In this document: positions 1 through 64,000 of the stretch, one piece after another | Layout of the letters: every line of letters starts with the position of its first letter | Numbering within the stretch: position 1 is the stretch's first letter | Assembly: GCA_964650515.1 (NCBI GenBank) | Contig: CAZYUB010000012.1 | Location: 1,944 to 65,943 of the forward strand | Source: an uncultured Planctomycetia bacterium | GTDB taxonomy: Bacteria; Omnitrophota; Gorgyraeia; Pluralincolimonadales; Pluralincolimonadaceae | Length of the DNA stretch: 64,000 bases | Direction: 5' to 3' | The notes under the pieces: model-generated | What the model was told of the DNA's origin: nothing | Databases searched by the model: none | The model's input: the letters and a program-made list of their open reading frames with translations, nothing else | Position numbers and translations under genes: made by a program

Positions 1-541
1 GCTCAGCTCGGAGCCCGGGACCAATTTCAACGGCTACAGCGTCTACCTGGATGCCGAACTATGGTCGGGCGTATTCACCGGCGGGACGGAGTCCCGCAGC
101 TACCTGAAGTTCAACCTTGCCGGCCTTCCCGCCGTTAATTCGGCGACGCTCTGGCTATATAACGGCGTGGACTACGGTCCGGGAAGCGGATGGCAGGCCG
201 CAGACGTAAGCGCGTATTCCGCTTCATCCGCATGGACGGAGGGTTCGCTTGCGTGGGGCAACCAGCCGGCACTGGACGCCTTCGGCAGTACGACGAATGT
301 CGGAAGCGCCATCGGATGGTATTCCTGGGATGTGACGTCGCTGGTGCAGCCGCAGGCCGGCTTTAATGCTTCGATTGCGCTTATTTCATCCGGCGACGCG
401 CATATCTTCTACGCCAGGGAGACCGAAACCGGTTATATGCCATACCTGGATGTCGACTGCACGGTGCCCGAGCCCGCCACGCTCGCGCTATTCGGCGCGC
501 TGTTGCCGATCGTTATGGCGCTGAACCGCAAAAAAGCATAG
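1..541 (+). CDS. Secreted protein with a C-terminal PEP-CTERM sorting signal and a DNRLRE-like fold; 5' partial
   Basis: The frame is open from position 2 with no stop before the M at 167, so the gene runs off the window start. The C-terminus is VPEPATLALFGALLPIVMALNRKKA, i.e. PEP motif, hydrophobic helix, then basic tail. Confidence 0.6.
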   Translation, partial: LSSEPGTNFNGYSVYLDAELWSGVFTGGTESRSYLKFNLAGLPAVNSATLWLYNGVDYGPGSGWQAADVSAYSASSAWTEGSLAWGNQPALDAFGSTTNVGSAIGWYSWDVTSLVQPQAGFNASIALISSGDAHIFYARETETGYMPYLDVDCTVPEPATLALFGALLPIVMALNRKKA

Positions 542-593
542 CCCATCCCGCGCTGTTCGTGTTATAATCTCAACAGATAATACGGAGGCCATA

Positions 594-758
594 ATGTTCA
601 ATATCGGTCCGGCGGAATGGGCTGTACTTATCGTCGTCCTGCTGCTCGTATTCGGCGCCTCGCGCCTTCCGGAGATAGCCAAATCGATCGGTAAAGCTAT
701 CCAGGAATTCAAGAAGGGCATGAAAGACGACGACTCCCAGCAGTCCAAAAAAGAGTAA
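594..758 (+). CDS. tatA: Twin-arginine translocase subunit TatA/E (54 aa; not in the ORF track)
   Basis: Translation is MFNIGPAEWAVLIVVLLLVFGASRLPEIAKSIGKAIQEFKKGMKDDDSQQSKKE. This is the canonical TatA N-terminal TM helix plus amphipathic helix. It sits directly upstream of tatC. Confidence 0.85.
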   Translation: MFNIGPAEWAVLIVVLLLVFGASRLPEIAKSIGKAIQEFKKGMKDDDSQQSKKE

Positions 759-772
759 TCCTCCTTCATAAT

Positions 773-1486
773 ATGGAACGTAAAGACCTTACCTTTGCTG
801 GGCATCTCGATGAGCTCCGGCGCAGGATCATCGTATCATTGGCCGCGGTCGCGGTATGCTCCTGCCTCGCGTTCTGGAAGATACAGGACATCCTCGCGTT
901 CCTGATGATACCTCCCGTGGACCACCTCGTATTCTTCTCGCCGGTAGAGGCGTTCATGGAATACTGCAAGCTCGCGTTCTTCACGGGCATTATAGTCGCT
1001 TCGCCCGTCGTGCTCTTCCAGCTCTGGTCGTTCGTGTCGCCGGGGCTGACCGGCAGGGAGAGGGGGGTTTTCCTGGCGGCGATGCCGTTCTCGGCCACAC
1101 TCTTCATCGGCGGCGCGGCATTCGCGTTCTTCGCGGTATTGCCGTGGGCGCTGAAATTCCTGATAAACTTCCCGGGGCCGGAAGTCATTCCGGTCATATC
1201 GATATCGAAATACCTTTCGTTCGTGATAATGCTGCTGCTCGCCTTCGGGATCGTCTTCGAGCTGCCGGTGGCGGTATTCCTGCTCTCGAAGCTCGGGATA
1301 ATATCCCCGCAGTTTTTGAGCAAAAACAGGAAATATGCTATACTGGCCATATTCGTGCTGGCGGCGGTGCTGACGCCGACGCCGGACGCGTTCACGCAGG
1401 TCATGATGGCGGTGCCGCTCATCATATTGTACGAGATATCCATCTGGATTTGCAGGTTCACATATAAAAAGGAGCATGTAAAATGA
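773..1486 (+). CDS. tatC: Twin-arginine translocase subunit TatC
   Basis: 237 aa, polytopic, with an N-terminal HLDELRRRII motif typical of TatC; located after tatA. Confidence 0.88.
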   Translation: MERKDLTFAGHLDELRRRIIVSLAAVAVCSCLAFWKIQDILAFLMIPPVDHLVFFSPVEAFMEYCKLAFFTGIIVASPVVLFQLWSFVSPGLTGRERGVFLAAMPFSATLFIGGAAFAFFAVLPWALKFLINFPGPEVIPVISISKYLSFVIMLLLAFGIVFELPVAVFLLSKLGIISPQFLSKNRKYAILAIFVLAAVLTPTPDAFTQVMMAVPLIILYEISIWICRFTYKKEHVK

Positions 1487-1938
1487 CGCTTGTAGAGAGG
1501 ATAGACGCCGACCTGAAGGAAGGCATGAAGGCGAAGGCCGAACTGAAGGTCTCAACGCTGAGGATGCTGCGCGCCGCGATGAAGAACCTCGAGATAGAGA
1601 AGAAGGCCGAGAAGCTCGAGGAGAGCGATGTGATCTCGATAATCGCGAAGCAGATCAAACAGCACAAGGATTCGATCGAGGGTTTCACGCAGGGCAACAG
1701 GCCCGACCTCGCGGACAAAGAGAAGGCCGAGCTCGCGATACTCGAGTCATACATGCCGAAGATGCTCTCGGCGGAGGAGCTTATCGTCATCGTGAAGGCC
1801 GCGATACAGAAGACCGAGGCGAAAGGCCGCGCGGACATGGGCAAGGTCATGAAGGCCGCCAAGGAGGAAGCCAAGGGCGCAGCGGATGGAAAAATGCTCA
1901 GCACGATGGTCTCCGAAGAGCTCGCGAAATTAGGTTAG
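1483..1938 (+). CDS. GatB/YqeY domain protein
   Basis: 151 aa, Lys/Glu/Ala-rich helical protein; its ATG overlaps the tatC stop (ATGA). Confidence 0.7.
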   Translation: MTLVERIDADLKEGMKAKAELKVSTLRMLRAAMKNLEIEKKAEKLEESDVISIIAKQIKQHKDSIEGFTQGNRPDLADKEKAELAILESYMPKMLSAEELIVIVKAAIQKTEAKGRADMGKVMKAAKEEAKGAADGKMLSTMVSEELAKLG

Positions 1939-1950
1939 GAGGGCCGCCTT

Positions 1951-2436
1951 ATGGAAACTAAGGTAGTCAGGATAGAAAAGCCGGAAGAGTATAATATAAT
2001 CATCGGCCAGTCGCATTTCATCAAGACCGTGGAGGATATCCACGAGGCGATGGTCGGCGCCGTGCCCGGCGTGAAGTTCGGCATGGCGTTCTGCGAATCC
2101 TCGGGCGCGTGCCTTGTCAGGTCAACCGGCACCGATGAGGGCCTCAAGAAGCTCGCGGAGAAGAACGCGCTCGCGGTCGGCGCGGGCCACAGCTTTATAA
2201 TAATAATGAAGGACTCGTATCCTATAAACGTGCTCAACGCGATAAAGAACGTGAAAGAGGTCTGCCGGATCTTCTGTGCCACCGCCAATCCCGTGGAAGT
2301 CGTGGTCGCCGAGACGGAGCAGGGCAGGGGGATACTCGGCGTCATTGACGGCTCGAAACCGAAGGGGATCGAGGACGAAGCCGGAGTTAAATGGCGCAAG
2401 GACCTGCTGAGAAAAATAGGTTATAAAATTTCTTGA
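1951..2436 (+). CDS. Small conserved protein resembling the 'adenosine-specific kinase' family (PF04008)
   Basis: 161 aa. GGAGGG ribosome-binding site 8 nt upstream. Conserved-looking IIGQSHFIKTVEDIHEA and GVKFGMAFCESSG blocks. Confidence 0.5.
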   Translation: METKVVRIEKPEEYNIIIGQSHFIKTVEDIHEAMVGAVPGVKFGMAFCESSGACLVRSTGTDEGLKKLAEKNALAVGAGHSFIIIMKDSYPINVLNAIKNVKEVCRIFCATANPVEVVVAETEQGRGILGVIDGSKPKGIEDEAGVKWRKDLLRKIGYKIS

Positions 2437-2460
2437 CAACGTCCTTTTCAGTGCTATAAT
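2433..2460 (+). promoter_or_regulatory. Sigma70-like promoter (TTGACA-N16-TATAAT) for the small membrane protein gene
   Basis: Perfect consensus hexamers at 2433-2438 and 2455-2460, overlapping the 3' end of the preceding gene. Confidence 0.45.
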
Positions 2461-2498
2461 TACTATGGTTCTTTTGAAATGATCGTTTTAGGAGGTAG

Positions 2499-2705
2499 AT
2501 GGTGAGCAAATATCTCTCTGTGGTCGGCGGGTTGGCCGCCATCATCCTCGGAGTTGCAGGCCTCGTCAATTGGTGGGAAGAATACATTGTAGGCTTCCTG
2601 AAATCCGGACTTGTCCTGGTGCTTTTGCTCGGCGGTGTGCTCGCGTTACTCGCGGGGATCGGCGAGATAAAGGACTCCTTGGAGGAAAAGAAAGAGAAGA
2701 AGTAA
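2499..2705 (+). CDS. Small two-TM membrane protein with a Glu/Lys tail (hypothetical)
   Basis: 68 aa. GGAGG ribosome-binding site; start is ATG 2499 or GTG 2502. Confidence 0.45.
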   Translation: MVSKYLSVVGGLAAIILGVAGLVNWWEEYIVGFLKSGLVLVLLLGGVLALLAGIGEIKDSLEEKKEKK

Positions 2706-2891
2706 TAAATCTCCCCGGACCTCCTTCATTGCCTTCGACTAGTATGTCGACGGTCGGACGGTTTCAAGCTGTCCGGTTTGGTGAAGTTTTGTCGGCTCAC
2801 CTCAGAGGTAATGAAGGAGGCCTTTTTTATGGGCCCGCTTCGGGAAGCTGTGCCCATATGGATGTCCCCGCAGGGACATCCGTCCACTAAT

Positions 2892-3311
2892 ATGAATAAA
2901 TCACAATATTCGGCAGGCGGCGTAGTATATAGGAAATCCGGAAACGGGTTAGAGATAGTTATATTGACTCGAGGCGGAGGTGAGGTATTCTGCCTTCCTA
3001 AAGGCAAGATAGAGAAGGGCGAGACCCCTGAGCAGGCGGCACTGCGCGAGATCAGGGAAGAGACGGGCCTGACGGGAGACATAGAAAAAGAGATAGGGAA
3101 GATAAAATATTCCTTCACGCTTGAAGGCGATAAGACGGTAGTGAAAAAGACGGTCACATTCTTCCTCGTTAAATATGTTTCAGGCGACACGAAAGACCAC
3201 GATATCGACGCGGAAGACGTCCGCTGGCTTCCCGTAAAAGAAGCGCTTAAGATAATGTCGTATCCCTCCGAGCGGCAGATAGTAGAAAAGGCAAATGAAG
3301 ATAGATTATAA
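2892..3311 (+). CDS. NUDIX hydrolase
   Basis: Nudix box GX5EX7REUXEEXGU is present: GKIEKGETPEQAALREIREETGL. The ATG at 2892 follows a 9-bp hairpin. The track's upstream start at 2778 looks spurious. Confidence 0.8.
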   Translation: MNKSQYSAGGVVYRKSGNGLEIVILTRGGGEVFCLPKGKIEKGETPEQAALREIREETGLTGDIEKEIGKIKYSFTLEGDKTVVKKTVTFFLVKYVSGDTKDHDIDAEDVRWLPVKEALKIMSYPSERQIVEKANEDRL

Positions 3312-5274
3312 GAAGGAATTAAATCCCGCCCAGTTGAAGGCCGTAGAATCCACCGAAGGGGCGTACCTTGTCATCGCTGGAGCCGGAAGCGGGAAGACGC
3401 GCACGCTCGTATACCGCGTCGCGTACCTCGTGGAGAAGGGTGTCAAGCCCGACCATATACTCCTGCTGACGTTCACGCGCAAGGCCTCCGAAGAGATGCT
3501 GCGCCGCGCCGCGAAACTGCTCGATGACCGCTGCGAGCGCGTGGCAGGCGGAACGTTCCATTCGTTCGCGAACACGGTCCTGCGGAAATACGCGAAACTC
3601 ATCGATTTCCCGAATAACTTCACGATAACCGACGAGTCCGACGCGGAAGACGCGGTCAATATAGTCCGCGAGAAGCTCGGTCTCGACCACATGGAAAAGA
3701 GGTTCCCTCGCAAGGGGGCGCTGCTCGATGTTATCTCGAAATCGGTCAACAAGTCCGAGGATATCGGCTCGGTCCTGGCGCTCGAGTACCCGCAGTTCAC
3801 CGAGTGGGAAGACGAGATAAAGAGGATAAAGGACGGGTATATAAAATACAAGCGCGAGAAGTCGCTGATGGACTACGACGACCTGCTCGTCTTCCTGAAA
3901 AAACTCCTGCATGACCATAAGGAAGTCCGCGAGAGGTTATCAGAGCAGTATAAATATATCATGGTGGACGAATACCAGGACACGAACAAGCTGCAGGCCG
4001 ATATAGTCCGCCTGCTCGCCTCCGGGCACGGAAACGTGATGGTCGTCGGGGACGATTCGCAGAGCATATACTCGTTCCGCGGCGCGAACTTCAAGAACAT
4101 CATAGATTTCCCGAAGGTCTTCAAGGGCGCGAAGGTCATCATGCTCGAGGAGAACTACCGCTCGACGCAGCCGATACTCGACCTGACGAACGAGGTCATC
4201 AGGAACGCCGAGGAGAAGTTCGAGAAGACGCTCTTCACGAAGAAAGGCGCCGGCAAGGCGCCGGTGTTCGTCGAGGCGCGCGACGAGAACGTGCAGTCGA
4301 AATACATCGTGCAGAAGATACTCGAGCTTGTCGACGACGGCGTCGCGCTCAGGGATATAGCGGTGCTCTTCCGCGCGGGCTGGCACTCGAACGACCTCGA
4401 GATCGAACTGGCCAACCACGATGTCCCGTTCCTGAAATACGGAGGGCAGAGGTTCGTCGAGGCGGCGCATATAAAGGACGTGCTCTCTTACCTGCGGATA
4501 GCGCATAACCCGCACGACCAGGTCAGCTGGCGCAGGGCCCTTATGCTGATGCGAGGAATAGGCGAGAAGACCGCCGGCAGGATAACGGGGCAGATAATAG
4601 AAAAGAAACAGGGGTTCGATATAGACGAAGAGATACTCAGGAAACATCCCGACCTTTCGGACCTGATGGAGATACTGAAGGGAGTCAAGCCGCTGGAACA
4701 CCAGCCGGGGGCGCTGATAAAAGGGTTCCTCGAATATTACGGGCCGCTTTTGAAGGCGAAATATGACGATTACCACAAGCGAGCTCCCGACCTGAACTCG
4801 CTCGAGCGCATAGCCGGAAGGTATAAGTCGCTCGAATCGTTCCTGACCGATATGGCCCTCGAGCCGCCCGAGAAGAGCATACTCGAGGCGGGGCTCAAGG
4901 GCAAGCACGACCATGCGATGACGCTCTCGACGATACATTCGGCGAAGGGACTCGAGTGGCACACCGTCTTCCTTATATATGTCGCCGAAGGGCACATGCC
5001 GTCGTACCAGGCGATCGACGACAAGGACGCTATCGAGGAGGAGAGGCGGCTCTTCTATGTCGCGGCAACGCGCGCGAAGGAGAACCTGATATTATTAAAG
5101 CCGGCGATAGACCGCTCGGCGCGCTGGATGAAAAATTACTCCGGCGGCTATGCCGGCAGTATATTCACCGAGGTTTCGCGCTTCCTGCAGGAGGGCAGTA
5201 TCCTTGAGCGTTTTATGGAGGTCGAGAAGGCCGGCGGCGATTTTGATGATGTTGAACTGGACGATGTAATATAA
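3295..5274 (+). CDS. UvrD/PcrA/Rep-family ATP-dependent DNA helicase
   Basis: 659 aa. Walker A GAGSGKTRTL, helicase motifs DEYQDTN and VGDDSQSIYSFRGA, and a C-terminal TIHSAKGLEW...VAATRA block. Confidence 0.9.
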   Translation: MKIDYKKELNPAQLKAVESTEGAYLVIAGAGSGKTRTLVYRVAYLVEKGVKPDHILLLTFTRKASEEMLRRAAKLLDDRCERVAGGTFHSFANTVLRKYAKLIDFPNNFTITDESDAEDAVNIVREKLGLDHMEKRFPRKGALLDVISKSVNKSEDIGSVLALEYPQFTEWEDEIKRIKDGYIKYKREKSLMDYDDLLVFLKKLLHDHKEVRERLSEQYKYIMVDEYQDTNKLQADIVRLLASGHGNVMVVGDDSQSIYSFRGANFKNIIDFPKVFKGAKVIMLEENYRSTQPILDLTNEVIRNAEEKFEKTLFTKKGAGKAPVFVEARDENVQSKYIVQKILELVDDGVALRDIAVLFRAGWHSNDLEIELANHDVPFLKYGGQRFVEAAHIKDVLSYLRIAHNPHDQVSWRRALMLMRGIGEKTAGRITGQIIEKKQGFDIDEEILRKHPDLSDLMEILKGVKPLEHQPGALIKGFLEYYGPLLKAKYDDYHKRAPDLNSLERIAGRYKSLESFLTDMALEPPEKSILEAGLKGKHDHAMTLSTIHSAKGLEWHTVFLIYVAEGHMPSYQAIDDKDAIEEERRLFYVAATRAKENLILLKPAIDRSARWMKNYSGGYAGSIFTEVSRFLQEGSILERFMEVEKAGGDFDDVELDDVI

Positions 5275-5300
5275 TATAATTATCTATGACAGGAGGAAAA

Positions 5301-6050
5301 ATGTATAAGATAGTATTGTTGCGCCACGGAGAGAGTACCTGGAACAAGGAGAACCGTTTTACCGGATGGACCGACGTGGACCTTTCCGAGAAGGGCCTTT
5401 CCGAGGCGAAGAAGGCCGGCGAGGTGCTCAAGAAAGAAGGATTTGTTTTTGACGTCGCGTTCACGTCCGTGCTCAAGAGGGCTATACGCACGCTCTGGAT
5501 GACGCTCGACGGGATGGACCTCATGTGGATACCCGTTTACAATTCATGGCGCCTGAACGAGAGGCACTACGGCGCCCTGCAGGGCCTGAACAAGGCCGAG
5601 ACGGCAGCGAAATACGGCGACGAGCAGGTGCTGATATGGCGCCGCAGCTATGACACCCCGCCGCAGGCGCTTGATAAGGACGACCCGCGCAGCCCGGCGA
5701 AAGACCCGCGCTACAAAGGCCTCAAGCCCAACGAGATCCCGCTGACAGAATGCCTCAAGGACACCGTCGCGCGTTTCCTGCCGTACTGGCACGAGACGAT
5801 AGCGCCGGTAGTGAAGTCGGGCAAGCGCGTAATAATCGCCGCGCACGGGAATTCGCTCCGCGCGCTCGTGAAATACCTCGATAACGTTTCCGACCAGGAT
5901 ATAGTCGGCCTGAACATACCGACCGGCATGCCACTCGTCTATGAGCTCGACGACAACCTCAAGCCCATAAAGCATTATTATCTCGGCGACCCGGAAGAGG
6001 TAAAGAAGGCGATGGAAGCCGTCGCAAACCAGGGTAAGGCCAAAAAATAG
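5301..6050 (+). CDS. gpmA: 2,3-bisphosphoglycerate-dependent phosphoglycerate mutase
   Basis: [10 protein letters not shown] catalytic His motif. AGGAGG ribosome-binding site. The track's alternative start at 5286 is less likely. Confidence 0.88.
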
Positions 6051-6060
6051 AAGGGCCGCG

Positions 6061-6489
6061 ATGCCCTACGAGTTCCTCGAACATGAAGCCGATATAGGCA
6101 TCCGCGCCTGGGACAAGACGCTTGAAAAGGCGTTCGCCCAGGGCGGGAAGGCGCTCTTCGATATCATGGTCGACATAAAGAAGGTCAAGAAAACCTCTTC
6201 GGTCGATATCTCCTGCGAGGCCCGCGATATTCCCGCGCTCTTCGTCGAATGGCTTAACAAATTGCTCACCGAATCCGATATCAGGAAGATGGCCTTTAAG
6301 GATTTCAAAATAAGGTCCATAGAGCCCTTCGGCTACGACCTGTACCGCCTTAAGGGTATAGCGTCGGGAGAGAAGCTCGACCCTAAAAGGCATATGGTAA
6401 AGACCGAAGCCAAGGCCGCCACGTATTTCGGGTTGAAATACGAGTTCAAGGACGGCAACCATTACCTGCAGTGTGTCGTGGACGTATGA
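6061..6489 (+). CDS. Archease (RtcB activator)
   Basis: 142 aa; N-terminal EHEADIGIRAW and C-terminal YLQCVVDV resemble archease. Its stop overlaps the rtcB ATG (ATGA). Confidence 0.75.
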   Translation: MPYEFLEHEADIGIRAWDKTLEKAFAQGGKALFDIMVDIKKVKKTSSVDISCEARDIPALFVEWLNKLLTESDIRKMAFKDFKIRSIEPFGYDLYRLKGIASGEKLDPKRHMVKTEAKAATYFGLKYEFKDGNHYLQCVVDV

Positions 6490-7940
6490 ACATCGAACTC
6501 AGGCAAGTCAGCGAATTCATCTGGGAGATACCGAGGTCAAGCGAGATGCTCGTGCCGGGGAGGATCTACGCCGATAAGGACCTGATAAAACATCTCGTCG
6601 ACGACGTGAACCGCGGCAAGGAATGGAACGCGTTCGTGCAGATACGCAACGTCGCGTGCCTGCCCGGCATACAGAAAGCGTCGCTTGCCATGGCGGATAT
6701 CCATCCTGGATACGGTTTCGCGATCGGGGCTGTCGGCGCGTTCGATATTGAGACCGGTGTCATATCGGTCGCTGGAGTCGGATTCGACTGTAATTGCGGA
6801 GTCAGGACCCTGAAGACCCAGCTTACCCGCGATGATATTAAAGGGAAGGAAGAAGGCCTCGCGAACGAATTATTCCGCACCGTCCCCGCAGGCATCGGCT
6901 CCGAAGGCAAGATAAAGTCGTCCCTTGCGCAGATAGACGAGATACTCGTAAAGGGGGCGAGATATGCCGTCGAGCACGGTTACGGCCGGCAGGAAGACCT
7001 CACTTTCATCGAAGAGGAGGGCTGCGTCAAAGGCGCCGACCCTAAGACGGTCAGCCGTGAGGCGAAAGAGCGCGGGTTCAACCAGGTCGGCACGCTCGGC
7101 TCAGGCAACCATTATCTTGAAGTCCAATGTGTCGAGGAGATATTCGACGAGAAAGCCGCACAGGCATTCGGGCTCTTCAAGGGCCAGTTGCTCGTATCGA
7201 TACATTGCGGCAGTCGCGCGCTCGGCCACCAGATCGGCACGGATTACCTGAAGACGCTCGAATCCGCCTCAAGGAAATACAATATACCGATACGGGAGCG
7301 CGAGCTCGTATGCGCGCCGTTCAAGAGCGAGGAGGGCCAGCGGTATTTCAGGGCGATAAATTGCGGCATCAATGCGGCGTTCGCGAACAGGCAGGCCATT
7401 GCGCACCTGGCGAGGAAGGCGTTCCGTTCGGCGCTCGGCGTAGACGAGAAAACGATCGGTACTTTTTACGATATCGGCCATAATACCGCCAAATTGGAAA
7501 AGCATAAAGTGGACGGCAAAGAAAAAGCTCTCATCGTGCACAGGAAAGGCGCGACCCGCGCGTTCGGCCCGGGGAGACCGGAAGTCCCGTCCGCCTACAG
7601 GAGCGTAGGACAGCCGGTTTTGGTTGGAGGGACGATGGGCACATGTTCTTATATACTGCACGGGACCGAAAAGGGTATGGATGAAGTGTTCGGGACATCG
7701 GTCCATGGCGCGGGGCGCGTATCATCGCGCGAGGCGGCGAAGAAGAGGTGGCGCGGAAAAGATTTAGTTGACCAATTAAAAGTCCGTGGTATAATCATCA
7801 GAGGGCACAGCTTGTCAGGCGTCGCGGAAGAGGCCCCGGGCGCATACAAAGATGTGACGCAGGTAGTCGATGTAGTCCACAATGCCGGTATAGCGAAGAA
7901 AGTCGCGATGTCGGTTCCCTTGATCTCGGTCAAGGGGTAA
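6486..7940 (+). CDS. rtcB: RNA-splicing ligase RtcB (3'-phosphate/5'-OH RNA ligase)
   Basis: About 485 aa with metal-binding blocks DCNCGVRTL, GSGNHYLEVQ and HGAGR; translationally coupled to the archease gene. Confidence 0.9.
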   Translation: MNIELRQVSEFIWEIPRSSEMLVPGRIYADKDLIKHLVDDVNRGKEWNAFVQIRNVACLPGIQKASLAMADIHPGYGFAIGAVGAFDIETGVISVAGVGFDCNCGVRTLKTQLTRDDIKGKEEGLANELFRTVPAGIGSEGKIKSSLAQIDEILVKGARYAVEHGYGRQEDLTFIEEEGCVKGADPKTVSREAKERGFNQVGTLGSGNHYLEVQCVEEIFDEKAAQAFGLFKGQLLVSIHCGSRALGHQIGTDYLKTLESASRKYNIPIRERELVCAPFKSEEGQRYFRAINCGINAAFANRQAIAHLARKAFRSALGVDEKTIGTFYDIGHNTAKLEKHKVDGKEKALIVHRKGATRAFGPGRPEVPSAYRSVGQPVLVGGTMGTCSYILHGTEKGMDEVFGTSVHGAGRVSSREAAKKRWRGKDLVDQLKVRGIIIRGHSLSGVAEEAPGAYKDVTQVVDVVHNAGIAKKVAMSVPLISVKG

Positions 7941-7955
7941 AAAAAGGAGTCGGAG

Positions 7956-8015
7956 ATGTCGTGCGGATGCTGCGGAACAAAGAAGAAGGCCAAGAAGAAA
8001 TCAAAGAAGAAGTAA
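7956..8015 (+). CDS. Candidate 19-aa Cys/Lys-rich small peptide (MSCGCCGTKKKAKKKSKKK)
   Basis: AAGGAG ribosome-binding site 7 nt upstream of the ATG. Followed by a stem-loop at 8042-8087. Not in the track. Confidence 0.3.
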   Translation: MSCGCCGTKKKAKKKSKKK

Positions 8016-8041
8016 CCTTCCCGGGAAGGGTCTAGAAAAGC

Positions 8042-8087
8042 AAAAACCCCATATACCAGTTGTATACCCACAAAATACGGGGTTTTT
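8042..8087 (+). terminator. Stem-loop with 9-bp stem AAAAACCCC/GGGGTTTTT and a large 28-nt loop, T-rich 3' side; possible terminator or structured RNA element
   Basis: Perfect complementarity between 8042-8050 and 8079-8087. The loop is unusually large for an intrinsic terminator. Confidence 0.35.
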
Positions 8088-8121
8088 GTCGACGGGGAAC
8101 ACTACATATAGTATTTTTTGC

Positions 8122-8150
8122 TTGACAAGCTACTAGGGCTTGACTATACT
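8122..8150 (+). promoter_or_regulatory. Sigma70-like promoter (TTGACA-N17-TATACT) upstream of nrdJ
   Basis: Hexamers at 8122-8127 and 8145-8150, 26 nt upstream of the nrdJ ATG. Confidence 0.45.
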
Positions 8151-8176
8151 TTGGGTTGGGAAAGGGGGATTCAGAC

Positions 8177-10528
8177 ATGGGGGATATGAGACAGCATCTG
8201 GATGGTTTGTCGGCAAATTCAAAGAAGGTCCTCGAGAAACGTTACCTGCGCAAGGATGCCGAAGGCAGGCCTATAGAGACGCCCGAGGAGCTCTTCAGGA
8301 GGGTGGCGCGCAATATAGCTTCAGCGGATTTGTACTACGATCCCGATTATAACGCTTCAAAGCTCGAAGACGAATTTTACGCAACAATATCAAGCCTGGA
8401 TTTCCTTCCAAATTCGCCGACGTTGATGAACGCCGGCCGCGAACTGCAACAGCTCGCGGCGTGTTTCGTGCTGCCTATCGAGGACTCGATGGAGTCGATA
8501 TTCGAGACAATAAAGAACACCGCGCTGATCCACCGCTCGGGCGGCGGGACCGGTTTCTCTTTCTCGCGCCTGCGCCCGGCGAACAGCATGGTAAAGACGA
8601 CCGGCGGCATCGCGAGCGGCCCGGTGTCTTTCATGAAGGTCTTCGACGCGGCGACACACGCGGTCAAGCAGGGCGGCACGCGCCGCGGAGCGAATATGGG
8701 CATCCTGCGCATCGACCATCCGGATATACTCGATTTCATAAAATGCAAGGAGACGGACAAGGATATAACGAATTTCAATATCTCGGTCGCGATAACCGAG
8801 GAGTTCATGAAGAGGGTCGAGCGCGACGAGGAATACGACCTCATATCACCGCATAACAAAAAAGTAGTCGGCAAGCTCAAAGCGCGCGAGGTCTTCGACA
8901 TGATAGTCCAGAGGGCCTGGAAGAACGGCGAGCCCGGCATAATATTCATAGACAGGATAAACAAGTCGAACCCGACGCCGCAGGTCGGCCAGATAGAATC
9001 GACGAACCCGTGCGGCGAGCAGCCGCTGCTGCCGTACGAGAGCTGCAACCTCGGCTCGATAAACCTCATAAAGATGGTCAGGGCGGATACGTCATCCCCG
9101 CAGATCGACTGGGAGAAACTGCGCGAGACGACGCGCCTCGCGGTCCATTTCCTCGACAACGTAATAGACATGAACAAGTTCCCCCTGCAGCAGATCGAGC
9201 AGATGACGAAAGCGAACCGCAAGATAGGCCTCGGCGTCATGGGCTTCGCCGAGATGCTGATAAAGCTCGGCGTCCCTTACAATTCCGACGAGGCGATAGA
9301 GCTCGCCGAGAAGGTAATGTCGTTCATCCAGGAGGAATCAAGGAGGGAGTCGCACGCGCTCGCGTTAAGGCGCGGGACTTTCCCGAATTTCCAGAACTCG
9401 ATATACTCCGACGGGCCGAGCATCAGGAACGCGACGCTGACGACGATCGCCCCGACCGGGACGCTCTCGATACTGGCCGATACTTCGAGCGGCATAGAGC
9501 CGATCTTCGCGATATCATATTACCGCGAGGTCATGGACAAGACGAAGCTTGTCGAGACGAACAAGCTTTTCGACGAGGTCGCGAGGGCACGCGGGTTCTA
9601 TTCCGAAGAGCTGATGAAGAGGATAGCCGAAAAGGGCAGCCTTCAGGATATAGAGGAAGTCCCCGAGGACGTCAAGAGGGTATTCGTCACCGCGCATGAC
9701 ATCACGCCGATATGGCATATAAGGATGCAGGCCGCCTTCCAGAAGTATACGGATAACGCGGTATCGAAGACGGTCAATTTCGCGAATAACGCTACCCCGG
9801 ACGACGTGCATGAGGTATACCTGCTCGCGTACAAGATGGGATGCAAGGGAGTTACGATATACCGCGACGGAAGCCGCCAGGAGCAGGTCCTCTATATAGC
9901 CCACTCAAAGGATAGCGCCAAGCGAAGCGAGGCGCATACCGAAACGGCCGATGCCGCGGAAGCGTCGGTTTCCCAGAAAGCGGAAGAGAAGGCGAGGACA
10001 TCGCCGAGGCCGAGGCCCGAGGTCGTAAGGGGCACGACGACAAAGATCCTCACCGGATGCGGCAACCTTTATATCACGATCAATGAGGACGAGAACGGCT
10101 TGCCGTTCGAGGTATTTACGCAGATGGGCAAGGCCGGCGGCTGCGCGTCAAGCCAGCTGGAGGCAATAGGCAGGCTCGTCTCGCTTGCGTTGCGCTGCGG
10201 ACTCGATACGCATTCCATAATAGAGCAACTCAACGGCATAAGGTGCCCGAACCCGTCATGGGAGAAGGGCGGAAGGATATTCTCCTGCGCCGACGCGCTT
10301 GCAAAGGTGATCGAGAGGCGGCTGCTGAACGTCAAAAAAGCGGCCGAGCCCGCGCCTGTTGCCGTGGCGGAAGAAGTGAAGGCCGAAGAGGCGCCCGCGG
10401 CCCCTAAAGCCAAGGGCAAGAACGCGCTCGGTAACGTCGTAGGCGTGTGCCCCGATTGCGGCGGCGCGCTGCAGCACGTCGAAGGGTGCATGGTCTGCAA
10501 GGGATGCGGTTATTCCAAGTGCGGTTAA
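8177..10528 (+). CDS. nrdJ: Class II (adenosylcobalamin-dependent) ribonucleotide reductase with a C-terminal Cys4 zinc ribbon
   Basis: Active-site region NPCGEQPL..CNLGSINL. C-terminal CPDCGG..CMVCKGCGYSKCG. AAAGGGGG ribosome-binding site 8 nt before the ATG at 8177. The track's start at 8156 is TTG. Confidence 0.9.
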   Translation: MGDMRQHLDGLSANSKKVLEKRYLRKDAEGRPIETPEELFRRVARNIASADLYYDPDYNASKLEDEFYATISSLDFLPNSPTLMNAGRELQQLAACFVLPIEDSMESIFETIKNTALIHRSGGGTGFSFSRLRPANSMVKTTGGIASGPVSFMKVFDAATHAVKQGGTRRGANMGILRIDHPDILDFIKCKETDKDITNFNISVAITEEFMKRVERDEEYDLISPHNKKVVGKLKAREVFDMIVQRAWKNGEPGIIFIDRINKSNPTPQVGQIESTNPCGEQPLLPYESCNLGSINLIKMVRADTSSPQIDWEKLRETTRLAVHFLDNVIDMNKFPLQQIEQMTKANRKIGLGVMGFAEMLIKLGVPYNSDEAIELAEKVMSFIQEESRRESHALALRRGTFPNFQNSIYSDGPSIRNATLTTIAPTGTLSILADTSSGIEPIFAISYYREVMDKTKLVETNKLFDEVARARGFYSEELMKRIAEKGSLQDIEEVPEDVKRVFVTAHDITPIWHIRMQAAFQKYTDNAVSKTVNFANNATPDDVHEVYLLAYKMGCKGVTIYRDGSRQEQVLYIAHSKDSAKRSEAHTETADAAEASVSQKAEEKARTSPRPRPEVVRGTTTKILTGCGNLYITINEDENGLPFEVFTQMGKAGGCASSQLEAIGRLVSLALRCGLDTHSIIEQLNGIRCPNPSWEKGGRIFSCADALAKVIERRLLNVKKAAEPAPVAVAEEVKAEEAPAAPKAKGKNALGNVVGVCPDCGGALQHVEGCMVCKGCGYSKCG

Positions 10529-11086
10529 ATGATTAAACCCGACCGTTGGATCAAAAAAATGGCCCTCGAGGCCAAGATGATCGAGCCGTTCCTCGACCAC
10601 CAGGTCTCGGAGGGCCATATAAGTTTCGGGCTCTCGAGCTTCGGTTACGACATACGCGTGCATGATGAATACAAGGTATTTGTCGGGACCGGCAACCCGG
10701 TAGTCGACCCGAAGAGCATCGACCCGGGCTCCTTTATCGATTTCAAGGGCAAAGAATGCGTTATCCCGCCGAACTCGTTCGTGCTCGCGCGCTCGTTCGA
10801 GTACTTCAGGATACCGGAGAAGGTCATCGCGATCTGTTTCGGAAAGTCAACGTATTGCCGCTGCGGCATACTCGTCAATATCAGCCCTCTCGAACCGACA
10901 TGGGAGGGATTCCTCACGATGGCGATATCGAACACGACCCCGCATCCCGCGAAGATATATTCGCATGAGGGGATAGCCCAGCTCCTTTTCTACGAAGGAG
11001 AAGAGGCCCCCGAAGTCACATATAAGGACAGGAAAGGCAAGTACCAGTCGCAGAAGGGCATAGTCCTGCCGAAGGTAAGCCCTTAA
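10529..11086 (+). CDS. dcd: dCTP deaminase
   Basis: 185 aa, [19 protein letters not shown]. The ATG directly abuts the nrdJ TAA stop. Confidence 0.88.
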
Positions 11087-11099
11087 GGGGCACCGTACC

Positions 11100-11942
11100 G
11101 TGAAATACATATTACCTGCCTCAGATCTCAACCTCGAACACACGCTCGAGTGCGGCCAGGCGTTCCGCTGGGAAGAAAAGGACGGCCGTTATTCCGGCGT
11201 CATCGGTAACGCGCTCTTGAAAGTATCCTACGGCGGAGGGAGGTTGCTCATCGAATCGAGCGCCCCCGTCGGGGAAGAGAAGCTCGCCGCCTATTTCGGG
11301 CTCAACGAAGACCTGACTTCCATATACAGGCATATTGGCAGGGACCCTTACATCAGAGAAGCGATAAAGAGGTTCCGCGGCCTGCGTATACTCAACCAGG
11401 ACCGCTGGGAGTGCCTCGCGTCGTTCATACTCTCTTCTTATACGAATATCCCGCGGATAAAAAAGATGATAGCCGGCCTTTCACGCAGGTTCGGGAAACG
11501 CGTCACGCTAGGCGATGACGAAAATTTTACTTTTCCCACAGCCGCCGCAATAGCGAAGGCCGATATCAGGACGCTTAAATCGCTCGGGCTGGGTTTCAGG
11601 GCAGGATATATAAAAGAGACCGCGGGCAGGATAGCCGCGAAAGGAATTGACTTGGACGCGGTCGCGGATTTAAACTATGGGCAGGCGAAGGCCTCGCTCA
11701 TCTCCCTGAAAGGGGTAGGAGAGAAAGTCGCCGATTGCGTATTGCTCTTTTCGTTCAAAAAATATGAGGCATTCCCCGTGGACGTCTGGATAAAGAGGGG
11801 GATCGAGAAACTTTATTTTAACGGAAGGACGGTAAGTCCCGCGGAAGCGGCGGATTTCGCCCGCAAACGGTTCGGGCCGTATGCGGGATACGCGCAGGAA
11901 TACTTATATCATTACTTAAGGCACGAAAGGGGGACAGGATGA
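11100..11942 (+). CDS. 8-oxoguanine DNA glycosylase / AP lyase of the OGG1 (eukaryote/archaeal-like) HhH-GPD type
   Basis: 280 aa, GTG start. N-terminal LECGQAFRW and HhH-GPD region LKGVGEKVADCVLLF..PVDVW with a catalytic-type Lys and Asp. Confidence 0.7.
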   Translation: MKYILPASDLNLEHTLECGQAFRWEEKDGRYSGVIGNALLKVSYGGGRLLIESSAPVGEEKLAAYFGLNEDLTSIYRHIGRDPYIREAIKRFRGLRILNQDRWECLASFILSSYTNIPRIKKMIAGLSRRFGKRVTLGDDENFTFPTAAAIAKADIRTLKSLGLGFRAGYIKETAGRIAAKGIDLDAVADLNYGQAKASLISLKGVGEKVADCVLLFSFKKYEAFPVDVWIKRGIEKLYFNGRTVSPAEAADFARKRFGPYAGYAQEYLYHYLRHERGTG

Positions 11943-12211
11943 TAGAGGAGTACAGGAGGAAAACCAACATCGGCATTGGTTCCGGCATAGTCGCGCAGGT
12001 CCTGGGCTATTTCCTTACTTTCTCGCAGGTCGGCATTATAATGTGGATCGGCGCGCTGCTGGCTTGGGGAGGGTTCCTGCTGGTAATGTGGGGGCTTTTT
12101 AATTACGCAAAGGGGAAGGGTTATAGCGGATTATGGGGCCTGCTCGGGCTGCTGAGCATATTCGGCCTCGCGGTCCTCGCGTTCTTTCCGGACAAGAAAA
12201 AGGGGGTTTAA
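11939..12211 (+). CDS. Small membrane protein (hypothetical, 2 TM)
   Basis: 90 aa, hydrophobic; overlaps the upstream gene by 4 nt. Confidence 0.4.
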   Translation: MIEEYRRKTNIGIGSGIVAQVLGYFLTFSQVGIIMWIGALLAWGGFLLVMWGLFNYAKGKGYSGLWGLLGLLSIFGLAVLAFFPDKKKGV

Positions 12212-12212
12212 G

Positions 12213-12767
12213 ATGCGTGATACCCGGCTCGTGGCCGTCATCGCCGCCTTATCCATCGCGTGCGGCGCGTCATGCGCGGCCGACGTGCTCGATAAGGACA
12301 TGAAGATAGGCGATACGGTATACCCGAAAGGGACGCAGGTAGGGTATTACAAATCCGGGAAACTTCACTGGGCCCAGCCGAAGAGGCCGGTCACGGTAAA
12401 CGGCCTTAAAGCCGCCGCAAATTATAACATCATCTTTTACCCGTCGGGAAAATTGAAGCAGATACGCCTCGCGACGTCAGCCGTGATCGACGGCAGGAAG
12501 TGCGCGGCGAATTACCTGACCGAATTGCATGAATCGGGCAAGATCGCCGTATGCCCGCTCGCCGAACCGACGACTATACAGGGCATCAAGCTCAATAACA
12601 GGGATTTCGCGATATTTTCAGAGGACGGCAAGCTGGCCGGAATGATGATACACCAGCCGGTGACGATAAAGGGAAAGAAATACATGCCGAACTGCGAGAT
12701 ATACCTCGACGAGAAAGGCGATGTCAAGGAAGTAAAGAAGCTGGCCGACGGGGTCCACTATTACTGA
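12213..12767 (+). CDS. Secreted protein with MORN-variant (YwqK-like) repeats
   Basis: Signal peptide MRDTRLVAVIAALSIACGASCAA. The repeated motif is Y/F-Y/F-x-S/D-G-K-L/I, e.g. YYKSGKLHW, FYPSGKLKQ, LHESGKIAV, FSEDGKLAG. Confidence 0.5.
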   Translation: MRDTRLVAVIAALSIACGASCAADVLDKDMKIGDTVYPKGTQVGYYKSGKLHWAQPKRPVTVNGLKAAANYNIIFYPSGKLKQIRLATSAVIDGRKCAANYLTELHESGKIAVCPLAEPTTIQGIKLNNRDFAIFSEDGKLAGMMIHQPVTIKGKKYMPNCEIYLDEKGDVKEVKKLADGVHYY

Positions 12768-13321
12768 AACCTTCCGGAAGCGTCCTGCAGTTTCCTGATG
12801 AAGCCCTTATATAACAGGTCCGTTTCTATCCCGAGGGCCTCCGCCTTGTGCAGGTCATCCCAGGCCTTGTCGTACTCTTCCATATCGTAGTATACCCTTG
12901 AGCGGCTGAAATAAGCGTCCTTGTATTCCGGGTCGAGCCCGATGGCGGCCGTCAGGTCCGCGACCGCCTCCTTGTACATCTCCATGTAAGCGAAAGAGAT
13001 CGCGCGGCCGTAATATGCCGCCGCGTATTTCGGGTCTATCTTCAATGTCTGCGTGAAATCCATGACAGAAAGCTCGTATTCGCCCTTGTACCTGCGGGCA
13101 AACCCCCTGATATAGTACGCTCCGGAGCACCTCGGCTCGATCGCGAGTATCTCGTTGCATTTTTCCACGGCCTTGTCGTATTCGTTATTGCAGAGGTGCC
13201 TGCTTGCCTCCGTTAAAAGCTTTACGACGTTCTTTGCCGGTGCAGGATCGGCCTGCGGGGCGCAGTTAAGGGCGGCAACGGACAACAAAACCGCTAAAAT
13301 AATCTTTAAGGTGCGTTTCAT
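12761..13321 (-). CDS. Secreted TPR-repeat protein
   Basis: 186 aa from ATG (rc 13319-13321), with signal peptide MKRTLKIILAVLLSVAALNC and three to four TPR units (AYYIRG..., AYYGRA..., AYFSRSRVYY). The track's longer 267-aa version adds a non-protein-like N-terminal extension. Confidence 0.7.
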   Translation of the reverse strand: MKRTLKIILAVLLSVAALNCAPQADPAPAKNVVKLLTEASRHLCNNEYDKAVEKCNEILAIEPRCSGAYYIRGFARRYKGEYELSVMDFTQTLKIDPKYAAAYYGRAISFAYMEMYKEAVADLTAAIGLDPEYKDAYFSRSRVYYDMEEYDKAWDDLHKAEALGIETDLLYKGFIRKLQDASGRFQ

Positions 13322-13364
13322 GCTCGTCTCCGTTTTTGTTCCGATGATTATAGCACAAAAGTGC

Positions 13365-13392
13365 TTGACAAAAGATATATTTATGTTATAAA
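13365..13392 (+). promoter_or_regulatory. Sigma70-like promoter (TTGACA-N16-TATAAA) for the 13446 gene
   Basis: Lies in the divergent intergenic region between the TPR gene (minus) and the membrane protein gene (plus). Confidence 0.4.
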
Positions 13393-13445
13393 TAGAATCA
13401 AACAGGAAAAGAAGTTGGATTGAAAAACCTGAAAGGAGGGGTAAG

Positions 13446-14141
13446 ATGGGTGATGGTGGACAGGCAGTACAGATCATACTCGATACCTGGAGCCAGGTAT
13501 GGGGTAATTTAGCATTATACCTGTCGAAGATAATCGTCGCGTTGATCGTATTCATTGTCGGCATAATAATCGCGAAGATTATCGAAAAGCTTATCGTTCA
13601 GGTCCTTAAGGTTGCGCGGTTCGACGTCTTATCTGAAAAGGCGGGGATAGCCAGCATACTCGCAAAAGGCGAGATCAAGCACACCCTGTCGGAGCTCATA
13701 GGCATTGTCTTCTATTGGCTCATGGCGTTGGTTGTTGTTATCATCACGCTGAATCTCGTTAGCCCGAGCCCGGAAGTCATGGCCGGAAGCTTCCTTGATG
13801 AAGCCGTAAAGTACGCAGGAAAAGTAATACTATCGATATTTGTCCTGGTCCTTGGCCTCTTCTTTGCCGCCCTGATAGGTTCGGTGGTAAGGACGACGGC
13901 GTCTAACGCGGGCATAGCTACCGCGAAGAACCTCGGCCAGATCGCCCAGACCGTCATCATAGTCATAACGGTCTTGACAGTGCTTCCTATGTTAGGCGTC
14001 CGCACATTCATTCTTGACATGGCTGTAGTCGTTACCCTGGCTGCAACCGGATTGGCCCTCGGCCTCGCATTCGGCCTGGGATCCAAGGAAATCGCAGGCA
14101 AGATGATGTCGGAGATCGTCGACAAATGGAAGAGGAAATAA
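13446..14141 (+). CDS. Polytopic membrane protein with 'conserved TM helix'-type repeats (MscS-associated family)
   Basis: 231 aa, about 5-6 TM. AGGAGGGG ribosome-binding site. Internal duplicated hydrophobic modules. Confidence 0.45.
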   Translation: MGDGGQAVQIILDTWSQVWGNLALYLSKIIVALIVFIVGIIIAKIIEKLIVQVLKVARFDVLSEKAGIASILAKGEIKHTLSELIGIVFYWLMALVVVIITLNLVSPSPEVMAGSFLDEAVKYAGKVILSIFVLVLGLFFAALIGSVVRTTASNAGIATAKNLGQIAQTVIIVITVLTVLPMLGVRTFILDMAVVVTLAATGLALGLAFGLGSKEIAGKMMSEIVDKWKRK

Positions 14142-14192
14142 GTCGGGAGGGACTCGTAATTAAAGTTGGATAGGTTCAACTAGCAGTATAAA

Positions 14193-14231
14193 TGAAGGGA
14201 CTTCTAAACGGGGAAGTCCCTTCATTTTTTT
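14193..14231 (+). terminator. Rho-independent terminator
   Basis: Stem TGAAGGGACTTC/GAAGTCCCTTCA (12 bp) followed by TTTTTTT. Confidence 0.75.
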
Positions 14232-14250
14232 ATACCTCGGGAAGATATTT

Positions 14251-15291
14251 ATGGCAAATATTGTGGAGAAACATGTGACGGGACACAAAGCCTCGCTTCG
14301 GCGGGACCTTGTAGTGGGCTTGACCTATGACGTCAAGCCGGACTATGTATTGAAAAAAGGCGACCCCGAAGACGCGAATGCCGAGTTCGACCACCCCGAT
14401 ACTATAGAGGTAATAAAGGACGCGATAGAGTCCGGCGGGCACAAAGTAGTAAAGATAGGCAATGTAAGGAACCTGCTCAAGAGGATAAAGGGACTCGACG
14501 TAGATATTGTCTTCAACATAGCGGAAGGCGTTACCGGGAGGAACAGGGAGTCAGAGATACCCGTCATACTCGAGATGGCGGGGATACCGTTCGTCGGAGC
14601 CGACGGCCTCACGCTCGGCCTAACGCTCGATAAGGTGATGGCAAAGAAAGTGCTCATATCGGAAGGCGTCCCGACGCCTTCCTTTTTCCAGATATCCGAT
14701 ATAAGGAACGTAGACGGGGCGGGGATAGGCTTCCCGCTCATAGTCAAGCCTAAGCAGGAGGGCTCGAGCAAGGGCATCAGCGACAAGTCGATCGTGCATA
14801 ACAGGCGCGACCTCATCAAACAGGCCGACTGGGTCATACGCACGTACAAACAACCGGCGCTCGTGGAGAGTTTCATAACCGGTTCGGAGTTCACGGTCCC
14901 GGTGGTCGGCAACGATGATCCCGAGGCATTGCCGACGGTGCAGATAAGCATAGACGGAAAGACGAACCTCGGTGACCTCTGCTATACTTTCTCGAGGATA
15001 ACTTCGAACACGCTGAACTATGTGTGCCCGGCAAGGATAACAAGGTCCCTGGACAATAAGTTAAAGGACATGGCGCTCAGGGCCTACAAGGCCGTTGAGT
15101 GCCGCGATTTCGGGAGGGTGGACTTCAGGGTAGATAAGCACGGCAATCCTTATGTGCTCGAGATCAATCCCCTGCCGTCATTGTCCACGGAAGACGTTTT
15201 CATGGTCATAACAAGGCAGATGAAGACAACGTACAACAAACTGATAAACAGGATACTCGACTACGCACTGGAAAGGTACGGTATAAGATAA
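14251..15291 (+). CDS. ATP-grasp ligase of the D-Ala-D-Ala ligase (Ddl) family, paralog 1
   Basis: 346 aa with DIVFNIAEG, PLIVKPKQEGSSKG and EINPLPSL blocks typical of Ddl-like ATP-grasp enzymes. Confidence 0.8.
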   Translation: MANIVEKHVTGHKASLRRDLVVGLTYDVKPDYVLKKGDPEDANAEFDHPDTIEVIKDAIESGGHKVVKIGNVRNLLKRIKGLDVDIVFNIAEGVTGRNRESEIPVILEMAGIPFVGADGLTLGLTLDKVMAKKVLISEGVPTPSFFQISDIRNVDGAGIGFPLIVKPKQEGSSKGISDKSIVHNRRDLIKQADWVIRTYKQPALVESFITGSEFTVPVVGNDDPEALPTVQISIDGKTNLGDLCYTFSRITSNTLNYVCPARITRSLDNKLKDMALRAYKAVECRDFGRVDFRVDKHGNPYVLEINPLPSLSTEDVFMVITRQMKTTYNKLINRILDYALERYGIR

Positions 15292-15292
15292 G

Positions 15293-16342
15293 ATGGGCCT
15301 CAAGGTGGCTTTGACATACAATTTGAAGAGGAAGATAGACGATGCCGGGCTCCCGGATGATTATTATTCCGAATTCGACAGCAAGGAGACGATAGAGGCG
15401 ATCGCCTCCGGCCTGCGTTCGGGCGGTAACGAGGTCTTCCTCGTCGAAGCGGACAAGGGGCTGCTTAACTGGTTCCAGTCGAACAAAGTGGATATAGTAT
15501 TCAACATCGCGGAAGGCATGAACGGCGAATCGAGGGAGTCGCAGGTGCCCGCGATACTGGATTTTCTCGGCATACCTTATAGCGGGTCGGGCGTGCTGGC
15601 GCTGGGCATCTCGCTGAATAAGGCGCTTACTAAGAAACTGTTCGAGCAGTCGGGCATACCGACGCCAAAATGCAGGCTTATAAGCGACCCGGCCGATATC
15701 TCGGATGCCGGGTTAAGGTATCCTCTCATAGTCAAGCCGAACAGGGAGGGTTCCGGGAAAGGCATAACGATAACAAGCGTAGTGCGCAATAAGGCGGAAT
15801 TAGAGAGGGAGGTCTCGAAGACCTTCCGAGTATACAGGCAGGAGATACTAGTCGAGGAGTTCATTGAAGGCAAGGAACTGACCGTGGGCATCCTCGGCAA
15901 CTACCCGCCGGTGACGCTGCCGATACTTGAGATAGATTTCTCCAATTGCCGCGCGTCGGGCGAATTTTTCTATACATGGAAGGTAAAGGAATTCGAGAAG
16001 GAGGTCGAAGACAGCAAGGGCCTGAGCCCGTTATGGCATTGCCCGGCGAGGATAACGGCCGCGGAGGCCGCGCTGGTCAAGGAGACCGCCATCAAGGCAT
16101 TCAACGTGCTGGGCTGCGTCGACCTGTCACGAGTGGATATAATGCTCGATAAGAAGGGCGTGCCTTACGTTCTTGAGGTCAATCCGCTGCCTGGGCTCGA
16201 CCCGGTAGATTCGAATTTTCCGTTCATCGGGAAATGCGCGGGCCTCGATTATCCCGCGCTTATGAACAGGATACTTGAAACAGCCGTGGAGAGGCATACA
16301 AAAAACGGCAACCTTGCCCTACAGGAAAGGAGCTTACGTTGA
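15293..16342 (+). CDS. ATP-grasp ligase of the D-Ala-D-Ala ligase family, paralog 2
   Basis: 349 aa, colinear with paralog 1 (DIVFNIAEG, PLIVKPNREGSGKG, EVNPLPGL); starts 1 nt after the upstream stop. Confidence 0.8.
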   Translation: MGLKVALTYNLKRKIDDAGLPDDYYSEFDSKETIEAIASGLRSGGNEVFLVEADKGLLNWFQSNKVDIVFNIAEGMNGESRESQVPAILDFLGIPYSGSGVLALGISLNKALTKKLFEQSGIPTPKCRLISDPADISDAGLRYPLIVKPNREGSGKGITITSVVRNKAELEREVSKTFRVYRQEILVEEFIEGKELTVGILGNYPPVTLPILEIDFSNCRASGEFFYTWKVKEFEKEVEDSKGLSPLWHCPARITAAEAALVKETAIKAFNVLGCVDLSRVDIMLDKKGVPYVLEVNPLPGLDPVDSNFPFIGKCAGLDYPALMNRILETAVERHTKNGNLALQERSLR

Positions 16343-17559
16343 TTACTTCCGCTGGTTCCATAGCCGAGCACTGGAAGGACGTTCCGGAGAGCGACTGGGA
16401 GGATTGGCACTGGCAGATCAAGAACAGGATAATGACCTATGATGGCCTGAAAGAAGTGCTGAAACTAATGCCGTCGGAAGAGATCGGCGTAAAGAGGAGC
16501 AAGGGAAGGCTGCTGATGGCGATAACCCCCTACTGGCTCTCGCTAATAGATACGATGAGGCCCACATGCCCGATAAGGAGGCAATGCATACCGACATCGG
16601 AAGAGTTCGAGGTCTCACAGAACGACATGGAAGACCCGTGCGGAGAGGACAAGGATTCGCCGGTGCCGGGGCTCGTGCACAGGTACCCGGACAGGGTGCT
16701 GCTGCTCGTCACGGAGAAATGCGCGATGTACTGCCGCCATTGCACGAGGCGCAGGCTCGTCGGGTCGGAAGCGCACCTGACAAGCCCGCAGAATTTCGAG
16801 AAGGCCTACGATTACATAAGGTCGAACCGCAGGATACGCGACGTGCTGATATCAGGCGGCGACCCGCTGATGCTTCCCGACGAGACGCTCGAGGAGATAC
16901 TAAGCAGCCTCAGGGCGATACCGAACGTCGAGTTCATACGCCTCGGGACGAGGATGCCTGTCACGGTCCCGATGAGGGTCACCGAGAACCTCGTATCGAT
17001 GTTCAAGAAATACGGCCCTATATGGGTCTCGCTGCATTTCAACCATCCGAAGGAGATAACGAAGCGCTGCAAGAAGGCGTGCGACATGCTCTCGGAATCC
17101 GGCATCCCGCTCGGCAGCCAATCCGTGCTGCTGAAGGGCGTCAACGATAGGCCGTCGACGATGAGGAGGCTCATGCATGAGCTGCTGAAAGTACGCGTGC
17201 GCCCGTATTACATATACCAGTGCGACCCCGCGAAGGGCATCAGCCATTTCAGGACGCCGATCGCGACAGGCATAAATATAATGGAGAAGCTACGCGGCCA
17301 TACCTCGGGCTACGCAGTCCCGACCTATGTCGTGGACGCGCCGGGAGGGGGCGGGAAGATACCCGTCGCTCCGAATTACGTGATATCGCAGCAGAAGGGC
17401 GCTTTCACGCTGAGGAATTACGAGGGGCAGATGTTCACTTATTACGAGCCCGCGGAGGATAACGAGGTCACGAGGCTCGTGCCGGCGCACGGGAAGCAGG
17501 CGCAGAAGGCAGTATCGAAGGAAGCCAAACCGTCCGAATCGAAGACGGCTGCCGCTTGA
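16339..17559 (+). CDS. kamA: Lysine 2,3-aminomutase (KamA/EpmB family radical SAM enzyme)
   Basis: Radical SAM CxxxCxxC (CAMYCRHCTRRR) and downstream ISGGDPL, with typical KamA N-terminal WQ motifs. Overlaps the upstream ATP-grasp gene by 4 nt. Confidence 0.85.
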   Translation: MITSAGSIAEHWKDVPESDWEDWHWQIKNRIMTYDGLKEVLKLMPSEEIGVKRSKGRLLMAITPYWLSLIDTMRPTCPIRRQCIPTSEEFEVSQNDMEDPCGEDKDSPVPGLVHRYPDRVLLLVTEKCAMYCRHCTRRRLVGSEAHLTSPQNFEKAYDYIRSNRRIRDVLISGGDPLMLPDETLEEILSSLRAIPNVEFIRLGTRMPVTVPMRVTENLVSMFKKYGPIWVSLHFNHPKEITKRCKKACDMLSESGIPLGSQSVLLKGVNDRPSTMRRLMHELLKVRVRPYYIYQCDPAKGISHFRTPIATGINIMEKLRGHTSGYAVPTYVVDAPGGGGKIPVAPNYVISQQKGAFTLRNYEGQMFTYYEPAEDNEVTRLVPAHGKQAQKAVSKEAKPSESKTAAA

Positions 17560-17564
17560 AATAT

Positions 17565-18137
17565 ATGCTTAAAAGGATACCGGCCTATTCGCTCGTCGCT
17601 TTCGCCGCCGCCATTCTGACGTGCGGATGCGGCCCCCGCCAGAGCACGGAAGACCTGAAGTCGGCGCTTGTGGATTTCGACCCTTCCTTCAGGGAGATCC
17701 TCGACAAAAAAACCCAGGTGGATACGCAAATAGAGACCCTCAAGGGCGAATTCAGGACGAAGCAGGGGGATATTAACTCGAGGATAATGGAACTCGAGGA
17801 GGAGCTCAAGGCCGCGAGGAAAGAGCTGTATACCAAGACGCGCGAGCTTTCGGCCCAGCTCGATCCCGAGAGGCAGAAGATAGACCTTAAGGTGGAAGAC
17901 CTTAAGATGAAGCTGGCCGGCAAGGAGGCGCGCGCGGCCTCGACGAAGAACTCGATAAAGAACCAGAAAGGCCTGCTCGATAACAAGAAACTGAACCTCT
18001 CCTCACCGGAACAGGCAGAACTCCAGAGGAATATAGAGAAAGCAAAGCAGGAACTTACCCCGTTGGAGGACGAGATAACCGCCCTCCGCCGCGAAATACA
18101 GCTCTACAGGCAGGAATCCAACCTCTTAAGATACTGA
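17565..18137 (+). CDS. Coiled-coil lipoprotein (hypothetical)
   Basis: Signal peptide plus LTCGCG lipobox, remainder heptad-rich. The track's start at 17556 is TTG; ATG 17565 is preferred. Confidence 0.5.
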   Translation: MLKRIPAYSLVAFAAAILTCGCGPRQSTEDLKSALVDFDPSFREILDKKTQVDTQIETLKGEFRTKQGDINSRIMELEEELKAARKELYTKTRELSAQLDPERQKIDLKVEDLKMKLAGKEARAASTKNSIKNQKGLLDNKKLNLSSPEQAELQRNIEKAKQELTPLEDEITALRREIQLYRQESNLLRY

Positions 18138-18216
18138 CATTTCCTCGGCATTTCCTTGTTTTAAACCCTCCTATTTGGTAAAATACAGTTAAATTCACCC
18201 CTACTGGAGGATGCAG

Positions 18217-19785
18217 ATGGCCAAGATCAAGAGTGCTCTCATAAGTGTCTCTGATAAAAAAGGCATAGTGGAATTCGCCAAAGGCCTCGAGAAGCTCGGT
18301 ATCGAAATAATATCGACCGGCGGGACGGCCAAGGCCCTTAAAGAAGGCAGGGTAAAGATTAAAGCGATATCCGACGTTACGGGTTTTCCCGAGATGCTCA
18401 GCGGGCGGGTCAAGACGCTGCACCCGAAGATCCACGGCGGCATACTCGCGATACGCGGCGACCGCGGGCATATGGAGCAGGTCAAGAAGCATAAGATAGG
18501 CCTTATAGACATGGTCGTCGTGAACCTCTACCCGTTCGAGGACACGGTACGCGACCCGAAAGTCAAGCTACAGGACGCTATAGAGATGATAGATATCGGC
18601 GGCCCCGCGATGGTACGGTCCGCCGCGAAGAACTACCGCGATGTCGCGATAATCTGCAACCCCGACAGGTACCTTAAGGTCCTGATGGAACTGCAGCAGA
18701 AGGGCTGCTCGTTGTCCGAAGAGACGCTCGAGGCGCTGGCCGTCGAGGCGTTCGGGCATACCGCGAAATACGACGCGGCCATATATACGTTCCTCAGCGC
18801 GAAGTTCGCGAGGACGAAAGAGAAGTTCCCCGAGATACTGCACCTCGTATTCGAGAGGATGCAGGGCCTGCGTTACGGCGAGAATCCCCACCAGAAGGCG
18901 GCCTTCTACGCGGATTCGGTGAAGCCGAGGTTCGGTTTCGGGAACATGAAGCAGCTGCACGGGAAGGAGCTCTCCTTCAACAACCTGCTCGACCTGCAGG
19001 GGGCGATGCAGATAGCGAAGGATTTTTCCGCGCCTACGGCGTGCGTGGTCAAGCATAACTCGCCGTGCGGCGTCGCGTCAGCGCCTAAGCTCGAGCAGGC
19101 GTATAAGGACGCGTTCGCGTGCGATACGCTCTCAGCCTTCGGCGGCATAATAGGGCTGAACAGGAAGGTGGACGCTAAGACGGCGAAGGCGATATCCGAT
19201 TCCGGGTTCATGGAATGCGTGATCGCGCCGGCCTTCGATGAGGGCGCGCTCGCGATACTTAAGGAGAAGAAGAACATCAGGCTTATAGAATATAAGGACG
19301 CAGGCGCAAGGCCCGCGGAGAACGTATACGCGTGCGATGTGAAGAAAGTGGAAGGCGGCCTGCTGCTCCAGGAGCAGGATTCGATCGATGCCTCCGCCGA
19401 AGACCTGAAATCCGTCACTAAGAAGAAGGCGAACGCCGAACAGCTCAGGTCGCTTGTCTTCGCGTGGAAGGTAGCGAAGCACGTCAAGTCCAACGCGATC
19501 GTGATCGCGAAGGGCACGAGGACCGTAGGTATCGGCGGCGGGCAGCCGAGCAGGGTCGACTCGATGAGGATAGCTATAAGGAAGGCGGGTAAGGAAGCCA
19601 GGGGCGCGTGCGCCGCGACCGACGGTTTCTTCCCGAAGCCCGACTCGGTCCAGCTGGCCGGCAAGGCAAAGGTCGCCGCCATAATACAGCCGGGTGGCTC
19701 GATAAAGGACGAGGATTCGTTCAGGGCCGCGGAGAAGGCCGGCATGGCGATGGTCGTTACCGGGATACGCCATTTCAGGCACTGA
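18217..19785 (+). CDS. purH: Bifunctional AICAR transformylase / IMP cyclohydrolase
   Basis: MGS-like N-terminus (ALISVSDKKG...STGGTAK) and AICARFT domain. GGAGG ribosome-binding site; the alternative ATG at 18211 is too close to it. Confidence 0.9.
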   Translation: MAKIKSALISVSDKKGIVEFAKGLEKLGIEIISTGGTAKALKEGRVKIKAISDVTGFPEMLSGRVKTLHPKIHGGILAIRGDRGHMEQVKKHKIGLIDMVVVNLYPFEDTVRDPKVKLQDAIEMIDIGGPAMVRSAAKNYRDVAIICNPDRYLKVLMELQQKGCSLSEETLEALAVEAFGHTAKYDAAIYTFLSAKFARTKEKFPEILHLVFERMQGLRYGENPHQKAAFYADSVKPRFGFGNMKQLHGKELSFNNLLDLQGAMQIAKDFSAPTACVVKHNSPCGVASAPKLEQAYKDAFACDTLSAFGGIIGLNRKVDAKTAKAISDSGFMECVIAPAFDEGALAILKEKKNIRLIEYKDAGARPAENVYACDVKKVEGGLLLQEQDSIDASAEDLKSVTKKKANAEQLRSLVFAWKVAKHVKSNAIVIAKGTRTVGIGGGQPSRVDSMRIAIRKAGKEARGACAATDGFFPKPDSVQLAGKAKVAAIIQPGGSIKDEDSFRAAEKAGMAMVVTGIRHFRH

Positions 19786-19788
19786 TAC

Positions 19789-21141
19789 ATGAATTACCGG
19801 GAAGCGATAAGATACCTCGAATCCTTCATAGATTACGAAAAGCGCAACGATTTCAATTACGCCAGCGCCATAAAACTGGCCAGGGTCCGCGCACTGCTCG
19901 ACGGGCTCGGCAACCCGCAGAAGAATTTCAGGTCCGTCCATATAGCCGGGACGAAGGGGAAGGGCTCGATCTGCGCTTTCGTCTATTCTATGCTGAAGGA
20001 CGGCGGGATAAAAGCAGGCCTTTATACGTCGCCGCACCTGATAGATTTCAAGGAACGCATAAGGATATCCTTCCCGAAGGACAGGACCATAGATGAGGCG
20101 GAGATCGCCGCACTCGTCGCAAGGATAAAGATCTTCCTCGATAATTTCTCGAAGTCATCAAAGTTCGGCCCGCCTTCGTTCTTCGAGGTATACACCGCGC
20201 TCGCGTTCCTTTTCTTCAGCATCAAGAAAACGGACATAGCCGTGATAGAGACGGGGATGGGCGGCAGGCTGGACGCCACGAACGTCATCGACCCGCTCGC
20301 CGTAGGGCTTGCGCCGATAAGCTACGACCATACCGATAAGCTCGGCAAGACGCTGGAATCGATAGCGAAGGAGAAGTGCGGCATAATAAAGGAAGGCGCT
20401 GTTGTCGTTACGACCGAGCAGGACCCGCGCGTGATGGCCGGCATAAAAAAGGCGGCGGCCGACAAGAAAGCCGCGCTCTACGCCGTCGGCAGGGACATAA
20501 CCTGCGAGACGATAGCGGCCGATACGCAGGGGCAGTCGTTCAACGTGCGCGGGCTCCATGCGGAATACGCGCTGCTGAGGACGCCGCTGCTGGGGAAACC
20601 CCAGGCGGCGAACGCCGCCGCGGCGATAGGTATTGTCGAATCGCTGAGGCCGCACGGCATAACGGTCTCCCGGCATAGCATAACGAGCGGTATACGGAAC
20701 GTGAACTGGCCCGGGCGCCTGCAGGTCCTCGGCAGGGAGCCGTGGATCGTCCTCGACGGCGCGCAGAATGAGGCATCAGCCAGGGCGCTCAAAGACGCGG
20801 TCGCTGAGCTTTTCAATTATAAAAAACTTTACCTCGTCTTCGGGGTCTCGTCGGGAAAGGATATCAAAGGGATCGCGGCGAACCTGTTCCCGCAGGCCGA
20901 CAGGATCTTCCTGACGCGGGCCGCGACGCCGCGCGCTATCCTCCCGGAGACGGTAAAGAAAGGCCTGCCGGAATACGAAAAGAAATATACCGCGACGTTG
21001 AATGTCAGGGAAGCGGTGGAACTCGCGCGCAGGGAGGCGACGCCGGGCGATATGGTCCTCGTGACCGGTTCGCTGTTCGTCGTAGGGGAGGCGTTGCAGT
21101 ACCTTGAAAAGAAGGCGGTAAGGATTGAGCAGAAGGGGTAA
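19789..21141 (+). CDS. folC: Folylpolyglutamate synthase / dihydrofolate synthase
   Basis: P-loop HIAGTKGKGS and Mur-ligase family architecture. Confidence 0.85.
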   Translation: MNYREAIRYLESFIDYEKRNDFNYASAIKLARVRALLDGLGNPQKNFRSVHIAGTKGKGSICAFVYSMLKDGGIKAGLYTSPHLIDFKERIRISFPKDRTIDEAEIAALVARIKIFLDNFSKSSKFGPPSFFEVYTALAFLFFSIKKTDIAVIETGMGGRLDATNVIDPLAVGLAPISYDHTDKLGKTLESIAKEKCGIIKEGAVVVTTEQDPRVMAGIKKAAADKKAALYAVGRDITCETIAADTQGQSFNVRGLHAEYALLRTPLLGKPQAANAAAAIGIVESLRPHGITVSRHSITSGIRNVNWPGRLQVLGREPWIVLDGAQNEASARALKDAVAELFNYKKLYLVFGVSSGKDIKGIAANLFPQADRIFLTRAATPRAILPETVKKGLPEYEKKYTATLNVREAVELARREATPGDMVLVTGSLFVVGEALQYLEKKAVRIEQKG

Positions 21142-22516
21142 TATAGGCGCGGAAGACACAATCGCGGCGATATCGACGCCGCCGGGCGAGGGCGCGATAG
21201 GCATAGTGCGCCTCAGCGGCCCCGGCTCCCTGCGGATAACCGATAAGGTCTTCAAGTCCTCGGGAAAAAAACTCCCCTCGGGCTCAGGGCATTTTACAGT
21301 CCGTTACGGGCACATAATTGACGCGTCTGCCGGTATCGTAGATGAGGCGTTGCTGACGGTCATGCGCGCGCCGAAAAGCTACACGAAAGAGGATGTGGCC
21401 GAGATAAGCTGCCACGGCGGGATGGTACCGCTCAGGAAGACGCTGGCGCTCGCGCTTGCCGCGGGGGCGAGATTGGCGGAGCCGGGGGAGTTCACGAAAC
21501 GCGCCTTCCTGAACGGCAGGATAGACCTCGCCCAGGCCGAAGCCGTGCTCGACGTCATAAGGTCCAAGACCGACGAGTCGCTCGCGCTGGCGCTCGGGCA
21601 GCTCGACGGACGGCTCTCATCCGCAATGAAAGAGATAAAGGAGGGCCTCGTATCGGTATCGGCGGGCGTAGAAGCGTCGATAGATTTCCCGGAAGAGGAC
21701 AGCGAGATAATATCCGAAGCCGGGGCGAAAGGCCGCCTTGAGGCGATCGCCGCTCGCCTCGAGTCCCTGGCAGGGACTGCCGACAGGGGGATAATAATGA
21801 GGGAGGGCATATCCTGCGTGATATGCGGCAGGCCGAACGTCGGCAAATCGAGCCTGCTGAACGCGCTCCTACGGAATGACAGGGCCATAGTTACGCACAT
21901 CCCCGGCACGACGAGGGACATCATAGAGGAGTATGCCGATATAGGCGGCATACCGTTCCGCCTCATCGATACGGCGGGAATAACCCCGACCGAGGATATC
22001 GTCGAGAGGGAAGGGGTGCTCCGGAGCCGCGCGCGCATGGAAAGCTCAGGCCTCATACTGCTCGTGATCGACGGCAGCGAGGCGGTCTCGGCGGAAGACA
22101 GGATACTGATAGATGAGACGGAAGGCCGCGCGCGCATAATAGTCATAAACAAGTCGGACCTGCCCAGGAAGCATGGCGCATCGGGATTCCCGGGTAAGGT
22201 TGCCGTAGAGATATCAGCGAAGGAAGGGAAAGGCCTGGACAGCCTGAGGGACGCCATGGCGGGCGCCGTCCTAGGCGGAAAGGTAACGGCCCGGGCTGAG
22301 CCGGCCGCCGTAACGAACCTGCGGCAGAAGGAAGCCGTGAAGGCGGCGCTGGCGTCAGTGAAAGCGGCTATAAAGGCCGTGGACGCAAAACTGCCGCCCG
22401 AGCTCATAGCGGTGGAGATAAACGATTCACTAAGCCATATCGGGGAGATAGTCGGCGAGACCGTTACCGACGAGGTCCTCGACAGGATATTCTCGAAGTT
22501 CTGCATCGGAAAATAA
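21125..22516 (+). CDS. mnmE: tRNA modification GTPase MnmE (TrmE)
   Basis: G-domain GRPNVGKSSLLN and TRD, with the C-terminal CIGK motif. The only in-frame start is TTG 21125, overlapping folC by 17 nt. Confidence 0.85.
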   Translation: MSRRGNIGAEDTIAAISTPPGEGAIGIVRLSGPGSLRITDKVFKSSGKKLPSGSGHFTVRYGHIIDASAGIVDEALLTVMRAPKSYTKEDVAEISCHGGMVPLRKTLALALAAGARLAEPGEFTKRAFLNGRIDLAQAEAVLDVIRSKTDESLALALGQLDGRLSSAMKEIKEGLVSVSAGVEASIDFPEEDSEIISEAGAKGRLEAIAARLESLAGTADRGIIMREGISCVICGRPNVGKSSLLNALLRNDRAIVTHIPGTTRDIIEEYADIGGIPFRLIDTAGITPTEDIVEREGVLRSRARMESSGLILLVIDGSEAVSAEDRILIDETEGRARIIVINKSDLPRKHGASGFPGKVAVEISAKEGKGLDSLRDAMAGAVLGGKVTARAEPAAVTNLRQKEAVKAALASVKAAIKAVDAKLPPELIAVEINDSLSHIGEIVGETVTDEVLDRIFSKFCIGK

Positions 22517-22528
22517 AGGAGATACCGG

Positions 22529-23089
22529 ATGGACAGGAATAAGATAATGAAGGCGGTCACGATGATACTCGAGGCGATCGGCGAGGACCCGAAACGCAGG
22601 GACCTGCTCGAGACCCCGCGCCGCGTCGCCGAGATGTACGAGGAGATCTTTTCCGGGGTAAAATCTGACCCGGCGAAGGAACTTGAGGTCGTCCTCGACC
22701 AGAAACACGAGGAGATAATACTGCTGAAGGGCATACCGCTCTACTCGGTCTGCGAGCACCACCTGCTGCCGTTCCTCGGAAAGGCGCATATCGCCTACAT
22801 ACCCAAAGAAGGCAGGGTCACGGGCTTAAGCAAGCTCGGCAGGGCGATAGATATCCTCGCGAAGAGGCCGCAGATCCAGGAGAGGCTGACCACACAGATC
22901 GCCGAGGTCATAATGAAGGAGCTCAAGCCGCGCGGCTGCATGGTAGTAATAGAGGCCGAACACCTCTGCATGTCTATGAGGGGGCTCAAGAAGCCGGGGA
23001 TCTCGACGGTAACGAGCGCGGTCAGGGGTGTCTTCCGCACGAACGAGAAGACCCGCGCCGAGACGCTCGCGCTGATCAGGCCGTCCTAA
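22529..23089 (+). CDS. folE: GTP cyclohydrolase I
   Basis: 186 aa, [10 protein letters not shown] active-site block. Confidence 0.9.
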
Positions 23090-23134
23090 AAAGTAATATC
23101 CAATAGGCGTAAAATATAGTATAATAACCGCAAA

Positions 23135-23584
23135 ATGGAAAACTCACTATTCGCGGTATTCCAGAACAAGGTCTTCATAGCGACGGTCCTTAGCTGGGTG
23201 ACCGCGCAGTCCCTTAAGATAATAATCAATACCGTAAAAGAGAAGAGGTTCAACTTCAGGTGGTTCGTGGGCACCGGCGGCATGCCGAGCGCCCATTCCG
23301 CCGGGGCGATGGCCCTGGCCACGTCCGTCGGCATCCAGGAGGGCTTCGGCTCGACGATATTCATCGCTACGCTCGTATTCGCGATGGTCATAGCGTTTGA
23401 CGCGCAGGGCGTAAGGCGCTCGACGGGCCAGCAGGCCGAGATCCTCAACAAGATAATGGATGACATATACTGGGGAAGGAAGATACGGGAAGACAGGCTG
23501 AAGGAACTCATCGGGCATACGCCGTTCCAGGTCTTCGTCGGGTCGTTCCTCGGGATAATAATCGCTACGCTTGTCATGGTATAA
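23135..23584 (+). CDS. Divergent PAP2-family membrane protein (DUF212-like)
   Basis: 149 aa with a GMPSAHSA motif. Confidence 0.55.
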   Translation: MENSLFAVFQNKVFIATVLSWVTAQSLKIIINTVKEKRFNFRWFVGTGGMPSAHSAGAMALATSVGIQEGFGSTIFIATLVFAMVIAFDAQGVRRSTGQQAEILNKIMDDIYWGRKIREDRLKELIGHTPFQVFVGSFLGIIIATLVMV

Positions 23585-23603
23585 AAGGGGAGATACGCAA
23601 AAG

Positions 23604-24506
23604 ATGAAATACAGGGCATATGTTCCGGTAATATTGGCGGTCATCGCGGTAGCGGCGCTCGCGGCCTTCGTGCTGCCTAAGCTGTCGCTCGGGTCGAAGG
23701 AAGGCGCGATGGTCGGCGCCGCAAGGTCCCTCGACAAGGAAGGCAAGACCGAAGAGGCGATAAAGGAACTCGAGAAGGCAGTCGCGGAATATCCGGAGAG
23801 CAGGCAGGCCGGCGAAGCGCTGGTGCTGATGGGCTCTTTCTACGAGAAGCAGGGAAAGCTCGTCGAGGCGCGCGATTCGTTCAGGAAGGCATACGAGACA
23901 TATCCCGAAGCGAATATAGTCAGGGAGGCGAAACCGAAGGCCGAGGAGCTGAACATGAGGATACTCTTCTCGCCTTACCTCGACAGCTACAGCAAGGAAT
24001 ACACCGTGCAGGCGGGTGACTCGCTCGCGAAGATCGCGAAGGTCTTCGGGACGACCGTCGACCTGCTCAGGAAGTCGAACAACATCAGCGGCAACACGAT
24101 AAGGCAGGGGCAGCGGCTGAAGGTAGTCACGGTGAAGTTCAGCGTCGTCGTCGACAAATCCCAGAACCTGCTGATGCTTAAACAGAACGACGATGTCATA
24201 AAAGCATATAAGGTGTCTACCGGCACCAATAACTGCACGCCTGTAGGTACGTTCAAGATAACGACGAAACTGGTCGATCCCGTGTGGTATAAGGATGGCG
24301 CCGCCGTCCCGCCCGGCAGCCCCGAGAATATCCTCGGAACGCGCTGGATGGGCCTTAGCAAGGAAGGTTACGGCATACACGGCACGACCGAACCCGGGTC
24401 TCTCGGGAAGCAGGCCACGGCGGGCTGCGTAAGGATGCTTAACGCGGAAGTCGAGGAGCTTTACGGCATCCTCCCGGAAGGCACCGAAGTCACGATAATA
24501 GACTGA
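23604..24506 (+). CDS. LysM-domain L,D-transpeptidase (YkuD family)
   Basis: Signal/TM anchor, LysM ([14 protein letters not shown]...) and catalytic [20 protein letters not shown] with Cys. The track's start at 23571 is TTG. Confidence 0.8.
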
Positions 24507-24516
24507 TGCCAAGAAT

Positions 24517-25476
24517 ATGAACGGAACCGGACTGGATTTCGAAAAACCCATCCTTGAGCTCGAGCGCAAGATCGAAGAGCTCAAGAAATTCACTTCTTCG
24601 GAGAACATCGACCTGTCCTCCGAGATCAAGAAGCTCGAGGACAAGCTCGATAAGGTCAAGCGCGAGGTCTTCGAGTCACTGAGCCCGTGGCAGAGGGTCC
24701 AGATCGCGCGCCATCCGAAGAGGCCCTACACGCTCGATTACATTAACCTCATGATGACGGATTTCTGCGAGGTGCACGGCGACAGGGTCTTCGGCGATGA
24801 CAAGGCGCTTATCTGCGGGTTCGCGAAGATCGACGGGCAGAAGGTCGTCGTGATGGGGCACCAGAAGGGCCGCGACACCAAAGAGAACCTTATGAGGAAT
24901 TTCGGTTCGGCGCATCCCGAGGGATACAGGAAGGCGATGCGCGTGATGTATATGGGAGAGAAGTTCAAGCTCCCGATAGTGGTATTCATAGACACTCCCG
25001 GGGCGTATCCCGGGATTGGCGCCGAGGAGAGGGGGCAGGCGGAGGCGATCGCGTTGAACCTGATGGAGATGGCCAGGCTCAAGGTGCCGATCGTCTGCTA
25101 TATAATAGGTGAGGGCGGTTCCGGCGGTGCCTTGGGGGTGGGCATCGGCGACAGGATCTGCGTCCTCGAGAACGCCTATTACTCCGTCATTTCCCCGGAG
25201 GGCTGCGCCGCGATACTCTGGAAGGACAGGACGCGCGCTCCCGACGCCGCGAAAGCTCTGAAGCTCACCGCGCAGGACCTTTTTGACCTTGGGCTTATAG
25301 ACGAGGTCGTGCGTGAGCCGCTTGGCGGCGCGCACCGCGACCCGGCCAGGATAGCCGAGACGATCAAGGAATCTGTAAAAAAGCACCTTAAGGAGCTTTT
25401 TGCCATGCAGCCCGCGGACCTTGTAGAGGCGAGATACGAGAAGTACAGGAAAATAGGAGCGTTCTCAACGGAATGA
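24517..25476 (+). CDS. accA: Acetyl-CoA carboxylase carboxyltransferase alpha subunit
   Basis: 319 aa, [21 protein letters not shown], typical AccA. Confidence 0.9.
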
Positions 25477-25913
25477 ACGACCTCGAATTCGATATACCAA
25501 GCGACCCCAAACACATAAAGGATGCATCCGCTAAAGTACTTGGCCACCTCAAAGGGCTTAAGCTCGCGAAGGAGATGGTCTTCGACATAAGGCTCTGCCT
25601 CGAGGAGGCGGTCATAAACGCTATCAAATACGGGAACAAGCTCGAAAAGGCGGTCCCGGTCACCATAGGTTTGCGTTATTCCGGAGGTAAACTCGAGATA
25701 ACGGTGAAGGATTACGGCAAAGGATTCGAGTATTGCGAGATACCCGACCCGCGTTCCGAGAAGAACATACTGAAACACGGCGGAAGGGGCCTTTTCCTTA
25801 TTAGGAACCTCATGGACGAAGTCAAATTTAATGATAGCGGAAACGAGATAAAAATGATAAAATTCATTAGCGGAGGGAAATCCCATGGTGGTAAAAGAGA
25901 AGAATGTAGGTGA
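25473..25913 (+). CDS. Anti-sigma regulatory factor / Ser protein kinase (RsbW/SpoIIAB-like HATPase)
   Basis: 146 aa; E..NAIKYGN N-box and [15 protein letters not shown]-box; ATGA overlap with accA. Confidence 0.7.
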
Positions 25914-26217
25914 CGCCGTAGTCCTCGTCGTCGACGGGGAGATAAATTTCAACTCGTCGCCGGATTTCAGGAAAGCGTTCCTGAAAGTGCTAGAGGCGAA
26001 GTCGGCAAAGGTGGTGGTCAACCTTGCCAACGTCGCGTATGTGGATTCATCCGGCCTCGCGACGCTCGTGGAAGCCCACCAGAAGGTCAAAAGCTCCGGC
26101 GGAAGGTTAAAGCTCGCGAACCTGTCGGCGAAGGTAAAGAGCCTTTTCGAGATAACGAAGCTGGAAAAACTTTTCGATATACAACCGACCGAAGAAGAAG
26201 CGGTAAAGTCGTTCTAA
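25885..26217 (+). CDS. Anti-sigma factor antagonist (STAS domain, RsbV/SpoIIAA-like)
   Basis: 110 aa with the conserved phosphorylatable DSSGLATLV block. GGAGGG ribosome-binding site. Overlaps the kinase gene by 29 nt. Confidence 0.75.
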   Translation: MVVKEKNVGDAVVLVVDGEINFNSSPDFRKAFLKVLEAKSAKVVVNLANVAYVDSSGLATLVEAHQKVKSSGGRLKLANLSAKVKSLFEITKLEKLFDIQPTEEEAVKSF

Positions 26218-26233
26218 CACAACAGAGGCGGGT

Positions 26234-27028
26234 ATGAATATATTTCAGGCCATAGGCAGGACAACCCTCAACGCGGGCGCGGCCATCTGGGACGTGTTCG
26301 CGTTGTTCTTTAGGACGCTGTACTGGCTCTTCTACGCTCCGATAAGGGGCAAGTTCATCGGAAGGCATTATATATTCGCGCAGATGGTCTTTGCGGGAGT
26401 CCAATCGCTGCTGATCGTCTTCTTCGTGGCGTTATTCATAGGAATGGTCCTCGCGATGCAGGGCGCCTACCAGCTCGACCAGCTCGGAGCGGTCAGGTTC
26501 GTCGCGGCGCTCATAAGCGTTTCGATGTGCCGCGAGATCGGGCCGGTCCTCATAGCGCTCGTCGTCGCGGGAAGGGTCGGTTCGGCGATAGCCGCGGAGC
26601 TCGGCACTATGAAGGTCACCGAGCAGATAGAGGCGCTCGAGACGATGGCGCTGAACCCTATAAGGTTTTTAGTCGTGCCGAGGTTCCTTGCGCTGATAGT
26701 GATGCTGCCGGCGCTTACGATAATGGGAGACCTCGTCGGCATGTTCGGCGGTTATCTCGTAGGCGTCTATAACCTCGACATCACCCCCGGGCTGTATATC
26801 AAGACGAATTTCGATTTTCTCGTCCTTAAGGACGTAATGACGGGCCTTTTGAAGAGTTTTGTATTCGGCATGATAATAGCGATGATAGGATGCTATATGG
26901 GGCTCAATACCAAGGGCGGCGCGGAAGGCGTCGGGCGCTCTACGACGATGAGCGTGGTCGTGAGCTTCATACTTATAATACTGTCGGACGCGATATTAAC
27001 CGGAATATTCTATTTCTCGAATGTCTAA
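26234..27028 (+). CDS. mlaE: Mla/Ttg2 ABC transporter permease
   Basis: 264 aa, about 5 TM. Confidence 0.85.
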   Translation: MNIFQAIGRTTLNAGAAIWDVFALFFRTLYWLFYAPIRGKFIGRHYIFAQMVFAGVQSLLIVFFVALFIGMVLAMQGAYQLDQLGAVRFVAALISVSMCREIGPVLIALVVAGRVGSAIAAELGTMKVTEQIEALETMALNPIRFLVVPRFLALIVMLPALTIMGDLVGMFGGYLVGVYNLDITPGLYIKTNFDFLVLKDVMTGLLKSFVFGMIIAMIGCYMGLNTKGGAEGVGRSTTMSVVVSFILIILSDAILTGIFYFSNV

Positions 27029-27836
27029 AACAATGGAAGAAAAAAAAGAAGCCGTAATAAAGATCGAGAACCTCGAGAAACAGTTCGGGGGCCGCAAGGT
27101 CCTCGACGGGATAAACCTCGACGTCTATAAGAGCGAGACGCTCGTTATCGTCGGCGGCTCCGGTTGCGGCAAGTCCACGCTGCTGCGCCACATAATCGGG
27201 CAGCTTAAGCCGGATAAGGGCAGGGTGTCCATTTTCGGCAAGGATATCACGAAGGCGAACGAGGAAGAGATGGACAGCATAAAGAAGAGGTTCGGGATGC
27301 TCTTCCAGTCCGCGGCCCTCTTTGATTCCCTTACGGTGGAGGAGAATATAGCGCTCCCGATGAGGGAACATACGAAACTCGACGACCATATCATAAAGAT
27401 CATGGTCAAGATGAAATTGAACCAGGTCGGCCTGCGCGGTTTCGGCCACCTGAGCACTTCGCAACTTTCCGGAGGCATGAAGAAGCGTGTCGGCCTCGCG
27501 CGCGCTATCGCGCTGGACCCGGAGATAATATTCTATGACGAGCCATCCGCGGGGCTTGACCCGGTAGTGACCGCAGTCGTGGATAAGCTGATACTCGACC
27601 TGTCTTCGGCGCTCTCGATAACATCGGTCGTAGTAACACATGACATGAATTCGGTCTTCAGGATAGCCGACAGGATAGTCATGTTATATAAGGGGAAGGT
27701 CCTGCAGATAGGGACAAAGGACGAGATAAGGAACTCAAAGAACGAATACATACAGCAGTTCATAAACGGCTCTATCGAAGGGCCGATGCAGTTCTTCGCG
27801 CCTGACGAGGGTTACCTCGAAGAGCTGACAAAATAA
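27021..27836 (+). CDS. mlaF: Mla ABC transporter ATP-binding protein
   Basis: Walker A GGSGCGKST and signature LSGGMKKRVGLARA. Confidence 0.85.
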   Translation: MSKTMEEKKEAVIKIENLEKQFGGRKVLDGINLDVYKSETLVIVGGSGCGKSTLLRHIIGQLKPDKGRVSIFGKDITKANEEEMDSIKKRFGMLFQSAALFDSLTVEENIALPMREHTKLDDHIIKIMVKMKLNQVGLRGFGHLSTSQLSGGMKKRVGLARAIALDPEIIFYDEPSAGLDPVVTAVVDKLILDLSSALSITSVVVTHDMNSVFRIADRIVMLYKGKVLQIGTKDEIRNSKNEYIQQFINGSIEGPMQFFAPDEGYLEELTK

Positions 27837-27849
27837 AAGGAGTCATGGC

Positions 27850-28518
27850 ATGCTAAAGATCAATAATGAGATAAAGACAGGGGTCGTCGTCGTGGCCGCA
27901 GCGCTCGTGTTCCTTTATATCTTCACGGCTATGGGCGCCGGCGGGAAGAAAGGGCCCAACGATTACAAACTGCAGGTTGTTTTCAATTATGTCAGCGGCC
28001 TCGAGGATAAGTCACCCGTAAAGCTTGCCGGCGTCGAAGTCGGCGAAGTGGAGAAGGTCGTCCACTCGTATGCCGACGACCAGACGAAAGTCATGGTCAC
28101 GCTGAACCTGCGCGGCGACGCAAAGGTACGCGAGGATTCGAAAGTCAAGATCAGTACCACGGGCCTTATCGGTGAAAAATATATCGAGATAACCGGCGGA
28201 TCCAAGGGTTCGCCCTTCGTAGCCAAAGGGTCCACGCTCGAAGGCGTGGACCTCTACGAGATGGATGAACTCATAGCCAGGGTGGATTCGACCATGCGTG
28301 ACCTCCAGAAGCTCATGGGCCATGCCGATGACCTGCTGGTTGACAACAAAGATGATATCAGGGCGACGATAATGAACCTGAAGGATTCCTCGGAGAACCT
28401 CAAGGAGTTCAGCGACGACGTCAAGCGCAACCCGTGGAAACTGCTGATGAAGGGCAAAGATACCCCGAAGGACGCCCCGAAGGACGGCGCCGTAAAGGGG
28501 AAGAAGACAAATTTTTAG
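27850..28518 (+). CDS. mlaD: MCE-family periplasmic substrate-binding protein
   Basis: N-terminal TM anchor followed by an MCE domain (VKLAGVEVGEV...). Confidence 0.8.
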   Translation: MLKINNEIKTGVVVVAAALVFLYIFTAMGAGGKKGPNDYKLQVVFNYVSGLEDKSPVKLAGVEVGEVEKVVHSYADDQTKVMVTLNLRGDAKVREDSKVKISTTGLIGEKYIEITGGSKGSPFVAKGSTLEGVDLYEMDELIARVDSTMRDLQKLMGHADDLLVDNKDDIRATIMNLKDSSENLKEFSDDVKRNPWKLLMKGKDTPKDAPKDGAVKGKKTNF

Positions 28519-28548
28519 CGCGCCGCCAAAGGAAAACAGGAGCGAAAG

Positions 28549-29421
28549 ATGAAAAGATACCTTATCATGGTGATCATTGCAGCGGCTTTCGGCATGTTTA
28601 TAGCGCCCGCGGCATTCGTGCCGCAAGCATTCGCGGCGAAAGAGGCCGTAAGGACGGCTAAGGTGTTTCTCGTTCAAGGGGACGTAAAGGTCCAGAAGTC
28701 GGGCAAGACCGCATGGGACCAGGCAAAGCCGGGGCTCGTGCTTGCCGACGGGGACACTATCAAGACATCGAAATCCTCGGCGATCGAGATATCTTTCGAC
28801 AAGGACAATAAGAACCTTGTCCGGCTCGAGGAGAACTCGACAGCGATATTGCGCGGTAAGGCGCTTAACAGGATAGAGTTGCCCGAAGGCAGGATACGCT
28901 CCCTCGTCAAGAACCTCAAGAAAGAGTCGTCTTTCGATATCAAGACGCCTACGGTGGTCGCCGGCGCGCGGGGCAGCGGATGGGACGTGATCGCCTCGGG
29001 CAAAAGGGATAACGTAAAGGCCTTCGAGGATGAGATATTCGTCCAGTCCTACGACCAGCAGGGAAAGCTCATAAAGGAGATATTCGTAAGGGAGGGCTGG
29101 GAAGTCCTCATCGACAGGTTCCAGTCGCCGGGCGAACTCGTAGAGCTGACCGACAAGGACAGGAACGACTGGAATTCATGGCGCGATGACCTCGGCGGGC
29201 GCCTCGGCGCCGTAGGCGGCGGAGGCAATGACAGGCCAGCCCAGTTCAATAATATCCAGAACCTGCAGGACAAGATGGACCAGCAGGAGAGTTTCAAGGA
29301 GCAGGTCTTCGAGACGGAGGATATCAGGAAAGTCGAGGACAGGGTCGAGGACAGCAACAGGATGGAAGAGAAGCCGGGCGGCTGCACGCCTTATGACCCG
29401 GGGCATTACACAAGCCCGTAA
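28549..29421 (+). CDS. Secreted FecR-domain protein
   Basis: Signal peptide plus a FecR-like core (AILRGKA..FDIKTPTVVAGARGSGW). Confidence 0.6.
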   Translation: MKRYLIMVIIAAAFGMFIAPAAFVPQAFAAKEAVRTAKVFLVQGDVKVQKSGKTAWDQAKPGLVLADGDTIKTSKSSAIEISFDKDNKNLVRLEENSTAILRGKALNRIELPEGRIRSLVKNLKKESSFDIKTPTVVAGARGSGWDVIASGKRDNVKAFEDEIFVQSYDQQGKLIKEIFVREGWEVLIDRFQSPGELVELTDKDRNDWNSWRDDLGGRLGAVGGGGNDRPAQFNNIQNLQDKMDQQESFKEQVFETEDIRKVEDRVEDSNRMEEKPGGCTPYDPGHYTSP

Positions 29422-29445
29422 CGCGATAATACAGGCCGGTAAAAC

Positions 29446-30474
29446 ATGAAAAAACTCATATTCAGCTGCATCGCCGTATCCGTTCTCCTATGCAACGGGC
29501 CTTTTTCCGCCGCCGCGGACGTGAACGAAGAAGAGACGACGGAGAAGTTCATAGGCAAGGCGGAGGAGAAGGCATACAAAAAGGTCGAGACGCTACGCGA
29601 ACATAAGAGATATAAGACAAAACTGCTGTTATCCGCGTCGCAGGGCTATGATAATAACGTCTTCCTCGATCCCCAGAGGAGGCATGACACGTTCTCGGAG
29701 TTCATTATAGACGGCAGCATATCGTACCCGATGAACGGCAGGTGGGATTTCTACTTCGAAGCGTCGGCCCACGATGTCACCTACTGGGAAGCCACGCAGG
29801 CGAACCTGATCGATACAGACCTGATAATGGGTTTTGAGGGCAGGTTGCCGTGGGGCATTACGGCCAAGGCCTATAACGACATCGAGCTCATGGAATACCA
29901 GAATAACGACGACGGCGAATACGTCGGGGATAAGGCCGGGCTGCTGCTGAAACAGAAGCTCCCGAACAATTTCTTCCATTCGTTCCAATACGAGTATTTT
30001 TACAAGAACTATTCGGACAGGAAGGCCTTCAACGGCTGGGGAGGGCTGTCGGATAGCGATAGGGTCGACCACAGGAATACTGTGGATTACAGCGTGGGGT
30101 TATACATGAAGAAGGCGATGGTCAAGGCCTTCGGCGAGTACTTCCTTAACAGGTCCAACGACAGCTTCCTTGATTATTACGATTACGAGTCGATAAAGCT
30201 CGGGTCATCGGCCATATACCTGCTGACTGACAAGCTGAGCGCTTACGCGTCGTTCTATAAGCAGTACAGGCATTATTCGGGCAGGACGATACCCGACGAC
30301 GATACGACAAAAGAGAAGGACAGGGGTTGGGTTGCGGCCGCGTCCTTTTATTATGACATCACTAAGAGCGCTACACTCGGCCTTAACTACTCCTACAGGC
30401 AGAACAAGTCGAATAACCCTTCACAGAAATATTCCGGATCACTGACCTCGATGGGCTTTTATTACAGGTTTTAG
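29446..30474 (+). CDS. Putative outer-membrane beta-barrel protein
   Basis: Signal peptide, alternating aromatic/hydrophilic beta-strand pattern, C-terminal ...GFYYRF. Confidence 0.5.
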   Translation: MKKLIFSCIAVSVLLCNGPFSAAADVNEEETTEKFIGKAEEKAYKKVETLREHKRYKTKLLLSASQGYDNNVFLDPQRRHDTFSEFIIDGSISYPMNGRWDFYFEASAHDVTYWEATQANLIDTDLIMGFEGRLPWGITAKAYNDIELMEYQNNDDGEYVGDKAGLLLKQKLPNNFFHSFQYEYFYKNYSDRKAFNGWGGLSDSDRVDHRNTVDYSVGLYMKKAMVKAFGEYFLNRSNDSFLDYYDYESIKLGSSAIYLLTDKLSAYASFYKQYRHYSGRTIPDDDTTKEKDRGWVAAASFYYDITKSATLGLNYSYRQNKSNNPSQKYSGSLTSMGFYYRF

Positions 30475-30477
30475 GCC

Positions 30478-32370
30478 ATGCCAAAGGACAACGACAGCCT
30501 GCTGAAGATCCGCGCGGCTTTCGTGCTCCTGGCTGCGATACCCCTCTTCTTCTCCGTTTTCAGGACCTTCGAGACATATGAACTGCAGACGCTCGACCTC
30601 CGGTTCAACATTAGGCCTCCCGTAAAAGTCAGCCCCGATATAGTCATCATAGAGATTGCAGAGGACACGATAAAGGACCTCGGGCGTTGGCCGTTCGACC
30701 GCGCGTTCCATGCCGACCTGATAAATTTCCTCGGCCAGCTCGGGGCGAAGGCGATCGTATTCGATATACAATTCGCCGAAGAGAGCCCTTCAGACAAATA
30801 CCTGGTCGAGGAGACCAGGAACGCCCGCTGCAACGTATACTATCCTTTAGTCCTGGAATATAAGGGCGCAAGCAGGAACGGGCTCCCGTACGCGCCGAAG
30901 GTCGAAGTCCCGATAATGGGGACTCTCGCGGAGGCGGCAAAGGGCACGGGATTCATCAACGTGATACCCGACGCGGACGGCAAGGTCAGGAAGGTGCCGC
31001 TGAAGATAGAGTGCGGCGGCAGGGAATACCTCCAGCTTGCCTATATGGTGGCAAAAGATAATTACGACCTCAGGGGCAGGAAGATACCGGTTGACGATGA
31101 AGGCATGTTCCTGATCAATTATCCCGGCAAATGGGCAAAGACGTTCAAGCATTATTCCTTTTCCGATATACTCGTGTCGTTCGAGAGCAAAGTCAACGGG
31201 GAAGAGGGAAGGATCAGCTTGGACGGGTTCCACGGGAAGGTGTGTTTCGTCGGCCTGACGGAGACCGGCGGCGTTGACGCGAGGGCCAATCCCTACGAGA
31301 CGGCATATCCTATGGTTGGCGCGCACGCGAGCGTGCTGAACTCCATAATAGAGGGTAAGTACCTTGTCAGGGCAGGCAGGCCCGTGAACCTGGCGCTGCT
31401 GCTGGTCCTGTGCCTGCCGATAGCGTTCTTCGCCCACAGGGCAAAGCCGCTCTCCGCGCTCAAATTCTTCATTTCGGCCCTGGCATCGTTCATCCTTGCC
31501 GGGTTCATCCTGTTTATCGCGTTCGGCCTATGGATAGACATGTTCTATCCGGTTGCGCTCGCCGTGGCGGTCTATCTCGGCACGACGGTGTATAAATACC
31601 TTATTGAGCGCAGGAACCGGCTGCTGCTGGACAAGGAGCTCTCGATCGCGAAGAAGATACAGATGGATTTCCTGCCCCAATCGGTCCCGCAGTTCGAGGA
31701 GATAGATATGGCGGCCTCGATAGATACCGCAAAGGCGGTCGGCGGCGACCTTTATGATTTCGCCGATTTCGCGAACATAAAACTCGTCGCGCAGAAGAAG
31801 CTCGGGATTATGATCGGCGACGTATCCGGCAAGGGGGTGCCGGCCGCGCTCTTCATGGCGAGGGCCATAGCGGATTTCAGGCATTATTCCGGGAACAGCA
31901 CGAAGCCGTCGGAGGTCCTCGGCGAGCTGAACAGGCAGATAACCCTTAACTACAAGGCAGGGCTGTTCATCACGATGTTCTATATGATATTCGACGCCTC
32001 GGACCGCGGGCTCGTGTTCTCGAACGCGGGGCATCTTCCGGCAATACGGGTAAAAGCGTCCGGCGGGCTCGAACTGCTGAAGACCGAGGGGACCCCGCTC
32101 GGGCTCATAGAAGACGAAACCTATCTCGATGACGGAATAAAGCTTGAGCCGGGCGATTCGGTAGTGCTTTATACCGACGGTATTACCGAAGCGCGAAATG
32201 CCGCAAAAGAGGAATTCGGAGAAGAGCGGCTTAAAGGCGTTATATCAAAAAACCACTATGCCTCGCCGCTGCCGATGGTCAACGCGATCAAGACCGAGCT
32301 CTCCAGGTTTGTGGGCAACGAACCGCAGCATGACGACTGCACCCTGATCGTCCTCAAGGTAAAAGATTGA
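30478..32370 (+). CDS. CHASE2 sensor domain membrane protein fused to a PP2C/SpoIIE-type Ser phosphatase (RsbU-like)
   Basis: N-terminal TM, periplasmic CHASE2, 3 TM, then a PP2C domain (GGDLYDF...IGDVSGKGVPAALFMA...YTDGITEA). Confidence 0.8.
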   Translation: MPKDNDSLLKIRAAFVLLAAIPLFFSVFRTFETYELQTLDLRFNIRPPVKVSPDIVIIEIAEDTIKDLGRWPFDRAFHADLINFLGQLGAKAIVFDIQFAEESPSDKYLVEETRNARCNVYYPLVLEYKGASRNGLPYAPKVEVPIMGTLAEAAKGTGFINVIPDADGKVRKVPLKIECGGREYLQLAYMVAKDNYDLRGRKIPVDDEGMFLINYPGKWAKTFKHYSFSDILVSFESKVNGEEGRISLDGFHGKVCFVGLTETGGVDARANPYETAYPMVGAHASVLNSIIEGKYLVRAGRPVNLALLLVLCLPIAFFAHRAKPLSALKFFISALASFILAGFILFIAFGLWIDMFYPVALAVAVYLGTTVYKYLIERRNRLLLDKELSIAKKIQMDFLPQSVPQFEEIDMAASIDTAKAVGGDLYDFADFANIKLVAQKKLGIMIGDVSGKGVPAALFMARAIADFRHYSGNSTKPSEVLGELNRQITLNYKAGLFITMFYMIFDASDRGLVFSNAGHLPAIRVKASGGLELLKTEGTPLGLIEDETYLDDGIKLEPGDSVVLYTDGITEARNAAKEEFGEERLKGVISKNHYASPLPMVNAIKTELSRFVGNEPQHDDCTLIVLKVKD

Positions 32371-33875
32371 AAGCGTTTTTATCGGCGTTGCTTATAGCGG
32401 CCGCCGGCATCGCCGTATATGCCAACTCGGCCGGCGGGAAATTCCTGTGGGATGACGAGCTTCTCGTCAGCGGGAATCCGGTGATCAGGGAATGGTCAAA
32501 CGCGCCGGGGGTATTCCTTGGCAGGCAGACGGCGCCGCAGGACGCGCAGCCGTACATCTACCGCCCGCTGCAGTTCATAAGCTATATGGCCGACCACTCC
32601 GTATGGGGCCTTGACTCGCGCGGCTATCACCTGACAAATATCGCGATACATATCCTTGCCGCATTATGCGCCTGTTGGTTCGCATACCTTATCTCAAATA
32701 ACCTGCTGTTGGCTTCCATCACGGGTTTGTTGTTCGTCGTAAACCCGCTTAATACCGAGGCGGTCTCGTATATCTCGGGGCGCGCAGACCCGTTGTCGGC
32801 TTTATTTATCTTCCTCGGGATGGCCTTTTACGTGAGGTCGGAGGAGGCGGGGAAGAAGCGGTATTATTACCTGGTGCTGCTGTGCTGGATAGCGTCCGTA
32901 TTATCCCGCGAGAGCGGCCTTATATTCCCGCTGCTTCTTCTAGTGTATCACGTATCGTTCAGGAAGAAGCCGGACTGGAGATACCTCTCGCCTTTATTCG
33001 CGGCCGTCCTGCTCTATGCGGCAATAGTACCGAACGCGCGTAATATCTATTCGGCCTGCACGGCCTCGATAGCCGAACGGCTCCCGGGATTTTTCGCGTC
33101 CATAACAGGTTATATGAAGCTCCTGTTGGCCCCAGTGGGGCTGCATATGGAATACGGGAACAGGCTGTTTGCGTGGTCCGACCCGGCGGCCATGCTCGGG
33201 ATAGCAATAACCGTATCGTTAATAGCGCTTGCTTTTGCCCGCAGGAATGCCCGCGCCGATGACGGTATCTTCTGTTTCTCTGTATTATGGTTCTTCGCGG
33301 CGCTGCTTCCTTATTCCGGCATCATCCCGATGAACGCCTATATGGCCGAGCATTGGCTTTATGTGCCTGCGTTCGGGTTCTTCCTGGTTGCGGCGAAGTG
33401 GTTCAGCGCACTTATGGCGGGCAGGTTCCGCAGGATAGCGGCTCCCGCGGCCATATGCGTTGTGCTGGCTTATTCCGCGCTGACGGTAGCCCAGAACCGG
33501 TACTGGAGCGATCCGATCAGGTTCTACGAGACGACGCTGCGTTATGCGCCGGAAAGCCACCGGCTTTATTATAACCTCGGCATTCAGTACAAGGTATCCT
33601 CAAGGGTCCGCGACGCGATATCCTGCTACAGCAAGGCGATAGAGCTGGACCCGGACAACCCTTCCTATTATAACAATCGCGCGAATGCGTTCGCGCAGCA
33701 GGGGGAGTTTGGCAAGGCGATATCCGATTACACGAAAGCGATAGATCTCGATCCTCGCCATGTAAATGCCTACCTTAACAGGGCTAGGGCCTATCAGGAA
33801 TCAGGCCGGCCCGACATGGCAGCAAAAGACCTCGAAAAGGCAGAAGCCCTCATACATCCCGCCACTCAAAAATAA
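32367..33875 (+). CDS. TMTC/PMT_2-like multi-pass membrane protein with C-terminal TPR repeats (putative protein O-mannosyltransferase family)
   Basis: Hallmark FLWDDELLV...NP motif, about 10 TM, C-terminal TPRs. TTG start overlaps the upstream stop (TTGA). Confidence 0.65.
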   Translation: MKAFLSALLIAAAGIAVYANSAGGKFLWDDELLVSGNPVIREWSNAPGVFLGRQTAPQDAQPYIYRPLQFISYMADHSVWGLDSRGYHLTNIAIHILAALCACWFAYLISNNLLLASITGLLFVVNPLNTEAVSYISGRADPLSALFIFLGMAFYVRSEEAGKKRYYYLVLLCWIASVLSRESGLIFPLLLLVYHVSFRKKPDWRYLSPLFAAVLLYAAIVPNARNIYSACTASIAERLPGFFASITGYMKLLLAPVGLHMEYGNRLFAWSDPAAMLGIAITVSLIALAFARRNARADDGIFCFSVLWFFAALLPYSGIIPMNAYMAEHWLYVPAFGFFLVAAKWFSALMAGRFRRIAAPAAICVVLAYSALTVAQNRYWSDPIRFYETTLRYAPESHRLYYNLGIQYKVSSRVRDAISCYSKAIELDPDNPSYYNNRANAFAQQGEFGKAISDYTKAIDLDPRHVNAYLNRARAYQESGRPDMAAKDLEKAEALIHPATQK

Positions 33876-33949
33876 TTGAAAGAAAATCAGGGCGCTTTAC
33901 GTCTACTCCTTAGGCCGCATGGCGCGGCCGGGAAAGGAGGGGCATTCAT

Positions 33950-34216
33950 ATGCTCATATTTCACGTGAAGAGGCTGTACAGGTTCGACGGCGAGGGGCCG
34001 TTGAGGGCGATAGCGGACGTCTCCATCGGGGAGGAGTTCCTTGTCAAGGGGTTCCGCATTGTGGAGGGCAAGAACGGCATATTCGTCTCGGGCCCGCAAC
34101 AGGCGGGCAACGACGGCAAATGGTACCCGACCGCATACCCGCTCGGAGAAGAGGTCAAGAAGGAGCTGGACAGCGTAATACTTAAGGCGTTCGGCGACTC
34201 CGATAACAATGCGTAA
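33950..34216 (+). CDS. spoVG: SpoVG-family regulator
   Basis: FLVKGFRIVEGKNGIFVSGP matches the conserved SpoVG core. AAGGAGG ribosome-binding site; GGCCGC/GCGGCC hairpin upstream. Confidence 0.72.
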   Translation: MLIFHVKRLYRFDGEGPLRAIADVSIGEEFLVKGFRIVEGKNGIFVSGPQQAGNDGKWYPTAYPLGEEVKKELDSVILKAFGDSDNNA

Positions 34217-34571
34217 AAAGGAACTTGGGGACCTCGGCGAGGACCTTGCTGCGAGATATCTTACGGCGCACGGATATATCATCCTTGCGAGGAAGTACAG
34301 GTGCAGGTCCGGGGAGATCGATATCATCGCGCTCGATAAGGAAGTCCTTGTCTTCGTCGAGGTCCGTTCCCGTTCGGATGAGGAGCACGGCATGCCCTAC
34401 GAGACGGTCAACAGCAAAAAGAGGCGGCATATACGCAGGGTCGCGCTGGCATACCAGGCCAGGCACGGCCTGCTTGAGCGCGATTCGAGGTTTGATTGCG
34501 TTTCGGTGGTTTTTATAGATGAAGATAACGTAAAGAGCATAGAACTCATAAAAGATGCATTCTGGAGCTGA
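34209..34571 (+). CDS. yraN: YraN-family (UPF0102) endonuclease
   Basis: 120 aa, GEIDIIA...VFVEVRSR block. Confidence 0.72.
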   Translation: MRKKELGDLGEDLAARYLTAHGYIILARKYRCRSGEIDIIALDKEVLVFVEVRSRSDEEHGMPYETVNSKKRRHIRRVALAYQARHGLLERDSRFDCVSVVFIDEDNVKSIELIKDAFWS

Positions 34572-34573
34572 CG

Positions 34574-36106
34574 ATGCTTGCAAAAGTGGAGAGCAGGAGC
34601 GTACTCGGTATAGAGTCGAGGAAGGTCGACGTCGAGGTTGACATAGCGGGCGGGCTGCCTTCCTTTACCATAGTGGGACTTGCGGACACGGCCGTCAAGG
34701 AGAGCAGGGACAGGGTCATATCGGCGATAAAGAATTCCGGGTTCAAATTCCCTCCGAAGAGGATAACCATAAACCTCGCGCCGGCGGACCTAAGGAAAGA
34801 GGGTGCCAGCTATGACCTCGCCATCGCCCTCGGGATACTATCGGCTAACGGAGATCTCGGGCAGGGCTTGACCGAGGGCATGGTCTTTTGCGGTGAGCTT
34901 TCACTCGACGGCAGGGTAAGGCCGATAAACGGCGTGCTCCCGATCGCGATGGGGTTACCCGCCGGCGGCTGTAAGGGCCTTGTAATACCTGAAGGGAATT
35001 CCGGGGAGGCCGGCATTGTCGGAGGGCTTCCGGTATACCCGGTCGGCAGCCTCAAAGAAGCCGCGGGGTTCCTGAACGGGTCAGTAAAGGTCAGCCCGGT
35101 AAAGGCCTCCGGGCATTGCGGGGATATATCCGTTCAAAACCCCGATATCGACTTCAGCGATGTAAAGGGGCAATGGCACGTGAAGAGGGGGCTCGAGGTC
35201 GCCGCGGCGGGAGGGCACAATGTGCTTATGATCGGGCCGCCGGGTTCCGGGAAGACGATGCTCGCGCAGAGGCTTATAACGATATTGCCCGTCCTGTCGG
35301 CGGGTGAGATGCTCGAGACGACGAAGATACACAGCATATCCGGCTTGCTGAACGGCGGGAATTACCTTGTCTCGCTGAGGCCTTTCAGGATGCCGCACCA
35401 TACGGTGTCTTATGCAGGCCTCGTAGGGGGAGGGAACAGGCTCAAGCCCGGGGAGATAAGTTTGGCGCATAATGGCGTGCTGTTCCTCGATGAGCTTCCG
35501 GAATTCAGGAGGGACGCGCTTGAGGCGCTTCGCCAGCCCCTCGAAGGAGGTGAGGTCGTCATCTCGAGGGCCGAGCTAAGCCTCAAATATCCGGCGAAAT
35601 TCATGCTGGTAGCGGCGATGAACCCGTGCCCGTGCGGTTATTTTACGGACCCGAAGAAAGAATGCCATTGCACGCCGCCGGTCATACAGAGGTACCTGTC
35701 AAAAGTGTCGGGACCGCTTCTCGACAGGATAGACATACACCTCGAGGTGCCTTCGCTGAAATACAAGGAACTCTCGGGCAGGAGCCGCGGAGAAAGTTCC
35801 GAGGCCATAAGGGCAAGGGTCAATAAGGCAAGGGCGGCCCAGAAAAAGCGCTATGATGGCCTTTCGATATACTGCAACGCGCACCTGGGCTCAAAAGATA
35901 CCGAAAGGTTTTGTTGTATAGACAAGGAGGCCTCGGAGCTTCTTAAACTTGCCATCCTGGAGCTGGGTTTGAGCGCGAGGGGATACGATAAGGTCTTGAA
36001 GATAGCGAGGACGATAGCCGACCTTGCGGGTTCAGGGATGATATCAGCCGAGCACATATCGGAAGCGATAAACTACAGGAGCTTAGACAGGGATCTGGGG
36101 TTCTGA
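34574..36106 (+). CDS. comM: Mg-chelatase-like AAA+ ATPase YifB/ComM
   Basis: Lon-like N-terminus, Walker A GPPGSGKTM, and the C-terminal ChlI region. Confidence 0.9.
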   Translation: MLAKVESRSVLGIESRKVDVEVDIAGGLPSFTIVGLADTAVKESRDRVISAIKNSGFKFPPKRITINLAPADLRKEGASYDLAIALGILSANGDLGQGLTEGMVFCGELSLDGRVRPINGVLPIAMGLPAGGCKGLVIPEGNSGEAGIVGGLPVYPVGSLKEAAGFLNGSVKVSPVKASGHCGDISVQNPDIDFSDVKGQWHVKRGLEVAAAGGHNVLMIGPPGSGKTMLAQRLITILPVLSAGEMLETTKIHSISGLLNGGNYLVSLRPFRMPHHTVSYAGLVGGGNRLKPGEISLAHNGVLFLDELPEFRRDALEALRQPLEGGEVVISRAELSLKYPAKFMLVAAMNPCPCGYFTDPKKECHCTPPVIQRYLSKVSGPLLDRIDIHLEVPSLKYKELSGRSRGESSEAIRARVNKARAAQKKRYDGLSIYCNAHLGSKDTERFCCIDKEASELLKLAILELGLSARGYDKVLKIARTIADLAGSGMISAEHISEAINYRSLDRDLGF

Positions 36107-39100
36107 AGGGCGCGTGCTCCGCGACAGTCCGAGCACAGCCCTTTTTATCGCGAAGACCAGGCGTGACAGGGCCATCGCGGCCAGTATTCCCGCTAATATG
36201 ATCGATGTCAGGAAGAGGGAGTCCCTGTTATGGGAGCGCCTGAAAAGCATCAGCAGGGTCTCCGCCTCTTCGGCTTTTGATATGAGCACTTCCGGGGCAA
36301 GCCGAAGCTCCTCGAGGTCCTGTTTCGCCTTCACGGATATCTTCTCGAGGTCAGCGTAGTAACGCCTTCCGGACTTCAACCCGGCTATCTCGGCATCGAG
36401 GCGGGAAATATACCTCTTCAATGCGGCTATCCTTGCGTTATATTCGTCGTTGCCGGAATATATGGGCATGAACAATCCGATCCTCCTGACGGAGCCGTTG
36501 GCGGCCAGGTCCGCTACGATGTCCTTCAGGACAAAATTCCGCGGGTTTTTCAGCTTCTCCCTGTCGAACCATACCTGCATATTCTTGAGCAGTTTGCGGC
36601 TCATCCTTTCGGTCTCGTCGAGGTTCTCGTTGAACAGCCTCTTATACGCCATCTTTATGATATAGTTCGTCCACCACGACGACTGGGCCCTCTGGTAGTT
36701 GGTCTTCTGCCTCATGAGGAATTTCCCGTACCTGCCCGTCAGGTAGACGTTGACCGCCTCATTGAACTCGACCGCGGAATCCTTCTCGGGCTGCAGGCCG
36801 ATTATCTCTCGGTATGATGACGATACGTAATCCATATGCGATACGATATCCGCCATGACGGAAGGGGGGATGTTCTCGAAGGTCATCAACAGCGGCCACA
36901 GGAATTCAAGGGAGTCCGCGACCTTTTCGTCGTGCGACCTTATCTCGGCCATCCTTGAAGCTATAATGGCGTCGTTCTTGACTACGCGGCTGTTCGAGAG
37001 GAATTTGTGCAGGAAATCATCCGCGGACCGGGACCCTTTGAACGCTCGCGGGTTCCGGTAAATGCTCAACAGCCTGAAAGTGACGGAATCCATCTTTTCC
37101 TGCCATTTCTGCAGGTCATCGAAGGTCTTTGCGGCCATGAGGCCGCCGAGGTCATTGTCCTTTACTGACTTCAATATCCTGAAGAAGGCGCCAAGGTCTT
37201 TCTCGGGCAGGCCGAGGTCGTACGCCCTCTGCAGGTGGTACCATATGATGTTGACGATAATATCATTGTCGCTCACCTTCGGCACCGCGGCGAAACCGCT
37301 GTCCTTGAGGCCGTAGATATCCGTTATGACGCCGATGTCGTTAGCGTTCACGCCTTTTATCTTCCCGGACATCATCTCGAGCTCCTTCGGGAAATAGGCG
37401 CCGGCCGCGTATTTATAGATATCCTGTATCGGCTTCAGGTACCCGTGCCGCAGCTCATAGAACGTGAGCTTCTTCTTCATGGCGAAGACCGCCATCCATT
37501 CGGCGTTGCCCTGCTTCAGCAGCTCGAGGTCGGGATATTCCCGCGCCGCGGACCTTATAGAACGCCTCAGCTGCATCGCCCTTATGATATCCGGCTCCGT
37601 GACCGCGACCCCGAGGTTGCTAAGTATGCTTATGCCCGTCTGCAGCGTCGTATAATGCAGGACCCTGCCGTCGGTTATGCGTATGCCGGTCTTCTCCTCG
37701 ACCTCGTCCCTGATGCCGGATTCGATGCCTTCGGGTATCCTGGCAGGCCAGAACTCGTTTATCTGGGCGAGGAAAGCGGCCTTTTCAACGTCTCGGTGGT
37801 CCTTGAAGGCGAGGGAGTTAATCGCTATCTTTTCTGTTATGCCGGGCACGAAGAACGGGAGGTTCGGGTAATTCACGGGAAGCTCTTTCCAGAAATCCTT
37901 GAGCACCGACGCGAGCCTTTGCAGCTCCTCCGCGCCGAGCTCACGCCCGAAATCGAGCTTGAAATCCTCCCTGAGCCGGGCGAGGGTCATATAGGCGTTG
38001 AACCTCTTTATGGCCGGTGCCTCATTCTCGACGGTGTCCACGATGACCCTCAGCACGCGCCCGCCGTCTTTTTCGGTCCTCGGGTCGCGGCTCAGTTTTC
38101 GTTTGAGTATCTGTAGACGGAACGCGTTCTCGTATTCGAAGCCGGCGGGGAGGGGGAGGTCCTCGTTGAACCAGCCGTTTATCGCGGCGAATACCGGCGA
38201 GTAGTATTTGAAGTAGCCGCCGATCCCGTCCCAGCCCATGGACGCCCTGTTCTTTTCATATTCGAGCATCAGGTAGCCGCTTATGTTCCACCATGGTATC
38301 CTGCCGTATCCCGATGACATTCCAGCGCCGTAGAATTCCATGAATTCGGAAGCGAGGGCTTTCGGGCCGGCTTTTATGGAGTTCGCCTCAGCCTCGATAA
38401 CGAGTTTTGCGAGGAATTCGTAGGCGATGTCGAGCTTCATCTTTTCAGGGGTCTGGTCCGCGAGTATGCGGACCTGGCTTTCGGCATATCCCATATCGCG
38501 GTAAGTGGCCTCTACAACGCCCGATACGAACCCGGCCGGAAGCTCGAGTTTTTGTTTGTGCCAGGCCTCAGACATCCTGAATTCGTCATCGAAATAATCG
38601 AACAGCTCGGCTATGCCGCTGAAACCGGCCTTGTAATATATCAGCGTAAGGTAGCCGCTCTTTTCCCACCACGGCTTCTCGCTCATTCCCGAGGAGACGC
38701 CCGTCTCGTATATCTGCATGAACTTCGAGGCGAACTCGGCCGGGTCTACATCTATGCGGTTTGCCTTCGCCTCAAGCATGAGGGAGGAGAGCCAGATGTA
38801 GCCGGTCATCTCTTTTCCCGCTTCCGATTGTTTCTCGATGCGCTTTTCAATCCTCGAGATAATGCCCGCGTTCTCGCGGGGGGAGAGGCGGGGGTCCTCG
38901 AATATGCCCTTTTGCCTGAGCTCGTTGTTGAACATTATCTCGTTTATGATCTTCTCGTCCAGGATTACGCCCTGCTTCTTCAGCCCGTCGGCCTCCTCAA
39001 GCTGTGGGCCGAGGTAATCCATGTAATCGTCCATGTTCCAGCCGTATCTTTCGGCCATGACGTAATAGGACACCGCGAGGTATTCGCCGATGCCTTTGGC

Positions 39101-42100
39101 CCTGATGCCGTCCTTGAGGCCGGGATATTTGTCGCCGACCCTTTCCCATATCCCGACAAGGTAGCCCCTGAGCTTATCGGCGGTCTCTTTTATCACGTAG
39201 TTCGAGGGCTTGCCTTCGTTACCGAGTGTCTGCCATGTGTCGAGCGCCATGCGGTAATCCGACATGATGCATATGAGCTTGATGTCGCTCCTTTCGTATT
39301 CGACCTTCTTGACACCTTTCTTCCTGTAATCATAGAGGAACCTGTCCCTGTTTACCTTATACATCTCGTTCGGGACGGAGGTCTTATACCACGCGTAATT
39401 CACATAATCGAAACCGAGGTATTCCATTACCTCTTCCGTGGACATGTTGTTCTTCATGCCGGTCACTATAAGGTATTCGAGTTTTCCCTGCTTGCCCGCG
39501 ACAACGGTCTCGACGATGCCGAGGATCGTGCCGTATGGGATCTGGGTGGCCGGGATTATCTTCAGCACCGGGATGTAGAAGGTGACCGTGCCGAGCAGCT
39601 GGAAAGCGTTCTTAGCGGGTTCCGGCACGAGCTGGAACGGCTTCAGCGGGACGGACGGGTATTTTTTGCGGAACTGCGGCATCTTGTCGTATTCGGCGAA
39701 GAACTTCCTGAGGTTCTCCTCGTTCACGTCAAGCCCGGAATAATACAGCGAGAGGATGCCCCTTTGGAGGTATTCGTAGCGCTTCCAGATGCCCCGTTTC
39801 CTGGCGAAATCCGCGTTCCAGTATTTCTTCGTCTCTTCCCACTTGAAGACCTCCGCGATATCCTTCATCGACATCCCCGTCTCGCGGCTCGTCTCGAACC
39901 AGAACTGCCCGGTAAGCGGGTCAAGCACGTTGAACCACGGGTATTCCTTGCCGTAACGCGCTATCATCCCGAGCCCTTCGGCCCTGTCGAGCGCCATTAT
40001 AGCCATTCCCGCTATGTTGAACTTCAGGGAAAGCGCGATCTTGGCCCCCGCGAGCGCGGTTGAGGCGAGCAGGCGCCGTTTTCCCATCTTGTCCGACGCG
40101 TCGAAAAAATTCCTGAAAGCGGTAAGGTCCCCGAGCTCCGGCTCCTCGAGAGGGGATACGGCCTCACGCACGACAGGGGGAACCGCGTCCACGGCCGAGG
40201 GCTTCAATATCGGTATTGCCACCGAAAGCTTCTCCTGCACCGGAAGCACTTCGGCAAGCAGTTTCGTCTTTCCCTCGCGCGACTTCAACACCGGGGCCAG
40301 CCTGCTGTCTACGACCTTATCCGGTATGTAAAACTCTATCTTCTTGAGGTCGGCGCGCATCTTGTCTAGCAGGACCTCTTCCTGCGCGGAATAGCTGAAC
40401 TTATCTCTTGATTCCGGCAGGACGAGTTTTATCATGTCGTGCTTGTTCTGGCTCGGAAGCCCCCTAAGGGCGGAGAACATTATGACAAGCAGAAGGGAAG
40501 CGGAAACTATTATATAGGCCTTTTTCAGCTTTTCGCGGGGCGTGAGGCTGCGCGGGTCCAGGTCCCTGACCTTGCCGATGGCCGCGATGGCATAGCGGCC
40601 GAACATCAGCGAGCCCGCCCACGGCAGGATCCCGAATATCCCGAACACGGTCATCGGCGCTATCCCCGTAATGATATAAATGGCCGCTATGGACGATATT
40701 ATCAAGCCCATCTTTTGGGCTTCCTCGATCTTTATGTCCCTGAACTCGTTTTTAGTTATCCTGCCTTCGAGCTCCATCAAGGAGAGGGTGCTCGAGGTCT
40801 TCCATTCGGGGACTTTGTTGGCCTTCTCGGATTTATATATCGAGTATGAAAGCAGGGGTTTTATGACGGTCAACTGCAGGGACGATACGGTCGTCTCTAT
40901 CGTCTGCAGGACACTGTCGAAGAACTGGTCCACGAGCTCTATAGCGAAGGCCCCCGGGCGGATCGGGCGCCCTTCGGCTCGGGACCTGCGGAATATGTAC
41001 CTTACGGGGTCTATGAACCTGTGCACGAATATGATCCCGAAGAACGAGAGCGCCAATGTCAGGATATAAGCGTTTGAATTGGTCGGCACTATCAGGATAA
41101 AGGGAAATATCCAAAGCATGCACATCAGCATGATAAAGCAGAACAGCATCGGGTCGGAAAGCAGCCTTCCGATCGCCCAGCTCAGGTGCCACTGGTGGTA
41201 ATATGTCAGCAGTTTCCTGTAGGAGATCAGCGTCCTGATCGCCTGGAAATCTCCGATAAGCCACCTGACGTCGCGTATGATGTATGTGACGAAATGGAGC
41301 TGGTCGCGTTCGCCGACCGCGACGGAGTTATTATAGAAATTCGCCGTATATTTTACTATTTCGTCCATCCCCGTTTCTTTCAGGTGATGGAATTTCCTGG
41401 CGAAGCGGTACTCGCCGGTGTTGATATCGAAATGGTGCAGCCATACATCCCCGGCCGCGTCCTTCTCCAGTTTTATGAACCTTGTCGTATCGGCAAGGTC
41501 TATGCGCAGCACGACGGCGCCGAACTTCTCGAGGACCCTGCTTACGATATACCTCCTCGCGCCGAGCAACCCCTCGCAGTTCCTGCTGAATATCGATTCC
41601 TGCCAGTCGTGCGAAAGGACTTTAGCGGGTGAAAGCGTCTCCGGCTTGAAGACCCTTTCGTAGTATACCTTTGTCCTCGTGAAGCCCTTCCCGAAGAAAG
41701 CGCGCTCCTTGCCGTAGATGCCCGAGACGACCTTCATGTTTATCTCGTTCTCTATGTCGCGCTCGTTCTTCATTATCTTCCAGTAGACGCTCTCCTTGGC
41801 CGCGCCGCCGAGGTAGGGGGGAGTTATGACGATGTGCGGCTGCGCTATGACTATATGGCTGTTGTCGGGATGCATCATTATGGCGAGCGCCTTCTCGAGC
41901 TCGCCAGGATAGAGCTCGTTCTTATCGTCCATGATGACGCAGAACTCCGAGATCCTCTCCTGGTCGATCTCGACATCTTCGCCGCGCAGTATTCGTTCCG
42001 CGGCCTCGTCAGGGGTATATTGTTTTATGCCGAGGGCCTTCACGAGGTCCGTCGACCATATCCTGCAAAGCAGCGGTTTGTTCCTGTTTTGCGTGAACTC

Positions 42101-43609
42101 AAAACCCTCATCGGTGAACAGGTACGGCTTCGCCTGCCCGGTGTTCATGAAATGCATCAGGTTGCCTATGCCGCCGACCTTTCCGGCGAACCCGCCGGCT
42201 TTTATCATGCCGAGTTTCGTGTTGTCGAACCATTCGCTCTTCGACCTGTTCATGTAAAGGAAATCGAGGTTAGGGTAGGAATATTCCGACGAGAATTCCC
42301 GCAGACGCTTGACCTCGTATTCTATTATCTTGTCGTTCTTCGTGTCGGACCAGAACGTCATCACGAGCAGGATGCGGTTGCCGAACGTCTCGAGGGTAGG
42401 CCTCAGCGCGTCTATCGTCTTCCTGAAATAAAATATAGCTATCTCTGCGTCGGATTCGTTGTCGCTCCTCTTGGCCGTTATATAGGATATCTTCAGGGGT
42501 TTCTCTTCGGTGTAGTTCGCGTTTATGTATTCTCCGAGCTCGGGCAGCATCTTGTGGCCAGGCACGCTGACCATAAGGCTTACTATGAACAGGGATATCT
42601 TATGCGAGGGCTGCCAGGATATGTAATAGGTGATGCCGAAGCAGAGGGCTATCCAGATGAAAGTGATGGGAGGCATGTGCGGCAGGCCCGGGAAGCCGTA
42701 GACGGTAAGCGTCGGGACAACGGCGACGAGCGAAGCAAAGAAAAGCCTGAAGGAACGCGTGAGGCCTTCATAGAGGCGCGCCTCGGGCCCTTTGACGAAC
42801 GGGGGAGGGATCAGCGTGTCCTTGTTCTTGCGCAGCTGGTCCATCAGCAGGACCGCTTTGCGGTAACGGCCAAAATCCCTCAGGTTCTTTACGGCGTCCT
42901 TATATTCGGGATAGTTATCGAGCTCCCTCGTGAATTTTCCGAGCAGGCTCAGCTCGTGGTCCCCGAGCCGGTGGCCTATGATCCTGCGGTAGAGCAGCTC
43001 CGGGGGCACGACAAGTTTTTCGGCAAGCGCGGTAACGGCCTCCTTGATCTTTGCCCCGTCGTTTGCCCTGACCGCTTCCTTGAGATCGGAGAAGATCTGC
43101 GAGTAATCGGTAAAATCGCTTATGCTGCTGGCTTTCCTTATGTCTTCCTCGAAGACGGACATGAAATCGTGCAGCAGTTTCGACTGCATCTCAAGGCGTT
43201 TCTGCCTGAGCGTAGAGCCGAGGGCGGCCTTGCGTTTTTCGAGGGAAGAGATCTCGCGAAGCACGGCGGCGTCCGTATTCCTGTCATCGGACTGGTCGTT
43301 TTCCACGGACCTGTAGAGGCGCTCGAGCCTCTTATCTATAGAGCGCGTCTCCCGCCCGTAGCTTCTGGCGAGCCATTTCGTATCGCGGTATATGATCCCG
43401 GCGAGGGCCTTCTTGACGATTATCTCGGACATCACGAAATTATGCTGTCCGGGGGTCGCGTACCTGAACCTGCCCCTCCTGAGGTGCCCGAACCTTTCGA
43501 GCAGGCGGGTAATGGAAAAAGGCCAGAGGTACCCGGGGCGCGGCAGCTCCTGCAGGAAATCCGTCAGCTGCTTCGATATCCTGGAGAGTTCGCTCCGGTC
43601 GTTCGGCAT
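36083..43609 (-). CDS. Giant (2508 aa) multi-pass membrane protein with an OpgH/MdoH-like GT2 glucosyltransferase domain and a ~1400-aa C-terminal soluble region with internal repeats
   Basis: Uninterrupted 7.5-kb ORF. TM clusters at aa ~290-350, 820-865, 965-1047 and 2462-2482. The GT2-like core at aa ~380-800 has a VIMDDKNE putative DxD and an OpgH-like block VLSHDWQESIF (cf. E. coli OpgH ILSHDFVEA; recalled, not aligned). The ATG abuts the ybaK-like TAA. Confidence 0.8.
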   Translation of the reverse strand: MPNDRSELSRISKQLTDFLQELPRPGYLWPFSITRLLERFGHLRRGRFRYATPGQHNFVMSEIIVKKALAGIIYRDTKWLARSYGRETRSIDKRLERLYRSVENDQSDDRNTDAAVLREISSLEKRKAALGSTLRQKRLEMQSKLLHDFMSVFEEDIRKASSISDFTDYSQIFSDLKEAVRANDGAKIKEAVTALAEKLVVPPELLYRRIIGHRLGDHELSLLGKFTRELDNYPEYKDAVKNLRDFGRYRKAVLLMDQLRKNKDTLIPPPFVKGPEARLYEGLTRSFRLFFASLVAVVPTLTVYGFPGLPHMPPITFIWIALCFGITYYISWQPSHKISLFIVSLMVSVPGHKMLPELGEYINANYTEEKPLKISYITAKRSDNESDAEIAIFYFRKTIDALRPTLETFGNRILLVMTFWSDTKNDKIIEYEVKRLREFSSEYSYPNLDFLYMNRSKSEWFDNTKLGMIKAGGFAGKVGGIGNLMHFMNTGQAKPYLFTDEGFEFTQNRNKPLLCRIWSTDLVKALGIKQYTPDEAAERILRGEDVEIDQERISEFCVIMDDKNELYPGELEKALAIMMHPDNSHIVIAQPHIVITPPYLGGAAKESVYWKIMKNERDIENEINMKVVSGIYGKERAFFGKGFTRTKVYYERVFKPETLSPAKVLSHDWQESIFSRNCEGLLGARRYIVSRVLEKFGAVVLRIDLADTTRFIKLEKDAAGDVWLHHFDINTGEYRFARKFHHLKETGMDEIVKYTANFYNNSVAVGERDQLHFVTYIIRDVRWLIGDFQAIRTLISYRKLLTYYHQWHLSWAIGRLLSDPMLFCFIMLMCMLWIFPFILIVPTNSNAYILTLALSFFGIIFVHRFIDPVRYIFRRSRAEGRPIRPGAFAIELVDQFFDSVLQTIETTVSSLQLTVIKPLLSYSIYKSEKANKVPEWKTSSTLSLMELEGRITKNEFRDIKIEEAQKMGLIISSIAAIYIITGIAPMTVFGIFGILPWAGSLMFGRYAIAAIGKVRDLDPRSLTPREKLKKAYIIVSASLLLVIMFSALRGLPSQNKHDMIKLVLPESRDKFSYSAQEEVLLDKMRADLKKIEFYIPDKVVDSRLAPVLKSREGKTKLLAEVLPVQEKLSVAIPILKPSAVDAVPPVVREAVSPLEEPELGDLTAFRNFFDASDKMGKRRLLASTALAGAKIALSLKFNIAGMAIMALDRAEGLGMIARYGKEYPWFNVLDPLTGQFWFETSRETGMSMKDIAEVFKWEETKKYWNADFARKRGIWKRYEYLQRGILSLYYSGLDVNEENLRKFFAEYDKMPQFRKKYPSVPLKPFQLVPEPAKNAFQLLGTVTFYIPVLKIIPATQIPYGTILGIVETVVAGKQGKLEYLIVTGMKNNMSTEEVMEYLGFDYVNYAWYKTSVPNEMYKVNRDRFLYDYRKKGVKKVEYERSDIKLICIMSDYRMALDTWQTLGNEGKPSNYVIKETADKLRGYLVGIWERVGDKYPGLKDGIRAKGIGEYLAVSYYVMAERYGWNMDDYMDYLGPQLEEADGLKKQGVILDEKIINEIMFNNELRQKGIFEDPRLSPRENAGIISRIEKRIEKQSEAGKEMTGYIWLSSLMLEAKANRIDVDPAEFASKFMQIYETGVSSGMSEKPWWEKSGYLTLIYYKAGFSGIAELFDYFDDEFRMSEAWHKQKLELPAGFVSGVVEATYRDMGYAESQVRILADQTPEKMKLDIAYEFLAKLVIEAEANSIKAGPKALASEFMEFYGAGMSSGYGRIPWWNISGYLMLEYEKNRASMGWDGIGGYFKYYSPVFAAINGWFNEDLPLPAGFEYENAFRLQILKRKLSRDPRTEKDGGRVLRVIVDTVENEAPAIKRFNAYMTLARLREDFKLDFGRELGAEELQRLASVLKDFWKELPVNYPNLPFFVPGITEKIAINSLAFKDHRDVEKAAFLAQINEFWPARIPEGIESGIRDEVEEKTGIRITDGRVLHYTTLQTGISILSNLGVAVTEPDIIRAMQLRRSIRSAAREYPDLELLKQGNAEWMAVFAMKKKLTFYELRHGYLKPIQDIYKYAAGAYFPKELEMMSGKIKGVNANDIGVITDIYGLKDSGFAAVPKVSDNDIIVNIIWYHLQRAYDLGLPEKDLGAFFRILKSVKDNDLGGLMAAKTFDDLQKWQEKMDSVTFRLLSIYRNPRAFKGSRSADDFLHKFLSNSRVVKNDAIIASRMAEIRSHDEKVADSLEFLWPLLMTFENIPPSVMADIVSHMDYVSSSYREIIGLQPEKDSAVEFNEAVNVYLTGRYGKFLMRQKTNYQRAQSSWWTNYIIKMAYKRLFNENLDETERMSRKLLKNMQVWFDREKLKNPRNFVLKDIVADLAANGSVRRIGLFMPIYSGNDEYNARIAALKRYISRLDAEIAGLKSGRRYYADLEKISVKAKQDLEELRLAPEVLISKAEEAETLLMLFRRSHNRDSLFLTSIILAGILAAMALSRLVFAIKRAVLGLSRSTRPSEPQIPV

Positions 43610-44080
43610 TTAGATATGCTTACCGATATCGGCTATCTTAGGTTTCGCGAGTTTCTCGAAATCGGAGTACTTCATCTTTACGGTGTCGGTATGTGTGCCG
43701 CCGTTGAAGACGATCTCGACGTCTTCCCTGAGTATCTTGTCGGAGACCGTCTCGAGGCCGAAGAGCTCGCCGAAAGGAGGCATCGCGCCCGGCTTGTAAT
43801 CGGGAACGGCCTTCTCAATGTCCTTTTCGGTGGCTATCTTGACCGACTTGCACTTCAGGGCTGATTTCAGTTTCTTGAGGTCTATAAGATGGATCGCCGG
43901 AAGGACAGCGAGCGCGAAACCCTTATCCGTCTTTACGAGGACAGATTTAATTACTTGCTTGCCCGGGACCTCCTGGGCGGCCGCTATCTCCTGCGCGGTA
44001 TACGCGAGCTTGTGTTTCAGGGCCTTGTACTTGACCTTGTTCGAGTCAAGGTACTTCTTGAGCTTTGTGGGAATCGCCAT
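43610..44080 (-). CDS. YbaK/ProX-type aminoacyl-tRNA deacylase domain protein
   Basis: 156 aa with KSVLVKTDKGFALAVLP and GAMPPFG motifs characteristic of the tRNA_edit domain. Confidence 0.65.
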   Translation of the reverse strand: MAIPTKLKKYLDSNKVKYKALKHKLAYTAQEIAAAQEVPGKQVIKSVLVKTDKGFALAVLPAIHLIDLKKLKSALKCKSVKIATEKDIEKAVPDYKPGAMPPFGELFGLETVSDKILREDVEIVFNGGTHTDTVKMKYSDFEKLAKPKIADIGKHI

Positions 44081-44108
44081 GCCGGGACCTCCTTTGTGCG
44101 TGTTAGGT

Positions 44109-44195
44109 TGGTGCCGAAGGAGAGATTTGAACTCTCAAGACCTTGCGGTCACTGCGCCCTGAACGCAGCGCGTATGCCAGTTCCGCCACTTCGGC
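44109..44195 (-). tRNA. tRNA-Leu (anticodon CAG), type II with long variable arm, CCA encoded
   Basis: The reverse complement folds as acceptor GCCGAAG/CTTCGGC, anticodon stem CTGCG/CGCAG with loop TTCAGGG, a 15-nt variable arm, and T-arm GAGAG-TTCAAAT-CTCTC. Closely resembles E. coli tRNA-Leu(CAG). Confidence 0.85.
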
Positions 44196-44199
44196 AAAT

Positions 44200-46227
44200 C
44201 TATTCCTTTACGAACCACATCTTGTCACGGTATTCCTGGACCATCCTGCAGGTGTTGAAATAATGGCTTTGTTTGATACAGTTTATCATAATATCGATCC
44301 ATTTTGAACCGGTATTAAGTTTCCCGTCCATATTTGTCTCGTAGTAGAGTTTTACCATCTTTTCCAGCGCCGCGTAAAGCTGCGCCGAGTCTGAATCGAG
44401 CCGCAGGTCGAGCTCGCTTCCTATCGGGTCCCCGGTGTTATGCCTGTAGCCGAATATCTCGCCTATGTTCGCGTCTGGATTCTCTACCGTGTCGGCGGCC
44501 TCGACGACCCAGCCGTCGAGCGTCGAGAGCTGCAGGACGCCGTTAAGGATCGCTTTCATTCCGCTCGTGCCGGACGCCTCGAACGGGGGAAGGGGGTTGT
44601 TGAGCCAGACATCTACCGAGTTCGTAAGCAGCTTGCCGAAGAAGATATCGTAATTTTCAAGCATTATTACACGCAGGCTTGAACCCTGAGTGCCGAGGGA
44701 ATCTATCGTGTTCATTATGCTGTTTATGTAGGTGCCGACCAAACTATCGTTCGGGTGGGCTTTTCCCGCGATAATTATCTGGACCGGCCCGTATTTCTCC
44801 GCGATATCGAGGAGTTTCCGCGGGTCCTGGAAGAGCAGGCTCGGCCTCTTATACGCTGCGATCCTCCTGGCCCAGCAGAGAGTGAAGCAGTTCTCCTTAA
44901 TGTCCCAGTTCGAGAATACCGACGAAAGTCTGCGCTTGTTCGCCTGGTGCGCGTCCCAGAGGTCGGCCCTGAACTGCGCGTCATCCCTGAGCCGCTCAAG
45001 GTCCATTAATTCGGAATGGCCCGATGTGCAGGGCTTGGCCTCGTTCCTGTATTTAATAAGGAGATTGGCGATATCATCCGAGATCCACGTCGGTATATGT
45101 ATGCCGTTCGTTATTGACCTTATCTTGCCGGCATGCTGCGGGAACTGCATGCGGGTGACTTCGCCGTGTTTCTTCGCGACAGCGTTCACGCTCCTGCAGC
45201 AATTCAGCAGCAGCACCGTAAGGTTCGCGCTGCTGTCCTCGGAACCGTTCTTCTTTATGAAATCCATGTTCTCGTCCGGCAGGATCTTCTCGAGCTCCTT
45301 CAGCGGGAAGCGGTCGTGGCCCGCCGCGACGGGGGTATGGCACGTGTAGACGAAATTCCGCTCGAGCGTGGCGAGGGCGTCCTTATCGAGCGCGTCGGCC
45401 ATCTCTACGAGCGCCATAGCGGCGTGCCCCTCGTTGAGGTGGTACCTTTTTATGTTATACCCGAGCGCCTCGAACGCCTTGATCCCGCCTATGCCGAGTA
45501 TCACGCGCTGCATTATCTTAATATAGGAATTGTCGCTCCTGTATAGCTGGTCGGTAAGCCTCCTGAGCTCCGGGCTGTTGCCGTCGACATCGGAGTCGAG
45601 CAGTATCAGCGGGACCGCGTGTTCCTTGTTGAAGCTGTAGACGTAATATTTCCAGAGACGCAGGGAGAGCTCACCGCCCCTGAGGGGTATCTTTATCACC
45701 GTATCGAGGGGGATAAGGCCCGGGTATGAGTAGGGGTCCCAGTTCGTCTCCTCGGGGACCTGGCCGTCCTTGAACCAGAAGTTCTGCTTGAAGTAGCCCT
45801 TCCTCCAGAGTATGCCTACAGCCGCCAGCGATATGTTAAGGTCGGCCGACGATTTTAAACTGTCGCCCGCGAGCACTCCGAGGCCGCCGCTGTATATCGG
45901 CAAATCCATTATCCTCCGGTCCATCTTGAACTGGAAGTAATAGTCCCTTATGCGCATGTTAGAGAAGATGTTCTGCTTCGGGAGTATGTTCGATTCCGAG
46001 ACGGGGGAGGAAGAACTGAAGCTGTTGTATACGCTCGTAGCCAACCCGTATTCCATGGAGAAATACCCCACGGACTGCTCTTCCGGGGAGGAGAGCCGTT
46101 TTTCGGCCTGGACTATGCTCTTCAGCGGGAAGCCGAAGTATAGGCCGTCCGTTATATCTCTTGAGTATTTTTCCTCGAACCGGCTGACTTTTACCAGCGA
46201 AAGGAATTCTTTAAGGGTGTCTTCCAT
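44200..46227 (-). CDS. glgP: Alpha-glucan (glycogen/maltodextrin) phosphorylase, GT35 family
   Basis: 675 aa with the PLP-site block EASGTSGMKAILNG, GGLGVLAGD and EGHAAMALVE motifs. Confidence 0.88.
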   Translation of the reverse strand: MEDTLKEFLSLVKVSRFEEKYSRDITDGLYFGFPLKSIVQAEKRLSSPEEQSVGYFSMEYGLATSVYNSFSSSSPVSESNILPKQNIFSNMRIRDYYFQFKMDRRIMDLPIYSGGLGVLAGDSLKSSADLNISLAAVGILWRKGYFKQNFWFKDGQVPEETNWDPYSYPGLIPLDTVIKIPLRGGELSLRLWKYYVYSFNKEHAVPLILLDSDVDGNSPELRRLTDQLYRSDNSYIKIMQRVILGIGGIKAFEALGYNIKRYHLNEGHAAMALVEMADALDKDALATLERNFVYTCHTPVAAGHDRFPLKELEKILPDENMDFIKKNGSEDSSANLTVLLLNCCRSVNAVAKKHGEVTRMQFPQHAGKIRSITNGIHIPTWISDDIANLLIKYRNEAKPCTSGHSELMDLERLRDDAQFRADLWDAHQANKRRLSSVFSNWDIKENCFTLCWARRIAAYKRPSLLFQDPRKLLDIAEKYGPVQIIIAGKAHPNDSLVGTYINSIMNTIDSLGTQGSSLRVIMLENYDIFFGKLLTNSVDVWLNNPLPPFEASGTSGMKAILNGVLQLSTLDGWVVEAADTVENPDANIGEIFGYRHNTGDPIGSELDLRLDSDSAQLYAALEKMVKLYYETNMDGKLNTGSKWIDIMINCIKQSHYFNTCRMVQEYRDKMWFVKE

Positions 46228-46307
46228 ATGGGTATCCGGAACTCAACTGATTATACCGATTATCTTCGATTTTTTCAATGAAATATGTTATATTATTGAT
46301 ACCTAAA

Positions 46308-46760
46308 ATGGCGGATGAAACGGTCGCGACAAACAGGGAGGCCCGGCACAATTATCACATCCTCGAGTCCTTTGAGGCGGGCATCGCCCTGCAGGGGGCG
46401 GAGGTCAAGTCCTTGCGGGACAAGAAGGCCAACTTGAACGACAGTTTCGCCAGGATAGACGAAGGCGAATTGTTCATATTTAACATGCATATATCTCCGT
46501 ATCCCCAGGCGGGCAGGTTCGCTCCCGAGCCTAAGAGAAAACGGAAACTGCTGGTGCACAAGGCCGAGATAAGGAAGATAGAAGGCCGCCTGGCACAGAA
46601 GGGCTTGACGCTTATCCCCCTTAAGGTCTATTTCACGAGGGGGCGCGCGAAGGTCGAAGTGGCGCTCGCGCAGGGCAAGAAGCTTTACGACAAACGCGAG
46701 GATATCAAACGCCGCGATTCCGACAGGGAACTGCGGCGCGAGATTCGCGGGAAAGAATAG
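46308..46760 (+). CDS. smpB: SsrA-binding protein SmpB
   Basis: The canonical start is MADETVATNREARHNYHILE. The upstream ATG at 46278 lies in the AT-rich promoter region. Followed immediately by tmRNA. Confidence 0.88.
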   Translation: MADETVATNREARHNYHILESFEAGIALQGAEVKSLRDKKANLNDSFARIDEGELFIFNMHISPYPQAGRFAPEPKRKRKLLVHKAEIRKIEGRLAQKGLTLIPLKVYFTRGRAKVEVALAQGKKLYDKREDIKRRDSDRELRREIRGKE

Positions 46761-47111
46761 GGGGGCGAAAGGCTTCGACTTAAGAAGCGAGTTAAGGGTT
46801 GCATGCCGAGGGTGTCAGGTGGCCTCGTTAAAACCTGGCAAAAAAAGTTAAACGCGAACGAACTCGCGCTAGCCGCTTAATTGCGGCACGTCACCCGGTT
46901 TTGCCTGCGAAGCCGGATGTGACGCCGCAGCAGGCTGGTTCCGTTCCTTTCGCCTTTGGGGGGCGGGACGAGATAAATTAAAGGCTAGTCGTTGCGGTAG
47001 CGGGCCTGCTTACGCGCCCGCATCGGCGAAACGACAAATTGCAGGAAACGCATGTAGGAGCTCTTAGCAAGTGACTTAAGGACCGGGGTTCGAATCCCCG
47101 CGCCTCCACCA
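46761..47111 (+). ncRNA. ssrA: tmRNA (SsrA), 351 nt
   Basis: 5' GGGGGCGAAAGGCTTCGAC, and a 3' tRNA-like end GGTTCGAATCCCCGCGCCTCCACCA pairing with the 5' end. Internal tag reading frame GCG AAC GAA CTC GCG CTA GCC GCT TAA (ANELALAA) at 46854-46880. Confidence 0.85.
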
Positions 47112-47129
47112 TAACAGGGGAGAGACAAG

Positions 47130-48236
47130 ATCAGGAAGATCCTGCTGCTCGTTATAGTTGCGTGCCTGTTGATCACTTCCGGCTGCGCTACGGTACCGCG
47201 GCGCGCTTCGTTGAGGGGCGCCCTGGCTTCGCAGACGGTAAGGATAGGCGGCACGGATTATATTCCCCTCGCGCTGATAGCCGGCTATTACAAGGCCGGG
47301 TGCGAGTGGGACACGATAGCGAGGAAAGCGGACCTCGTAAAAGAGAACAGGTCTTTCTCCTTTTATGTAGGCATGGAATACGCGGTGGTGAACGGCCGGC
47401 CCGAGAAGATGAGTGCTCCCGCGGTATTCCACGAGGGGGCGGTCGCGATACCGGCTGATTTCGCCATAGAGAGGATAGGAAAGATACTCGGCCCGCCGCA
47501 GATAGCGAAAGGGCCGCAGCCCCCGGTAACGCAAAAATATATGATAAGGAAGATCGTCCTTGATCCCGGGCACGGCGGCGATGATCCCGGGGCCATCGGA
47601 AGGACGGGCCTGAAGGAGAAGGACCTCGTGCTTGATATCTCGAAACGGGTAAAAGAGAAACTGGTCGAGAACGGCGTGGATTGCATCATGACGCGCGATA
47701 GGGACAAGTTCATCCCGCTGGCCAAAAGGTCGCAGATAGCGAACGAGAGCGACGCGGACTTTTTCGTGAGCATACACGCCAACGCGGCAAGATTGAAAGG
47801 CGCCCGGGGTTTCGAGGTATATTACCTCTCGAACGCGGTGGACGATAACGCGAGGGCCGTGCAGGCCGCCGAGGACTCCTTCCTTAAATTCGACGATTCC
47901 TCATTCCTGCACCGGAACACGGACCTTGAAGCGACGGTATGGGACCTTGTCTATACCGAGAACCGCGAGGAGTCCGTTGAGCTCGCGAAATATATAACGA
48001 AAGCCGTCGACGACTCGACTTCACTGAAGTGCCGCGGGGTAAAGAGCGCGAGGTTCGCCGTGCTCAAGGGCACGCAGATCCCCTCGGTCCTGGTCGAGGT
48101 CGGTTTCATATCCAATGCAGCAGAGGAGAAGAACCTTAAGACATCCGCGTACCGAGAGGCGGTCGCCTGCGCGATAGCCAGGGGCATATTGAACTATAAG
48201 AAGATATACGAATCTACGGACGGGTTCACGCAATGA
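47130..48236 (+). CDS. N-acetylmuramoyl-L-alanine amidase (Amidase_3, AmiC-like) lipoprotein
   Basis: Amidase_3 core (LDPGHGGDDPGA..., SIHANAA...). An upstream in-frame extension encodes a lipoprotein-type signal (KILLLVIVACLLITSGC) but no ATG/GTG; candidate starts are ATC 47130/47139, CTG 47142, or the track's TTG 47169. Confidence 0.75.
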   Translation: MRKILLLVIVACLLITSGCATVPRRASLRGALASQTVRIGGTDYIPLALIAGYYKAGCEWDTIARKADLVKENRSFSFYVGMEYAVVNGRPEKMSAPAVFHEGAVAIPADFAIERIGKILGPPQIAKGPQPPVTQKYMIRKIVLDPGHGGDDPGAIGRTGLKEKDLVLDISKRVKEKLVENGVDCIMTRDRDKFIPLAKRSQIANESDADFFVSIHANAARLKGARGFEVYYLSNAVDDNARAVQAAEDSFLKFDDSSFLHRNTDLEATVWDLVYTENREESVELAKYITKAVDDSTSLKCRGVKSARFAVLKGTQIPSVLVEVGFISNAAEEKNLKTSAYREAVACAIARGILNYKKIYESTDGFTQ

Positions 48237-49033
48237 AAGACAGGCCGATAGGGGTTTTTGACTCGGGCGTCGGCGGGTTGACCGTCGTAAAACAGCTCAT
48301 GAAGGAGATGCCGAACGAGGATATCGTCTATTTCGGGGATACCGCGCGTGTCCCGTACGGGACGAAATCCGCGTCGACGATAAGGAAGTTCTCTATAGAG
48401 AACGTGCTTTTCCTGCTGAATTTCGACGTCAAGCTCGTAGTGATAGCGTGCAATACCTCGTCCGCGATAGGCCTGCCTTTCCTCGGGAAATATTTCAGTG
48501 TCCCGATAATCGGCGTCATCAAGCCGGGCGCGAAAGCCGCGGTGCGTTCGACGAAAAACGGCAGGATAGGCGTCATTGGCACAAGAGCTACGATAACCAG
48601 CGGGGCGTACGAGGATGAGGTCAGGTCGCTCAATCCTAAGGCCAGGGTATTCAGCAGGAGCTGCCCGTTATTCGTTCCGTTGGCCGAGGAAGGATGGGCG
48701 AATGACGGCATAGCAGCCGCTGCGGCGAAGAAATACCTTGCTGGGCTGAAGCAGACGGGCATAGATACTGCCATACTCGGATGCACTCACTACCCGCTGT
48801 TGAGGAAAGCGATAAGCGGCGCGCTCGGGAAGGGAGTAGAGCTTGTGGATTCTGCGGAAGAGACCGCCAAAGAGGCGAAGGACCTGCTCGAGGAATGCGG
48901 GATGAAGTACCGCGGGAAGAGGGCGGGCAGCGCGAAATTTTATGTAAGCGACGCGCCGGAGAAGTTCCTTGAGGTCGCGAGGAAGTTCCTCGGCAGGGAA
49001 GTCAAAAAAGCGGAACAGGTAAAAGATGTTTGA
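48233..49033 (+). CDS. murI: Glutamate racemase
   Basis: VFDSGVGGLTV and CNTSS/GCTHYP catalytic Cys motifs. Confidence 0.9.
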   Translation: MKDRPIGVFDSGVGGLTVVKQLMKEMPNEDIVYFGDTARVPYGTKSASTIRKFSIENVLFLLNFDVKLVVIACNTSSAIGLPFLGKYFSVPIIGVIKPGAKAAVRSTKNGRIGVIGTRATITSGAYEDEVRSLNPKARVFSRSCPLFVPLAEEGWANDGIAAAAAKKYLAGLKQTGIDTAILGCTHYPLLRKAISGALGKGVELVDSAEETAKEAKDLLEECGMKYRGKRAGSAKFYVSDAPEKFLEVARKFLGREVKKAEQVKDV

Positions 49034-49400
49034 GATATCGGTAAAATCGAGTTTCAGCGGCGCGCACCGGCTCAAGGGCTATAAGGGCAAGTGCGAATCC
49101 CTGCACGGGCATAACTGGGACGTCGAGGCGTTCGTCGGGACCAGGAAGCTCGACGCCGGCGGCCTTTCGATGGATTTCAAGGACCTGAAGAAGAAACTGA
49201 ACGAGGCGCTCGAAACTCTCGACCACCGCGACCTTAACGGGATCGCGTTCTTCAAGAGATCGAACCCTTCCGCGGAGAATATCGCGAAATACATATACGA
49301 TTACCTGAAGAAGGCGCTTAAGGGAAATCCGCGGAAAGTCACGCTCAGGAAGGTGAGCGTCTGGGAAACAAAAGATTCCCGCGCCACGTATTTTGAATGA
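49026..49400 (+). CDS. queD: 6-carboxy-5,6,7,8-tetrahydropterin synthase
   Basis: 124 aa with CESLHGHNW. Confidence 0.85.
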   Translation: MFEISVKSSFSGAHRLKGYKGKCESLHGHNWDVEAFVGTRKLDAGGLSMDFKDLKKKLNEALETLDHRDLNGIAFFKRSNPSAENIAKYIYDYLKKALKGNPRKVTLRKVSVWETKDSRATYFE

Positions 49401-50080
49401 AAAATCCCGCGCGAGGGAAAGGCAAAGCGGTCGTATTGCTCTCCGGAGGGCTTGATTCCGCGGTGACGCTGTATTACGCCGTGGGCAAAGGGTATAAATG
49501 CGAATGCCTGGTCTTTGATTACGGGCAGAGGCACAAAAAAGAAGTGTCTGCCGCGAAGAAGATAGCAGCGTCATGCGGCGCGCCGTCCAGTGTAGTGAGG
49601 TTCCGGATGCCCTGGAAAGGCAGCGCGCTGCTCGACAGGCACATCGCTGTCCCGAAGGGCAGGCATATCGGCGGTAGCATTCCCGCGACTTATGTCCCGT
49701 CGAGGAACACGATCTTCCTGAGCTTCGGCGCGTCGTTCGCCGAGGCGACAGGCGCTTCCGCCGTCTTCATAGGGGCGAATGCCGTGGATTACAGCGGTTA
49801 TCCCGATTGCAGGCCGCGGTATTTCAGGATATTCAATGAACTCGTAAAGGCCGGGACTAAGGCGGGTGTCGAAGGGAAGAAGATCGGGATAAAGGCCCCG
49901 CTCGTCGGGATGGGCAAGGCGGATATCGTAAAGCTCGGGATAAAGTTAGGTGTGCCGTTCCGGCACACATGGTCGTGTTATTCGGGCGGGAAGCGCCCGT
50001 GCAATAAATGCGATTCATGCGTTATAAGGGCGAAAGGATTCAAAGAGGCGAAGGCCGAGGACCCGTTGACAACCATATGA
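49397..50080 (+). CDS. queC: 7-cyano-7-deazaguanine synthase
   Basis: P-loop-like SGGLDS and C-terminal zinc Cys cluster CNKCDSC. Confidence 0.88.
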   Translation: MKNPARGKGKAVVLLSGGLDSAVTLYYAVGKGYKCECLVFDYGQRHKKEVSAAKKIAASCGAPSSVVRFRMPWKGSALLDRHIAVPKGRHIGGSIPATYVPSRNTIFLSFGASFAEATGASAVFIGANAVDYSGYPDCRPRYFRIFNELVKAGTKAGVEGKKIGIKAPLVGMGKADIVKLGIKLGVPFRHTWSCYSGGKRPCNKCDSCVIRAKGFKEAKAEDPLTTI

Positions 50081-50787
50081 AAGTAGTATTCAAGCAGCCT
50101 ACGGCAAAAGTAACGGAAGTGTTCCTGTCGGTCCAGGGCGAGGGGGTTTACGCCGGGGACCGGCAGATATTCGTGCGTTTCCACGGGTGCAATATGCGCT
50201 GCGCGTTCTGCGATACCCCGCAGCCGGACGCTCCCGAGGAATCCTCGATAAGGTCGGTGGTCGACAGGATCATCGATGCGGACGCGGACAGGCAGGTAAA
50301 AGTAATAACGATAACGGGAGGCGAGCCGCTGCTGCACTCGCATTTCCTCAGGTGCCTGCTGCCGCCGTTAAGGGATAAGGGATATAAGATACACCTCGAT
50401 ACGAACGGGACGATGCCCGACAAGCTAAACGACGTCATCGGTCTCGTCGATATTGTCGCGATGGACATAAAACTGCCTTCGTCGACGAAGGACAGGCATT
50501 TCTGGGAAGAGCATCTCGCGTTCCTGGAGGCGGCAAAAGCAAGAGGGGTTTTCGTAAAGATGGTAATAACGAACGAGACCCATGAACAGGATATAGATAA
50601 GGCGGTCGGGCTCATCGAGGGCGTGGACAACAGCATACCGCTCATACTGCAGCCGGCCTCGGAGTTTGGCGAATTCAGGGGCAAGCCCGACAATGCCAGG
50701 GTGATGGAATGGCAGAAGAGGGCGCAGGCAAAACTTAAGGACGTAAGGGTAATACCGCAGCTGCACAGGATAAAAGGCATAAGATGA
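50077..50787 (+). CDS. queE: 7-carboxy-7-deazaguanine synthase (radical SAM)
   Basis: CNMRCAFCDT cluster; ATGA overlap with queC. The track's longer start at 50008 is in-frame but upstream of the queC stop. Confidence 0.85.
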   Translation: MKVVFKQPTAKVTEVFLSVQGEGVYAGDRQIFVRFHGCNMRCAFCDTPQPDAPEESSIRSVVDRIIDADADRQVKVITITGGEPLLHSHFLRCLLPPLRDKGYKIHLDTNGTMPDKLNDVIGLVDIVAMDIKLPSSTKDRHFWEEHLAFLEAAKARGVFVKMVITNETHEQDIDKAVGLIEGVDNSIPLILQPASEFGEFRGKPDNARVMEWQKRAQAKLKDVRVIPQLHRIKGIR

Positions 50788-51626
50788 GGAAGATAAGCTC
50801 GGATAAGATAAGCTCCGCCGTTGCCGAACTCTCGATGGAGGCGAATTTCACGCTGCGCAAGGACATACTTGGCGCGCTGCGCAGGGCGTGGGCGTCCGAA
50901 AAGGCCGGGAAGGCAAAGAAGGTCCTCGGCATCCTTGTAGAGAACGCGGCTATCGCGCGGCGCTCGAAGACGGCCATATGCCAGGATACCGGGATGGCCG
51001 AGGTCTTCATCGATATCGGCCAGCGCGTTGCCGTCACCGGAGGCGGCCTTGAAGACGCCGTCAACGAAGGCATCCGGCGCGGATACAGGAAGGGCTACCT
51101 GCGCAAGTCCGTCGTATCGGACCCGCTGCTCAGGAAGAACACGAATGATAACACGCCCGCGGTCATCCACACGAGGATAGTCCCCGGAGACAAAATAAAG
51201 ATCACGGTCATGCCGAAAGGGTTTGGCAGCGAGAACAAGACGCGCATCAAGATGTTCAACCCGACCCAGGGCGCGCCCGATATAGCCGGGTTCGTGGTCG
51301 AAGCGGTCAGGAAGGCCGCCGCCGACGCGTGCCCGCCCTATATAATAGGCGTAGGGATAGGCGGCACGATAGACAAGGCATGCATACTCGCCAAGGAAGC
51401 GCTGCTGCGCCCGATAGGCAAGCGCAGCCGGAAAGCGCATATCGCGTCGCTCGAGAAAAGATTGAAGAAAGACCTGAACGCGTTAAGGATAGGCCCTATG
51501 GGTTTCGGCGGGGCCGCTACCTGCCTCGCGGTGAATATCGAGGCCTTCCCGACGCATATCGCAGGGCTGCCGGTCTGCGTAAGCATATCCTGCCACGCGA
51601 CGAGGAGCGCGACAAAGACGATATGA
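50784..51626 (+). CDS. Class I (Fe-S) fumarate/tartrate hydro-lyase, alpha (N-terminal-domain) subunit
   Basis: 280 aa with Cys ligands in CQDTG and the later Cys-containing blocks typical of FumA/TtdA N-terminal domains. Confidence 0.72.
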   Translation: MRKISSDKISSAVAELSMEANFTLRKDILGALRRAWASEKAGKAKKVLGILVENAAIARRSKTAICQDTGMAEVFIDIGQRVAVTGGGLEDAVNEGIRRGYRKGYLRKSVVSDPLLRKNTNDNTPAVIHTRIVPGDKIKITVMPKGFGSENKTRIKMFNPTQGAPDIAGFVVEAVRKAAADACPPYIIGVGIGGTIDKACILAKEALLRPIGKRSRKAHIASLEKRLKKDLNALRIGPMGFGGAATCLAVNIEAFPTHIAGLPVCVSISCHATRSATKTI

Positions 51627-52141
51627 TGCCGCGCGCTATCCATTTGCCGCTTTCAACGGAAACGATAAGGTCCCTTAAGGCGGGCGACGAGGTCCTGCTC
51701 AACGGTTATGTATATACCGCGCGCGACCAGGCGCATTTCAGGTTCGTTAAGGCGATCTCTGAGAAGAGGGCGCCGGCGATCATAAAGGGGCAAACAGTAT
51801 ATTACGCGGGGCCGACGCCGGCATGCCCGGGAAAAGTAATAGGCGCATGCGGCCCGACGACATCGGCCAGGATGGATTTTTTCACATCGCACCTGCTTGA
51901 GGCGGGGCTAAAGGGCATGATAGGAAAGGGCTCGCGCTCGGCGGATGTCAAACGGGCCATAAAAAAATATAAGGCGGTGTATTTCATAACGATAGCCGGC
52001 GCCGGCGCGTACCTGTCGGAGAAGATAACCGAAGCCAGGCCGGTCATGTACAAGGACCTCGGCGCGGAAGCTGTCTACCGGCTCAAGCTGAAGGATTTTC
52101 CCGCCATTGTCGGGATAGACCAAAACGGAAAGGAAATATAG
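51623..52141 (+). CDS. Class I fumarate/tartrate hydro-lyase, beta (C-terminal-domain) subunit
   Basis: 172 aa, MMPRAIHLPL...; ATGA overlap with the alpha subunit. The track's 51329 start is an in-frame extension overlapping the alpha gene. Confidence 0.72.
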   Translation: MMPRAIHLPLSTETIRSLKAGDEVLLNGYVYTARDQAHFRFVKAISEKRAPAIIKGQTVYYAGPTPACPGKVIGACGPTTSARMDFFTSHLLEAGLKGMIGKGSRSADVKRAIKKYKAVYFITIAGAGAYLSEKITEARPVMYKDLGAEAVYRLKLKDFPAIVGIDQNGKEI

Positions 52142-52864
52142 ATGATCAGGAGGACTGACGGCAGGGGAGCCGAGATATTGCGCAAGGTGAACGTAACGCG
52201 CGGTTACCTGAAATACGCGGAAGGGTCGTGCCTTATCGAGCTCGGCGACACGAAGGTCCTGTGCTCGGCGTCGGTCGATGAGGGAGTGCCGCAGTTCCTT
52301 AAGGGCAGGGGCACCGGATGGGTCACGTCCGAATACGGGATGCTTCCGCGCTCGTGCCAGCAGAGGGTCCAGAGGGAAGCGGTCAAGGGCACGATAGGCG
52401 GCAGGACGCACGAGATACAGAGGCTGGTCGGCCGTTCGCTGCGGGCCGTTACCGACCTTACCTCGCTCGGCGAGAGGACAGTATGGATAGATTGTGATGT
52501 CATACAGGCCGACGGCGGGACGCGCTGCGCGTCTATAACGGGCAGTTTTATCGCGCTTGCCGACGCGCTTTCATTCCTAAAGAAGAAAGGCGCCATAAGC
52601 AAGCTTCCGGTGCTCGATTACGTTGCCGCGACAAGCGTCGGGCTCATAAAAGGCGAACCCGTGCTAGACCTAGCATTCGACGAGGACTCGAAAGCAGACG
52701 TAGACATGAACATCGTGATGACCGGAAAGGGCAAGTTCATCGAGGTACAGGGCACGGCGGAAGGCGAGCCGTTCGACGGGGAGCAGCTGCATAAACTGCT
52801 TGAGTTGGCCAAGAAGGGCATCACGCAGCTGGTCGGCATCCAGAAAAACCTTTTGGGCATATAA
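52142..52864 (+). CDS. rph: Ribonuclease PH
   Basis: 240 aa, RTDGR..., typical RNase PH. Confidence 0.9.
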
Positions 52865-53473
52865 GTGTTAGAGCTGGTCATATCATCCCGCAATAAAGAG
52901 AAGAAACGCGAGTTGAAGTCCCTGCTAATGGGCCTGAAAGTCCGCGTGCTCGACCTTAATGATCTTCCTTCGGCCCCCCGTGTAAAAGAGACGGGCAGGA
53001 CCTTCGAAGCGAACGCGAAGCAGAAAGCCCTGAAGATAGCCAGGTACACGAAGAAGCTTACCATTGCCGACGACTCCGGGCTCGCGGTCGACGCGCTGAA
53101 AGGCAAGCCCGGCGTGAGGTCCGCGAGGTTCGCGGGAGAAAAGGCGTCGTACGAGGACAATAATACCAGGCTGCTGCGCCTGCTTGAAGGCGTTCCTGCC
53201 GGAAAGAGGAACGCGAAGTTCGTCTCGGTAGTCGCTATCGCGGCCCCCCGGGGAATACTTGCGACGGTAAGGGGGGAGTGCGGGGGCAGGATAACATTCG
53301 AGCCGAAGGGCAGAAAAGGGTTCGGGTACGACCCGGTATTTTATTCCCCGAAGTTCGGCAAGACGTTCGCGCAGGTATCCGCATCGCAGAAGAATTCCGT
53401 AAGCCACCGCGGCAGGGCTCTTAAAAAAGCGCGCGCGGTCATTTCCCGTCTCCTCCGAAAAGGCCTTTCCTGA
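52865..53473 (+). CDS. rdgB: Non-canonical purine NTP pyrophosphatase (RdgB/HAM1)
   Basis: GTG start; SRNKEKKRE..., FGYDPVF motif. Confidence 0.85.
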   Translation: MLELVISSRNKEKKRELKSLLMGLKVRVLDLNDLPSAPRVKETGRTFEANAKQKALKIARYTKKLTIADDSGLAVDALKGKPGVRSARFAGEKASYEDNNTRLLRLLEGVPAGKRNAKFVSVVAIAAPRGILATVRGECGGRITFEPKGRKGFGYDPVFYSPKFGKTFAQVSASQKNSVSHRGRALKKARAVISRLLRKGLS

Positions 53474-56393
53474 TATTATCGAAGACCTTGTTATTCATGA
53501 TATTATTGAGCGGCGAGCCGACCTTGTACTTCGGGTCTTTCGTGGTGCCGTTGACTTTTATATCTCCGAGGTAATTCCCGTCCTTATCTATGAAGAAGTC
53601 CCTTATAGGCCCTAAGGACGAAGGCACATCGAGCAGTCCCTTGTCAAATTTTGCCGTGACCTGGAAATCGAGGTTCCCTTCGAAATCGACGTCCCCGATG
53701 CCCGTGAGCTTCATCTGCTCGGAACTCATCTCGATGTCCTCGGTATGAACGTTCTTATCGGCTATCATGAAGGAACCCTGGGCCTGGCCGAAGGCGATCT
53801 TGCTGACCCCCGGTATATAGAGGATGTTCGCGAGCCCGGAGAATACCGGCAGTTCCCAGAATTTCCCGTCAACGATCTGGAACCTGCCGTTGCCCTTCAG
53901 GGTGCCGATATCGTTCACGAAGCCGCCGATATCCGCGTTCGCCGAGAAACGCCCGCTTAATTTCTTGTCCTTCATGTCAGTGTCTTGTTTCCACCTGGAT
54001 ATATCCACGTCGCGCACGCCTATCTGGATGACATATTGGGGGTCTTTCTTATTAAAGTCAATGACCGCGTTCGCGGCCAATGTGCCGCCGTATGGTTCTG
54101 CGGAAAGGCGTGAGACGGTTATATACCTGTCCCTGAGCTTGCCTTCGATGCGGCACGAATTGAATTTCAGTTTCTTGACCTCTACCGACGGGGAATCCGC
54201 CACGAGGTCGGCCTGCCAGGAAGCGAAGTCCTTCTGTTTTCCCCTGAAGACGAACTTCGCCGTCATTTTTTCCGCGACGATCCCGTTCTTCTCGATGACC
54301 GCCGCCTGTTCCTTCGAAAGGAATTTCACAAGACCGCCGGCGCTCGTATTGAAACTGCCTCTTATGTCGACAGACGGGTCCTTAAGGTCGTTTATCGTGC
54401 CGGCCAGCAGCATATCTTCGTCATCCGACTTCGCGTTGAACCTGTCGAGCGTAATGCGCCAGGTATTTTGGTCTTTTGTCTTTCCGCTGAACTTGAATGC
54501 CGCGGTGACCGAGGTGTGCGGATCGAGCTTGTCGAGGAGTTCGCGGTTCTCCTTGGGGAAATATGAAGCCAATTCCGACATCCTGGTATTAAACGTCCCC
54601 CTGATATCCAGCGCCGGGTCCTTGAAATCGGAATAGGAGCCGGACAGGTTGAAGACACTGTCCCTGTATTTGCCGTCGAACTTGTTGAAGACAAGCGAAT
54701 CCTCAAGGGATTTGAAGACCGTCTTAAGCTTTAGCTCGTCGGACGAGACGGAGAGGTCGCAGGAGGGCGTCTTGAAGCCGGAGATATCGCCGCTCAACAG
54801 GTATTTCTTGTTGTCAAAGAAGCCCGATATGTTCCTTAACGCTATAGAGTCCTGCTTTATGGTCAAGGTGCCGTTTATGGACCCTATCGGCTTGTCGAGG
54901 AAATCGGGTTTAACGGAGCAATCGAGCAGTTCCGACGAAACGGTATAAGCGAGGGGTATCTTAGGCTGTTCCTTAAGCAGGCCGTTAACGTTCAGCGATA
55001 CCTTGCTTATTCCGCTGAGCGCGTAGCCCTTAAGCTTGTCCCCGTCCTCCGGCGGAAGCAGGTCCCCGAGTTTCGCGATATCGAGGTCGGTCTTCGCCGT
55101 AAGAGAGAGGTAGGGGTTCTTGTAATCTTTTATGCTGCCCGAGAAGACGCAGTCGAACCCTTTCGCGAGGCCTTTCAGCAGGTCCGTCCAGAGTTTCGTC
55201 TCGTCGAAATATATCTTCCCGTTTATCCTTTCTATTGAGCCGAAGGACGGGACGCCGGATATCTTCGTATCGCGCAGCAGCGTATCGGCGGTATATTTCA
55301 TCGGGACGGCCTTGTCCTTCAGGTCGAAGATGAACTTGCCGTTCGCGTCCACGGCGCCTTTGACCGCGAAGTCCTTCGAGACGAGGTCGAGCTTGCCCAT
55401 CTTGGCCGACGCCGTGACTACGCAAGGCATCTTAAGGTTTGACTTGTCCTTGAGGTCTACGGCCATCTTGCCGCTGAGGTCTATTCCTCCCTTTGCGGTA
55501 AAATCGTCGCGCTTAAGGTCGAGAGCGGTTACCGAGGCCATTGTCGCGACCGTTAAACTGTTCCCGTAGGAGAAAGCCGCGCTTATGTTGCCGCTTAGGT
55601 TGCCCGAAAGCGACTTGAACGGCATGCCGTCATAATAGGGGCTGAACTCCGCGAGCGGGATGTTTTTTAGTTTCAGGTTCAGCGTCGCGTTCTTGCTTGC
55701 CGGTATGAACTCGCCGTCCGCCGTCATCGAGTTCTTCTGCGGTATCCCGAGTTCCGTGCCAAGCCTATACCGCACCTTCAGCGGGTAGGAGAGCGACGCG
55801 GAGAAACCGATATCATTCAATTCCTTCCTGAAATCAGGTTCCGTGGCGAGGTCCTCGAAGACGCACTTTCCGCCCGTTATGGATACGCTGTTGACGAGGA
55901 CGTCCGGCCGACCGTCGGGTCTCATATCCTTCAGGAACAGCAATGACCCGAAATTCCATTCGTTCTTGTCGTCGACGGTGATGAATATGACCGGGGACTC
56001 CACCCTTACCGAGGAGACGACCAGTTTCTTCTCGCGCAGGAGGGGAAGATAGAGGATGTTCAAGTAGAGCTTCTTTACTTCGAGGAACCTGCGGTTGTAT
56101 TTAGGGTCGTCCGAGACCGTAAGGTCCCTGAGTATTATGCCGCGAAGCGGGTTATAGTATATGCTGCCGAGTGTTATCTCGCGGCCCGTCGCCTTGACGA
56201 GGTACTCGAGTATGAGCGACCTGCCCTTTGTGGGCATGACATACTCATTTACATACCAGAGCCCTATTGAGCCGGCTATTACCAGCAATATCGATACGAA
56301 TAGTATCTTCTGTAAGAAGGGGGCGCCCTTCGGCTTGGCCTGTTCCTGCATGCGATATATTCTATTAGAATAACGCCTGCATTGCAACCCCAT
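53439..56393 (-). CDS. AsmA-family (AsmA/TamB-like) large periplasmic protein with N-terminal membrane anchor
   Basis: 984 aa, N-terminal TM then a long beta-rich repetitive body; convergent 35-nt overlap with rdgB. Alternative start at the second Met (rc 56351). Confidence 0.75.
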   Translation of the reverse strand: MGLQCRRYSNRIYRMQEQAKPKGAPFLQKILFVSILLVIAGSIGLWYVNEYVMPTKGRSLILEYLVKATGREITLGSIYYNPLRGIILRDLTVSDDPKYNRRFLEVKKLYLNILYLPLLREKKLVVSSVRVESPVIFITVDDKNEWNFGSLLFLKDMRPDGRPDVLVNSVSITGGKCVFEDLATEPDFRKELNDIGFSASLSYPLKVRYRLGTELGIPQKNSMTADGEFIPASKNATLNLKLKNIPLAEFSPYYDGMPFKSLSGNLSGNISAAFSYGNSLTVATMASVTALDLKRDDFTAKGGIDLSGKMAVDLKDKSNLKMPCVVTASAKMGKLDLVSKDFAVKGAVDANGKFIFDLKDKAVPMKYTADTLLRDTKISGVPSFGSIERINGKIYFDETKLWTDLLKGLAKGFDCVFSGSIKDYKNPYLSLTAKTDLDIAKLGDLLPPEDGDKLKGYALSGISKVSLNVNGLLKEQPKIPLAYTVSSELLDCSVKPDFLDKPIGSINGTLTIKQDSIALRNISGFFDNKKYLLSGDISGFKTPSCDLSVSSDELKLKTVFKSLEDSLVFNKFDGKYRDSVFNLSGSYSDFKDPALDIRGTFNTRMSELASYFPKENRELLDKLDPHTSVTAAFKFSGKTKDQNTWRITLDRFNAKSDDEDMLLAGTINDLKDPSVDIRGSFNTSAGGLVKFLSKEQAAVIEKNGIVAEKMTAKFVFRGKQKDFASWQADLVADSPSVEVKKLKFNSCRIEGKLRDRYITVSRLSAEPYGGTLAANAVIDFNKKDPQYVIQIGVRDVDISRWKQDTDMKDKKLSGRFSANADIGGFVNDIGTLKGNGRFQIVDGKFWELPVFSGLANILYIPGVSKIAFGQAQGSFMIADKNVHTEDIEMSSEQMKLTGIGDVDFEGNLDFQVTAKFDKGLLDVPSSLGPIRDFFIDKDGNYLGDIKVNGTTKDPKYKVGSPLNNIMNNKVFDNIRKGLFGGDGK

Positions 56394-56401
56394 AAAAGCG
56401 T

Positions 56402-56430
56402 TTGACTTTGCGGGGGTGAATTGGTAGAAT
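56402..56430 (+). promoter_or_regulatory. Sigma70-like promoter TTGACT-N17-TAGAAT upstream of the tRNA cluster
   Basis: Near-consensus hexamers with 17-nt spacing. Confidence 0.45.
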
Positions 56431-56449
56431 TTACCTGCGGAACCGTGTT

Positions 56450-56478
56450 CGCTCCCCGACGATTGGGAGCGATTTTTT
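56450..56478 (+). terminator. Hairpin CGCTCCC-N8-GGGAGCG followed by ATTTTTT; terminator-like element between the putative promoter and tRNA-Pro
   Basis: 7-bp GC-rich stem plus a T-run on the plus strand only. Confidence 0.35.
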
Positions 56479-56516
56479 AATCCTGGAGCGCTGGATCATA
56501 CAGGCACAAATATATC

Positions 56517-56594
56517 CGGGGCGTAGCGCAGTTTGGCTAGCGCGTCTGCTTTGGGAGCAGAAGGTCCTCGGTTCAAGTCCGAGCGCCCCGACCA
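56517..56594 (+). tRNA. tRNA-Pro (anticodon TGG)
   Basis: Acceptor CGGGGCG/CGCCCCG, anticodon loop TTTGGGA, T-loop TTCAAGT, ACCA 3' end. Confidence 0.85.
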
Positions 56595-56625
56595 TAAATT
56601 CCCGCTATCGGTGTTTATGAATTAT

Positions 56626-56702
56626 GCGCCTGTAGCTCAGTTGGATAGAGCAGCTGCCTTCTAAGCAGCGGGCCGGGCGTTCGAGTCGCCCCAGGCGCGC
56701 CA
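56626..56702 (+). tRNA. tRNA-Arg (anticodon TCT)
   Basis: Acceptor GCGCCTG/CAGGCGC, anticodon loop CTTCTAA, T-loop TTCGAGT, GCCA 3' end. Confidence 0.85.
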
Positions 56703-56821
56703 TAAATTCCCCTATACAGGGGTAGCGAATTTAGTCCGAGCTCAGCTGAGCGGAATATCGTAGAGATTCCGCCAGCGTATTGAGCGAGGAAAAAGTAGTT
56801 GTTATAGGTATAGATTTCAAC

Positions 56822-56899
56822 GGTGGGTGTAGCTCAGCTGGTTAGAGCACGGGACTGTGGCTCCCGTTGTCGCGGGTTCGATCCCCGTCACCCACCCCA
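56822..56899 (+). tRNA. tRNA-His (anticodon GTG) with G-1
   Basis: Extra 5' G pairing with discriminator C; acceptor GTGGGTG/CACCCAC; anticodon loop CTGTGGC. Confidence 0.85.
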
Positions 56900-56924
56900 G
56901 TAATTCCGTTCTCTCTGGATAATG

Positions 56925-56960
56925 GGAGAATTCAAAGCCTATGATCGGTATCTCTGGTCA
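56925..56960 (+). terminator. Rho-independent terminator after the tRNA cluster
   Basis: AAGCCTATGA-N13-TCATAGGCTT followed by TTT. Confidence 0.7.
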
Positions 56961-57186
56961 TAGGCTTTTTATCTGTCGCTGTGTCAAAGACTTAGAGTAT
57001 TGCAGTAATTGGCACAGTTATGCGTCATTCTCATCGGATATCTGTAAAGAATCCCTCCCTGTTTTGCGCCAATAAATCGCCAAAATCGGCCGATTCCTCT
57101 CTTAGTTTATAGTCGATAGTTTATGGCCTGATTCAGCCATTATTTTGTTATAATATGGCTATAAACTAAGAAGAGAGGAATAACGC

Positions 57187-58353
57187 ATGAAGGTTGGTCG
57201 CAACGATCCGTGCCCCTGTGGAAGCGGGAAAAAATATAAGAAATGCTGTCTAATCAAGGATACAATGATTGTGAGCGATTTAAAGAATATCAGATTAGAA
57301 GAAGTAAAGGATCCAAAGGAAATCGAACGGATTAAAAAGGAGATTGAGATAAAACAAGGCCCAGAACCGCATATAAATTTAGTGCCCAGCATTATTTGGA
57401 AAGGCTACAGATGGCGCTCTATTTATAGTACATTACATGCGCGGAATTTACATGAAACATTTGATGAATTTATTCTTGTCAGGCTAAAAAGTCACTTTGG
57501 ACCAGAATGGAAGGCCGAGCAAGACAAGCTGCCACCGGAGAAGCAGCATATATTATTGAAATGGCTCCGGGCCTTAAATAAATTATCTGTTTCAAAAAAC
57601 GTCGTAAAGCATGGAGAGCATTTGTGGTCAGTTGAAGCCACAGGACCTGTAAGGGCGCTTAATCAGTTTGCCTACGATGTTTATTGCCTTGAATCGCAAA
57701 AGAAGCTCCCTGAATTTTTAATTAAAAAAATAAAGAATTATAACGAATTTCAAGGTGCTAGATATGAAATTGCAACAGCCGCAATAATGCTAAGGGCTGG
57801 TTATGAAATCGAATTTTTAGACGATAAACATTTGCAGGAAAAACATTGCGAATTTATAGCCAAGCACCGCATTAGCGGTATTTCATATGGCGTAGAAGCT
57901 AAAAGTCGCCGACGTAAAGGGGTAATGCATGAAGAGGGCGAATTCGATCCCTCTAGAGATGTGAAGGGAGATGTCCAGAATTTATTAAAAAAGGCAATTG
58001 CGCAGCGCCCCAAAGGAATGCCATTTATAATTTTCATTGATCTGAATCTCCCGCCTGAACCAAATGTTAAAATTGAGAATAGAAGATGGTTTGCCGACGT
58101 TAAGAATATTTTAGATGAGAGAGGCAAGTCCTCAGATATTAATCCCGACCCATTTAATGCGTTAATACTGACGAATTTTTCATATTATTATCAAGGAGAT
58201 GATGAAGTTGCCAGCGGTGGAGAATATCTTCAGATAATAGGTTTTTATCCAGAGAATAAAGTGTATAAAAATTATCCTGTGCAAGATATTCAGCCCCTCG
58301 AAGATATTAGAGGTTGTCTAGATAGATATAGCTATATACCTAAAGAAGTCTGA
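57187..58353 (+). CDS. SEC-C motif (zinc-binding) domain protein with a C-terminal region showing a PD-(D/E)XK-like signature (putative nuclease)
   Basis: 388 aa, AT-rich gene (visibly lower GC than the flanks). N-terminal GRNDPCPCGSGKKYKKCC. Candidate D...(E)xK: FLDD ... GVEAKSRR. GAGAGGAA ribosome-binding site. Confidence 0.65.
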   Translation: MKVGRNDPCPCGSGKKYKKCCLIKDTMIVSDLKNIRLEEVKDPKEIERIKKEIEIKQGPEPHINLVPSIIWKGYRWRSIYSTLHARNLHETFDEFILVRLKSHFGPEWKAEQDKLPPEKQHILLKWLRALNKLSVSKNVVKHGEHLWSVEATGPVRALNQFAYDVYCLESQKKLPEFLIKKIKNYNEFQGARYEIATAAIMLRAGYEIEFLDDKHLQEKHCEFIAKHRISGISYGVEAKSRRRKGVMHEEGEFDPSRDVKGDVQNLLKKAIAQRPKGMPFIIFIDLNLPPEPNVKIENRRWFADVKNILDERGKSSDINPDPFNALILTNFSYYYQGDDEVASGGEYLQIIGFYPENKVYKNYPVQDIQPLEDIRGCLDRYSYIPKEV

Positions 58354-58767
58354 TCATTGTTGGGAGGGGAGCCTTAGGTCGATTTCAACTCTTGCCACAT
58401 TATGAGCATTTTTGCTAGCCTGCCCCCCCATTAGTTGTACCACTTCTTAAGAGAGTCTAGCAGATACCCTCAAGAGCAAAGAAACGCCTCTTAAATCCCG
58501 CACTAGCCGTAAACAAAGAGGCTATCCCCTTGCGCCTTATTACTGGCGGTCGTGACGAGAGTCACCTCTCAAATCTATCAAGTTCAAAATAATACTTCTT
58601 TTCTAATAAAATATATCTTGACAAAACTAAATGCCAGCGCTAATCTATGAAAAGTAGTCGAAACGTTTCGAGCTTATCCAGTCGAAGTAACTAAACAATG
58701 GCTAACCTCTGGAAGTCCAAAGATGGCGTCGACTCATTCAAGCCTTAAAGAAAAAATCACAATCTAA

Positions 58768-58794
58768 AACGGCAATGATCATTGCCGTTTTTTG
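58768..58794. terminator. Perfectly palindromic hairpin AACGGCAATGATCATTGCCGTT flanked by A-run/T-run (bidirectional terminator-like)
   Basis: 11-bp perfect stem, then TTTTTT on the plus strand and TTTT on the minus strand. Confidence 0.65.
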
Positions 58795-60471
58795 TTCTTA
58801 TTACAGTTCACAAAAGTCAAATCAAGGTTCTTCCACTTGAAAAAAGATCCCCTGCTTTATCAAGTCGTAGCCTTCTTTTGGATATGCGCCATACTATATT
58901 TTAACCCCCGCATATTCGCGTTGCTCGTAGGCCCTGAAAATATTGCCGCAAAATTGACAATAGTATTTTTTGCGATCCTTCTTAATCTGTTCTGGTTTTA
59001 CGCATTTTATCATCTGGTAATAATAGTATTCTCCTACCTAAGAAATTCCAACCTGTATCGCGCGTCAAACATAGCTAACGCAACAGATAGTTCTCGCGTC
59101 GCTCTTTTATATGCGACATGCAACGACTTTAAGGAAGATGCGGTCTTATCTTGCCTCAGCCAGGATTATCCAAATGTCCATACGTTCATTCTGGATGACG
59201 GCGATGATGAAGCTTTCAAAATGAGAATAGATGAGTTTTGCCGTCACCATAAAGGCGAAGTAACTGTAATGCGCCGTGCTGGCAGGCAAGGCTTCAAGGC
59301 CGGCAACCTTAATAATTGCCTTAATGAAATAGACGGTTTCAAATACATCAGCGTTTCCGACGCGGACACCATATTGCCCGGGGATTACGTATCAAAGCTT
59401 CTGCCATATTTCTGTGACCCGAGGACAGCATTCGTCCAATCGAGGCAGGAGTTTAATCCGGCCCAGAGCTCTTCTTTTGCGCAGGGCCTCGGCTACCAGA
59501 TAGAGCTTCATTGCGACCATTATCTGAAGACGAAGAATCAATACGGATTTGTCATGTTCTACGGGCATGGCGCTTTGATGCGGACGGACGTATTAAAGGA
59601 AATAGGCGGTTTCCCCGAAGTGGCGACGGAGGACCTGGCATATTCAATGGAAATAAGGCGAAAGGGATATCACGGCGTTTACGCGCAGGATGTTACGTGC
59701 CTCGAGGAATTCCCGCCGACATTCCGGCAGTATCGCAAACGAAACGATAAATGGATAAAGGGTACGGCGGAGTGCCTGTTAAAGTATTTCCCGTCTTTTC
59801 TTAAGTGCAGTGGTATCAGCCGTGTCGAGAAGTTTGATGTATTCGTGTCCGCGCTAAGCCTTCTTCTAAGCCTTCCCTTTGTACTGCTTCTGCTATTGGT
59901 GGGTATCATGCTTCCATATTATTACTCGCATTTCCAGTTCCAGGGGCCGATGTTCAAGATGCCGCTTTCTTATAATGGGACTTTCCTTGGCGCCTTGACG
60001 GGGATCTCGAGCAACCTCTTTTGGAGATGGGACTTTTTCCTGATGTTGCTGTTGACGCTCGCCGCGCCCGTTTTACCCGCTATATTGCAGGCAATCCGCG
60101 ACCCGGTCAAAAAGATCCGCTTCATAATAATGTATACATTCATATTTTACGCTACGCAGGTAAGCTCGGCGTGGGCGCTCGTCGCGTACCTGATAAGCAA
60201 GAAGGCCGAATTTCCGGTTACGGGGGATGCTTCCGAATGGCGCGGAGTTAACAAGCCTGTTTTTATCGTCGAATGCGCGGGCGCTGCGCTATTTTTGTCG
60301 ATAAGTCTTATTTCGAGGAATATATGGTTCTTGTCATTCGCCGCGGGTATTGCAGCAGGAGTATTGATTCTAAAACGCGGCTTCGAAAATAAATTGGCAA
60401 GGATATCCGCAGTTATTCCCATAATAATCCTGGCGGTAATAGTGGTTTTTATCGGCAGGAAGCTCCAATAA
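58792..60471 (+). CDS. Family-2 glycosyltransferase, membrane-integrated (2 N-terminal + C-terminal TM; cellulose-synthase/OpgH-like processive type)
   Basis: DDGDD and DADT Asp motifs and a QYRKRNDKW (QxxRW-like) block. No in-frame ATG near the 5' end; start is TTG 58792 (inside the hairpin) or TTG 58846. Confidence 0.75.
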   Translation: MFLLQFTKVKSRFFHLKKDPLLYQVVAFFWICAILYFNPRIFALLVGPENIAAKLTIVFFAILLNLFWFYAFYHLVIIVFSYLRNSNLYRASNIANATDSSRVALLYATCNDFKEDAVLSCLSQDYPNVHTFILDDGDDEAFKMRIDEFCRHHKGEVTVMRRAGRQGFKAGNLNNCLNEIDGFKYISVSDADTILPGDYVSKLLPYFCDPRTAFVQSRQEFNPAQSSSFAQGLGYQIELHCDHYLKTKNQYGFVMFYGHGALMRTDVLKEIGGFPEVATEDLAYSMEIRRKGYHGVYAQDVTCLEEFPPTFRQYRKRNDKWIKGTAECLLKYFPSFLKCSGISRVEKFDVFVSALSLLLSLPFVLLLLLVGIMLPYYYSHFQFQGPMFKMPLSYNGTFLGALTGISSNLFWRWDFFLMLLLTLAAPVLPAILQAIRDPVKKIRFIIMYTFIFYATQVSSAWALVAYLISKKAEFPVTGDASEWRGVNKPVFIVECAGAALFLSISLISRNIWFLSFAAGIAAGVLILKRGFENKLARISAVIPIIILAVIVVFIGRKLQ

Positions 60472-60487
60472 CAAAAGGGAGGCTGAA

Positions 60488-63400
60488 GTGAAAAGGAAGA
60501 TACTGATAGTCGCCGCGATGTTAATGATGACGACCGCGTTCCTGGCGGGTTTCGAATTGACCGATGAAGTTATTGCTTTCCGCGCTCTCGAGGAAGGCAA
60601 CTATCAGGGCGCGCTCGAGATATATATCAAGAATAATAATAATTCCGGGGCAGGTATGGCGTACCTCGGTTTGAAACGTTTCGATGACGCTAAGGAAAAA
60701 TTTGAAAAGGCGGGCGATCTGTCCGGCATCGGCCTTGCCTATTGCGGAAAACACCTTTATGACGAAGCTATAAGGAACTTCGAACAGAAGAGGGATAACT
60801 CCGGCATCGGCCTTGCCTATTGCGGCAAGAGGGATTTTAACGCCGCAAGGGGGTATTTTAGGCAGGCGAACGACTATTCCGGCATGGGTCTGGCGGCTCT
60901 CGGAGAAAATAAAACGGATGAAGCGAGGGAATGGTTTACCAAAGTAGGGGATAAGGGCGGCCTCGGGCTTGTTCTTTTGGCCGAGAAGAAATATGATGAA
61001 GCCCTGAAGAGCTTTACCGCCATAAAAGACAACTCCGGCGCAGGACACGCATATTGCGGAAAGAAAGATTACAGCTCGGCCTTGACATATTTTAAGAAAG
61101 CCAACGACCTTTCCGGCCTTAGCCTCGCCTATTCAGGCAAGAATATGTATACCGAGGCGATAAGATACGCTGTCGAGGCGAACGATTATTCCGCGCTCGG
61201 ACATGCCTATCTGGGCAAGCACGACTATAAGGAAGCGCTGGATAGCTTCACGAAGGCCAATGACCTTTCCGGTATCGGTTTTGTCTATTGCAAACAAAAG
61301 GACTTCGCCAAGGCAGCCCAATACGCGAAAGCCGCAAACGACCTTTCTTTGCAGGGGCAGATATATCTTGGGGCAGGCGACTATAAATCAGCGGAAGACT
61401 GTTTTACGGCAGCTAACGACCTTTCCGGCCTCGGTTTGGTCAACTTAAAGAGCAAAAAATACGATAAAGCGAAGGAATATTTCCAAAAGGCCAACGACAT
61501 GTCCGGCCTCGGTTTTCTTTACGGCGAGATAGGCGATTACTCCAAATCGGAAGAGTGCTTTACCAAAGCCAACGACATGGCCGGTCTCGGTAGGATGGCG
61601 CTTAAAAGAAAGCAGTTCAACGAAGCGATCGCGTATTTCAAGAAGTCCAACGACCTCGATGGCCTCGGCGACCTTTATTGGCAGTTGAGGAGTTTCGATA
61701 AGTCGATAGAGTGTTTCAAGGCGGTAGGCGATGACATCAAGGTCGTCCAGGCCTTGCGCGAGAAGAAGAGAAGGGATCCCATAACAAACAAGGTCAGCTA
61801 TTACGGATCCGAGGATGCCATCGCATACGCGAAAGCCAAGATAGAAGAAGGAAAATTCGTCGCGCCTTTGCATATCGAGATCGGGCACATATACAGCTCG
61901 CGTAACGACTTTGAGAACGCCTTGAAGGAGTACGAAGCCGCCTTGAACAGCGATACTTACTATGCGGCCGACGCGCTTTTTTGGATAGGCAAAACCCGCT
62001 ATCAACAGAAAAACTATCAGCTCGCGAAAGAAGTTTTCAGCAACCTCGTCGCGAAATACCCCTATCATCGCCTATCGTATGAGGCGCGCGGCGCTGTAAA
62101 ATATTTGGAAAGGTCTGGTAAAGCATCGGCTGGTTTACCAGCGAATAATATATGCGGACCTTATGCCTTAAAACTGCTTCTCTGTAACTACGGGATAGAA
62201 GCCGCGACAGATGAGATCGCGAAAGCCGCCGGGACGGATAAAGAAGGCACTACCATGCTCGGTCTCATCCAAGCCGCGAAGCTGAGCGGTTTGGAGATAT
62301 CGGCATTCAAAACGGATTCCGGCAAACTCAGGGGGTACGCCGGCAAGGCTGTCCTGTTCATCAATAATTCCCACTACGTGTTTTTGAAAGAGGTTAGAGC
62401 GGCGGGAGTGCTGGTTACCGATAACATAGCTGACTCGTACATGACTTTCAGCGCCCTGGACATGTGCTGGCAGGGACAGATCATCGCCATAAAGACAGAC
62501 CCAGGCATAAAGGAGTTCGCTTACGACGAGCTGGCGAGCATTAAAGGAGGAAACCGCAGGGCTTCGGAGGGCGGTACCACTAAGAACGATCCTGGCTTAT
62601 ATCCGAACGGGTCATTAACACTTGATTACGGTAAAATAGGCCCGATCGTACCGGGCGATTATTTGATGATGAATAATCTTTCGGATTCGGGAACCGGGCA
62701 CAATCCCCAGCCTGATGGCGGGATGGGGATGACGCGTATGGGTACCGGCGAGAACGCGCTCGGAGGACAGCAATGTGATGCCGTATTTGACCCAATAGCA
62801 ATAACGGGCGGCCAGGTTATCATACCAAAGGAAGACATATTTATCCCTTGCAGGGGCCGGAAACACGGCATAAACCTGAGCCTTAAAAGGACCTATTCAT
62901 CAAGCAGCGAAGTGGACGGGAAGATAGGTTTTGGCTGGGCGCTTGCGCACGATGTTAAACTGCGGGTTATACCGGCGGAAGGCGACGACCCGCAGCATGT
63001 TATCGTGACGACTCCCGACGGGACTATATTCAGCTATGAGTATGACGGAGAAGGCTTTTACTATATGCCTGAATGCGACGGCTCATACGTCAAAAAAAAT
63101 GAGGATGGATCATATTATTGGATGCGCCAGACCGTAATGTATGGATTACAAAAGTATTATTTTGAAGTATATGTAACGGAGACCACAACTCATCGTATCA
63201 AAAAAATAGAAGATCTTAACAGTAATTACCTTATTTATATATATGCGGGGGCTAATCTCACTAAGATATATGATAACTACAGCAGGTTTTTAAGTTTTAC
63301 GTATCTCGACGGAAGGATAGATACCGTAACCGGCGGGAAAAGCACAGTCACGGTGACATATAGCTACGATTACGACGAGAACGGCAACCTTACCCTGGTT

Positions 63401-64000
63401 AACGGTCCTGAAAATTATTCGGAAAGATACGAATACGAAGACGCAAATAATATACACAATGTCACTGCATATGTTGACGCCGAATACAACAGGACGGAAT
63501 ACACCTATGAGCAGGACCCATCAGGCTTAAGTGATGTCTGCGTTGAAGTAAGGGACGCGCTAGATAATCCCGCTACTTACGACTACTTGTTCGAGATAGG
63601 TGTCACGACGGTTGTGGATGCGCGCGGACGTACCAGCGTTTATGAATACGAAAAGGGCAAAATTAACAAAATCACCAACTCGAACGGCGGCATAACATAC
63701 TATTCGTTTGACGACACTTATATGCGCAATTCGATAACCGATGAGCATAACAGAGGATGCGGGTGGTTGAATAAATATCATTATGGCTTGGTGGAAACAT
63801 TGGACAACGAAGAAGGCTATAGCGCATATTTCGGTTATAATTCATTCGCTTACATAGAATGGATATCCGACGTTAAGAACAGGGCCTGGACATACGAATA
63901 CGATGATAACGGTAATTTAAGATACAGACGCGCGCCCGCTCCTAACAACCAGGGAACGTCGACGGTTGAAAAGCAGTACGGTTTAGGCGGTTGTCTTACG
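60488..64000 (+). CDS. Large secreted protein, 3' partial (>1171 aa): signal peptide, ~14 tandem 26-aa repeats, TPR-like region, C39-like papain-fold Cys peptidase domain, YD/RHS repeats
   Basis: I translated the frame codon by codon from GTG 60488 (GGGAGG ribosome-binding site 7 nt upstream) to 64000 with no stop. It is absent from the track because there is no stop in the window. Signal peptide MKRKILIVAAMLMMTTAFLAG. Peptidase motifs CGPYAL (Cys556) and NSHYVFL (His629). YD repeats such as VTYSYDYDENGNLTLV and WTYEYDDNGNLRYRR. Confidence 0.8.
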   Translation, partial: MKRKILIVAAMLMMTTAFLAGFELTDEVIAFRALEEGNYQGALEIYIKNNNNSGAGMAYLGLKRFDDAKEKFEKAGDLSGIGLAYCGKHLYDEAIRNFEQKRDNSGIGLAYCGKRDFNAARGYFRQANDYSGMGLAALGENKTDEAREWFTKVGDKGGLGLVLLAEKKYDEALKSFTAIKDNSGAGHAYCGKKDYSSALTYFKKANDLSGLSLAYSGKNMYTEAIRYAVEANDYSALGHAYLGKHDYKEALDSFTKANDLSGIGFVYCKQKDFAKAAQYAKAANDLSLQGQIYLGAGDYKSAEDCFTAANDLSGLGLVNLKSKKYDKAKEYFQKANDMSGLGFLYGEIGDYSKSEECFTKANDMAGLGRMALKRKQFNEAIAYFKKSNDLDGLGDLYWQLRSFDKSIECFKAVGDDIKVVQALREKKRRDPITNKVSYYGSEDAIAYAKAKIEEGKFVAPLHIEIGHIYSSRNDFENALKEYEAALNSDTYYAADALFWIGKTRYQQKNYQLAKEVFSNLVAKYPYHRLSYEARGAVKYLERSGKASAGLPANNICGPYALKLLLCNYGIEAATDEIAKAAGTDKEGTTMLGLIQAAKLSGLEISAFKTDSGKLRGYAGKAVLFINNSHYVFLKEVRAAGVLVTDNIADSYMTFSALDMCWQGQIIAIKTDPGIKEFAYDELASIKGGNRRASEGGTTKNDPGLYPNGSLTLDYGKIGPIVPGDYLMMNNLSDSGTGHNPQPDGGMGMTRMGTGENALGGQQCDAVFDPIAITGGQVIIPKEDIFIPCRGRKHGINLSLKRTYSSSSEVDGKIGFGWALAHDVKLRVIPAEGDDPQHVIVTTPDGTIFSYEYDGEGFYYMPECDGSYVKKNEDGSYYWMRQTVMYGLQKYYFEVYVTETTTHRIKKIEDLNSNYLIYIYAGANLTKIYDNYSRFLSFTYLDGRIDTVTGGKSTVTVTYSYDYDENGNLTLVNGPENYSERYEYEDANNIHNVTAYVDAEYNRTEYTYEQDPSGLSDVCVEVRDALDNPATYDYLFEIGVTTVVDARGRTSVYEYEKGKINKITNSNGGITYYSFDDTYMRNSITDEHNRGCGWLNKYHYGLVETLDNEEGYSAYFGYNSFAYIEWISDVKNRAWTYEYDDNGNLRYRRAPAPNNQGTSTVEKQYGLGGCLT
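60590..61730 (+). repeat. Tandem in-frame 78-bp (26-aa) repeat array, ~14 units, consensus ANDLSGLGLAYxGKxDYxEAxxxFxK
   Basis: Regular 26-residue periodicity in the translated protein. DNA-level near-identical copies, e.g. TCCGGCATCGGCCTTGCCTATTGCGG at 60722 and 60800, 78 nt apart. Confidence 0.75.

What the first reader, a model, noticed from the sequence alone, without database searches (positions are those of the whole stretch)
14251..17559. Operon of two paralogous Ddl-like ATP-grasp ligases plus lysine 2,3-aminomutase
The three genes are tightly coupled (1-nt gap and 4-nt overlap) and preceded by a strong terminator. KamA makes beta-lysine, and Ddl-family ATP-grasp enzymes ligate amino or carboxyl groups to form peptide bonds. 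Together they suggest ATP-dependent synthesis of a beta-lysine-containing dipeptide, oligomer or conjugate: a compatible solute, a cell-wall or EF-P-type modification, or a small natural product. Known beta-lysine routes use acetyltransferases (AblB/YodP), the EpmA aaRS paralog, or NRPSs rather than ATP-grasp pairs.
Basis: inference. Interest (0 to 1): 0.55.

Follow-up and report, generated by a model that had tools for sequence, protein, structure and literature searches.

The report
Conserved beta-lysine ATP-grasp ligase operon
A tightly coupled three-gene cassette, conserved across the Omnitrophota, encodes an enzyme that makes the unusual amino acid beta-lysine plus two ligases related to, but distinct from, the cell-wall enzyme D-Ala-D-Ala ligase; it probably builds a beta-lysine peptide that nobody has yet described.

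Summary
G1 (14251-15291), G2 (15293-16342) and KamA (16339-17559) are joined by a 1-nt gap and a 4-nt overlap, and a -25.7 kcal/mol hairpin plus T-run precedes them. KamA is a genuine lysine 2,3-aminomutase by sequence: it passes the AblA equivalog cutoff, matches 2A5H at E 5e-147, and keeps the three cluster cysteines, the PLP lysine and both aspartates that bind the lysine epsilon-amine. G1 and G2 have the Ddl fold and an intact catalytic core. They fall below every curated Ddl/Van cutoff, differ from Ddl at the substrate positions, and also occur in an archaeon. G1-G2-KamA is kept, still coupled, in every evaluable Omnitrophota locus of about 80. The G2-type ligase also sits beside KamA in most of the ten contexts checked outside the phylum (Anaerolineae, a Bathyarchaeia contig, unnamed metagenome contigs). 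There its partner is a different second ligase plus a GNAT, or permeases. No paper describing the module was found. The best reading is ATP-dependent synthesis of a small beta-lysine di- or tripeptide, possibly a solute-like metabolite; the product is unknown. The upstream hairpin is specific to this operon and looks like a leader or attenuator element, not just a terminator. Verdict: a new variant of a known kind, of moderate interest.

The parts
14190..14237 (+). Hairpin (16-bp stem, core GGGACTTC/GAAGTCCC) plus T7, ending 14 nt before the G1 ATG. It may be the terminator of the upstream gene, a leader/attenuator element of the ligase operon, or both.
   Evidence: dG -25.7, z -5.3. Conserved in L004-L010 more strongly than its flanks. 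An equivalent hairpin + T-run sits upstream of G1 in 54/74 loci whatever the upstream gene. The main-clade stem motif is found only upstream of G1 in 855 kb. Single copy in the window.
14251..15291 (+). G1: Ddl-fold ATP-grasp ligase, 'type B', an Omnitrophota-specific clade.
   Evidence: Pfam PF07478, E 7e-35. Below the Ddl cutoffs. The catalytic K97, K144, E180, E187, R255, D257, E270 and N272 equivalents are kept. The omega-loop Lys-Tyr is replaced or deleted, and S281-L282 becomes D-V. Homologs at 62-93% identity are all from Omnitrophota. Monophyletic in 30/30 bootstraps.
15293..16342 (+). G2: Ddl-fold ATP-grasp ligase, 'type A', the type found beside KamA in Omnitrophota and in most contexts checked outside the phylum.
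   Evidence: AF2 pLDDT 88, pTM 0.88. Foldseek top hits are Ddl, TM 0.77, 22-29% identity. H63->E, Y216->E and L282->N, with insertions in the N-terminal loop and omega loop. Type A lies beside KamA in L082-L091.
16339..17559 (+). KamA/AblA-type lysine 2,3-aminomutase (radical SAM, PLP).
   Evidence: TIGR03820 536 bits vs cutoff 525. 2A5H E 5e-147, with CAMYCRHC, the D293/D330 equivalents and the PLP lysine kept. The same residues are kept in 82/82 linked homologs. A LAM_C domain is present.
17556..18137 (+). 193-aa predicted lipoprotein with a coiled coil. Its TTG start overlaps the KamA stop. Possibly co-transcribed; probably not part of the chemistry.
   Evidence: Its cluster was tallied in 25 loci, but that cluster also holds alternative-frame ORFs lying within KamA; tblastn found it directly downstream of KamA only in the window's clade and a few others (L004, L006-L011, L015, L052, L071) and displaced in L020.
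13446..14141 (+). Small MscS-like membrane protein just upstream. Context only.
   Evidence: PF05552 and NF033912, below cutoff. It neighbours the trio in 19 loci, and in L020 and L042 it lies downstream of KamA instead.

Best explanation
The cassette is a self-contained pathway for a small beta-lysine-containing amide or peptide. KamA converts L-lysine to (3S)-beta-lysine (shown at sequence level only). G2, the type-A ligase that accompanies KamA across phyla, uses ATP to form an acyl phosphate and condenses beta-lysine with a common cellular partner: another amino acid, or a second beta-lysine by analogy with Ddl's two-identical-substrate reaction (inferred). G1, the Omnitrophota-specific second ligase, has a different acceptor pocket. 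It adds a further residue or caps the remaining amine, giving a di- or tripeptide (inferred). In Anaerolineae and Bathyarchaeia this second step is taken by a different ligase (type C) plus a GNAT. The most likely role is a soluble, charge-balanced cytoplasmic metabolite of the compatible-solute kind, doing by peptide-bond formation what AblB does by acetylation in N-epsilon-acetyl-beta-lysine synthesis. Expression appears to be gated by an operon-specific hairpin in the 5' leader. I give about 0.75 to the general claim that the ligases condense KamA-made beta-lysine into an amide product. I give 0.45 to the full statement with a soluble solute-like product.
For: KamA passes the AblA equivalog cutoff and keeps every lysine-specific and cofactor residue. 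Both ligases keep the ATP/Mg/catalytic set but differ from Ddl at the substrate positions, and the family-specific insertions fall in the two loops that close the Ddl substrate site. The trio is invariant and translationally coupled while both flanks vary. KamA with a type-A ligase recurs outside the phylum. L084 has the pair alone. L089 has it flanked by two amino-acid permeases. L083, L085, L091 and L082 have it with a GNAT and a type-C ligase. In L085 and L091 an OmpR-type regulator and an MshEN-domain protein lie upstream. Neighbours linked to solute or ion homeostasis recur: an MscS-like protein (19 loci, on either side of the trio), AA/CCC-type permeases, and CBS, TrkA_C and diadenylate cyclase genes. 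Metallopeptidases or deacylases that could turn the product over also recur: M20 ArgE/DapE in 26 loci, M14, and MATCAP. Precedents from my own knowledge: the NAGGN dipeptide osmolyte made by a GNAT + ATP-grasp enzyme, and carnosine synthase, an ATP-grasp that activates a beta-amino acid.
Against: No product or substrate has been determined, and acceptor identity cannot be read from sequence. The carrier genomes come from groundwater, peat, freshwater lakes and marine biofilms alike (record titles). Phylum-wide retention argues for a core function rather than a salt-specific one. The terminator-like hairpin separates the Msc gene from the trio, so that adjacency may be plain synteny. Lipoprotein genes sit in or next to the cluster (CC193 here, Gmad2/Germane in L085), and GT2 and O-antigen-ligase-like genes lie upstream in some loci, which hints at the envelope. 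Three type-A loci lack an adjacent KamA. Glu233 (Y216 position) is invariant only within Omnitrophota.
Confidence: 0.45

Rival explanations
1. Envelope modification. The ligases build a beta-lysine-containing peptide that is attached to murein precursors, a surface polymer or a lipid, for example to add positive charge.
For: The ligases belong to the Ddl family. The CC193 lipoprotein gene overlaps the KamA stop. A Gmad2/Germane lipoprotein gene lies between the two ligases in L085/L086. GT2 and O-antigen-ligase-like genes lie upstream in about a dozen loci. The organism has murein genes, murI and Amidase_3.
Against: No Mur ligase, flippase or transferase is conserved with the trio. The module occurs on an archaeal contig carrying aRF1. 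The flanks vary freely. The scores are below the Ddl and Van cutoffs.
Confidence: 0.12
2. Secreted specialised metabolite: a small beta-lysine peptide antibiotic or signalling molecule, as in negamycin or the streptothricin-type compounds.
For: The negamycin cluster is reported to combine beta-lysine formation with an ATP-grasp enzyme. L-amino-acid-ligase natural products are known (own knowledge). Omnitrophota are thought to depend on hosts (own knowledge).
Against: The trio is present in hundreds of species-level genomes as a syntenic core locus next to purH-folC-mnmE, not as a patchy island. No tailoring, resistance or export genes are conserved with it.
Confidence: 0.1
3. Catabolic protecting-group route. 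An ATP-dependent ligation masks an amine of beta-lysine so that it can be transaminated and degraded, analogous to gamma-glutamylation of putrescine or to the acetyl route of the B. subtilis yodP-kamA operon.
For: A class-III aminotransferase and amino-acid permeases lie near KamA + type A in L084 and L089. GNATs are present in Anaerolineae and Bathyarchaeia. An M20 deacylase is nearby in 26 Omnitrophota loci.
Against: No aminotransferase, CoA-transferase or thiolase is conserved with the Omnitrophota trio. Spending two ATP-dependent ligations is costly for fermentation.
Confidence: 0.08
4. Protein modification. Beta-lysine is ligated onto EF-P, a ribosomal protein or a LysW-like carrier protein.
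For: Weak TTL-family hits for both ligases. EF-G-like and YchF genes follow KamA in many loci. The GNATs are RimI-like. LysW-type zinc-ribbon genes lie near type A/C ligases in L092 and L093.
Against: KamA scores 241 bits against the EpmB cutoff of 369, and it has the LAM C-terminal domain that YjeK/EpmB lacks (PMC2821294). No efp or epmA is adjacent. The translation-factor neighbours are absent in the window's clade and outside the phylum. Characterised Ddl-family enzymes act on small molecules (own knowledge). The LysW-like proteins lack the usual acidic C-terminus.
Confidence: 0.07
5. Ordinary cell-wall D-Ala-D-Ala ligases that merely happen to sit next to kamA.
For: Best PDB and HMM hits are Ddl. 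No other ddl is present in the window.
Against: Below all curated cutoffs. Substrate residues H63, Y216 and L282 are changed. Adjacency to KamA is invariant and coupled. G2-type and C-type relatives occur in an archaeon.
Confidence: 0.02

Closest known systems
AblA/AblB pathway for N-epsilon-acetyl-beta-lysine (methanogens, Chlorobi)
   Same: An AblA-type lysine 2,3-aminomutase passes the same equivalog model. A short cassette converts lysine to a beta-lysine derivative. The likely logic of neutralising an amine is shared.
   Different: The window and the Omnitrophota loci have no AblB-type acetyltransferase. Two ATP-grasp ligases take its place. The GNATs in the Anaerolineae and Bathyarchaeia versions are short and RimI-like, not AblB-like.
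D-alanine--D-alanine ligase (DdlA/DdlB) and VanA-type ligases
   Same: Same three-domain ATP-grasp fold (TM 0.77) and the same catalytic Lys/Glu/Arg/Asp/Glu/Asn set.
   Different: Only 22-33% identity. Below curated cutoffs. H63->E, E68->R, a changed omega loop and changed S281/L282 positions. Extra N-terminal and omega-loop insertions. No mur/dcw context. G2-type and C-type relatives present in an archaeon.
ATP-grasp L-amino-acid ligases and carnosine synthase (BacD/YwfE, BL00235, RizA, CARNS1)
   Same: These are stand-alone ATP-grasp enzymes that make free di- or oligopeptides. Carnosine synthase activates a beta-amino acid (own knowledge). BL00235 (3VOT) is the only non-Ddl, non-PurD PDB hit.
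   Different: The sequence relationship is remote (E 1e-6 to 1e-8). None is known to use beta-lysine or to be coupled to an aminomutase.
NAGGN synthesis (Ngg: GNAT + ATP-grasp; AsnO)
   Same: A non-ribosomal dipeptide osmolyte made by an acetyltransferase plus an ATP-grasp ligase (own knowledge). This resembles the GNAT + KamA + two-ligase clusters of L083, L085 and L091.
   Different: Ngg is a fused enzyme of a different ATP-grasp family that uses glutamine. No amidotransferase is present here.
EpmA/EpmB (YjeA/YjeK) beta-lysylation of EF-P
   Same: A KamA-family enzyme supplies beta-lysine to an ATP-dependent ligase.
   Different: EpmB is a truncated clade lacking LAM_C that clusters with efp (PMC2821294). 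The ligase there is a LysRS paralog. This KamA fails the EpmB cutoff.
Negamycin biosynthetic cluster (Kitasatospora)
   Same: It co-localises beta-lysine formation with an ATP-grasp enzyme for amide formation (10.1101/2025.05.27.656397; KamA2 in 10.1101/2025.07.31.667836).
   Different: It is an actinomycete specialised-metabolite cluster with a KinJ-type N-N bond enzyme, a hydroxylase and a methyltransferase. None of those is present here.

Membership tests
Lysine 2,3-aminomutase (KamA/AblA) | Curated equivalog HMM TIGR03820 at or above its cutoff, and better than the glutamate, arginine and EpmB models | tested here: met
   536 bits vs cutoff 525.4. Glu-AM 468 vs 650, Arg-AM 410 vs 600, EpmB 241 vs 369.
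Lysine 2,3-aminomutase (KamA/AblA) | CxxxCxxC radical-SAM cluster motif and the PLP-binding lysine | tested here: met
   CAMYCRHC at 128-135 and K340 in GGGGK. Kept in 82/82 linked homologs.
Lysine 2,3-aminomutase (KamA/AblA) | Two aspartates (D293 and D330 of 2A5H) that bind the lysine epsilon-ammonium; replaced in glutamate 2,3-aminomutase (own knowledge) | tested here: met
   D296 and D333 align to D293 and D330. 82/82 conserved.
Lysine 2,3-aminomutase (KamA/AblA) | C-terminal LAM domain, absent from YjeK/EpmB | tested here: met
   PF12544, E 1.6e-27, residues 315-381. The distinction is stated in PMC2821294.
Lysine 2,3-aminomutase (KamA/AblA) | Conversion of L-lysine to beta-lysine | not testable with these tools
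   Needs an anaerobic enzyme assay.
D-Ala-D-Ala ligase (Ddl, EC 6.3.2.4) | ATP-grasp Ddl fold with the catalytic residues K97, K144, E180, E187, R255, D257, E270 and N272 | tested here: met
   AF2 + Foldseek, TM 0.77 to Ddl structures. The residues are invariant in types A, B and C.
D-Ala-D-Ala ligase (Ddl, EC 6.3.2.4) | Score at or above the curated Ddl family cutoffs (NF002378, TIGR01205) | tested here: not met
   G1 scores 173.5 and 148.7; G2 scores 195.7 and 167.3. The cutoffs are 243 and 245.65.
D-Ala-D-Ala ligase (Ddl, EC 6.3.2.4) | Substrate-site residues His63, Tyr216 (omega loop) and Ser281-Leu282 | tested here: not met
   H63->E in all types. Y216->E in G2, deleted or Ile in G1. L282->N in G2. 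S281-L282->D-V in G1.
D-Ala-D-Ala ligase (Ddl, EC 6.3.2.4) | Murein context (dcw/mur neighbourhood; confined to murein-containing organisms) | tested here: not met
   No mur genes in any of about 90 loci. Type A and C ligases lie on a Bathyarchaeia contig with aRF1.
VanA/B/C-type D-Ala-D-Lac / D-Ala-D-Ser ligases | Curated model cutoffs | tested here: not met
   Best score 137 bits (VanG) vs cutoff 495; the others score 60-131 vs cutoffs of 520-775.
AblA/AblB N-epsilon-acetyl-beta-lysine pathway | AblB-type beta-lysine N-acetyltransferase encoded with AblA | tested here: not met
   No GNAT in the window neighbourhood or in the Omnitrophota loci. The GNATs in L082 and L083 hit only RimI-type models weakly.
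EpmA/EpmB EF-P beta-lysylation | EpmB-type truncated aminomutase, with epmA or efp in the neighbourhood | tested here: not met
Stand-alone ATP-grasp amino-acid (peptide) ligases | Intact ATP-grasp catalytic core, no carrier or NRPS domains, and a co-encoded enzyme supplying an unusual amino acid | tested here: met
Stand-alone ATP-grasp amino-acid (peptide) ligases | Formation of a free di- or oligopeptide from free amino acids | not testable with these tools
   Needs in vitro assays or metabolomics.

The most novel reading that the evidence does not exclude
KamA plus a type-A Ddl-like ligase defines a third, previously unrecognised route for using beta-lysine, alongside acetylation by AblB and EF-P lysylation by EpmA. 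It would yield a new class of beta-lysine di- or tripeptide that is a core cytoplasmic metabolite of Omnitrophota (A+B version) and of Anaerolineae and Bathyarchaeia (GNAT+A+C version). Its synthesis would be controlled by a dedicated, so far unclassified leader hairpin or attenuator.
Probability: 0.4. Interest if true: 0.7.

Novelty: new variant of a known kind. Interest (0 to 1): 0.55.

Why it matters
Beta-lysine currently has few known fates: acetylation to an osmolyte, lysine fermentation, EF-P modification, and incorporation into a handful of antibiotics. This cassette would add an ATP-grasp peptide route. It is not a rarity. It is a syntenic core locus of an entire uncultivated phylum, and its KamA + type-A ligase core also occurs in Chloroflexi and archaea. 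Identifying the product would assign function to thousands of proteins now annotated as 'D-alanine--D-alanine ligase' or 'ATP-grasp domain protein'. That would correct cell-wall inferences drawn from those annotations. It would also give a chemical marker and a physiological handle for Omnitrophota, and it could supply new beta-amino-acid ligases for biocatalysis. The operon-specific leader hairpin is a candidate new cis-regulatory element.

Tried and rejected
- **Literature:** six full-text searches combining aminomutase, beta-lysine, kamA or ablA with ATP-grasp, D-Ala-D-Ala ligase or Omnitrophota found no description of the module. The Iyer et al. 2009 amidoligase survey (PMC3268129) might mention such contexts, but it is not held.
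- **Riboswitch upstream:** no Rfam family hit at gathering or permissive thresholds, in the window or in 11 related loci. RNAalifold finds only the hairpin.
- **Leader peptide:** the conserved TTG-AAA-AA in the main-clade leader opens tiny ORFs (MKK*, MEK*, MKKIGM*). These are not conserved in length or sequence, so classical Lys-codon attenuation is unsupported.
- **Glu233 as a universal cation-binding residue:** rejected, because it is invariant only within Omnitrophota.
- **AblB identity of the GNATs:** rejected.
- **M20-PAC2-HAD-ApbE-like genes upstream:** treated as synteny. They are present in only about 27 loci and are separated from G1 by a 200-400-nt leader that carries its own promoter.
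- **Deep relationships among ligase types A, B and C:** a neighbour-joining tree with one Ddl outgroup did not resolve them. A first attempt timed out.
- **afdb50 fold search:** unavailable.


Full report
**1. Observation**

The three ORFs lie exactly where stated: G1 14251-15291 (346 aa), G2 15293-16342 (349 aa) and KamA 16339-17559 (406 aa, TTG start), all on the + strand.

- I read the junctions directly. G1 ends TAA, one G follows, then the ATG of G2. The G2 stop TGA overlaps the KamA TTG, with an AGGAG 6-7 nt upstream.
- G1 and G2 are paralogs: 41% identity, E 4e-82.
- A 16-bp hairpin plus T7 sits at 14190-14237, ending 14 nt before the G1 ATG. Its dG is -25.7 kcal/mol and z is -5.3.
- A fourth ORF (17556-18137) overlaps the KamA stop. 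It encodes a signal/lipobox-like N-terminus followed by a coiled coil.
- No terminator-like site precedes purH, folC and mnmE. The three genes are therefore a coupled block inside a possibly longer transcription unit.
- The window is from an Omnitrophota genome. The best relatives are Omnitrophota MAGs at 84-95% protein identity with the same gene order.

**2. What the proteins are**

KamA:
- It carries Radical_SAM and LAM_C.
- It passes NCBI's AblA equivalog cutoff at 536 vs 525 bits. It fails the glutamate-, arginine- and EpmB-type models.
- It aligns end to end with the Clostridium subterminale enzyme 2A5H (E 5e-147). The alignment keeps CAMYCRHC, the PLP lysine and both aspartates that, from my knowledge of that structure, hold the lysine epsilon-ammonium.
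- All 82 KamA proteins found next to these ligases keep those six residues.
- YjeK/EpmB enzymes lack the C-terminal LAM domain and cluster with efp (PMC2821294). This protein has the domain, and no efp is nearby.

G1 and G2:
- Both hit Dala_Dala_lig_C, and Ddl is their best match among solved structures at E 1e-27 to 1e-32.
- A G2 model built from 24 homologs (pLDDT 88, pTM 0.88) superposes on Ddl structures with TM 0.77 at 22-29% identity.
- Both score well below the curated Ddl subfamily cutoffs (149-196 vs 243-246 bits) and far below every Van-type cutoff.
- Mapping onto E. coli DdlB shows the ATP/Mg/catalytic set unchanged in all clades: K97, K144, E180, E187, R255, D257, E270, N272. Both enzymes therefore look active.
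- The positions that shape the two D-Ala sites differ. H63 becomes Glu everywhere. E68 becomes Arg.
- The omega-loop Lys-Tyr becomes Lys-Glu plus an 8-residue insertion in G2, and is lost in G1.
- S281-L282 becomes S-N in G2 and D-V in G1. G276 becomes Ser in G1.
- The Ddl N-terminal GGxSxE loop is replaced by a longer YNLK...SEFDS segment.
- The two low-confidence parts of the model (residues 11-30 and 230-245) are exactly these family-specific loops.
Residues 24-305 are verified.

**3. Conservation**

The best 80 are nearly all Omnitrophota.
- The few labelled Planctomycetales, Margulisiibacteriota or Deltaproteobacteria share the Omnitrophota synteny and are probably mislabelled.
- In every such locus with enough flank, the order G1-G2-KamA is kept.
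- The coupling is kept too. G1->G2 gaps are -4 to +9 nt in 68 of 79 loci. G2->KamA overlaps by 4-11 nt in 51 of 75.
- All-against-all clustering of neighbouring ORFs shows that only the trio is invariant.
- Upstream one finds a small MscS-like gene, or M20-PAC2-HAD-ApbE-like genes, or GT2/O-antigen-ligase-like genes. Downstream one finds the coiled-coil lipoprotein or EF-G-like + YchF, then purH-folC-mnmE.

**4. Beyond the phylum**

Three ligase types can be told apart.

- **Type A (= G2)** is the partner of KamA in most contexts checked outside the phylum.
  - Anaerolineae: L083, L085/86 and L091.
  - A Bathyarchaeia contig that also carries aRF1: L082.
  - Unnamed metagenome contigs: L084, L087 and L089.
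- **Type B (= G1)** is confined to Omnitrophota.
- **Type C** is a different second ligase. In Anaerolineae and Bathyarchaeia it accompanies KamA and type A together with a short RimI-like GNAT.
  - In L085/86 and L091 an OmpR-type regulator and an MshEN-domain protein lie upstream.
- L084 has only KamA + A. In L089 the pair is flanked by two amino-acid permeases.
- Three type-A loci lack an adjacent KamA. Two of them combine A + C + GNAT with FGase, MATCAP and a GshB/RimK-like ATP-grasp, transporters, CBS proteins and a diadenylate cyclase.
- The evolutionary unit is therefore KamA + type-A ligase, extended in lineage-specific ways.

**5. Mechanism**

- **Shown at sequence level:** a lysine-specific 2,3-aminomutase and two catalytically intact, non-Ddl ATP-grasp ligases, translationally coupled and co-inherited.
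- **Inferred:**
  - KamA supplies beta-lysine.
  - G2 condenses it through an acyl phosphate with a common metabolite, since no other precursor-forming enzyme is conserved. The partner could be a second beta-lysine, by analogy with Ddl.
  - G1, with a distinct acceptor pocket, adds or caps a further position.
- **For a soluble, solute-like product:**
  - The KamA is AblA-type.
  - MscS-like genes, permeases and c-di-AMP/CBS/TrkA_C neighbours recur.
  - GNATs appear in the sister versions.
  - Nearby metallopeptidases (M20, M14, MATCAP) could recycle the product.
  - NAGGN and carnosine are precedents, from my own knowledge.
- **Against a solute-like role:**
  - The carriers come from groundwater, peat, lakes and marine biofilms alike.
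  - The locus is phylum-wide.
  - Lipoprotein genes intrude in two versions of the cluster.
- I give about 0.75 to 'beta-lysine is ligated into a small amide product' and 0.45 to the full solute-like reading.
- Rivals and their probabilities: envelope modification 0.12, secreted metabolite 0.10, catabolic protecting group 0.08, protein modification 0.07, true Ddl 0.02.

**6. The 'terminator'**

- The hairpin is conserved in the window's clade more strongly than its flanks.
- An equivalent hairpin + T-run lies 6-90 nt upstream of G1 in 54 of 74 Omnitrophota loci, whatever the upstream gene.
- In the main clade the stem sequence itself is conserved: (A)AGGGCTC...GAGCCC(TT). That motif occurs 29 times in 855 kb of fetched loci, and every occurrence is within about 290 nt upstream of G1.
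- RNAalifold supports 8 pairs, 6 of them with compensatory changes.
- In at least 31 loci the hairpin closes a 104-130-nt leader. In order, the leader contains:
  - a near-consensus promoter, CTTGACAA-N13-TT(G/A)TGATAAA;
  - a conserved GGAGG and a TAAATTG(A/G)AAAA box;
  - the hairpin;
  - an AU-rich run with no Shine-Dalgarno before the G1 ATG.
- No Rfam family matches.
- In the window's clade the leader is compressed to 109 nt. A TTGGAT-15-TATAAA promoter-like element abuts the hairpin.
- I read the hairpin as an operon-specific regulated terminator or protein-bound leader element. It may double as the terminator of the upstream gene. Its effector is unknown.

**7. Comparison with what is known, and novelty**

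- The aminomutase is a member of the AblA/KamA family; all testable features are met.
- The ligases have the Ddl fold but fail the Ddl membership tests: cutoffs, substrate residues, genomic context and host range.
- Functionally they are closest to stand-alone ATP-grasp amino-acid ligases.
- I found no publication describing a KamA + Ddl-like module.
- The nearest precedent is the negamycin cluster. It combines beta-lysine formation with an ATP-grasp enzyme in a quite different, tailoring-rich context.
- I rate the finding a new variant of a known kind, with interest 0.55. It is a solid, widely distributed and experimentally tractable lead. It is not a conceptual surprise, and the product is still unknown.

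Noticed in passing
window 14142-14250; L017, L023, L026, L038, L040, L044, L049, L057, L061, L064, L065, L068, L074, L075, L077 upstream of G1: The leader of the ligase operon is conserved in many Omnitrophota. It has the promoter CTTGACAA-N13-TTGTGATAAA, GGAGG, TAAATTGRAAAA, a sequence-conserved hairpin GGGCTC/GAGCCC + U-run, then a G1 ATG without a Shine-Dalgarno. No Rfam family matches. The window's clade has only the hairpin (GGGACTTC/GAAGTCCC) and a compressed 109-nt spacer.
   Followed up: partly
L074:4865-4891 and equivalents (promoter spacer); window 8096-8111: The spacer of the main-clade G1 promoter holds the palindrome AAACAATATATTGTGA. This resembles the NrdR-box consensus as I recall it. 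A similar box, ACACTACATATAGTAT, precedes the CTTGACAA promoter of the class II ribonucleotide reductase gene in the window. A possible shared regulator; untested, and absent upstream of G1 in the window itself.
   Followed up: partly
window 36083-43609 (-): A giant 2508-aa ORF with no Pfam match even at E 0.01.
   Followed up: partly
window 56517-64000: Three tRNA genes (56517-56896) are followed by a low-GC stretch (0.43-0.49 vs about 0.55). It encodes a SEC-C-motif protein, a GT2 glycosyltransferase, and a protein with TPR + Peptidase_C39 + DUF6531 + RHS repeats that runs off the window. Possibly an island with a polymorphic-toxin-type gene.
   Followed up: partly
window 46278-47111: An ORF (46278-46760) is immediately followed by tmRNA (46761-47111, 178 bits).
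   Followed up: no
window 53439-56393 (-): A 984-aa AsmA/DUF748/YhdP-like protein, of the outer-membrane lipid-transport type.
   Followed up: no
L092:3673-14586; L093:2733-12072: These probably archaeal loci combine type-A and type-C Ddl-like ligases and a GNAT with a LysW-type zinc-ribbon protein, FGase, a MATCAP-family peptidase and a GshB/RimK-like ATP-grasp. They lie next to CCC-type and TrkA_C transporters, CBS proteins and a DacZ-type diadenylate cyclase. This looks like an amidoligase/peptidase cluster of unknown product that lacks KamA.
   Followed up: partly
L085/L086:10098-11018: A Gmad2/Germane-domain (GerM-like) lipoprotein gene is inserted between the type-A and type-C ligase genes in an Anaerolineae-type cluster.
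   Followed up: no
L064:1486-1644: A 6S RNA (74 bits) lies about 3.4 kb upstream of the ligase operon in one Omnitrophota MAG.
   Followed up: no
L089:1-4622: Upstream of AA_permease-KamA-ligase-AA_permease lie a class-III aminotransferase, a C45 autoproteolytic acyltransferase, an OSBS/N-acylamino-acid-racemase-family enzyme and a ThiS-like protein. This may be a linked amino-acid conversion route.
   Followed up: no

What the first reader, a model, noticed from the sequence alone, without database searches (positions are those of the whole stretch)
36083..43609. Giant 2508-aa membrane glycosyltransferase-like protein (OpgH-like GT2 core plus large extra domains)
This single 7.5-kb ORF has four TM clusters. 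The GT2 region's blocks VIMDDKNE and VLSHDWQESIF resemble OpgH/MdoH, the periplasmic glucan backbone synthase. It also carries about 1400 extra C-terminal residues and about 285 N-terminal residues of unknown function. The overall layout (GT2 + TM + large accessory domains) recalls cyclic beta-1,2-glucan synthase-type giant enzymes, but the accessory domains are not ones I recognise. With the adjacent alpha-glucan phosphorylase it may form a polysaccharide synthesis and processing module.
Basis: partly seen in the sequence, partly recalled or inferred. Interest (0 to 1): 0.7.

Follow-up and report, generated by a model that had tools for sequence, protein, structure and literature searches.

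The report
Giant membrane sugar-polymer synthase, unclassified family
This 2508-residue membrane protein of an uncultured bacterium (probably Omnitrophota) carries a very divergent sugar-chain-making enzyme domain most like that of the cyclic glucan synthase Cgs and cellulose synthase, joined to about 1400 residues of unknown fold that probably sit outside the inner membrane; no protein-family library recognises any part of it.

Summary
The ORF is real: 36083..43609 (-), 2508 aa, with four hydrophobic clusters. Orthologues of 2508-2522 aa occur in at least eight independent assemblies, so it is not a frameshift or chimera.

Cgs/GT84 is the nearest solved relative, and OpgH similarity is marginal.

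The protein fails the curated thresholds of every family tested. A Lys sits where the second Asp of DxD lies (D-D-K-N). A ~75-aa beta insertion lies inside the catalytic domain.

The 1400-aa C-terminal region has no detectable relative. It contains ~125-aa aromatic-rich repeats, is bracketed by TM helices, and is probably periplasmic.

The link to the neighbouring alpha-glucan phosphorylase is not supported beyond close relatives.

The parts
36083..43609 (-). Whole gene, 2508 aa
   Evidence: Single ORF. Full-length orthologues occur in independent assemblies.
42755..43609 (-). N-terminal domain, aa 1-285. Arg/Leu-rich, no signal peptide, presumably cytoplasmic; function unknown.
   Evidence: No library hit. 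Conserved in P0006-P0008 and in the Elusimicrobia giants L009 and L010.
42620..42745 (-). TM helices 1-2, aa 289-330
   Evidence: Hydropathy.
41150..42532 (-). GT-A catalytic domain, aa ~360-820. Motifs: WSD (D422), F-A-G-K-V-G-x-x-G-N (474-483), D-D-K-N (561-564), HPxN...QP (580-591), IF1-like helix (608-631), FFGKG (638-642), SHDWQES (666-672), GERD...RDxRW (766-783).
41918..41929 (-). D561-D562-K563-N564, the family's version of the DxD motif. Lys sits where the second Asp of Cgs D-A-D lies.
   Evidence: The HMMER alignment places D561 on Cgs D624 (residue roles from PMC10901819). D, K and N are invariant in 11 family members. Distant members P0031 and P0035 keep D-A-D-N.
41594..41614 (-). 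S-H-D-W-Q-E-S, aa 666-672. D668 aligns with the catalytic base D739 of Cgs (BcsA D343).
41330..41563 (-). ~75-aa beta-strand insertion, aa 683-760, between the catalytic-base motif and the RW motif
   Evidence: Six predicted strands with pLDDT ~77-93. Present in all full-length family members. It is the split point of the two-gene form in Polyangiaceae.
41261..41275 (-). R-D-V-R-W, aa 779-783, equivalent to the QxxRW motif of processive GT2 enzymes. R782 aligns with Cgs R773.
40457..41143 (-). TM helices 3-7 and interface helices, aa 823-1051. Includes the invariant loop K-V-P-E-W-K-T-S-S (932-940, window 40790-40816).
   Evidence: Hydropathy, AF2 helices, loop charges. The similarity of E-W-K-T-S-S to gating-loop motifs of other synthases is my recollection and was not tested.
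36203..40456 (-). C-terminal region, aa 1052-2469. Fold unknown; aromatic-rich, one Cys; probably extracytoplasmic.
   Evidence: No Pfam or PDB hit, even with family profiles. Collinear segments are conserved in P0006, P0017, P0027, P0030/33/34/39, L009 and L010. Bracketed by TM helices in all these relatives. Positive-inside analysis.
38486..38854 (-). Repeat copy 1, aa 1586-1708, ~125 aa, with a P-W-W motif
   Evidence: Self-comparison E 1e-16 to 1e-18. Repeat HMM.
38108..38476 (-). Repeat copy 2, aa 1712-1834
   Evidence: The same unit occurs 5 times in L009 and 4 times in L010.
36146..36202 (-). Terminal TM helix, aa 2470-2488, followed by a basic 20-aa tail
   Evidence: A TM helix in the equivalent position is conserved in relatives.
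43610..44080 (-). YbaK/ProX-like aminoacyl-tRNA deacylase gene. Its TAA stop directly abuts the ATG of the giant gene.
   Evidence: Pfam tRNA_edit E 9e-27. Sequence of the junction. No functional link to the giant gene is claimed.
44109..44195 (-). tRNA-Leu (CAG) between the phosphorylase and the ybaK-like gene
   Evidence: ARAGORN.
44200..46227 (-). Alpha-glucan-family phosphorylase (GT35), with a promoter-like site at 46250-46278
   Evidence: TIGR02094 E 1e-120. Promoter-like site matching 11 of 12 positions. Neighbourhood is kept only among close orthologues.

Best explanation
The gene encodes a membrane-integrated, probably processive, inverting GT-A glycosyltransferase of a previously unclassified family. 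[quoted passage not shown]

Shown:
- The fold and its docking under a TM bundle are predicted with good confidence.
- The signature residues align: nucleotide-binding D422 and D561, catalytic base D668 in S-H-D, and R782-W783 of the RW motif.

Inferred mechanism:
- On the cytoplasmic face the domain (aa ~360-820) takes a nucleotide sugar and elongates a glycan. UDP-glucose is the best guess from the nearest relatives.
- Lys563, which replaces the second Asp of DxD, may contact the diphosphate in place of part of the metal site.
- The predicted IF1-like helix, the RW helix and seven TM helices would pass the chain across the inner membrane, as in BcsA or HAS. This differs from Cgs, which keeps its product in the cytoplasm.
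- The chain would then meet the 1400-aa C-terminal region. That region is tethered by a TM helix at each end and carries aromatic-rich ~125-aa repeats. It would bind, guide or remodel the polymer in the periplasm.

The polymer's identity and the activity of the C-terminal region are unknown.
For: - Family-profile search of the PDB finds only Cgs (8rf9/8rf0, E 0.0012). Three collinear segments cover the K-x-G, D-A-D...Q-P...G-K-G...S-H-D and R-x-x-R-W motifs.
- AF2 model of aa 360-1010: pLDDT 75.2, pTM 0.76.
- Foldseek: Cgs 9e-7 and 1.2e-5, hyaluronan synthase 6.6e-5, chitin synthases ~1e-4.
- Sub-threshold but concordant hits fall on the same motif region: MdoH, Glyco_trans_2_3 and Glycos_transf_2, hhalign against OpgH.
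- The catalytic motifs are the most conserved columns across 38 relatives. The roles of the matching Cgs and BcsA residues are given in PMC10901819.
- Topology: the K/R-rich loops 867-890 (6 K/R) and 1005-1032 (8 K/R) are placed inside. TM 1033-1051 then points outward, and the terminal TM is followed by a basic tail.
- TM helices bracket the C-terminal region in all relatives that have it, and short forms (1060-1160 aa) end right after the TM bundle.
- The repeat copy number varies: 2 here, 4-5 in Elusimicrobia.
Against: - No curated family threshold is met.
- The PDB sequence hit is marginal (E 0.0012) and identity to Cgs is ~11-15%.
- The structural evidence rests on a predicted model built from only 15 sequences. 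pLDDT in the TM part is 50-75.
- D422 is not conserved across the family (often N or G).
- The second DxD Asp is replaced by Lys, which could also mean altered or lost activity.
- Topology comes from hydropathy and the positive-inside rule only. If aa 966-1010 forms one helix rather than two, the C-terminal region would be cytoplasmic, as in Cgs.
- Nothing is known about donor, acceptor or product.
Confidence: 0.6

Rival explanations
1. A Cgs-like, non-exporting synthase. The GT domain and the 1400-aa C-terminal region are both cytoplasmic. The C-terminal region processes the nascent chain inside the cell (trimming, cyclising or length control), and the product is exported by a separate transporter.
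For: - Cgs is the closest relative by both sequence profile and fold.
- The protein shares gigantism with Cgs and the order NTD - TM - GT - TM - large C-terminal region (PMC10901819).
- aa 974-1004 is only ~31 hydrophobic residues and could be a single TM helix, which would flip the predicted side of the C-terminal region.
Against: - The C-terminal profiles (A5-A8) give no hit to the Cgs cyclase or GH94 regions, nor to anything else in the PDB, at E up to 10.
- A single helix at 974-1004 would put the 8-K/R loop 1005-1032 outside, against the positive-inside rule.
- AF2 predicts two helices there, aa 961-980 and 987-1002.
- A TM helix after the C-terminal region is conserved in relatives. A cytoplasmic domain would not need one.
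- An IF1-like helix is predicted where Cgs has a loop (compared).
Confidence: 0.2
2. A non-processive membrane GT-A enzyme that transfers one sugar to a lipid carrier or to a protein (in the manner of GtrB, DPMS or ArnC, or a protein glycosyltransferase). The C-terminal region would be its periplasmic target or partner.
Against: - The best matches are all processive synthases, with 340-380 residues aligned including the interface and TM helices.
- The R-D-x-R-W motif (the QxxRW equivalent) and the FFGKG motif are invariant. By established knowledge of GT2 synthases these motifs are typical of processive enzymes.
Confidence: 0.12
3. A catalytically dead GT-like scaffold within a large envelope protein, like the many giant multi-TM proteins of Omnitrophota. 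The conserved motifs would serve binding only.
For: - Lys replaces the metal-binding Asp of DxD.
- D422 is variable in the family.
- Omnitrophota and Elusimicrobiota are known for very long multi-TM proteins of unknown function (10.1101/2023.11.21.568195; 10.64898/2026.06.07.730766).
Against: - The catalytic base (S-H-D), the first Asp of DxD, G-K-G and R-W are invariant or nearly so across phyla, while overall identity falls to 20-30%. This pattern is expected for an active site.
- Short forms of 1060-1160 aa consist of little more than the GT domain plus the TM bundle.
Confidence: 0.06
4. The giant gene and the upstream alpha-glucan phosphorylase form one polysaccharide synthesis and processing module.
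For: - Same strand, with one strong promoter-like site upstream of the phosphorylase.
- The order phosphorylase - ybaK - giant is kept in L001, L003, L004, L006 and L007.
- A phosphorylase yields glucose-1-phosphate, a precursor of UDP-glucose (established biochemistry).
Against: - All loci that keep the order are close orthologues (at least 74% identity), where synteny is expected from shared descent.
- The 56%-identical orthologue L008 sits between dxs/LAGLIDADG and NAD kinase/gltX. Other family members sit among ABC permeases or AraC and esterase genes.
- A tRNA-Leu gene and a YbaK-like gene lie in between.
- GT35 phosphorylases act on alpha-1,4-glucans. Inverting GT2/GT84-type enzymes make beta-linked products from the usual alpha-linked nucleotide sugars (established knowledge).
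Confidence: 0.1

Closest known systems
[quoted passage not shown]
   Same: - Giant inner-membrane protein with the order N-terminal domain, 2 TM helices, GT-A domain docked under the membrane, further TM helices, then a very large C-terminal part.
- Best sequence-profile hit and best fold hit.
- Shared motifs: S-D, D-x-x, Q-P, G-K-G, L-S-H-D, R-x-x-R-W-x-x-G-D.
   Different: - ~11-15% identity.
- D-D-K-N instead of D-A-D.
- A 75-aa beta insertion between S-H-D and R-W.
- A predicted IF1 helix instead of the Tyr-bearing IF1h loop.
- One extra TM helix before the C-terminal region and one after it, so that region is probably periplasmic rather than cytoplasmic.
- No detectable cyclase (GH189) or GH94 phosphorylase domain.
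Bacterial cellulose synthase BcsA and other channel-forming GT2 synthases (HAS, CHS, CesA, CslF6)
   Same: - A QxxRW-type motif and an FFCGS-like F-F-G-K-G motif.
- A predicted IF1 helix.
- A conserved loop after IF3 (E-W-K-T-S-S) that recalls gating-loop motifs. This last point is from memory and was not tested.
   Different: - Pfam GT2 models are not reached.
- No PilZ domain was recognised.
- Different TM count.
- Large N- and C-terminal regions.
OpgH/MdoH (osmoregulated periplasmic glucan synthase, GT2)
   Same: By eye the blocks line up: L-S-D-S/W-S-D-T, M-x-x-N-P-N-x-x-I-I-Q/M-H-P-D-N-x-x-I-V-I-A-Q, S-H-D-F-V-E-A/S-H-D-W-Q-E-S, R-D-R-R-W/R-D-V-R-W. hhalign gives E 0.001 over the RW motif plus the following TM helix.
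   Different: - NCBIfam MdoH model: 10.4 bits against a cut-off of 884.
- No OpgG partner gene nearby.
- Three times the size of OpgH.
- The exhaustive profile search returned only 38 proteins, whose lengths and domain layouts show no typical OpgH among them.
Very long multi-TM proteins of Omnitrophota and Elusimicrobiota (West-Roberts et al. 2023 preprint; Nielsen and Lui 2026 preprint)
   Same: Same phyla. Relatives of this gene in Elusimicrobia exceed 5500-6000 aa. They are multi-TM and largely unannotated.
   Different: Those studies treat proteins of 5,000-10,000 aa and above. Term searches of both texts found no membrane glucan synthase-like domain described. This protein is far shorter and no SecA-like or dockerin domain was detected in it.

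Membership tests
GT84 (Cgs-type glucan synthase domain) | GT-A fold docked beneath TM helices, with interface helices | tested here: met
   [not shown]
GT84 (Cgs-type glucan synthase domain) | Signature residues D527, D624 (UDP binding), D739 (catalytic base), R773 of the RW motif (PMC10901819) | tested here: met
   The HMMER alignment places D422, D561, D668 and R782-W783 on these residues. Caveats: the first block scores -2.6 bits on its own, D422 varies in the wider family, and K563 replaces Cgs D626.
GT84 (Cgs-type glucan synthase domain) | Significant sequence similarity to family members or a family HMM | tested here: inconclusive
   The family profile against Cgs gives E 0.0012 for the whole sequence, with the best single stretch at i-E 0.7. 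The single protein gives nothing. No dbCAN/CAZy GT84 model is available here.
GT84 (Cgs-type glucan synthase domain) | IF1 replaced by a loop carrying the primer tyrosine (Y694); compact 6-TM bundle without a channel | tested here: inconclusive
   The model predicts a 24-residue helix (aa 608-631) at the IF1 position, and Cgs Y694 aligns with E622. Seven TM helices are inferred before the C-terminal region. Confidence in this part of the model is only moderate.
Cgs whole-protein architecture | Cyclase (GH189-like) and GH94 phosphorylase domains C-terminal to the GT domain | tested here: not met
   Profiles of four C-terminal segments (A5-A8) give no hit to Cgs or any glycoside hydrolase or phosphorylase in the PDB at E up to 10. 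No Pfam hit. Fold-level similarity was not tested.
GT2 (Pfam Glycos_transf_2 / Glyco_trans_2_3) | Score at or above the Pfam gathering threshold | tested here: not met
   The whole protein gives no hit. The best sub-threshold score is Glyco_trans_2_3 at 20.5 bits against 27. Only 2 of 15 family members give any GT2 hit.
OpgH/MdoH (NCBIfam NF003963) | Equivalog model cut-off | tested here: not met
   10.4 bits against a cut-off of 884, E 0.15, aa 772-861 only.
BcsA-type synthase-translocase | QxxRW motif, FFCGS-type motif, catalytic Asp, IF helices | tested here: met
   [not shown]
BcsA-type synthase-translocase | A transmembrane channel holding the nascent polymer; a PilZ/c-di-GMP gate | not testable with these tools
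   Model coordinates cannot be inspected here. No PilZ hit in Pfam. The beta insertion at 683-760 lacks the RxxxR and D-x-S-x-x-G signatures, judged by eye against my recollection of those motifs.

The most novel reading that the evidence does not exclude
This could be the founding member of a new CAZy-level family of processive synthase-translocases, found in Omnitrophota, Elusimicrobiota, Polyangiaceae and scattered others. Its distinguishing features would be:
- an active site in which a Lys (D-x-K-N) replaces the metal-binding Asp, possibly making catalysis metal-independent;
- direct coupling to a doubly membrane-tethered periplasmic domain with expandable ~125-aa repeats, which handles a so far unknown envelope or secreted polysaccharide.

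In these ultra-small, often episymbiotic bacteria the polymer might serve attachment to hosts.
Probability: 0.3. Interest if true: 0.75.

Novelty: new variant of a known kind. Interest (0 to 1): 0.55.

Why it matters
Membrane-integrated processive glycosyltransferases make cellulose, chitin, hyaluronan and periplasmic glucans. Each structurally distinct branch has shown a different way of starting, moving and finishing a polymer.

This branch is invisible to Pfam, NCBIfam and PDB sequence searches and has only 38 cluster representatives among 1.84 billion. It combines three features:
- a Cgs-like catalytic core;
- an unusual D-x-K-N site;
- a very large, probably periplasmic region whose repeats change in number between phyla.

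If it is active, it would point to an unknown polysaccharide in Omnitrophota and Elusimicrobiota. It would also give a function to part of the giant-protein repertoire of these phyla. It is not a change of paradigm: the kind of machine is known.

Tried and rejected
Searches that found nothing:
- Single-protein searches of Pfam, NCBIfam, PHROGs and PDB sequences gave nothing significant.
- Pfam on ten relatives gave nothing.
- PDB profile searches with four C-terminal segment alignments gave nothing.

Tool attempts that failed or added little:
- The first AF2 job, on the 6 close orthologues (aa 280-1060), was too poor to use for a fold search (pLDDT 40).
- The search for homologous proteins with the 15-sequence alignment returned no hit at all, not even the family itself. 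With the C-terminal region alone it returned one fragment. Both added nothing, and the tool's word prefilter seems unsuited to this family.
It was rerun with the motif-rich alignment A4.
- The afdb50 fold library was not available.

Readings rejected:
- Assembly artefact or chimera: rejected because many independent assemblies carry orthologues of the same length.
- PilZ identity for the beta insertion: considered, but I see no signature motifs by eye. Not formally tested.
- Taxon labels of close relatives disagree: Dehalococcoidales for P0003, Planctomycetia for L007, Omnitrophota for four species representatives plus P0052. I take Omnitrophota as most likely, without a marker-gene test.
Full report
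**1. Observation**

The window holds one ATG-started ORF on the minus strand, 36083..43609, of 2508 codons. A Kyte-Doolittle scan gives four hydrophobic clusters: aa 289-330, 823-866, 974-1051 and 2470-2488.

The gene is not an assembly artefact. Five protein clusters of 2508-2515 aa at 56-93% identity cover it end to end. Species-representative genomes carry intact ORFs of 2508-2522 aa (L004, L006, L007, L008).

Most close relatives are labelled Candidatus Omnitrophota. One is labelled Dehalococcoidales and one Planctomycetia. I take Omnitrophota as the likely source.

**2. What libraries say about the single protein**

Nothing is significant in Pfam, NCBIfam, PHROGs or PDB sequences. The only hints are sub-threshold, and all fall on aa ~754-861:
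- NCBIfam MdoH: E 0.15, 10.4 bits against a cut-off of 884.
- Pfam Glyco_trans_2_3: E 0.36 for aa 280-1060, and E 4.6e-4 (20.5 bits against 27) for the trimmed core.
- hhalign against E. coli OpgH, fetched as L002: E 0.046, aligning R-D-V-R-W-L-I-G-D to R-D-R-R-W-C-H-G-N.

**3. The family**

A profile of aa 280-1060 was scored by HMMER against 1.84 billion representative proteins. It found only 38 proteins.
- Many are giant: 2021, 4762, 4980, 5092, 6120, 6208 and 6475 aa.
- Ten of them were scanned and none has a Pfam domain.
- A scan of species-representative genomes for [LRD]SHDWQES added 18 loci:
  - Omnitrophota: ~2510 aa.
  - Elusimicrobia: ORFs over 5500 and over 6000 aa, running off the fetched DNA.
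  - Endomicrobia: 3871 aa.
  - Short forms of 1060-1160 aa in Actinomycetota, Atribacterota, a Clostridiales MAG and Brevefilum.
- Polyangiaceae carry a split form.

The most conserved columns are a set of motifs:
- F-x-K-K-v-G-N (aa 474-483)
- D-[DN]-K-N (561-564)
- L-E-K-A-L..M-L-H-P-e-N....q-P (570-591)
- F-F-G-K-G..R (638-645)
- S-H-D-W-Q-E-S (666-672)
- G-E-R-D-L-L-S......R-D-x-R-W-L-x-G-D-x-Q-M (766-790)
- a loop E-W-K-T-S-S (935-940)

**4. Link to known enzymes by sequence**

A 15-sequence alignment of the core (A3) was searched as a profile against all PDB sequences. [quoted passage not shown]

The match has three collinear pieces:
- the strand-2 S-D and K-x-G region;
- D-A-D ... L-Q-P-R ... 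F-T-G-K-G ... I-L-S-H-D;
- S-R-Q-H-R-W-A-R-G-D-W-Q.

I counted residues in the 8rf0 alignment. The residues that Sedzicki et al. name as the conserved signature are D527 and D624 (UDP), D739 (catalytic base) and R773 of the RW motif, which equal BcsA D179, D246, D343 and R382 (PMC10901819). They fall on D422, D561, D668 and R782 of this protein. The first of the three blocks scores below zero on its own, so the D422 match is the weakest.

The same profile against E. coli OpgH gives E 0.001, over the RW motif and the next TM helix only. By eye the other OpgH blocks also line up, but that is not a test.

**5. Link by structure**

The first AF2 job, on six close orthologues, failed (pLDDT 40). 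The second used A3 and covers aa 360-1010. It gave pLDDT 75.2 and pTM 0.76, with ~90 over most of the catalytic domain.

| Search | Match | Score |
|---|---|---|
| Foldseek vs PDB | Cgs | E 9e-7 and 1.2e-5 |
| | Chlorella virus hyaluronan synthase | E 6.6e-5 |
| | chitin synthases | E ~1e-4 |
| | BcsA | E 0.04 |

Sequence and predicted fold therefore agree. This is a membrane-integrated GT-A enzyme of the processive synthase type, and Cgs is its nearest solved relative.

**6. How it differs from those relatives**

(a) The DxD motif is D-D-K-N. D, K and N are invariant in 11 members. The Lys lies where Cgs has D626. Three distant members differ: P0031 and P0035 keep D-A-D-N, and P0040 has D-T-N-I.

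(b) About 75 residues (aa 683-760), predicted as six strands with pLDDT ~77-93, are inserted between the catalytic-base motif and the RW motif. The Polyangiaceae gene split lies inside this insertion.

(c) The model has a 24-residue helix (aa 608-631) at the IF1 position, where Cgs has a loop carrying the primer Tyr694.

(d) After the GT domain I infer five TM helices: 823-841, 848-866, ~961-980, ~987-1010 and 1033-1051.
- The loops 867-890 and 1005-1032 carry 6 and 8 Lys/Arg, while 842-847 carries none.
- By the positive-inside rule, aa 1052-2469 then lies outside the inner membrane.
- It returns through the terminal helix 2470-2488 to a basic cytoplasmic tail.
- In seven of nine family members checked, the loop before the last pre-domain helix has more Lys/Arg than the stretch after it; one is equal and one is reversed.
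- Every relative that has the C-terminal region also has a TM helix after it, and short forms stop right after the TM bundle.
- In Cgs, by contrast, all soluble domains are cytoplasmic and there are six TM helices.

**7. The accessory regions**

The N-terminal 285 residues and four consecutive C-terminal segments are conserved, in the same order, in the Elusimicrobia giants. Parts of them are conserved in P0006, P0017, P0027 and the Polyangiaceae C-terminal halves. They therefore belong to the family's architecture.

A ~125-aa unit with P-W-W, G-Y and L-P-x-G-F motifs is present twice here, at aa 1586-1708 and 1712-1834 (38-45% identity, E down to 1e-18). It occurs five times in L009 and four times in L010.

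Profiles of the four C-terminal segments find nothing in the PDB at E up to 10, so nothing resembles the Cgs cyclase or GH94 parts. Their fold is the main open point.

**8. Neighbourhood**

- The giant gene's ATG directly follows the TAA of a YbaK-like deacylase gene.
- Upstream of that lie a tRNA-Leu(CAG) gene and an alpha-glucan-family phosphorylase (TIGR02094, E 1e-120) with a strong promoter-like site.
- The block smpB / phosphorylase - ybaK - giant / comM is kept in all orthologues of at least 74% identity.
- The 56%-identical orthologue L008 sits between dxs plus a LAGLIDADG gene and NAD kinase plus gltX. More distant members have unrelated neighbours.
- The proposed synthesis and processing module with the phosphorylase is therefore not supported beyond shared descent. 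A GT35 alpha-glucan phosphorylase would at most feed glucose-1-phosphate.

**9. Mechanism I commit to (confidence 0.6 as a whole)**

- On the cytoplasmic side the GT-A domain binds a nucleotide sugar through D422, D561 and K563.
- D668 acts as the base and the RW helix holds the acceptor end.
- The chain grows processively and passes through the TM bundle into the periplasm.
- There the doubly anchored, repeat-bearing C-terminal region binds or remodels it.

That it is a GT-A synthase-type enzyme I hold at about 0.85. That the product is exported to a periplasmic C-terminal region I hold at about 0.55-0.6. That the product is a beta-glucan I hold at about 0.3.

Rivals, listed separately: a Cgs-like cytoplasmic processor (0.2), a non-processive transferase (0.12) and a dead scaffold (0.06).

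**10. Novelty**

The kind of machine is known. The family is not described in any library I could search. Term searches of two Omnitrophota giant-protein papers for glycosyltransferase and glucan found no mention of it. I rate it a new variant of a known kind, with interest 0.55.

Noticed in passing
window 44109-44195 (-): tRNA-Leu(CAG) found by ARAGORN between the phosphorylase and the ybaK-like gene, on the same strand as both. Rfam at gathering threshold did not list it.
   Followed up: partly
window 46278-47111 (+): smpB is followed immediately by the tmRNA gene (46761-47111, tag peptide ANELALAA). The pair is divergent from the phosphorylase promoter region.
   Followed up: no
window 56000-64000: G+C falls from ~0.55 to 0.43-0.49 just after a tRNA-Pro/Arg/His cluster (56517-56899). 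This may be an island integrated next to tRNA genes.
   Followed up: no
L001 10406-13056: In the contig of the 81% orthologue, comM is reduced to a 119-aa C-terminal fragment. It is followed by serine recombinase and HTH genes, which looks like a mobile element inserted into comM. In the window comM is intact at 510 aa.
   Followed up: no
P0019-P0025 and P0030/P0033/P0034/P0039 (Polyangiaceae and relatives): The family exists as two separate proteins. One, of ~940-1140 aa, ends just after S-H-D-F-Q-Q-S. The other, of ~2320 aa, begins with G-E-R-D-L-L-S...R-N-x-R-W. The active site is thus split inside the beta insertion. P0013 and P0016, which share the same S-H-D-F-Q-Q-S and R-N-x-R-W motif variants, are fused. 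Whether this is a true gene split, a frameshift or programmed recoding was not examined.
   Followed up: partly
L009 2575-19197 and L010 2357-20380: Elusimicrobia ORFs of over 5500 and over 6000 aa contain the whole architecture of this protein, in order. They have 1400-1900 extra N-terminal residues with further TM helices, and extra C-terminal sequence running off the fetched DNA.
   Followed up: partly
window 28549-33875 (+): A run of genes for signalling-type proteins: FecR-domain protein, a 342-aa protein with no family hit, a CHASE2-SpoIIE phosphatase (630 aa) and a TPR protein (502 aa).
   Followed up: no
window 53439-56393 (-): Another large ORF (984 aa), not examined.
   Followed up: no

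Follow-up and report, generated by a model that had tools for sequence, protein, structure and literature searches.

Base composition behind the tRNA cluster

Where a run of AT-rich DNA follows a tRNA cluster, how much of it is mobile, and where does it stop? The window (the whole 64,000-nt stretch analysed, from an uncultivated member of the Omnitrophota) raises this question over positions 56900-64000, which an initial annotation had read as one AT-rich island of accessory genes inserted behind tRNA-Pro, tRNA-Arg and tRNA-His. The landmarks at its left edge are:

56517-56594, plus strand: tRNA-Pro (ARAGORN)
56626-56702, plus strand: tRNA-Arg (ARAGORN)
56823-56899, plus strand: tRNA-His(GTG) (ARAGORN)
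56894-56899, plus strand: ACCCCA, the last 6 nt of tRNA-His; putative core of the attachment site, and left junction; in relatives it recurs at the boundaries of units

The fall in base composition after tRNA-His is borne out by 1-kb GC windows and by per-gene GC, GC3 and codon usage alike. GC in 1-kb windows is 0.554±0.023 (minimum 0.476) over 1-56000 and drops to 0.39 at 57001-59000; beyond 59200 the drop is modest (0.45-0.54) and overlaps with the lower tail of core values. Pfam matches in the segment identify a SEC-C gene, a GT2 gene and a gene with TPR, Peptidase_C39, DUF6531 and RHS domains. Relative to 46 core ORFs (GC 0.552±0.027, GC3 0.710±0.063), the SEC-C gene (57187-58353; GC 0.384, GC3 0.347) lies about 6 s.d. 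low, and its codon-usage distance (0.408 versus a core maximum of 0.327) puts it outside the core range. The GT2 gene (GC 0.465, GC3 0.550) and the RHS fragment (0.483, 0.570) are about 2.5 to 3 s.d. below the core. Composition is thus non-uniform, and the segment is itself composite: a mobile relic, followed by resident genes.

The 3′ end of tRNA-His is a recurrent insertion site

Comparison with related loci (numbered with the prefix L) fixes the left edge to the base. Alignment with the closest relative, L001 (AsmA 95% identical in amino acids, 91% in nucleotides), reaches 56899, where tRNA-His ends, and not a base beyond; homology with L005 likewise ends there. L004 is an empty site, in which the ACCCCA of tRNA-His is followed by a T-run and then GreA; at the same place L001 has a 1.25-kb unit with ACCCCA on both sides. 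The window compared with L001, L004 and L005, occupied against empty, places the insertion, proposed earlier for the tRNA cluster, exactly at a stable-RNA 3′ end. The SEC-C, GT2 and RHS genes are not carried by L001, and none of the three lies beyond tRNA-His in L001 and seven other relatives. After its unit, L001 has GreA, GT4 and GH130 instead of GT2; to get from this order to that of the window, one has to assume that ~20 kb were rearranged or deleted. Gene order is not conserved throughout, and at least four different states of the flank occur among eight relatives. The 3′ side of tRNA-His is a recurrent insertion hotspot in this Omnitrophota group.

The DNA that begins at 56900 is a conserved block with the following parts:

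56900-57186, plus strand: conserved left block, 36 distinct copies after tRNA-His or after a right arm plus ACCCCA
56909-56930: small hairpin
56934-56968: intrinsic terminator
56992-57002: conserved TTAG.G.ATTG
57095-57125: invariant motif TCCTCTCTTAGTTTATAGTCGATAGTTTATG
57146-57154: extended -10, TGTTATAAT
57157-57170: GGCTATAAACTAAG, inverted partner

The block also holds the ribosome-binding site of the SEC-C gene. Its terminator stem covaries, with 26 of 29 copies able to fold and at least four unrelated stem sequences represented. Sites L001, L002/7, L004 and L005 are free of the block, and it is also found away from any tRNA, behind an arm plus ACCCCA.

Cargo, recombinase stub and right end

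The following features lie between the left block and the GT2 promoter:

57187-58353, plus strand: SEC-C cargo gene, 388 aa (Pfam SEC-C, 3.5e-10)
58374-58421, minus strand: 3′ stub of a large serine recombinase (LSR) gene, 48 nt (stop plus the last ~15 codons), the rest deleted; match to L009
58422-58571, plus strand: right-end module, homologous to L056 9650-9735 and L056 106-190
58434-58453: GTTGTACCACTTCTTAAGAG
58509-58546, plus strand: right-arm variant GTAAACAAAGAGGCTATCCCCTTGCGCCTTATTACTGG, resembling the right-arm consensus
58557-58571, plus strand: GAGAGTCACCTCTCA, degenerate copy of the tRNA-His 3′ end GTCACCCACCCCA; putative attR remnant

The SEC-C protein has its SEC-C zinc motif at the N terminus, and the body behind it shows a D...ExK motif that is conserved; in an alignment of 62 sequences E237 and K239 are invariant and D212 nearly so. 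A PDB sequence search found no relative outside the SEC-C motif. Foldseek with the AF2 model (pLDDT 88) returned weak matches (best E 0.05, TM ~0.2-0.3), nearly all of them PD-(D/E)xK nucleases. We regard the body as a putative PD-(D/E)xK nuclease-like fold and the protein as a candidate nuclease or defence factor. The family is large (>1300 homologs) and phyletically patchy; the best match, at L009, is 93% identical and the next-closest 57%.

The same locus accounts for the DNA behind the gene. Behind the SEC-C homolog of L009, a convergent gene encodes the Pfam domains Recombinase and Zn_ribbon_recom. The window matches this locus to ~58419-58421 and keeps the end of the recombinase, LIMWQELKST*, with 11 of 12 residues identical. 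The segment had been described as lacking an integrase; it holds the 48-nt 3′ stub of one on the minus strand, and this remnant supports the accompanying suggestion that the island is old or decayed. With an LSR stub in place of the gene, the window copy counts as a relic and not as a working element. L037 shows the same order of tRNA-His, block, SEC-C and LSR stub, independently truncated ~17 nt from the window's breakpoint.

The right-end module follows the stub directly. Its part from 58487 to 58571 is homologous to L056 DNA just upstream of GT2; L056 9650-9735 lies directly upstream of a GT2 homolog, and its contig also carries the intact element L017. The right-arm consensus at unit ends is AGAGAGGT.TCCCCTCG...GAGGGACCCCA, and behind the window's variant of it 58561-58571 reads as a degenerate GTCACCTCTCA against GTCACCCACCCCA. 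We infer that 58557-58571 is what remains of attR. The mobile relic thus ends at ~58571, and not possibly beyond 64000 as had been considered. The 438-nt stretch behind SEC-C, previously taken as noncoding, resolves into four parts: the LSR stub, the right-end module, a promoter and a terminator-containing GT2 leader.

The junction at 58421/58422 has one witness, this metagenome-assembly contig, and a chimera joining different strains at tRNA-His or between SEC-C and GT2 might produce a similar picture. Among the eight relatives, four (L003, L006, L007, L008) do have contigs that break at or near tRNA-His, and sample ERZ27247363 has SEC-C plus LSR (L009) and GT2 plus RHS (L057) on separate contigs. 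However, L037 independently joins tRNA-His to block, SEC-C and stub, and L056 independently has the right-end module followed by the GT2 promoter, which makes an assembly artefact very improbable.

The GT2-RHS pair is probably resident

Beyond the right-end module lie features that we assign to the chromosome and not to the element:

58618-58646, plus strand: GT2 promoter (TTGACA, 17 nt, TAATCT); homology to L057/L058 begins at 58595
to 58791, plus strand: GT2 leader, ~145 nt, with an intrinsic terminator at 58766-58791; compensatory stem changes in L056
58792-60471, plus strand: GT2, a multi-pass membrane, cellulose/PNAG-synthase-like glycosyltransferase (Pfam, NCBIfam)
60488-64000, plus strand: 5′ 3.5 kb of a giant TPR/Peptidase_C39/DUF6531/RHS-YD gene (GTG start, RBS GGGAGG)

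An Rfam search of the leader matched no family. The GT2 start at 58792 is the one annotated in a 100% NCBI match, and a TTG at 58837 is more likely. The RHS gene, whose 5′ part in the window shows the DUF6531 domain and RHS repeats of polymorphic toxins, continues past the window end; its L059 homolog has 2051 aa, and the protein is 84-90% identical in amino acids to the homologs in L057 and L059.

Could all three genes nevertheless belong to one island running from 56900 to beyond 64000, or GT2-RHS be a second, older accreted unit? All three lie under the core mean in GC and GC3, their absence beyond tRNA-His in the eight relatives would fit such a reading, and RHS genes commonly belong to the accessory genome. 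The pair in L057 comes after RmuC, HTH, AAA and DUF2779-type genes that lie in AT-rich DNA. In the L017/L056 contig, the stretches read between tRNA-His and GT2, on either side of a ~9-kb middle part, are AT-rich and of mobile type throughout. The pair, however, recurs in three other lineages (L057 and L059-L064 among the loci), and in L059-L064 it sits among housekeeping genes, in the order GH130, GT4, ..., POR, AMP-ligase, ACT, GT2, RHS. In the L004/L005 lineage, POR, AMP-ligase and ACT genes precede GT2-RHS, which lies ~20 kb behind the same tRNA-His; L005 reads MFS, GH130, GT4 an interval after that tRNA. GT2 homologs are almost all from Omnitrophota, and GT2 has diverged as core proteins have (65-70% identity, versus 65% for AsmA). 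The GC deficit recurs in another lineage: in L059, GT2 has a GC3 of 0.48 and RHS one of 0.57, compared with 0.58-0.68 in neighbouring genes, and the dip at 62950-64000 inside the RHS gene falls at the same relative place. AT-rich small ORFs come after the RHS homolog there. Finally, the right-end module comes before GT2 and not after it, and no arm or motif was found in 58600-64000. A single island or an older unit is therefore improbable. By sequence comparison, the DNA from 58595 onward consists of resident chromosomal genes, a conserved pair with core-like divergence whose moderately low GC is intrinsic and no sign of recent insertion; the view that every gene here is accessory does not hold. 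The pair does abut mobile DNA here and on the L017/L056 contig, and foreign-looking genes precede it in L057, so it may have been acquired in the distant past or be mobile.

Intact elements and arrays in other Omnitrophota

Relatives of the truncated recombinase show what the relic has lost. The LSR family has 375 matches, the top ~50 nearly all from Omnitrophota and with Resolvase, Recombinase and Zn_ribbon domains; its homologs include the TP901-1 and A118 integrases. L017 reads AsmA, tRNA Pro-Arg-His, block, LSR, DUF2924, Vsr, Dcm, ParB-MTase and further genes. tRNA-His, block and LSR also occur together in L014, L015/16, L019, L033, L035 and L050, and the LSR gene adjacent to attL is intact in L014, L017, L019, L033, L035 and L050, where the window has the 48-nt stub. 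Arms and motifs are repeated in L013 (at least five arms), L015 (three units) and L054 (six arms). Tandem accretion that includes recombinase-less units is found in L013, L015/16, L018, L042 and L054; the window holds one relic unit. Intact elements often stand in such arrays, bounded by ACCCCA repeats and with restriction-modification or defence cargo, and 13 of 22 distinct right arms in relatives terminate in [G/T/A]ACCCCA.

Two other kinds of system were considered and rejected. A tyrosine-integrase tRNA island would bring a Phage_integrase gene and a 15-50-nt direct repeat of the tRNA. Pfam identified no tyrosine integrase in the window segment or in the annotated related loci, and the 26-nt tRNA-His 3′ end has no other exact or near copy (≤3 mismatches) in the 64-kb window. 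The lack of a clear repeat, already remarked in the initial annotation, is explained by the integrase family, which is serine and not tyrosine. An integron is rejected on its recombinase, again of serine type, and on its boundaries, which are arm, ACCCCA and block and not attC.

Intergenic and membrane-protein-coding DNA is often AT-richer, and some core ORFs have GC3 as low as 0.49-0.58, so a native region shaped by relaxed selection, or by highly expressed short genes, might be invoked in place of horizontal transfer, or else a degraded prophage. Such readings are scarcely credible in view of the exact homology break at the tRNA end, the recombinase stub, the extreme GC3 and patchy family of SEC-C, and the same block behind arm plus ACCCCA away from any tRNA. 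No phage structural genes occur in any related element, and IMG/VR viral contigs contain neither the LSR family nor the motif.

A model for the element and its relatives

Positions 56900 to ~58571 are probably an internally deleted LSR element at the tRNA-His hotspot, next to a resident GT2-RHS pair. In this model the tRNA-His 3′ end would be the attachment site of elements with a ~536-aa LSR, which go in directly behind the terminal ACCCCA. The ~290-nt left block would give the tRNA operon a replacement terminator together with the invariant TAGTTTATG triple repeat. The LSR gene is on the other strand, its 3′ end toward the tRNA; before it come a DUF2924 gene and then cargo, mostly restriction-modification or defence genes, and the far end is a conserved ~35-nt right arm closing with another ACCCCA. 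Repeated insertion at the regenerated core would yield tandem arrays, many units of which lack a recombinase of their own. The window copy retains the left block, SEC-C as cargo between block and LSR, ~15 LSR codons and the right-end module; it has lost the means to move on its own, with mobilisation in trans possible in principle. Recombination at ACCCCA is presumably catalysed by the LSR and not by an unseen enzyme. No circular form of the junction was seen. A 6-nt core with a ~290-nt block and repeated sites ~200 nt from the core is more like the attP of a tyrosine integrase than a ~50-bp LSR site.

The closest known analogue is the ssrA islands of Dehalococcoides. These are inserted at the 3′ terminus of a gene for a small stable RNA and stand in tandem, with the RNA gene itself or a short direct repeat of its terminus as boundary; next to attL, on the reverse strand, is the gene for a ~540-aa serine recombinase, in a module with a ParB-domain gene (2011, PMC3146451). 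About half lack the integration module and were interpreted as cis-mobilisable accreted units, and conjugation or phage genes are absent (PMC3146451). The Omnitrophota elements would share the RNA-gene 3′ target, tandem units, reverse-strand serine recombinase at attL, ParB-domain gene and recombinase-less units, as well as the lack of conjugation and phage genes. They differ in phylum, in target (tRNA-His versus tmRNA), in repeat (~6 nt, ACCCCA, versus 20 bp), in accessory gene (DUF2924 versus a second small serine recombinase, DsiA) and in cargo (defence and restriction-modification versus reductive dehalogenases). Unlike the ssrA islands, they have the ~290-nt left block with its own terminator and invariant triple repeat. 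The window's own tmRNA (46761-47111) is unoccupied.

Other systems resemble the elements in part. Site-specific accretion with co-mobilisable recombinase-less units occurs in ICE and CIME at tRNA-Lys or fda in Streptococcus and in SCCmec, integrated by CcrAB at rlmH. These share tandem arrays and recombinase-less units with functional-looking ends, and SCC is integrated by serine recombinases; however, the Streptococcus elements are conjugative with tyrosine integrases, and SCC targets the end of a protein-coding gene. Classical tRNA-linked genomic and defence islands use P4- or lambda-type tyrosine integrases, usually with a tRNA repeat of 15-50 nt. They share the tRNA 3′ hotspot, AT-rich restriction-modification and defence cargo and frequent integrase decay, whereas the Omnitrophota loci have no tyrosine integrase and a far shorter direct repeat. 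The likeness to integron cassette arrays is one of layout only, with short, mostly single-gene, promoter-dependent units, conserved boundaries and one adjacent recombinase; here the recombinase is of serine type and distal, attI/attC architecture is lacking, and the units bring a terminator and, it appears, a promoter region of their own.

A bolder proposal, which we consider rather unlikely, is that the tRNA-His flank works as a gene-capture platform in which a distal LSR, with DUF2924, inserts, stacks and exchanges short units, mostly without a recombinase, in trans. Each unit would start with the ~290-nt module (terminator and three copies of TAGTTTATG) and end with arm plus ACCCCA. In function the platform would resemble an integron, with no relation to one in mechanism.

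Implications

For the window, mobile DNA is reduced from 7 kb to 1.7 kb, the 'non-coding' gap is explained and an integrase remnant is identified. GT2-RHS should be annotated as a clade-conserved surface or toxin module and not as island cargo. The arrays amount to a catalogue of small cargo genes of defence type, the uncharacterised SEC-C/nuclease-like family with its >1300 members among them. Genome engineering has a demand for LSRs whose natural attB/attP pair has been mapped, and the reconstructed att sites are candidates that can be tested directly. We found no description of this hotspot or element family in the searchable literature. The analysis defines both for an uncultivated phylum, with ends at base level: the ACCCCA of tRNA-His, the left block, the right arm, and LSR with DUF2924. 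Should the gene-capture proposal hold, the invariant repeat would be an accessory recombination or regulatory site without counterpart in known LSR systems.

An insertion hotspot at the 3′ end of tRNA-His

With the adjacent AsmA-like protein as query, a scan recovered the corresponding locus on eight Candidatus Omnitrophota MAG contigs (relatives L001–L008). The order tRNA-Leu, tmRNA, ..., AsmA, tRNA Pro-Arg-His is common to all eight, and ARAGORN places the tRNA cluster in the window as follows.

56517–56594, plus strand, tRNA-Pro
56626–56702, plus strand, tRNA-Arg
56823–56899, plus strand, tRNA-His

Alignment with the closest relative, L001 (AsmA 95% identical in amino acids, 91% in nucleotides), ends at 56899, the final base of tRNA-His, and that with L005 ends at the same base. 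The SEC-C, GT2 and RHS proteins of the window are encoded in none of the eight loci, and the window in turn lacks every gene that the relatives carry past tRNA-His. The relatives' own flanks differ: GreA directly after tRNA-His in L004; a 1.25-kb insert (PEMT-like gene and 129-aa ORF) and then GreA in L001; a PEMT-like gene in L002 and L007; and two small ORFs, then epimerase, OprB, MFS, GH130 and GT4 genes in L005. Moreover, the contigs of four of the eight (L003, L006, L007 and L008) end at the cluster or within ~300 nt of it, consistent with strain-level heterogeneity at the site disrupting assemblies. Given the end of homology at 56899, the differing flanks and these contig ends, the tRNA-His 3′ flank is a genuine insertion hotspot and the left boundary in the window is exact. 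The initial annotation was therefore right to propose insertion at the tRNA cluster. The 26-nt tRNA-His 3′ end has no repeat within the window.

An Rfam E-value scan of 56400–61000 returned the three tRNAs and otherwise only sub-threshold chance matches (YrlA, DapZ, STnc540). The YrlA (Y RNA-like) match, lying over tRNA-Pro and tRNA-Arg at 56539–56682 and scoring 31 bits against a gathering threshold of 69, is most likely an artefact of that family's tRNA-like module. Located 10 kb upstream is a tmRNA gene (46761–47111, tag ANELALAA) whose synteny holds in all relatives and which has no adjoining island.

Extreme base composition is confined to a short segment

GC in 1-kb windows is 0.554±0.023 across 1–56000 (minimum 0.476), falls to 0.39 at 57001–59000, returns to 0.47–0.52 at 59000–63000 and is 0.43 in the final kilobase of the window.

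Composition and codon usage of core and flanking genes
46 core ORFs: GC 0.552±0.027; GC3 0.710±0.063; maximum codon-usage distance 0.327
57187–58353, SEC-C: GC 0.384; GC3 0.347; codon-usage distance 0.408
58792–60471, GT2: GC 0.465; GC3 0.550; codon-usage distance 0.215
From 60488, open-ended ORF (RHS): GC 0.483; GC3 0.570; codon-usage distance 0.175

SEC-C lies ~6 s.d. under the core mean; GT2 and the ORF from 60488 lie ~2.2–3.2 s.d. under it and overlap the lower tail of core ORFs. Pfam confirmed GT2 and assigned TPR, Peptidase_C39, DUF6531 and RHS domains to the RHS gene. The drop in GC after tRNA-His noted initially is hence real, since windowed GC agrees with per-gene GC, GC3 and codon usage and the three genes have the Pfam identities ascribed to them. 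Extreme composition is limited to ~56950–59200.

The element retains a stub of a large serine recombinase

The 93% relative of SEC-C sits on a 2.3-kb contig, L009, whose DNA is 92% identical to window 57071–58419. A convergent gene follows SEC-C in L009 after 21 nt, and its 322 available residues carry the Pfam domains Recombinase and Zn_ribbon_recom. Full-length relatives of this large serine recombinase (LSR) are ~536 aa long with Resolvase, Recombinase and Zn_ribbon domains; nearly all of the ~50 closest are from Omnitrophota, and the family is homologous to the serine integrases TP901-1 and A118. Window 58412–58377, read on the minus strand, encodes LIMWQELKST*, with 11 of 12 residues the same as the end of the L009 recombinase, and similarity to L009 ceases at ~58421. 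Comparison with L009 defines the following remnant.

58374–58421, minus strand, 3′ stub of the LSR gene

The initial annotation had reported no integrase, which this stub contradicts; its suggestion that the island is decayed holds, the LSR being reduced to a stub and an internal deletion being the probable cause.

L037, a second contig, has tRNA-His with the flank seen in the window and a SEC-C gene at 92%, followed by a recombinase stub only, ~17 nt longer than that of the window, and then by different genes. Because the stubs differ in length and the downstream DNA differs, copies bearing SEC-C have lost the recombinase on at least two occasions. The same two differences rule out one LSR junction shared by the window and L037, as a site-specific boundary would give. 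The truncations are independent, yet the stubs (window 58374–58421, L037 1543–1628) are nearly equal; this may reflect selection that preserves the 3′ part of SEC-C, which converges on the LSR gene, or a site at the LSR 3′ end that is prone to breakage or recombination.

A probable right-end module and a GT2 leader downstream of SEC-C

The 'noncoding stretch' initially described between SEC-C and GT2 resolves into the LSR stub, a probable right-end module, and the GT2 promoter and leader.

58422–58571, probable right-end module
58509–58546, right-arm variant GTAAACAAAGAGGCTATCCCCTTGCGCCTTATTACTGG
58557–58571, GAGAGTCACCTCTCA, a degenerate form of the tRNA-His end GTCACCCACCCCA
58618–58646, GT2 promoter (TTGACA, 17 nt, TAATCT)
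58766–58791, terminator hairpin ending the ~145-nt GT2 leader

Window 58487–58571 is 84% identical to DNA directly upstream of a GT2 homolog in L056, the distal part of a 42-kb contig that also bears an intact element, L017. Window 58425–58452 recurs on L056 ahead of a second arm copy. On the basis of the L056 homology, the arm variant and the degenerate tRNA-His end, we read 58422–58571 as the right-end module of the element, which an internal deletion would have joined to the LSR stub at 58421/58422. Position and family resemblance, rather than a clean repeat, make 58557–58571 a putative attR; the counterpart of GAGAGTCACCTCTCA in L057, a contig with GT2 and RHS homologs, is GATCACCTCCCCA. 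A regex search of 57200–64000 matched neither the canonical right arm, with up to 4 errors allowed, nor a further copy of the left-block motif.

The GT2 promoter and leader are conserved in L057/L058, and in L056 with compensatory stem changes. The sigma-70-like promoter, leader and terminator are thus found in three divergent genomes (window 58618–58791; L057 9765–9940; L056 ~9790–9990). The leader matches no Rfam family and is a candidate attenuator or riboswitch.

GT2 and RHS lie outside the element

GT2 homologs are nearly all from Omnitrophota, and one of the matches is 100% identical. DNA homology to L057/L058 (GT2 84%, RHS 89.5% identical in amino acids) begins at 58595, past the right end of the element. 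In L059–L064 (GT2 70%, RHS 84%) the pair follows GH130, GT4, autotransporter, POR, AMP-ligase and ACT genes. L060 and L004 come from one assembly, and L005, a sister genome to L004, has the MFS, GH130, GT4 run after tRNA-His; this places GT2-RHS in the L004/L005 lineage ~20 kb downstream of the same tRNA-His, among housekeeping genes. GT2 identity of 65–70% matches that of AsmA (65%) in the same lineages. In L059, GC3 is 0.48 for GT2 and 0.57 for RHS against 0.58–0.68 for their neighbours, and the RHS gene has an internal GC dip whose relative position corresponds to that in the window. Since the deficit and the dip recur in L059, the lower GC of 59200–64000 is a property of the GT2 and RHS genes themselves. 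By sequence comparison, the two genes do not appear to be element cargo; the pair may have been acquired anciently, before the lineage split. The island does not, as initially proposed, extend to 64000: the element ends at ~58571, GT2-RHS homology starts at 58595, and the pair has a housekeeping context elsewhere.

Mobile DNA alone separates tRNA-His from GT2 in the window and, over the stretches read, in the L017/L056 contig, and L001 has GreA, GT4 and GH130 past its insert, not GT2. The ~20 kb between tRNA-His and GT2-RHS in the L004/L005 lineage holds epimerase, OprB, MFS, GH130, GT4, POR, AMP-ligase and ACT genes, all of them missing from the 64-kb window. The arrangement could result from a deletion, from relocation or from an ancestral order that was different; as a hypothesis only, direct proximity of tRNA-His and GT2 would stem from deletion or rearrangement, possibly between element copies.

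GT2-RHS is a conserved pair in at least three Omnitrophota lineages (window 58792–64000; L057 10001–16721; L059 10001–17823). The RHS protein has an internal C39 peptidase domain and is linked to a processive glycosyltransferase. The L059 RHS protein is 2051 aa long, and the very AT-rich small ORFs after it (GC 0.33–0.35) look like immunity or orphan cassettes. Neither GT2 nor RHS has a PADLOC match, and their NCBIfam matches are all far under curated cut-offs, the YD repeat model excepted.

A family of elements with a conserved left block

The L017 LSR is 82% identical to the L009 fragment and lies in the order AsmA, tRNA Pro-Arg-His, 305 nt, LSR, DUF2924, Vsr, Dcm, ParB_N-methylase and further genes; its 3′ end is towards the tRNA, on whose other side the core genes match those of the window. 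tRNA-His, flank and LSR, with 0–5 intervening genes, are likewise combined in L014, L015/16, L019, L033, L035 and L050. Cargo in related loci includes an Eco57I-type methylase, SNF2/PLD, AAA_13, PDDEXK, KAP NTPase and a MafB19-like deaminase. The flank is a conserved left block of ~290 nt that begins at the first base past tRNA-His.

56909–56930, small hairpin
56934–56968, intrinsic terminator
57095–57125, motif TCCTCTCTTAGTTTATGGNNGCTAGTTTATG, with 2 mismatches in the window
57157–57170, inverted partner GCCATAAACTAG, ~40 nt past the motif

The block is present in the window, L006, L014, L017 and L037 and missing from L001, L002/7, L004 and L005, a distribution that does not track relatedness. 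An exact-pattern scan of metagenome contigs yielded 38 additional loci with the motif, 14 of them with tRNA-His ~273 nt upstream. Motif and partner are almost invariant across 36 distinct full-length left blocks, and the terminator stem is retained in 26 of 29 foldable copies, via at least four unrelated sequences.

The nearly invariant form, TTAGTTTATGG-N4-CTAGTTTATG with inverted CCATAAACTAG ~40 nt on (36 copies, L013–L055), is shared by all left blocks, irrespective of their cargo and of the presence of an LSR, and lies ~200 nt from the putative att core. It is a candidate operator, accessory recombination site or cargo-swap site.

Left blocks away from any tRNA are preceded by ACCCCA, the final six bases of tRNA-His, and upstream of that by a conserved right arm, AGAGAGGTTTCCCCTCGGCTAATATGAGAGGG. 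Of 22 distinct right arms, 13 end in G, T or A followed by ACCCCA. The small inserts of L001 (right before GreA) and L005 likewise end in right arms, of which L013 has at least five, L015/16 three and L054 six. On the simplest reading, insertion at the tRNA-His ACCCCA core would regenerate that core at the element's distal end, and repeated insertion would build tandem arrays, many of whose units lack a recombinase. Crossover at the TAGTTTATG/CATAAACTA palindrome, a possible second site, instead of at ACCCCA is disfavoured, as block-free units (L001, L005, L013) are still bounded by ACCCCA. A prophage reading is ruled out because IMG/VR holds neither close LSR relatives nor the motif; no tyrosine integrase, phage structural or conjugation genes occur among annotated related loci.

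L013 and L015 lie on the same 552-kb contig (ena:ERZ27247117:k141_343398, positions 1–11675 and 48073–69683), so that one genome carries two LSR-family copies, ~58 kb apart, with 83% and 77% identity to the L009 fragment. The one at the start of the contig (L013) lies behind a block with ACCCCA, has no tRNA within 10 kb and adjoins a 440-aa MafB19-like deaminase.

SEC-C may be a nuclease-type protein

The zinc motif of SEC-C spans residues 5–21 (Pfam); in the body of the protein E237 and K239 are invariant and D212 nearly so. The family has >1300 matches with patchy phyletic spread, the 93% relative being followed by one at 57%. A 57% homolog adjoins a Vsr/EcoO109I/methylase system. A profile search found nothing past the SEC-C motif, and PADLOC and NCBIfam matched solely over the 20-aa zinc motif. 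The AlphaFold2 model is confident (pLDDT 88, pTM 0.84). Foldseek gave it no significant PDB match; the weak top matches are almost all PD-(D/E)xK nucleases, for example SfsA, HindIII, BsaWI, FokI and RecU. Our best guess, held with moderate to low confidence, is that SEC-C is a nuclease-type accessory or defence factor.

Comparison with known systems

The closest known system is the ssrA genomic islands of Dehalococcoides (PMC3146451). These are tandem, lie at the 3′ end of a stable-RNA gene and are bounded by repeats of that end; their module comprises a reverse-strand gene, next to attL, for a serine recombinase of ~540 aa, together with a gene of the ParB-domain type (PMC3146451). About half of the islands lack this module, and that study regards them as accreted units that can be mobilised in cis (PMC3146451). 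Here, by contrast, the target is tRNA-His and the tmRNA of the window has no island, the core is very short, DUF2924 is the partner gene, there is a standardised left block that contains a terminator and an invariant triple repeat, and the cargo consists of defence-type genes. A 2026 preprint on 176 complete genomes of Omnitrophota describes numerous hypervariable loci in which recombinases and R-M genes abound, and does not report the tRNA-His site or this LSR element family. Given the likeness to the ssrA islands, these differences and the scope of that preprint, the feature in the window is a decayed member of a newly delineated family, and one of a real but ordinary kind.
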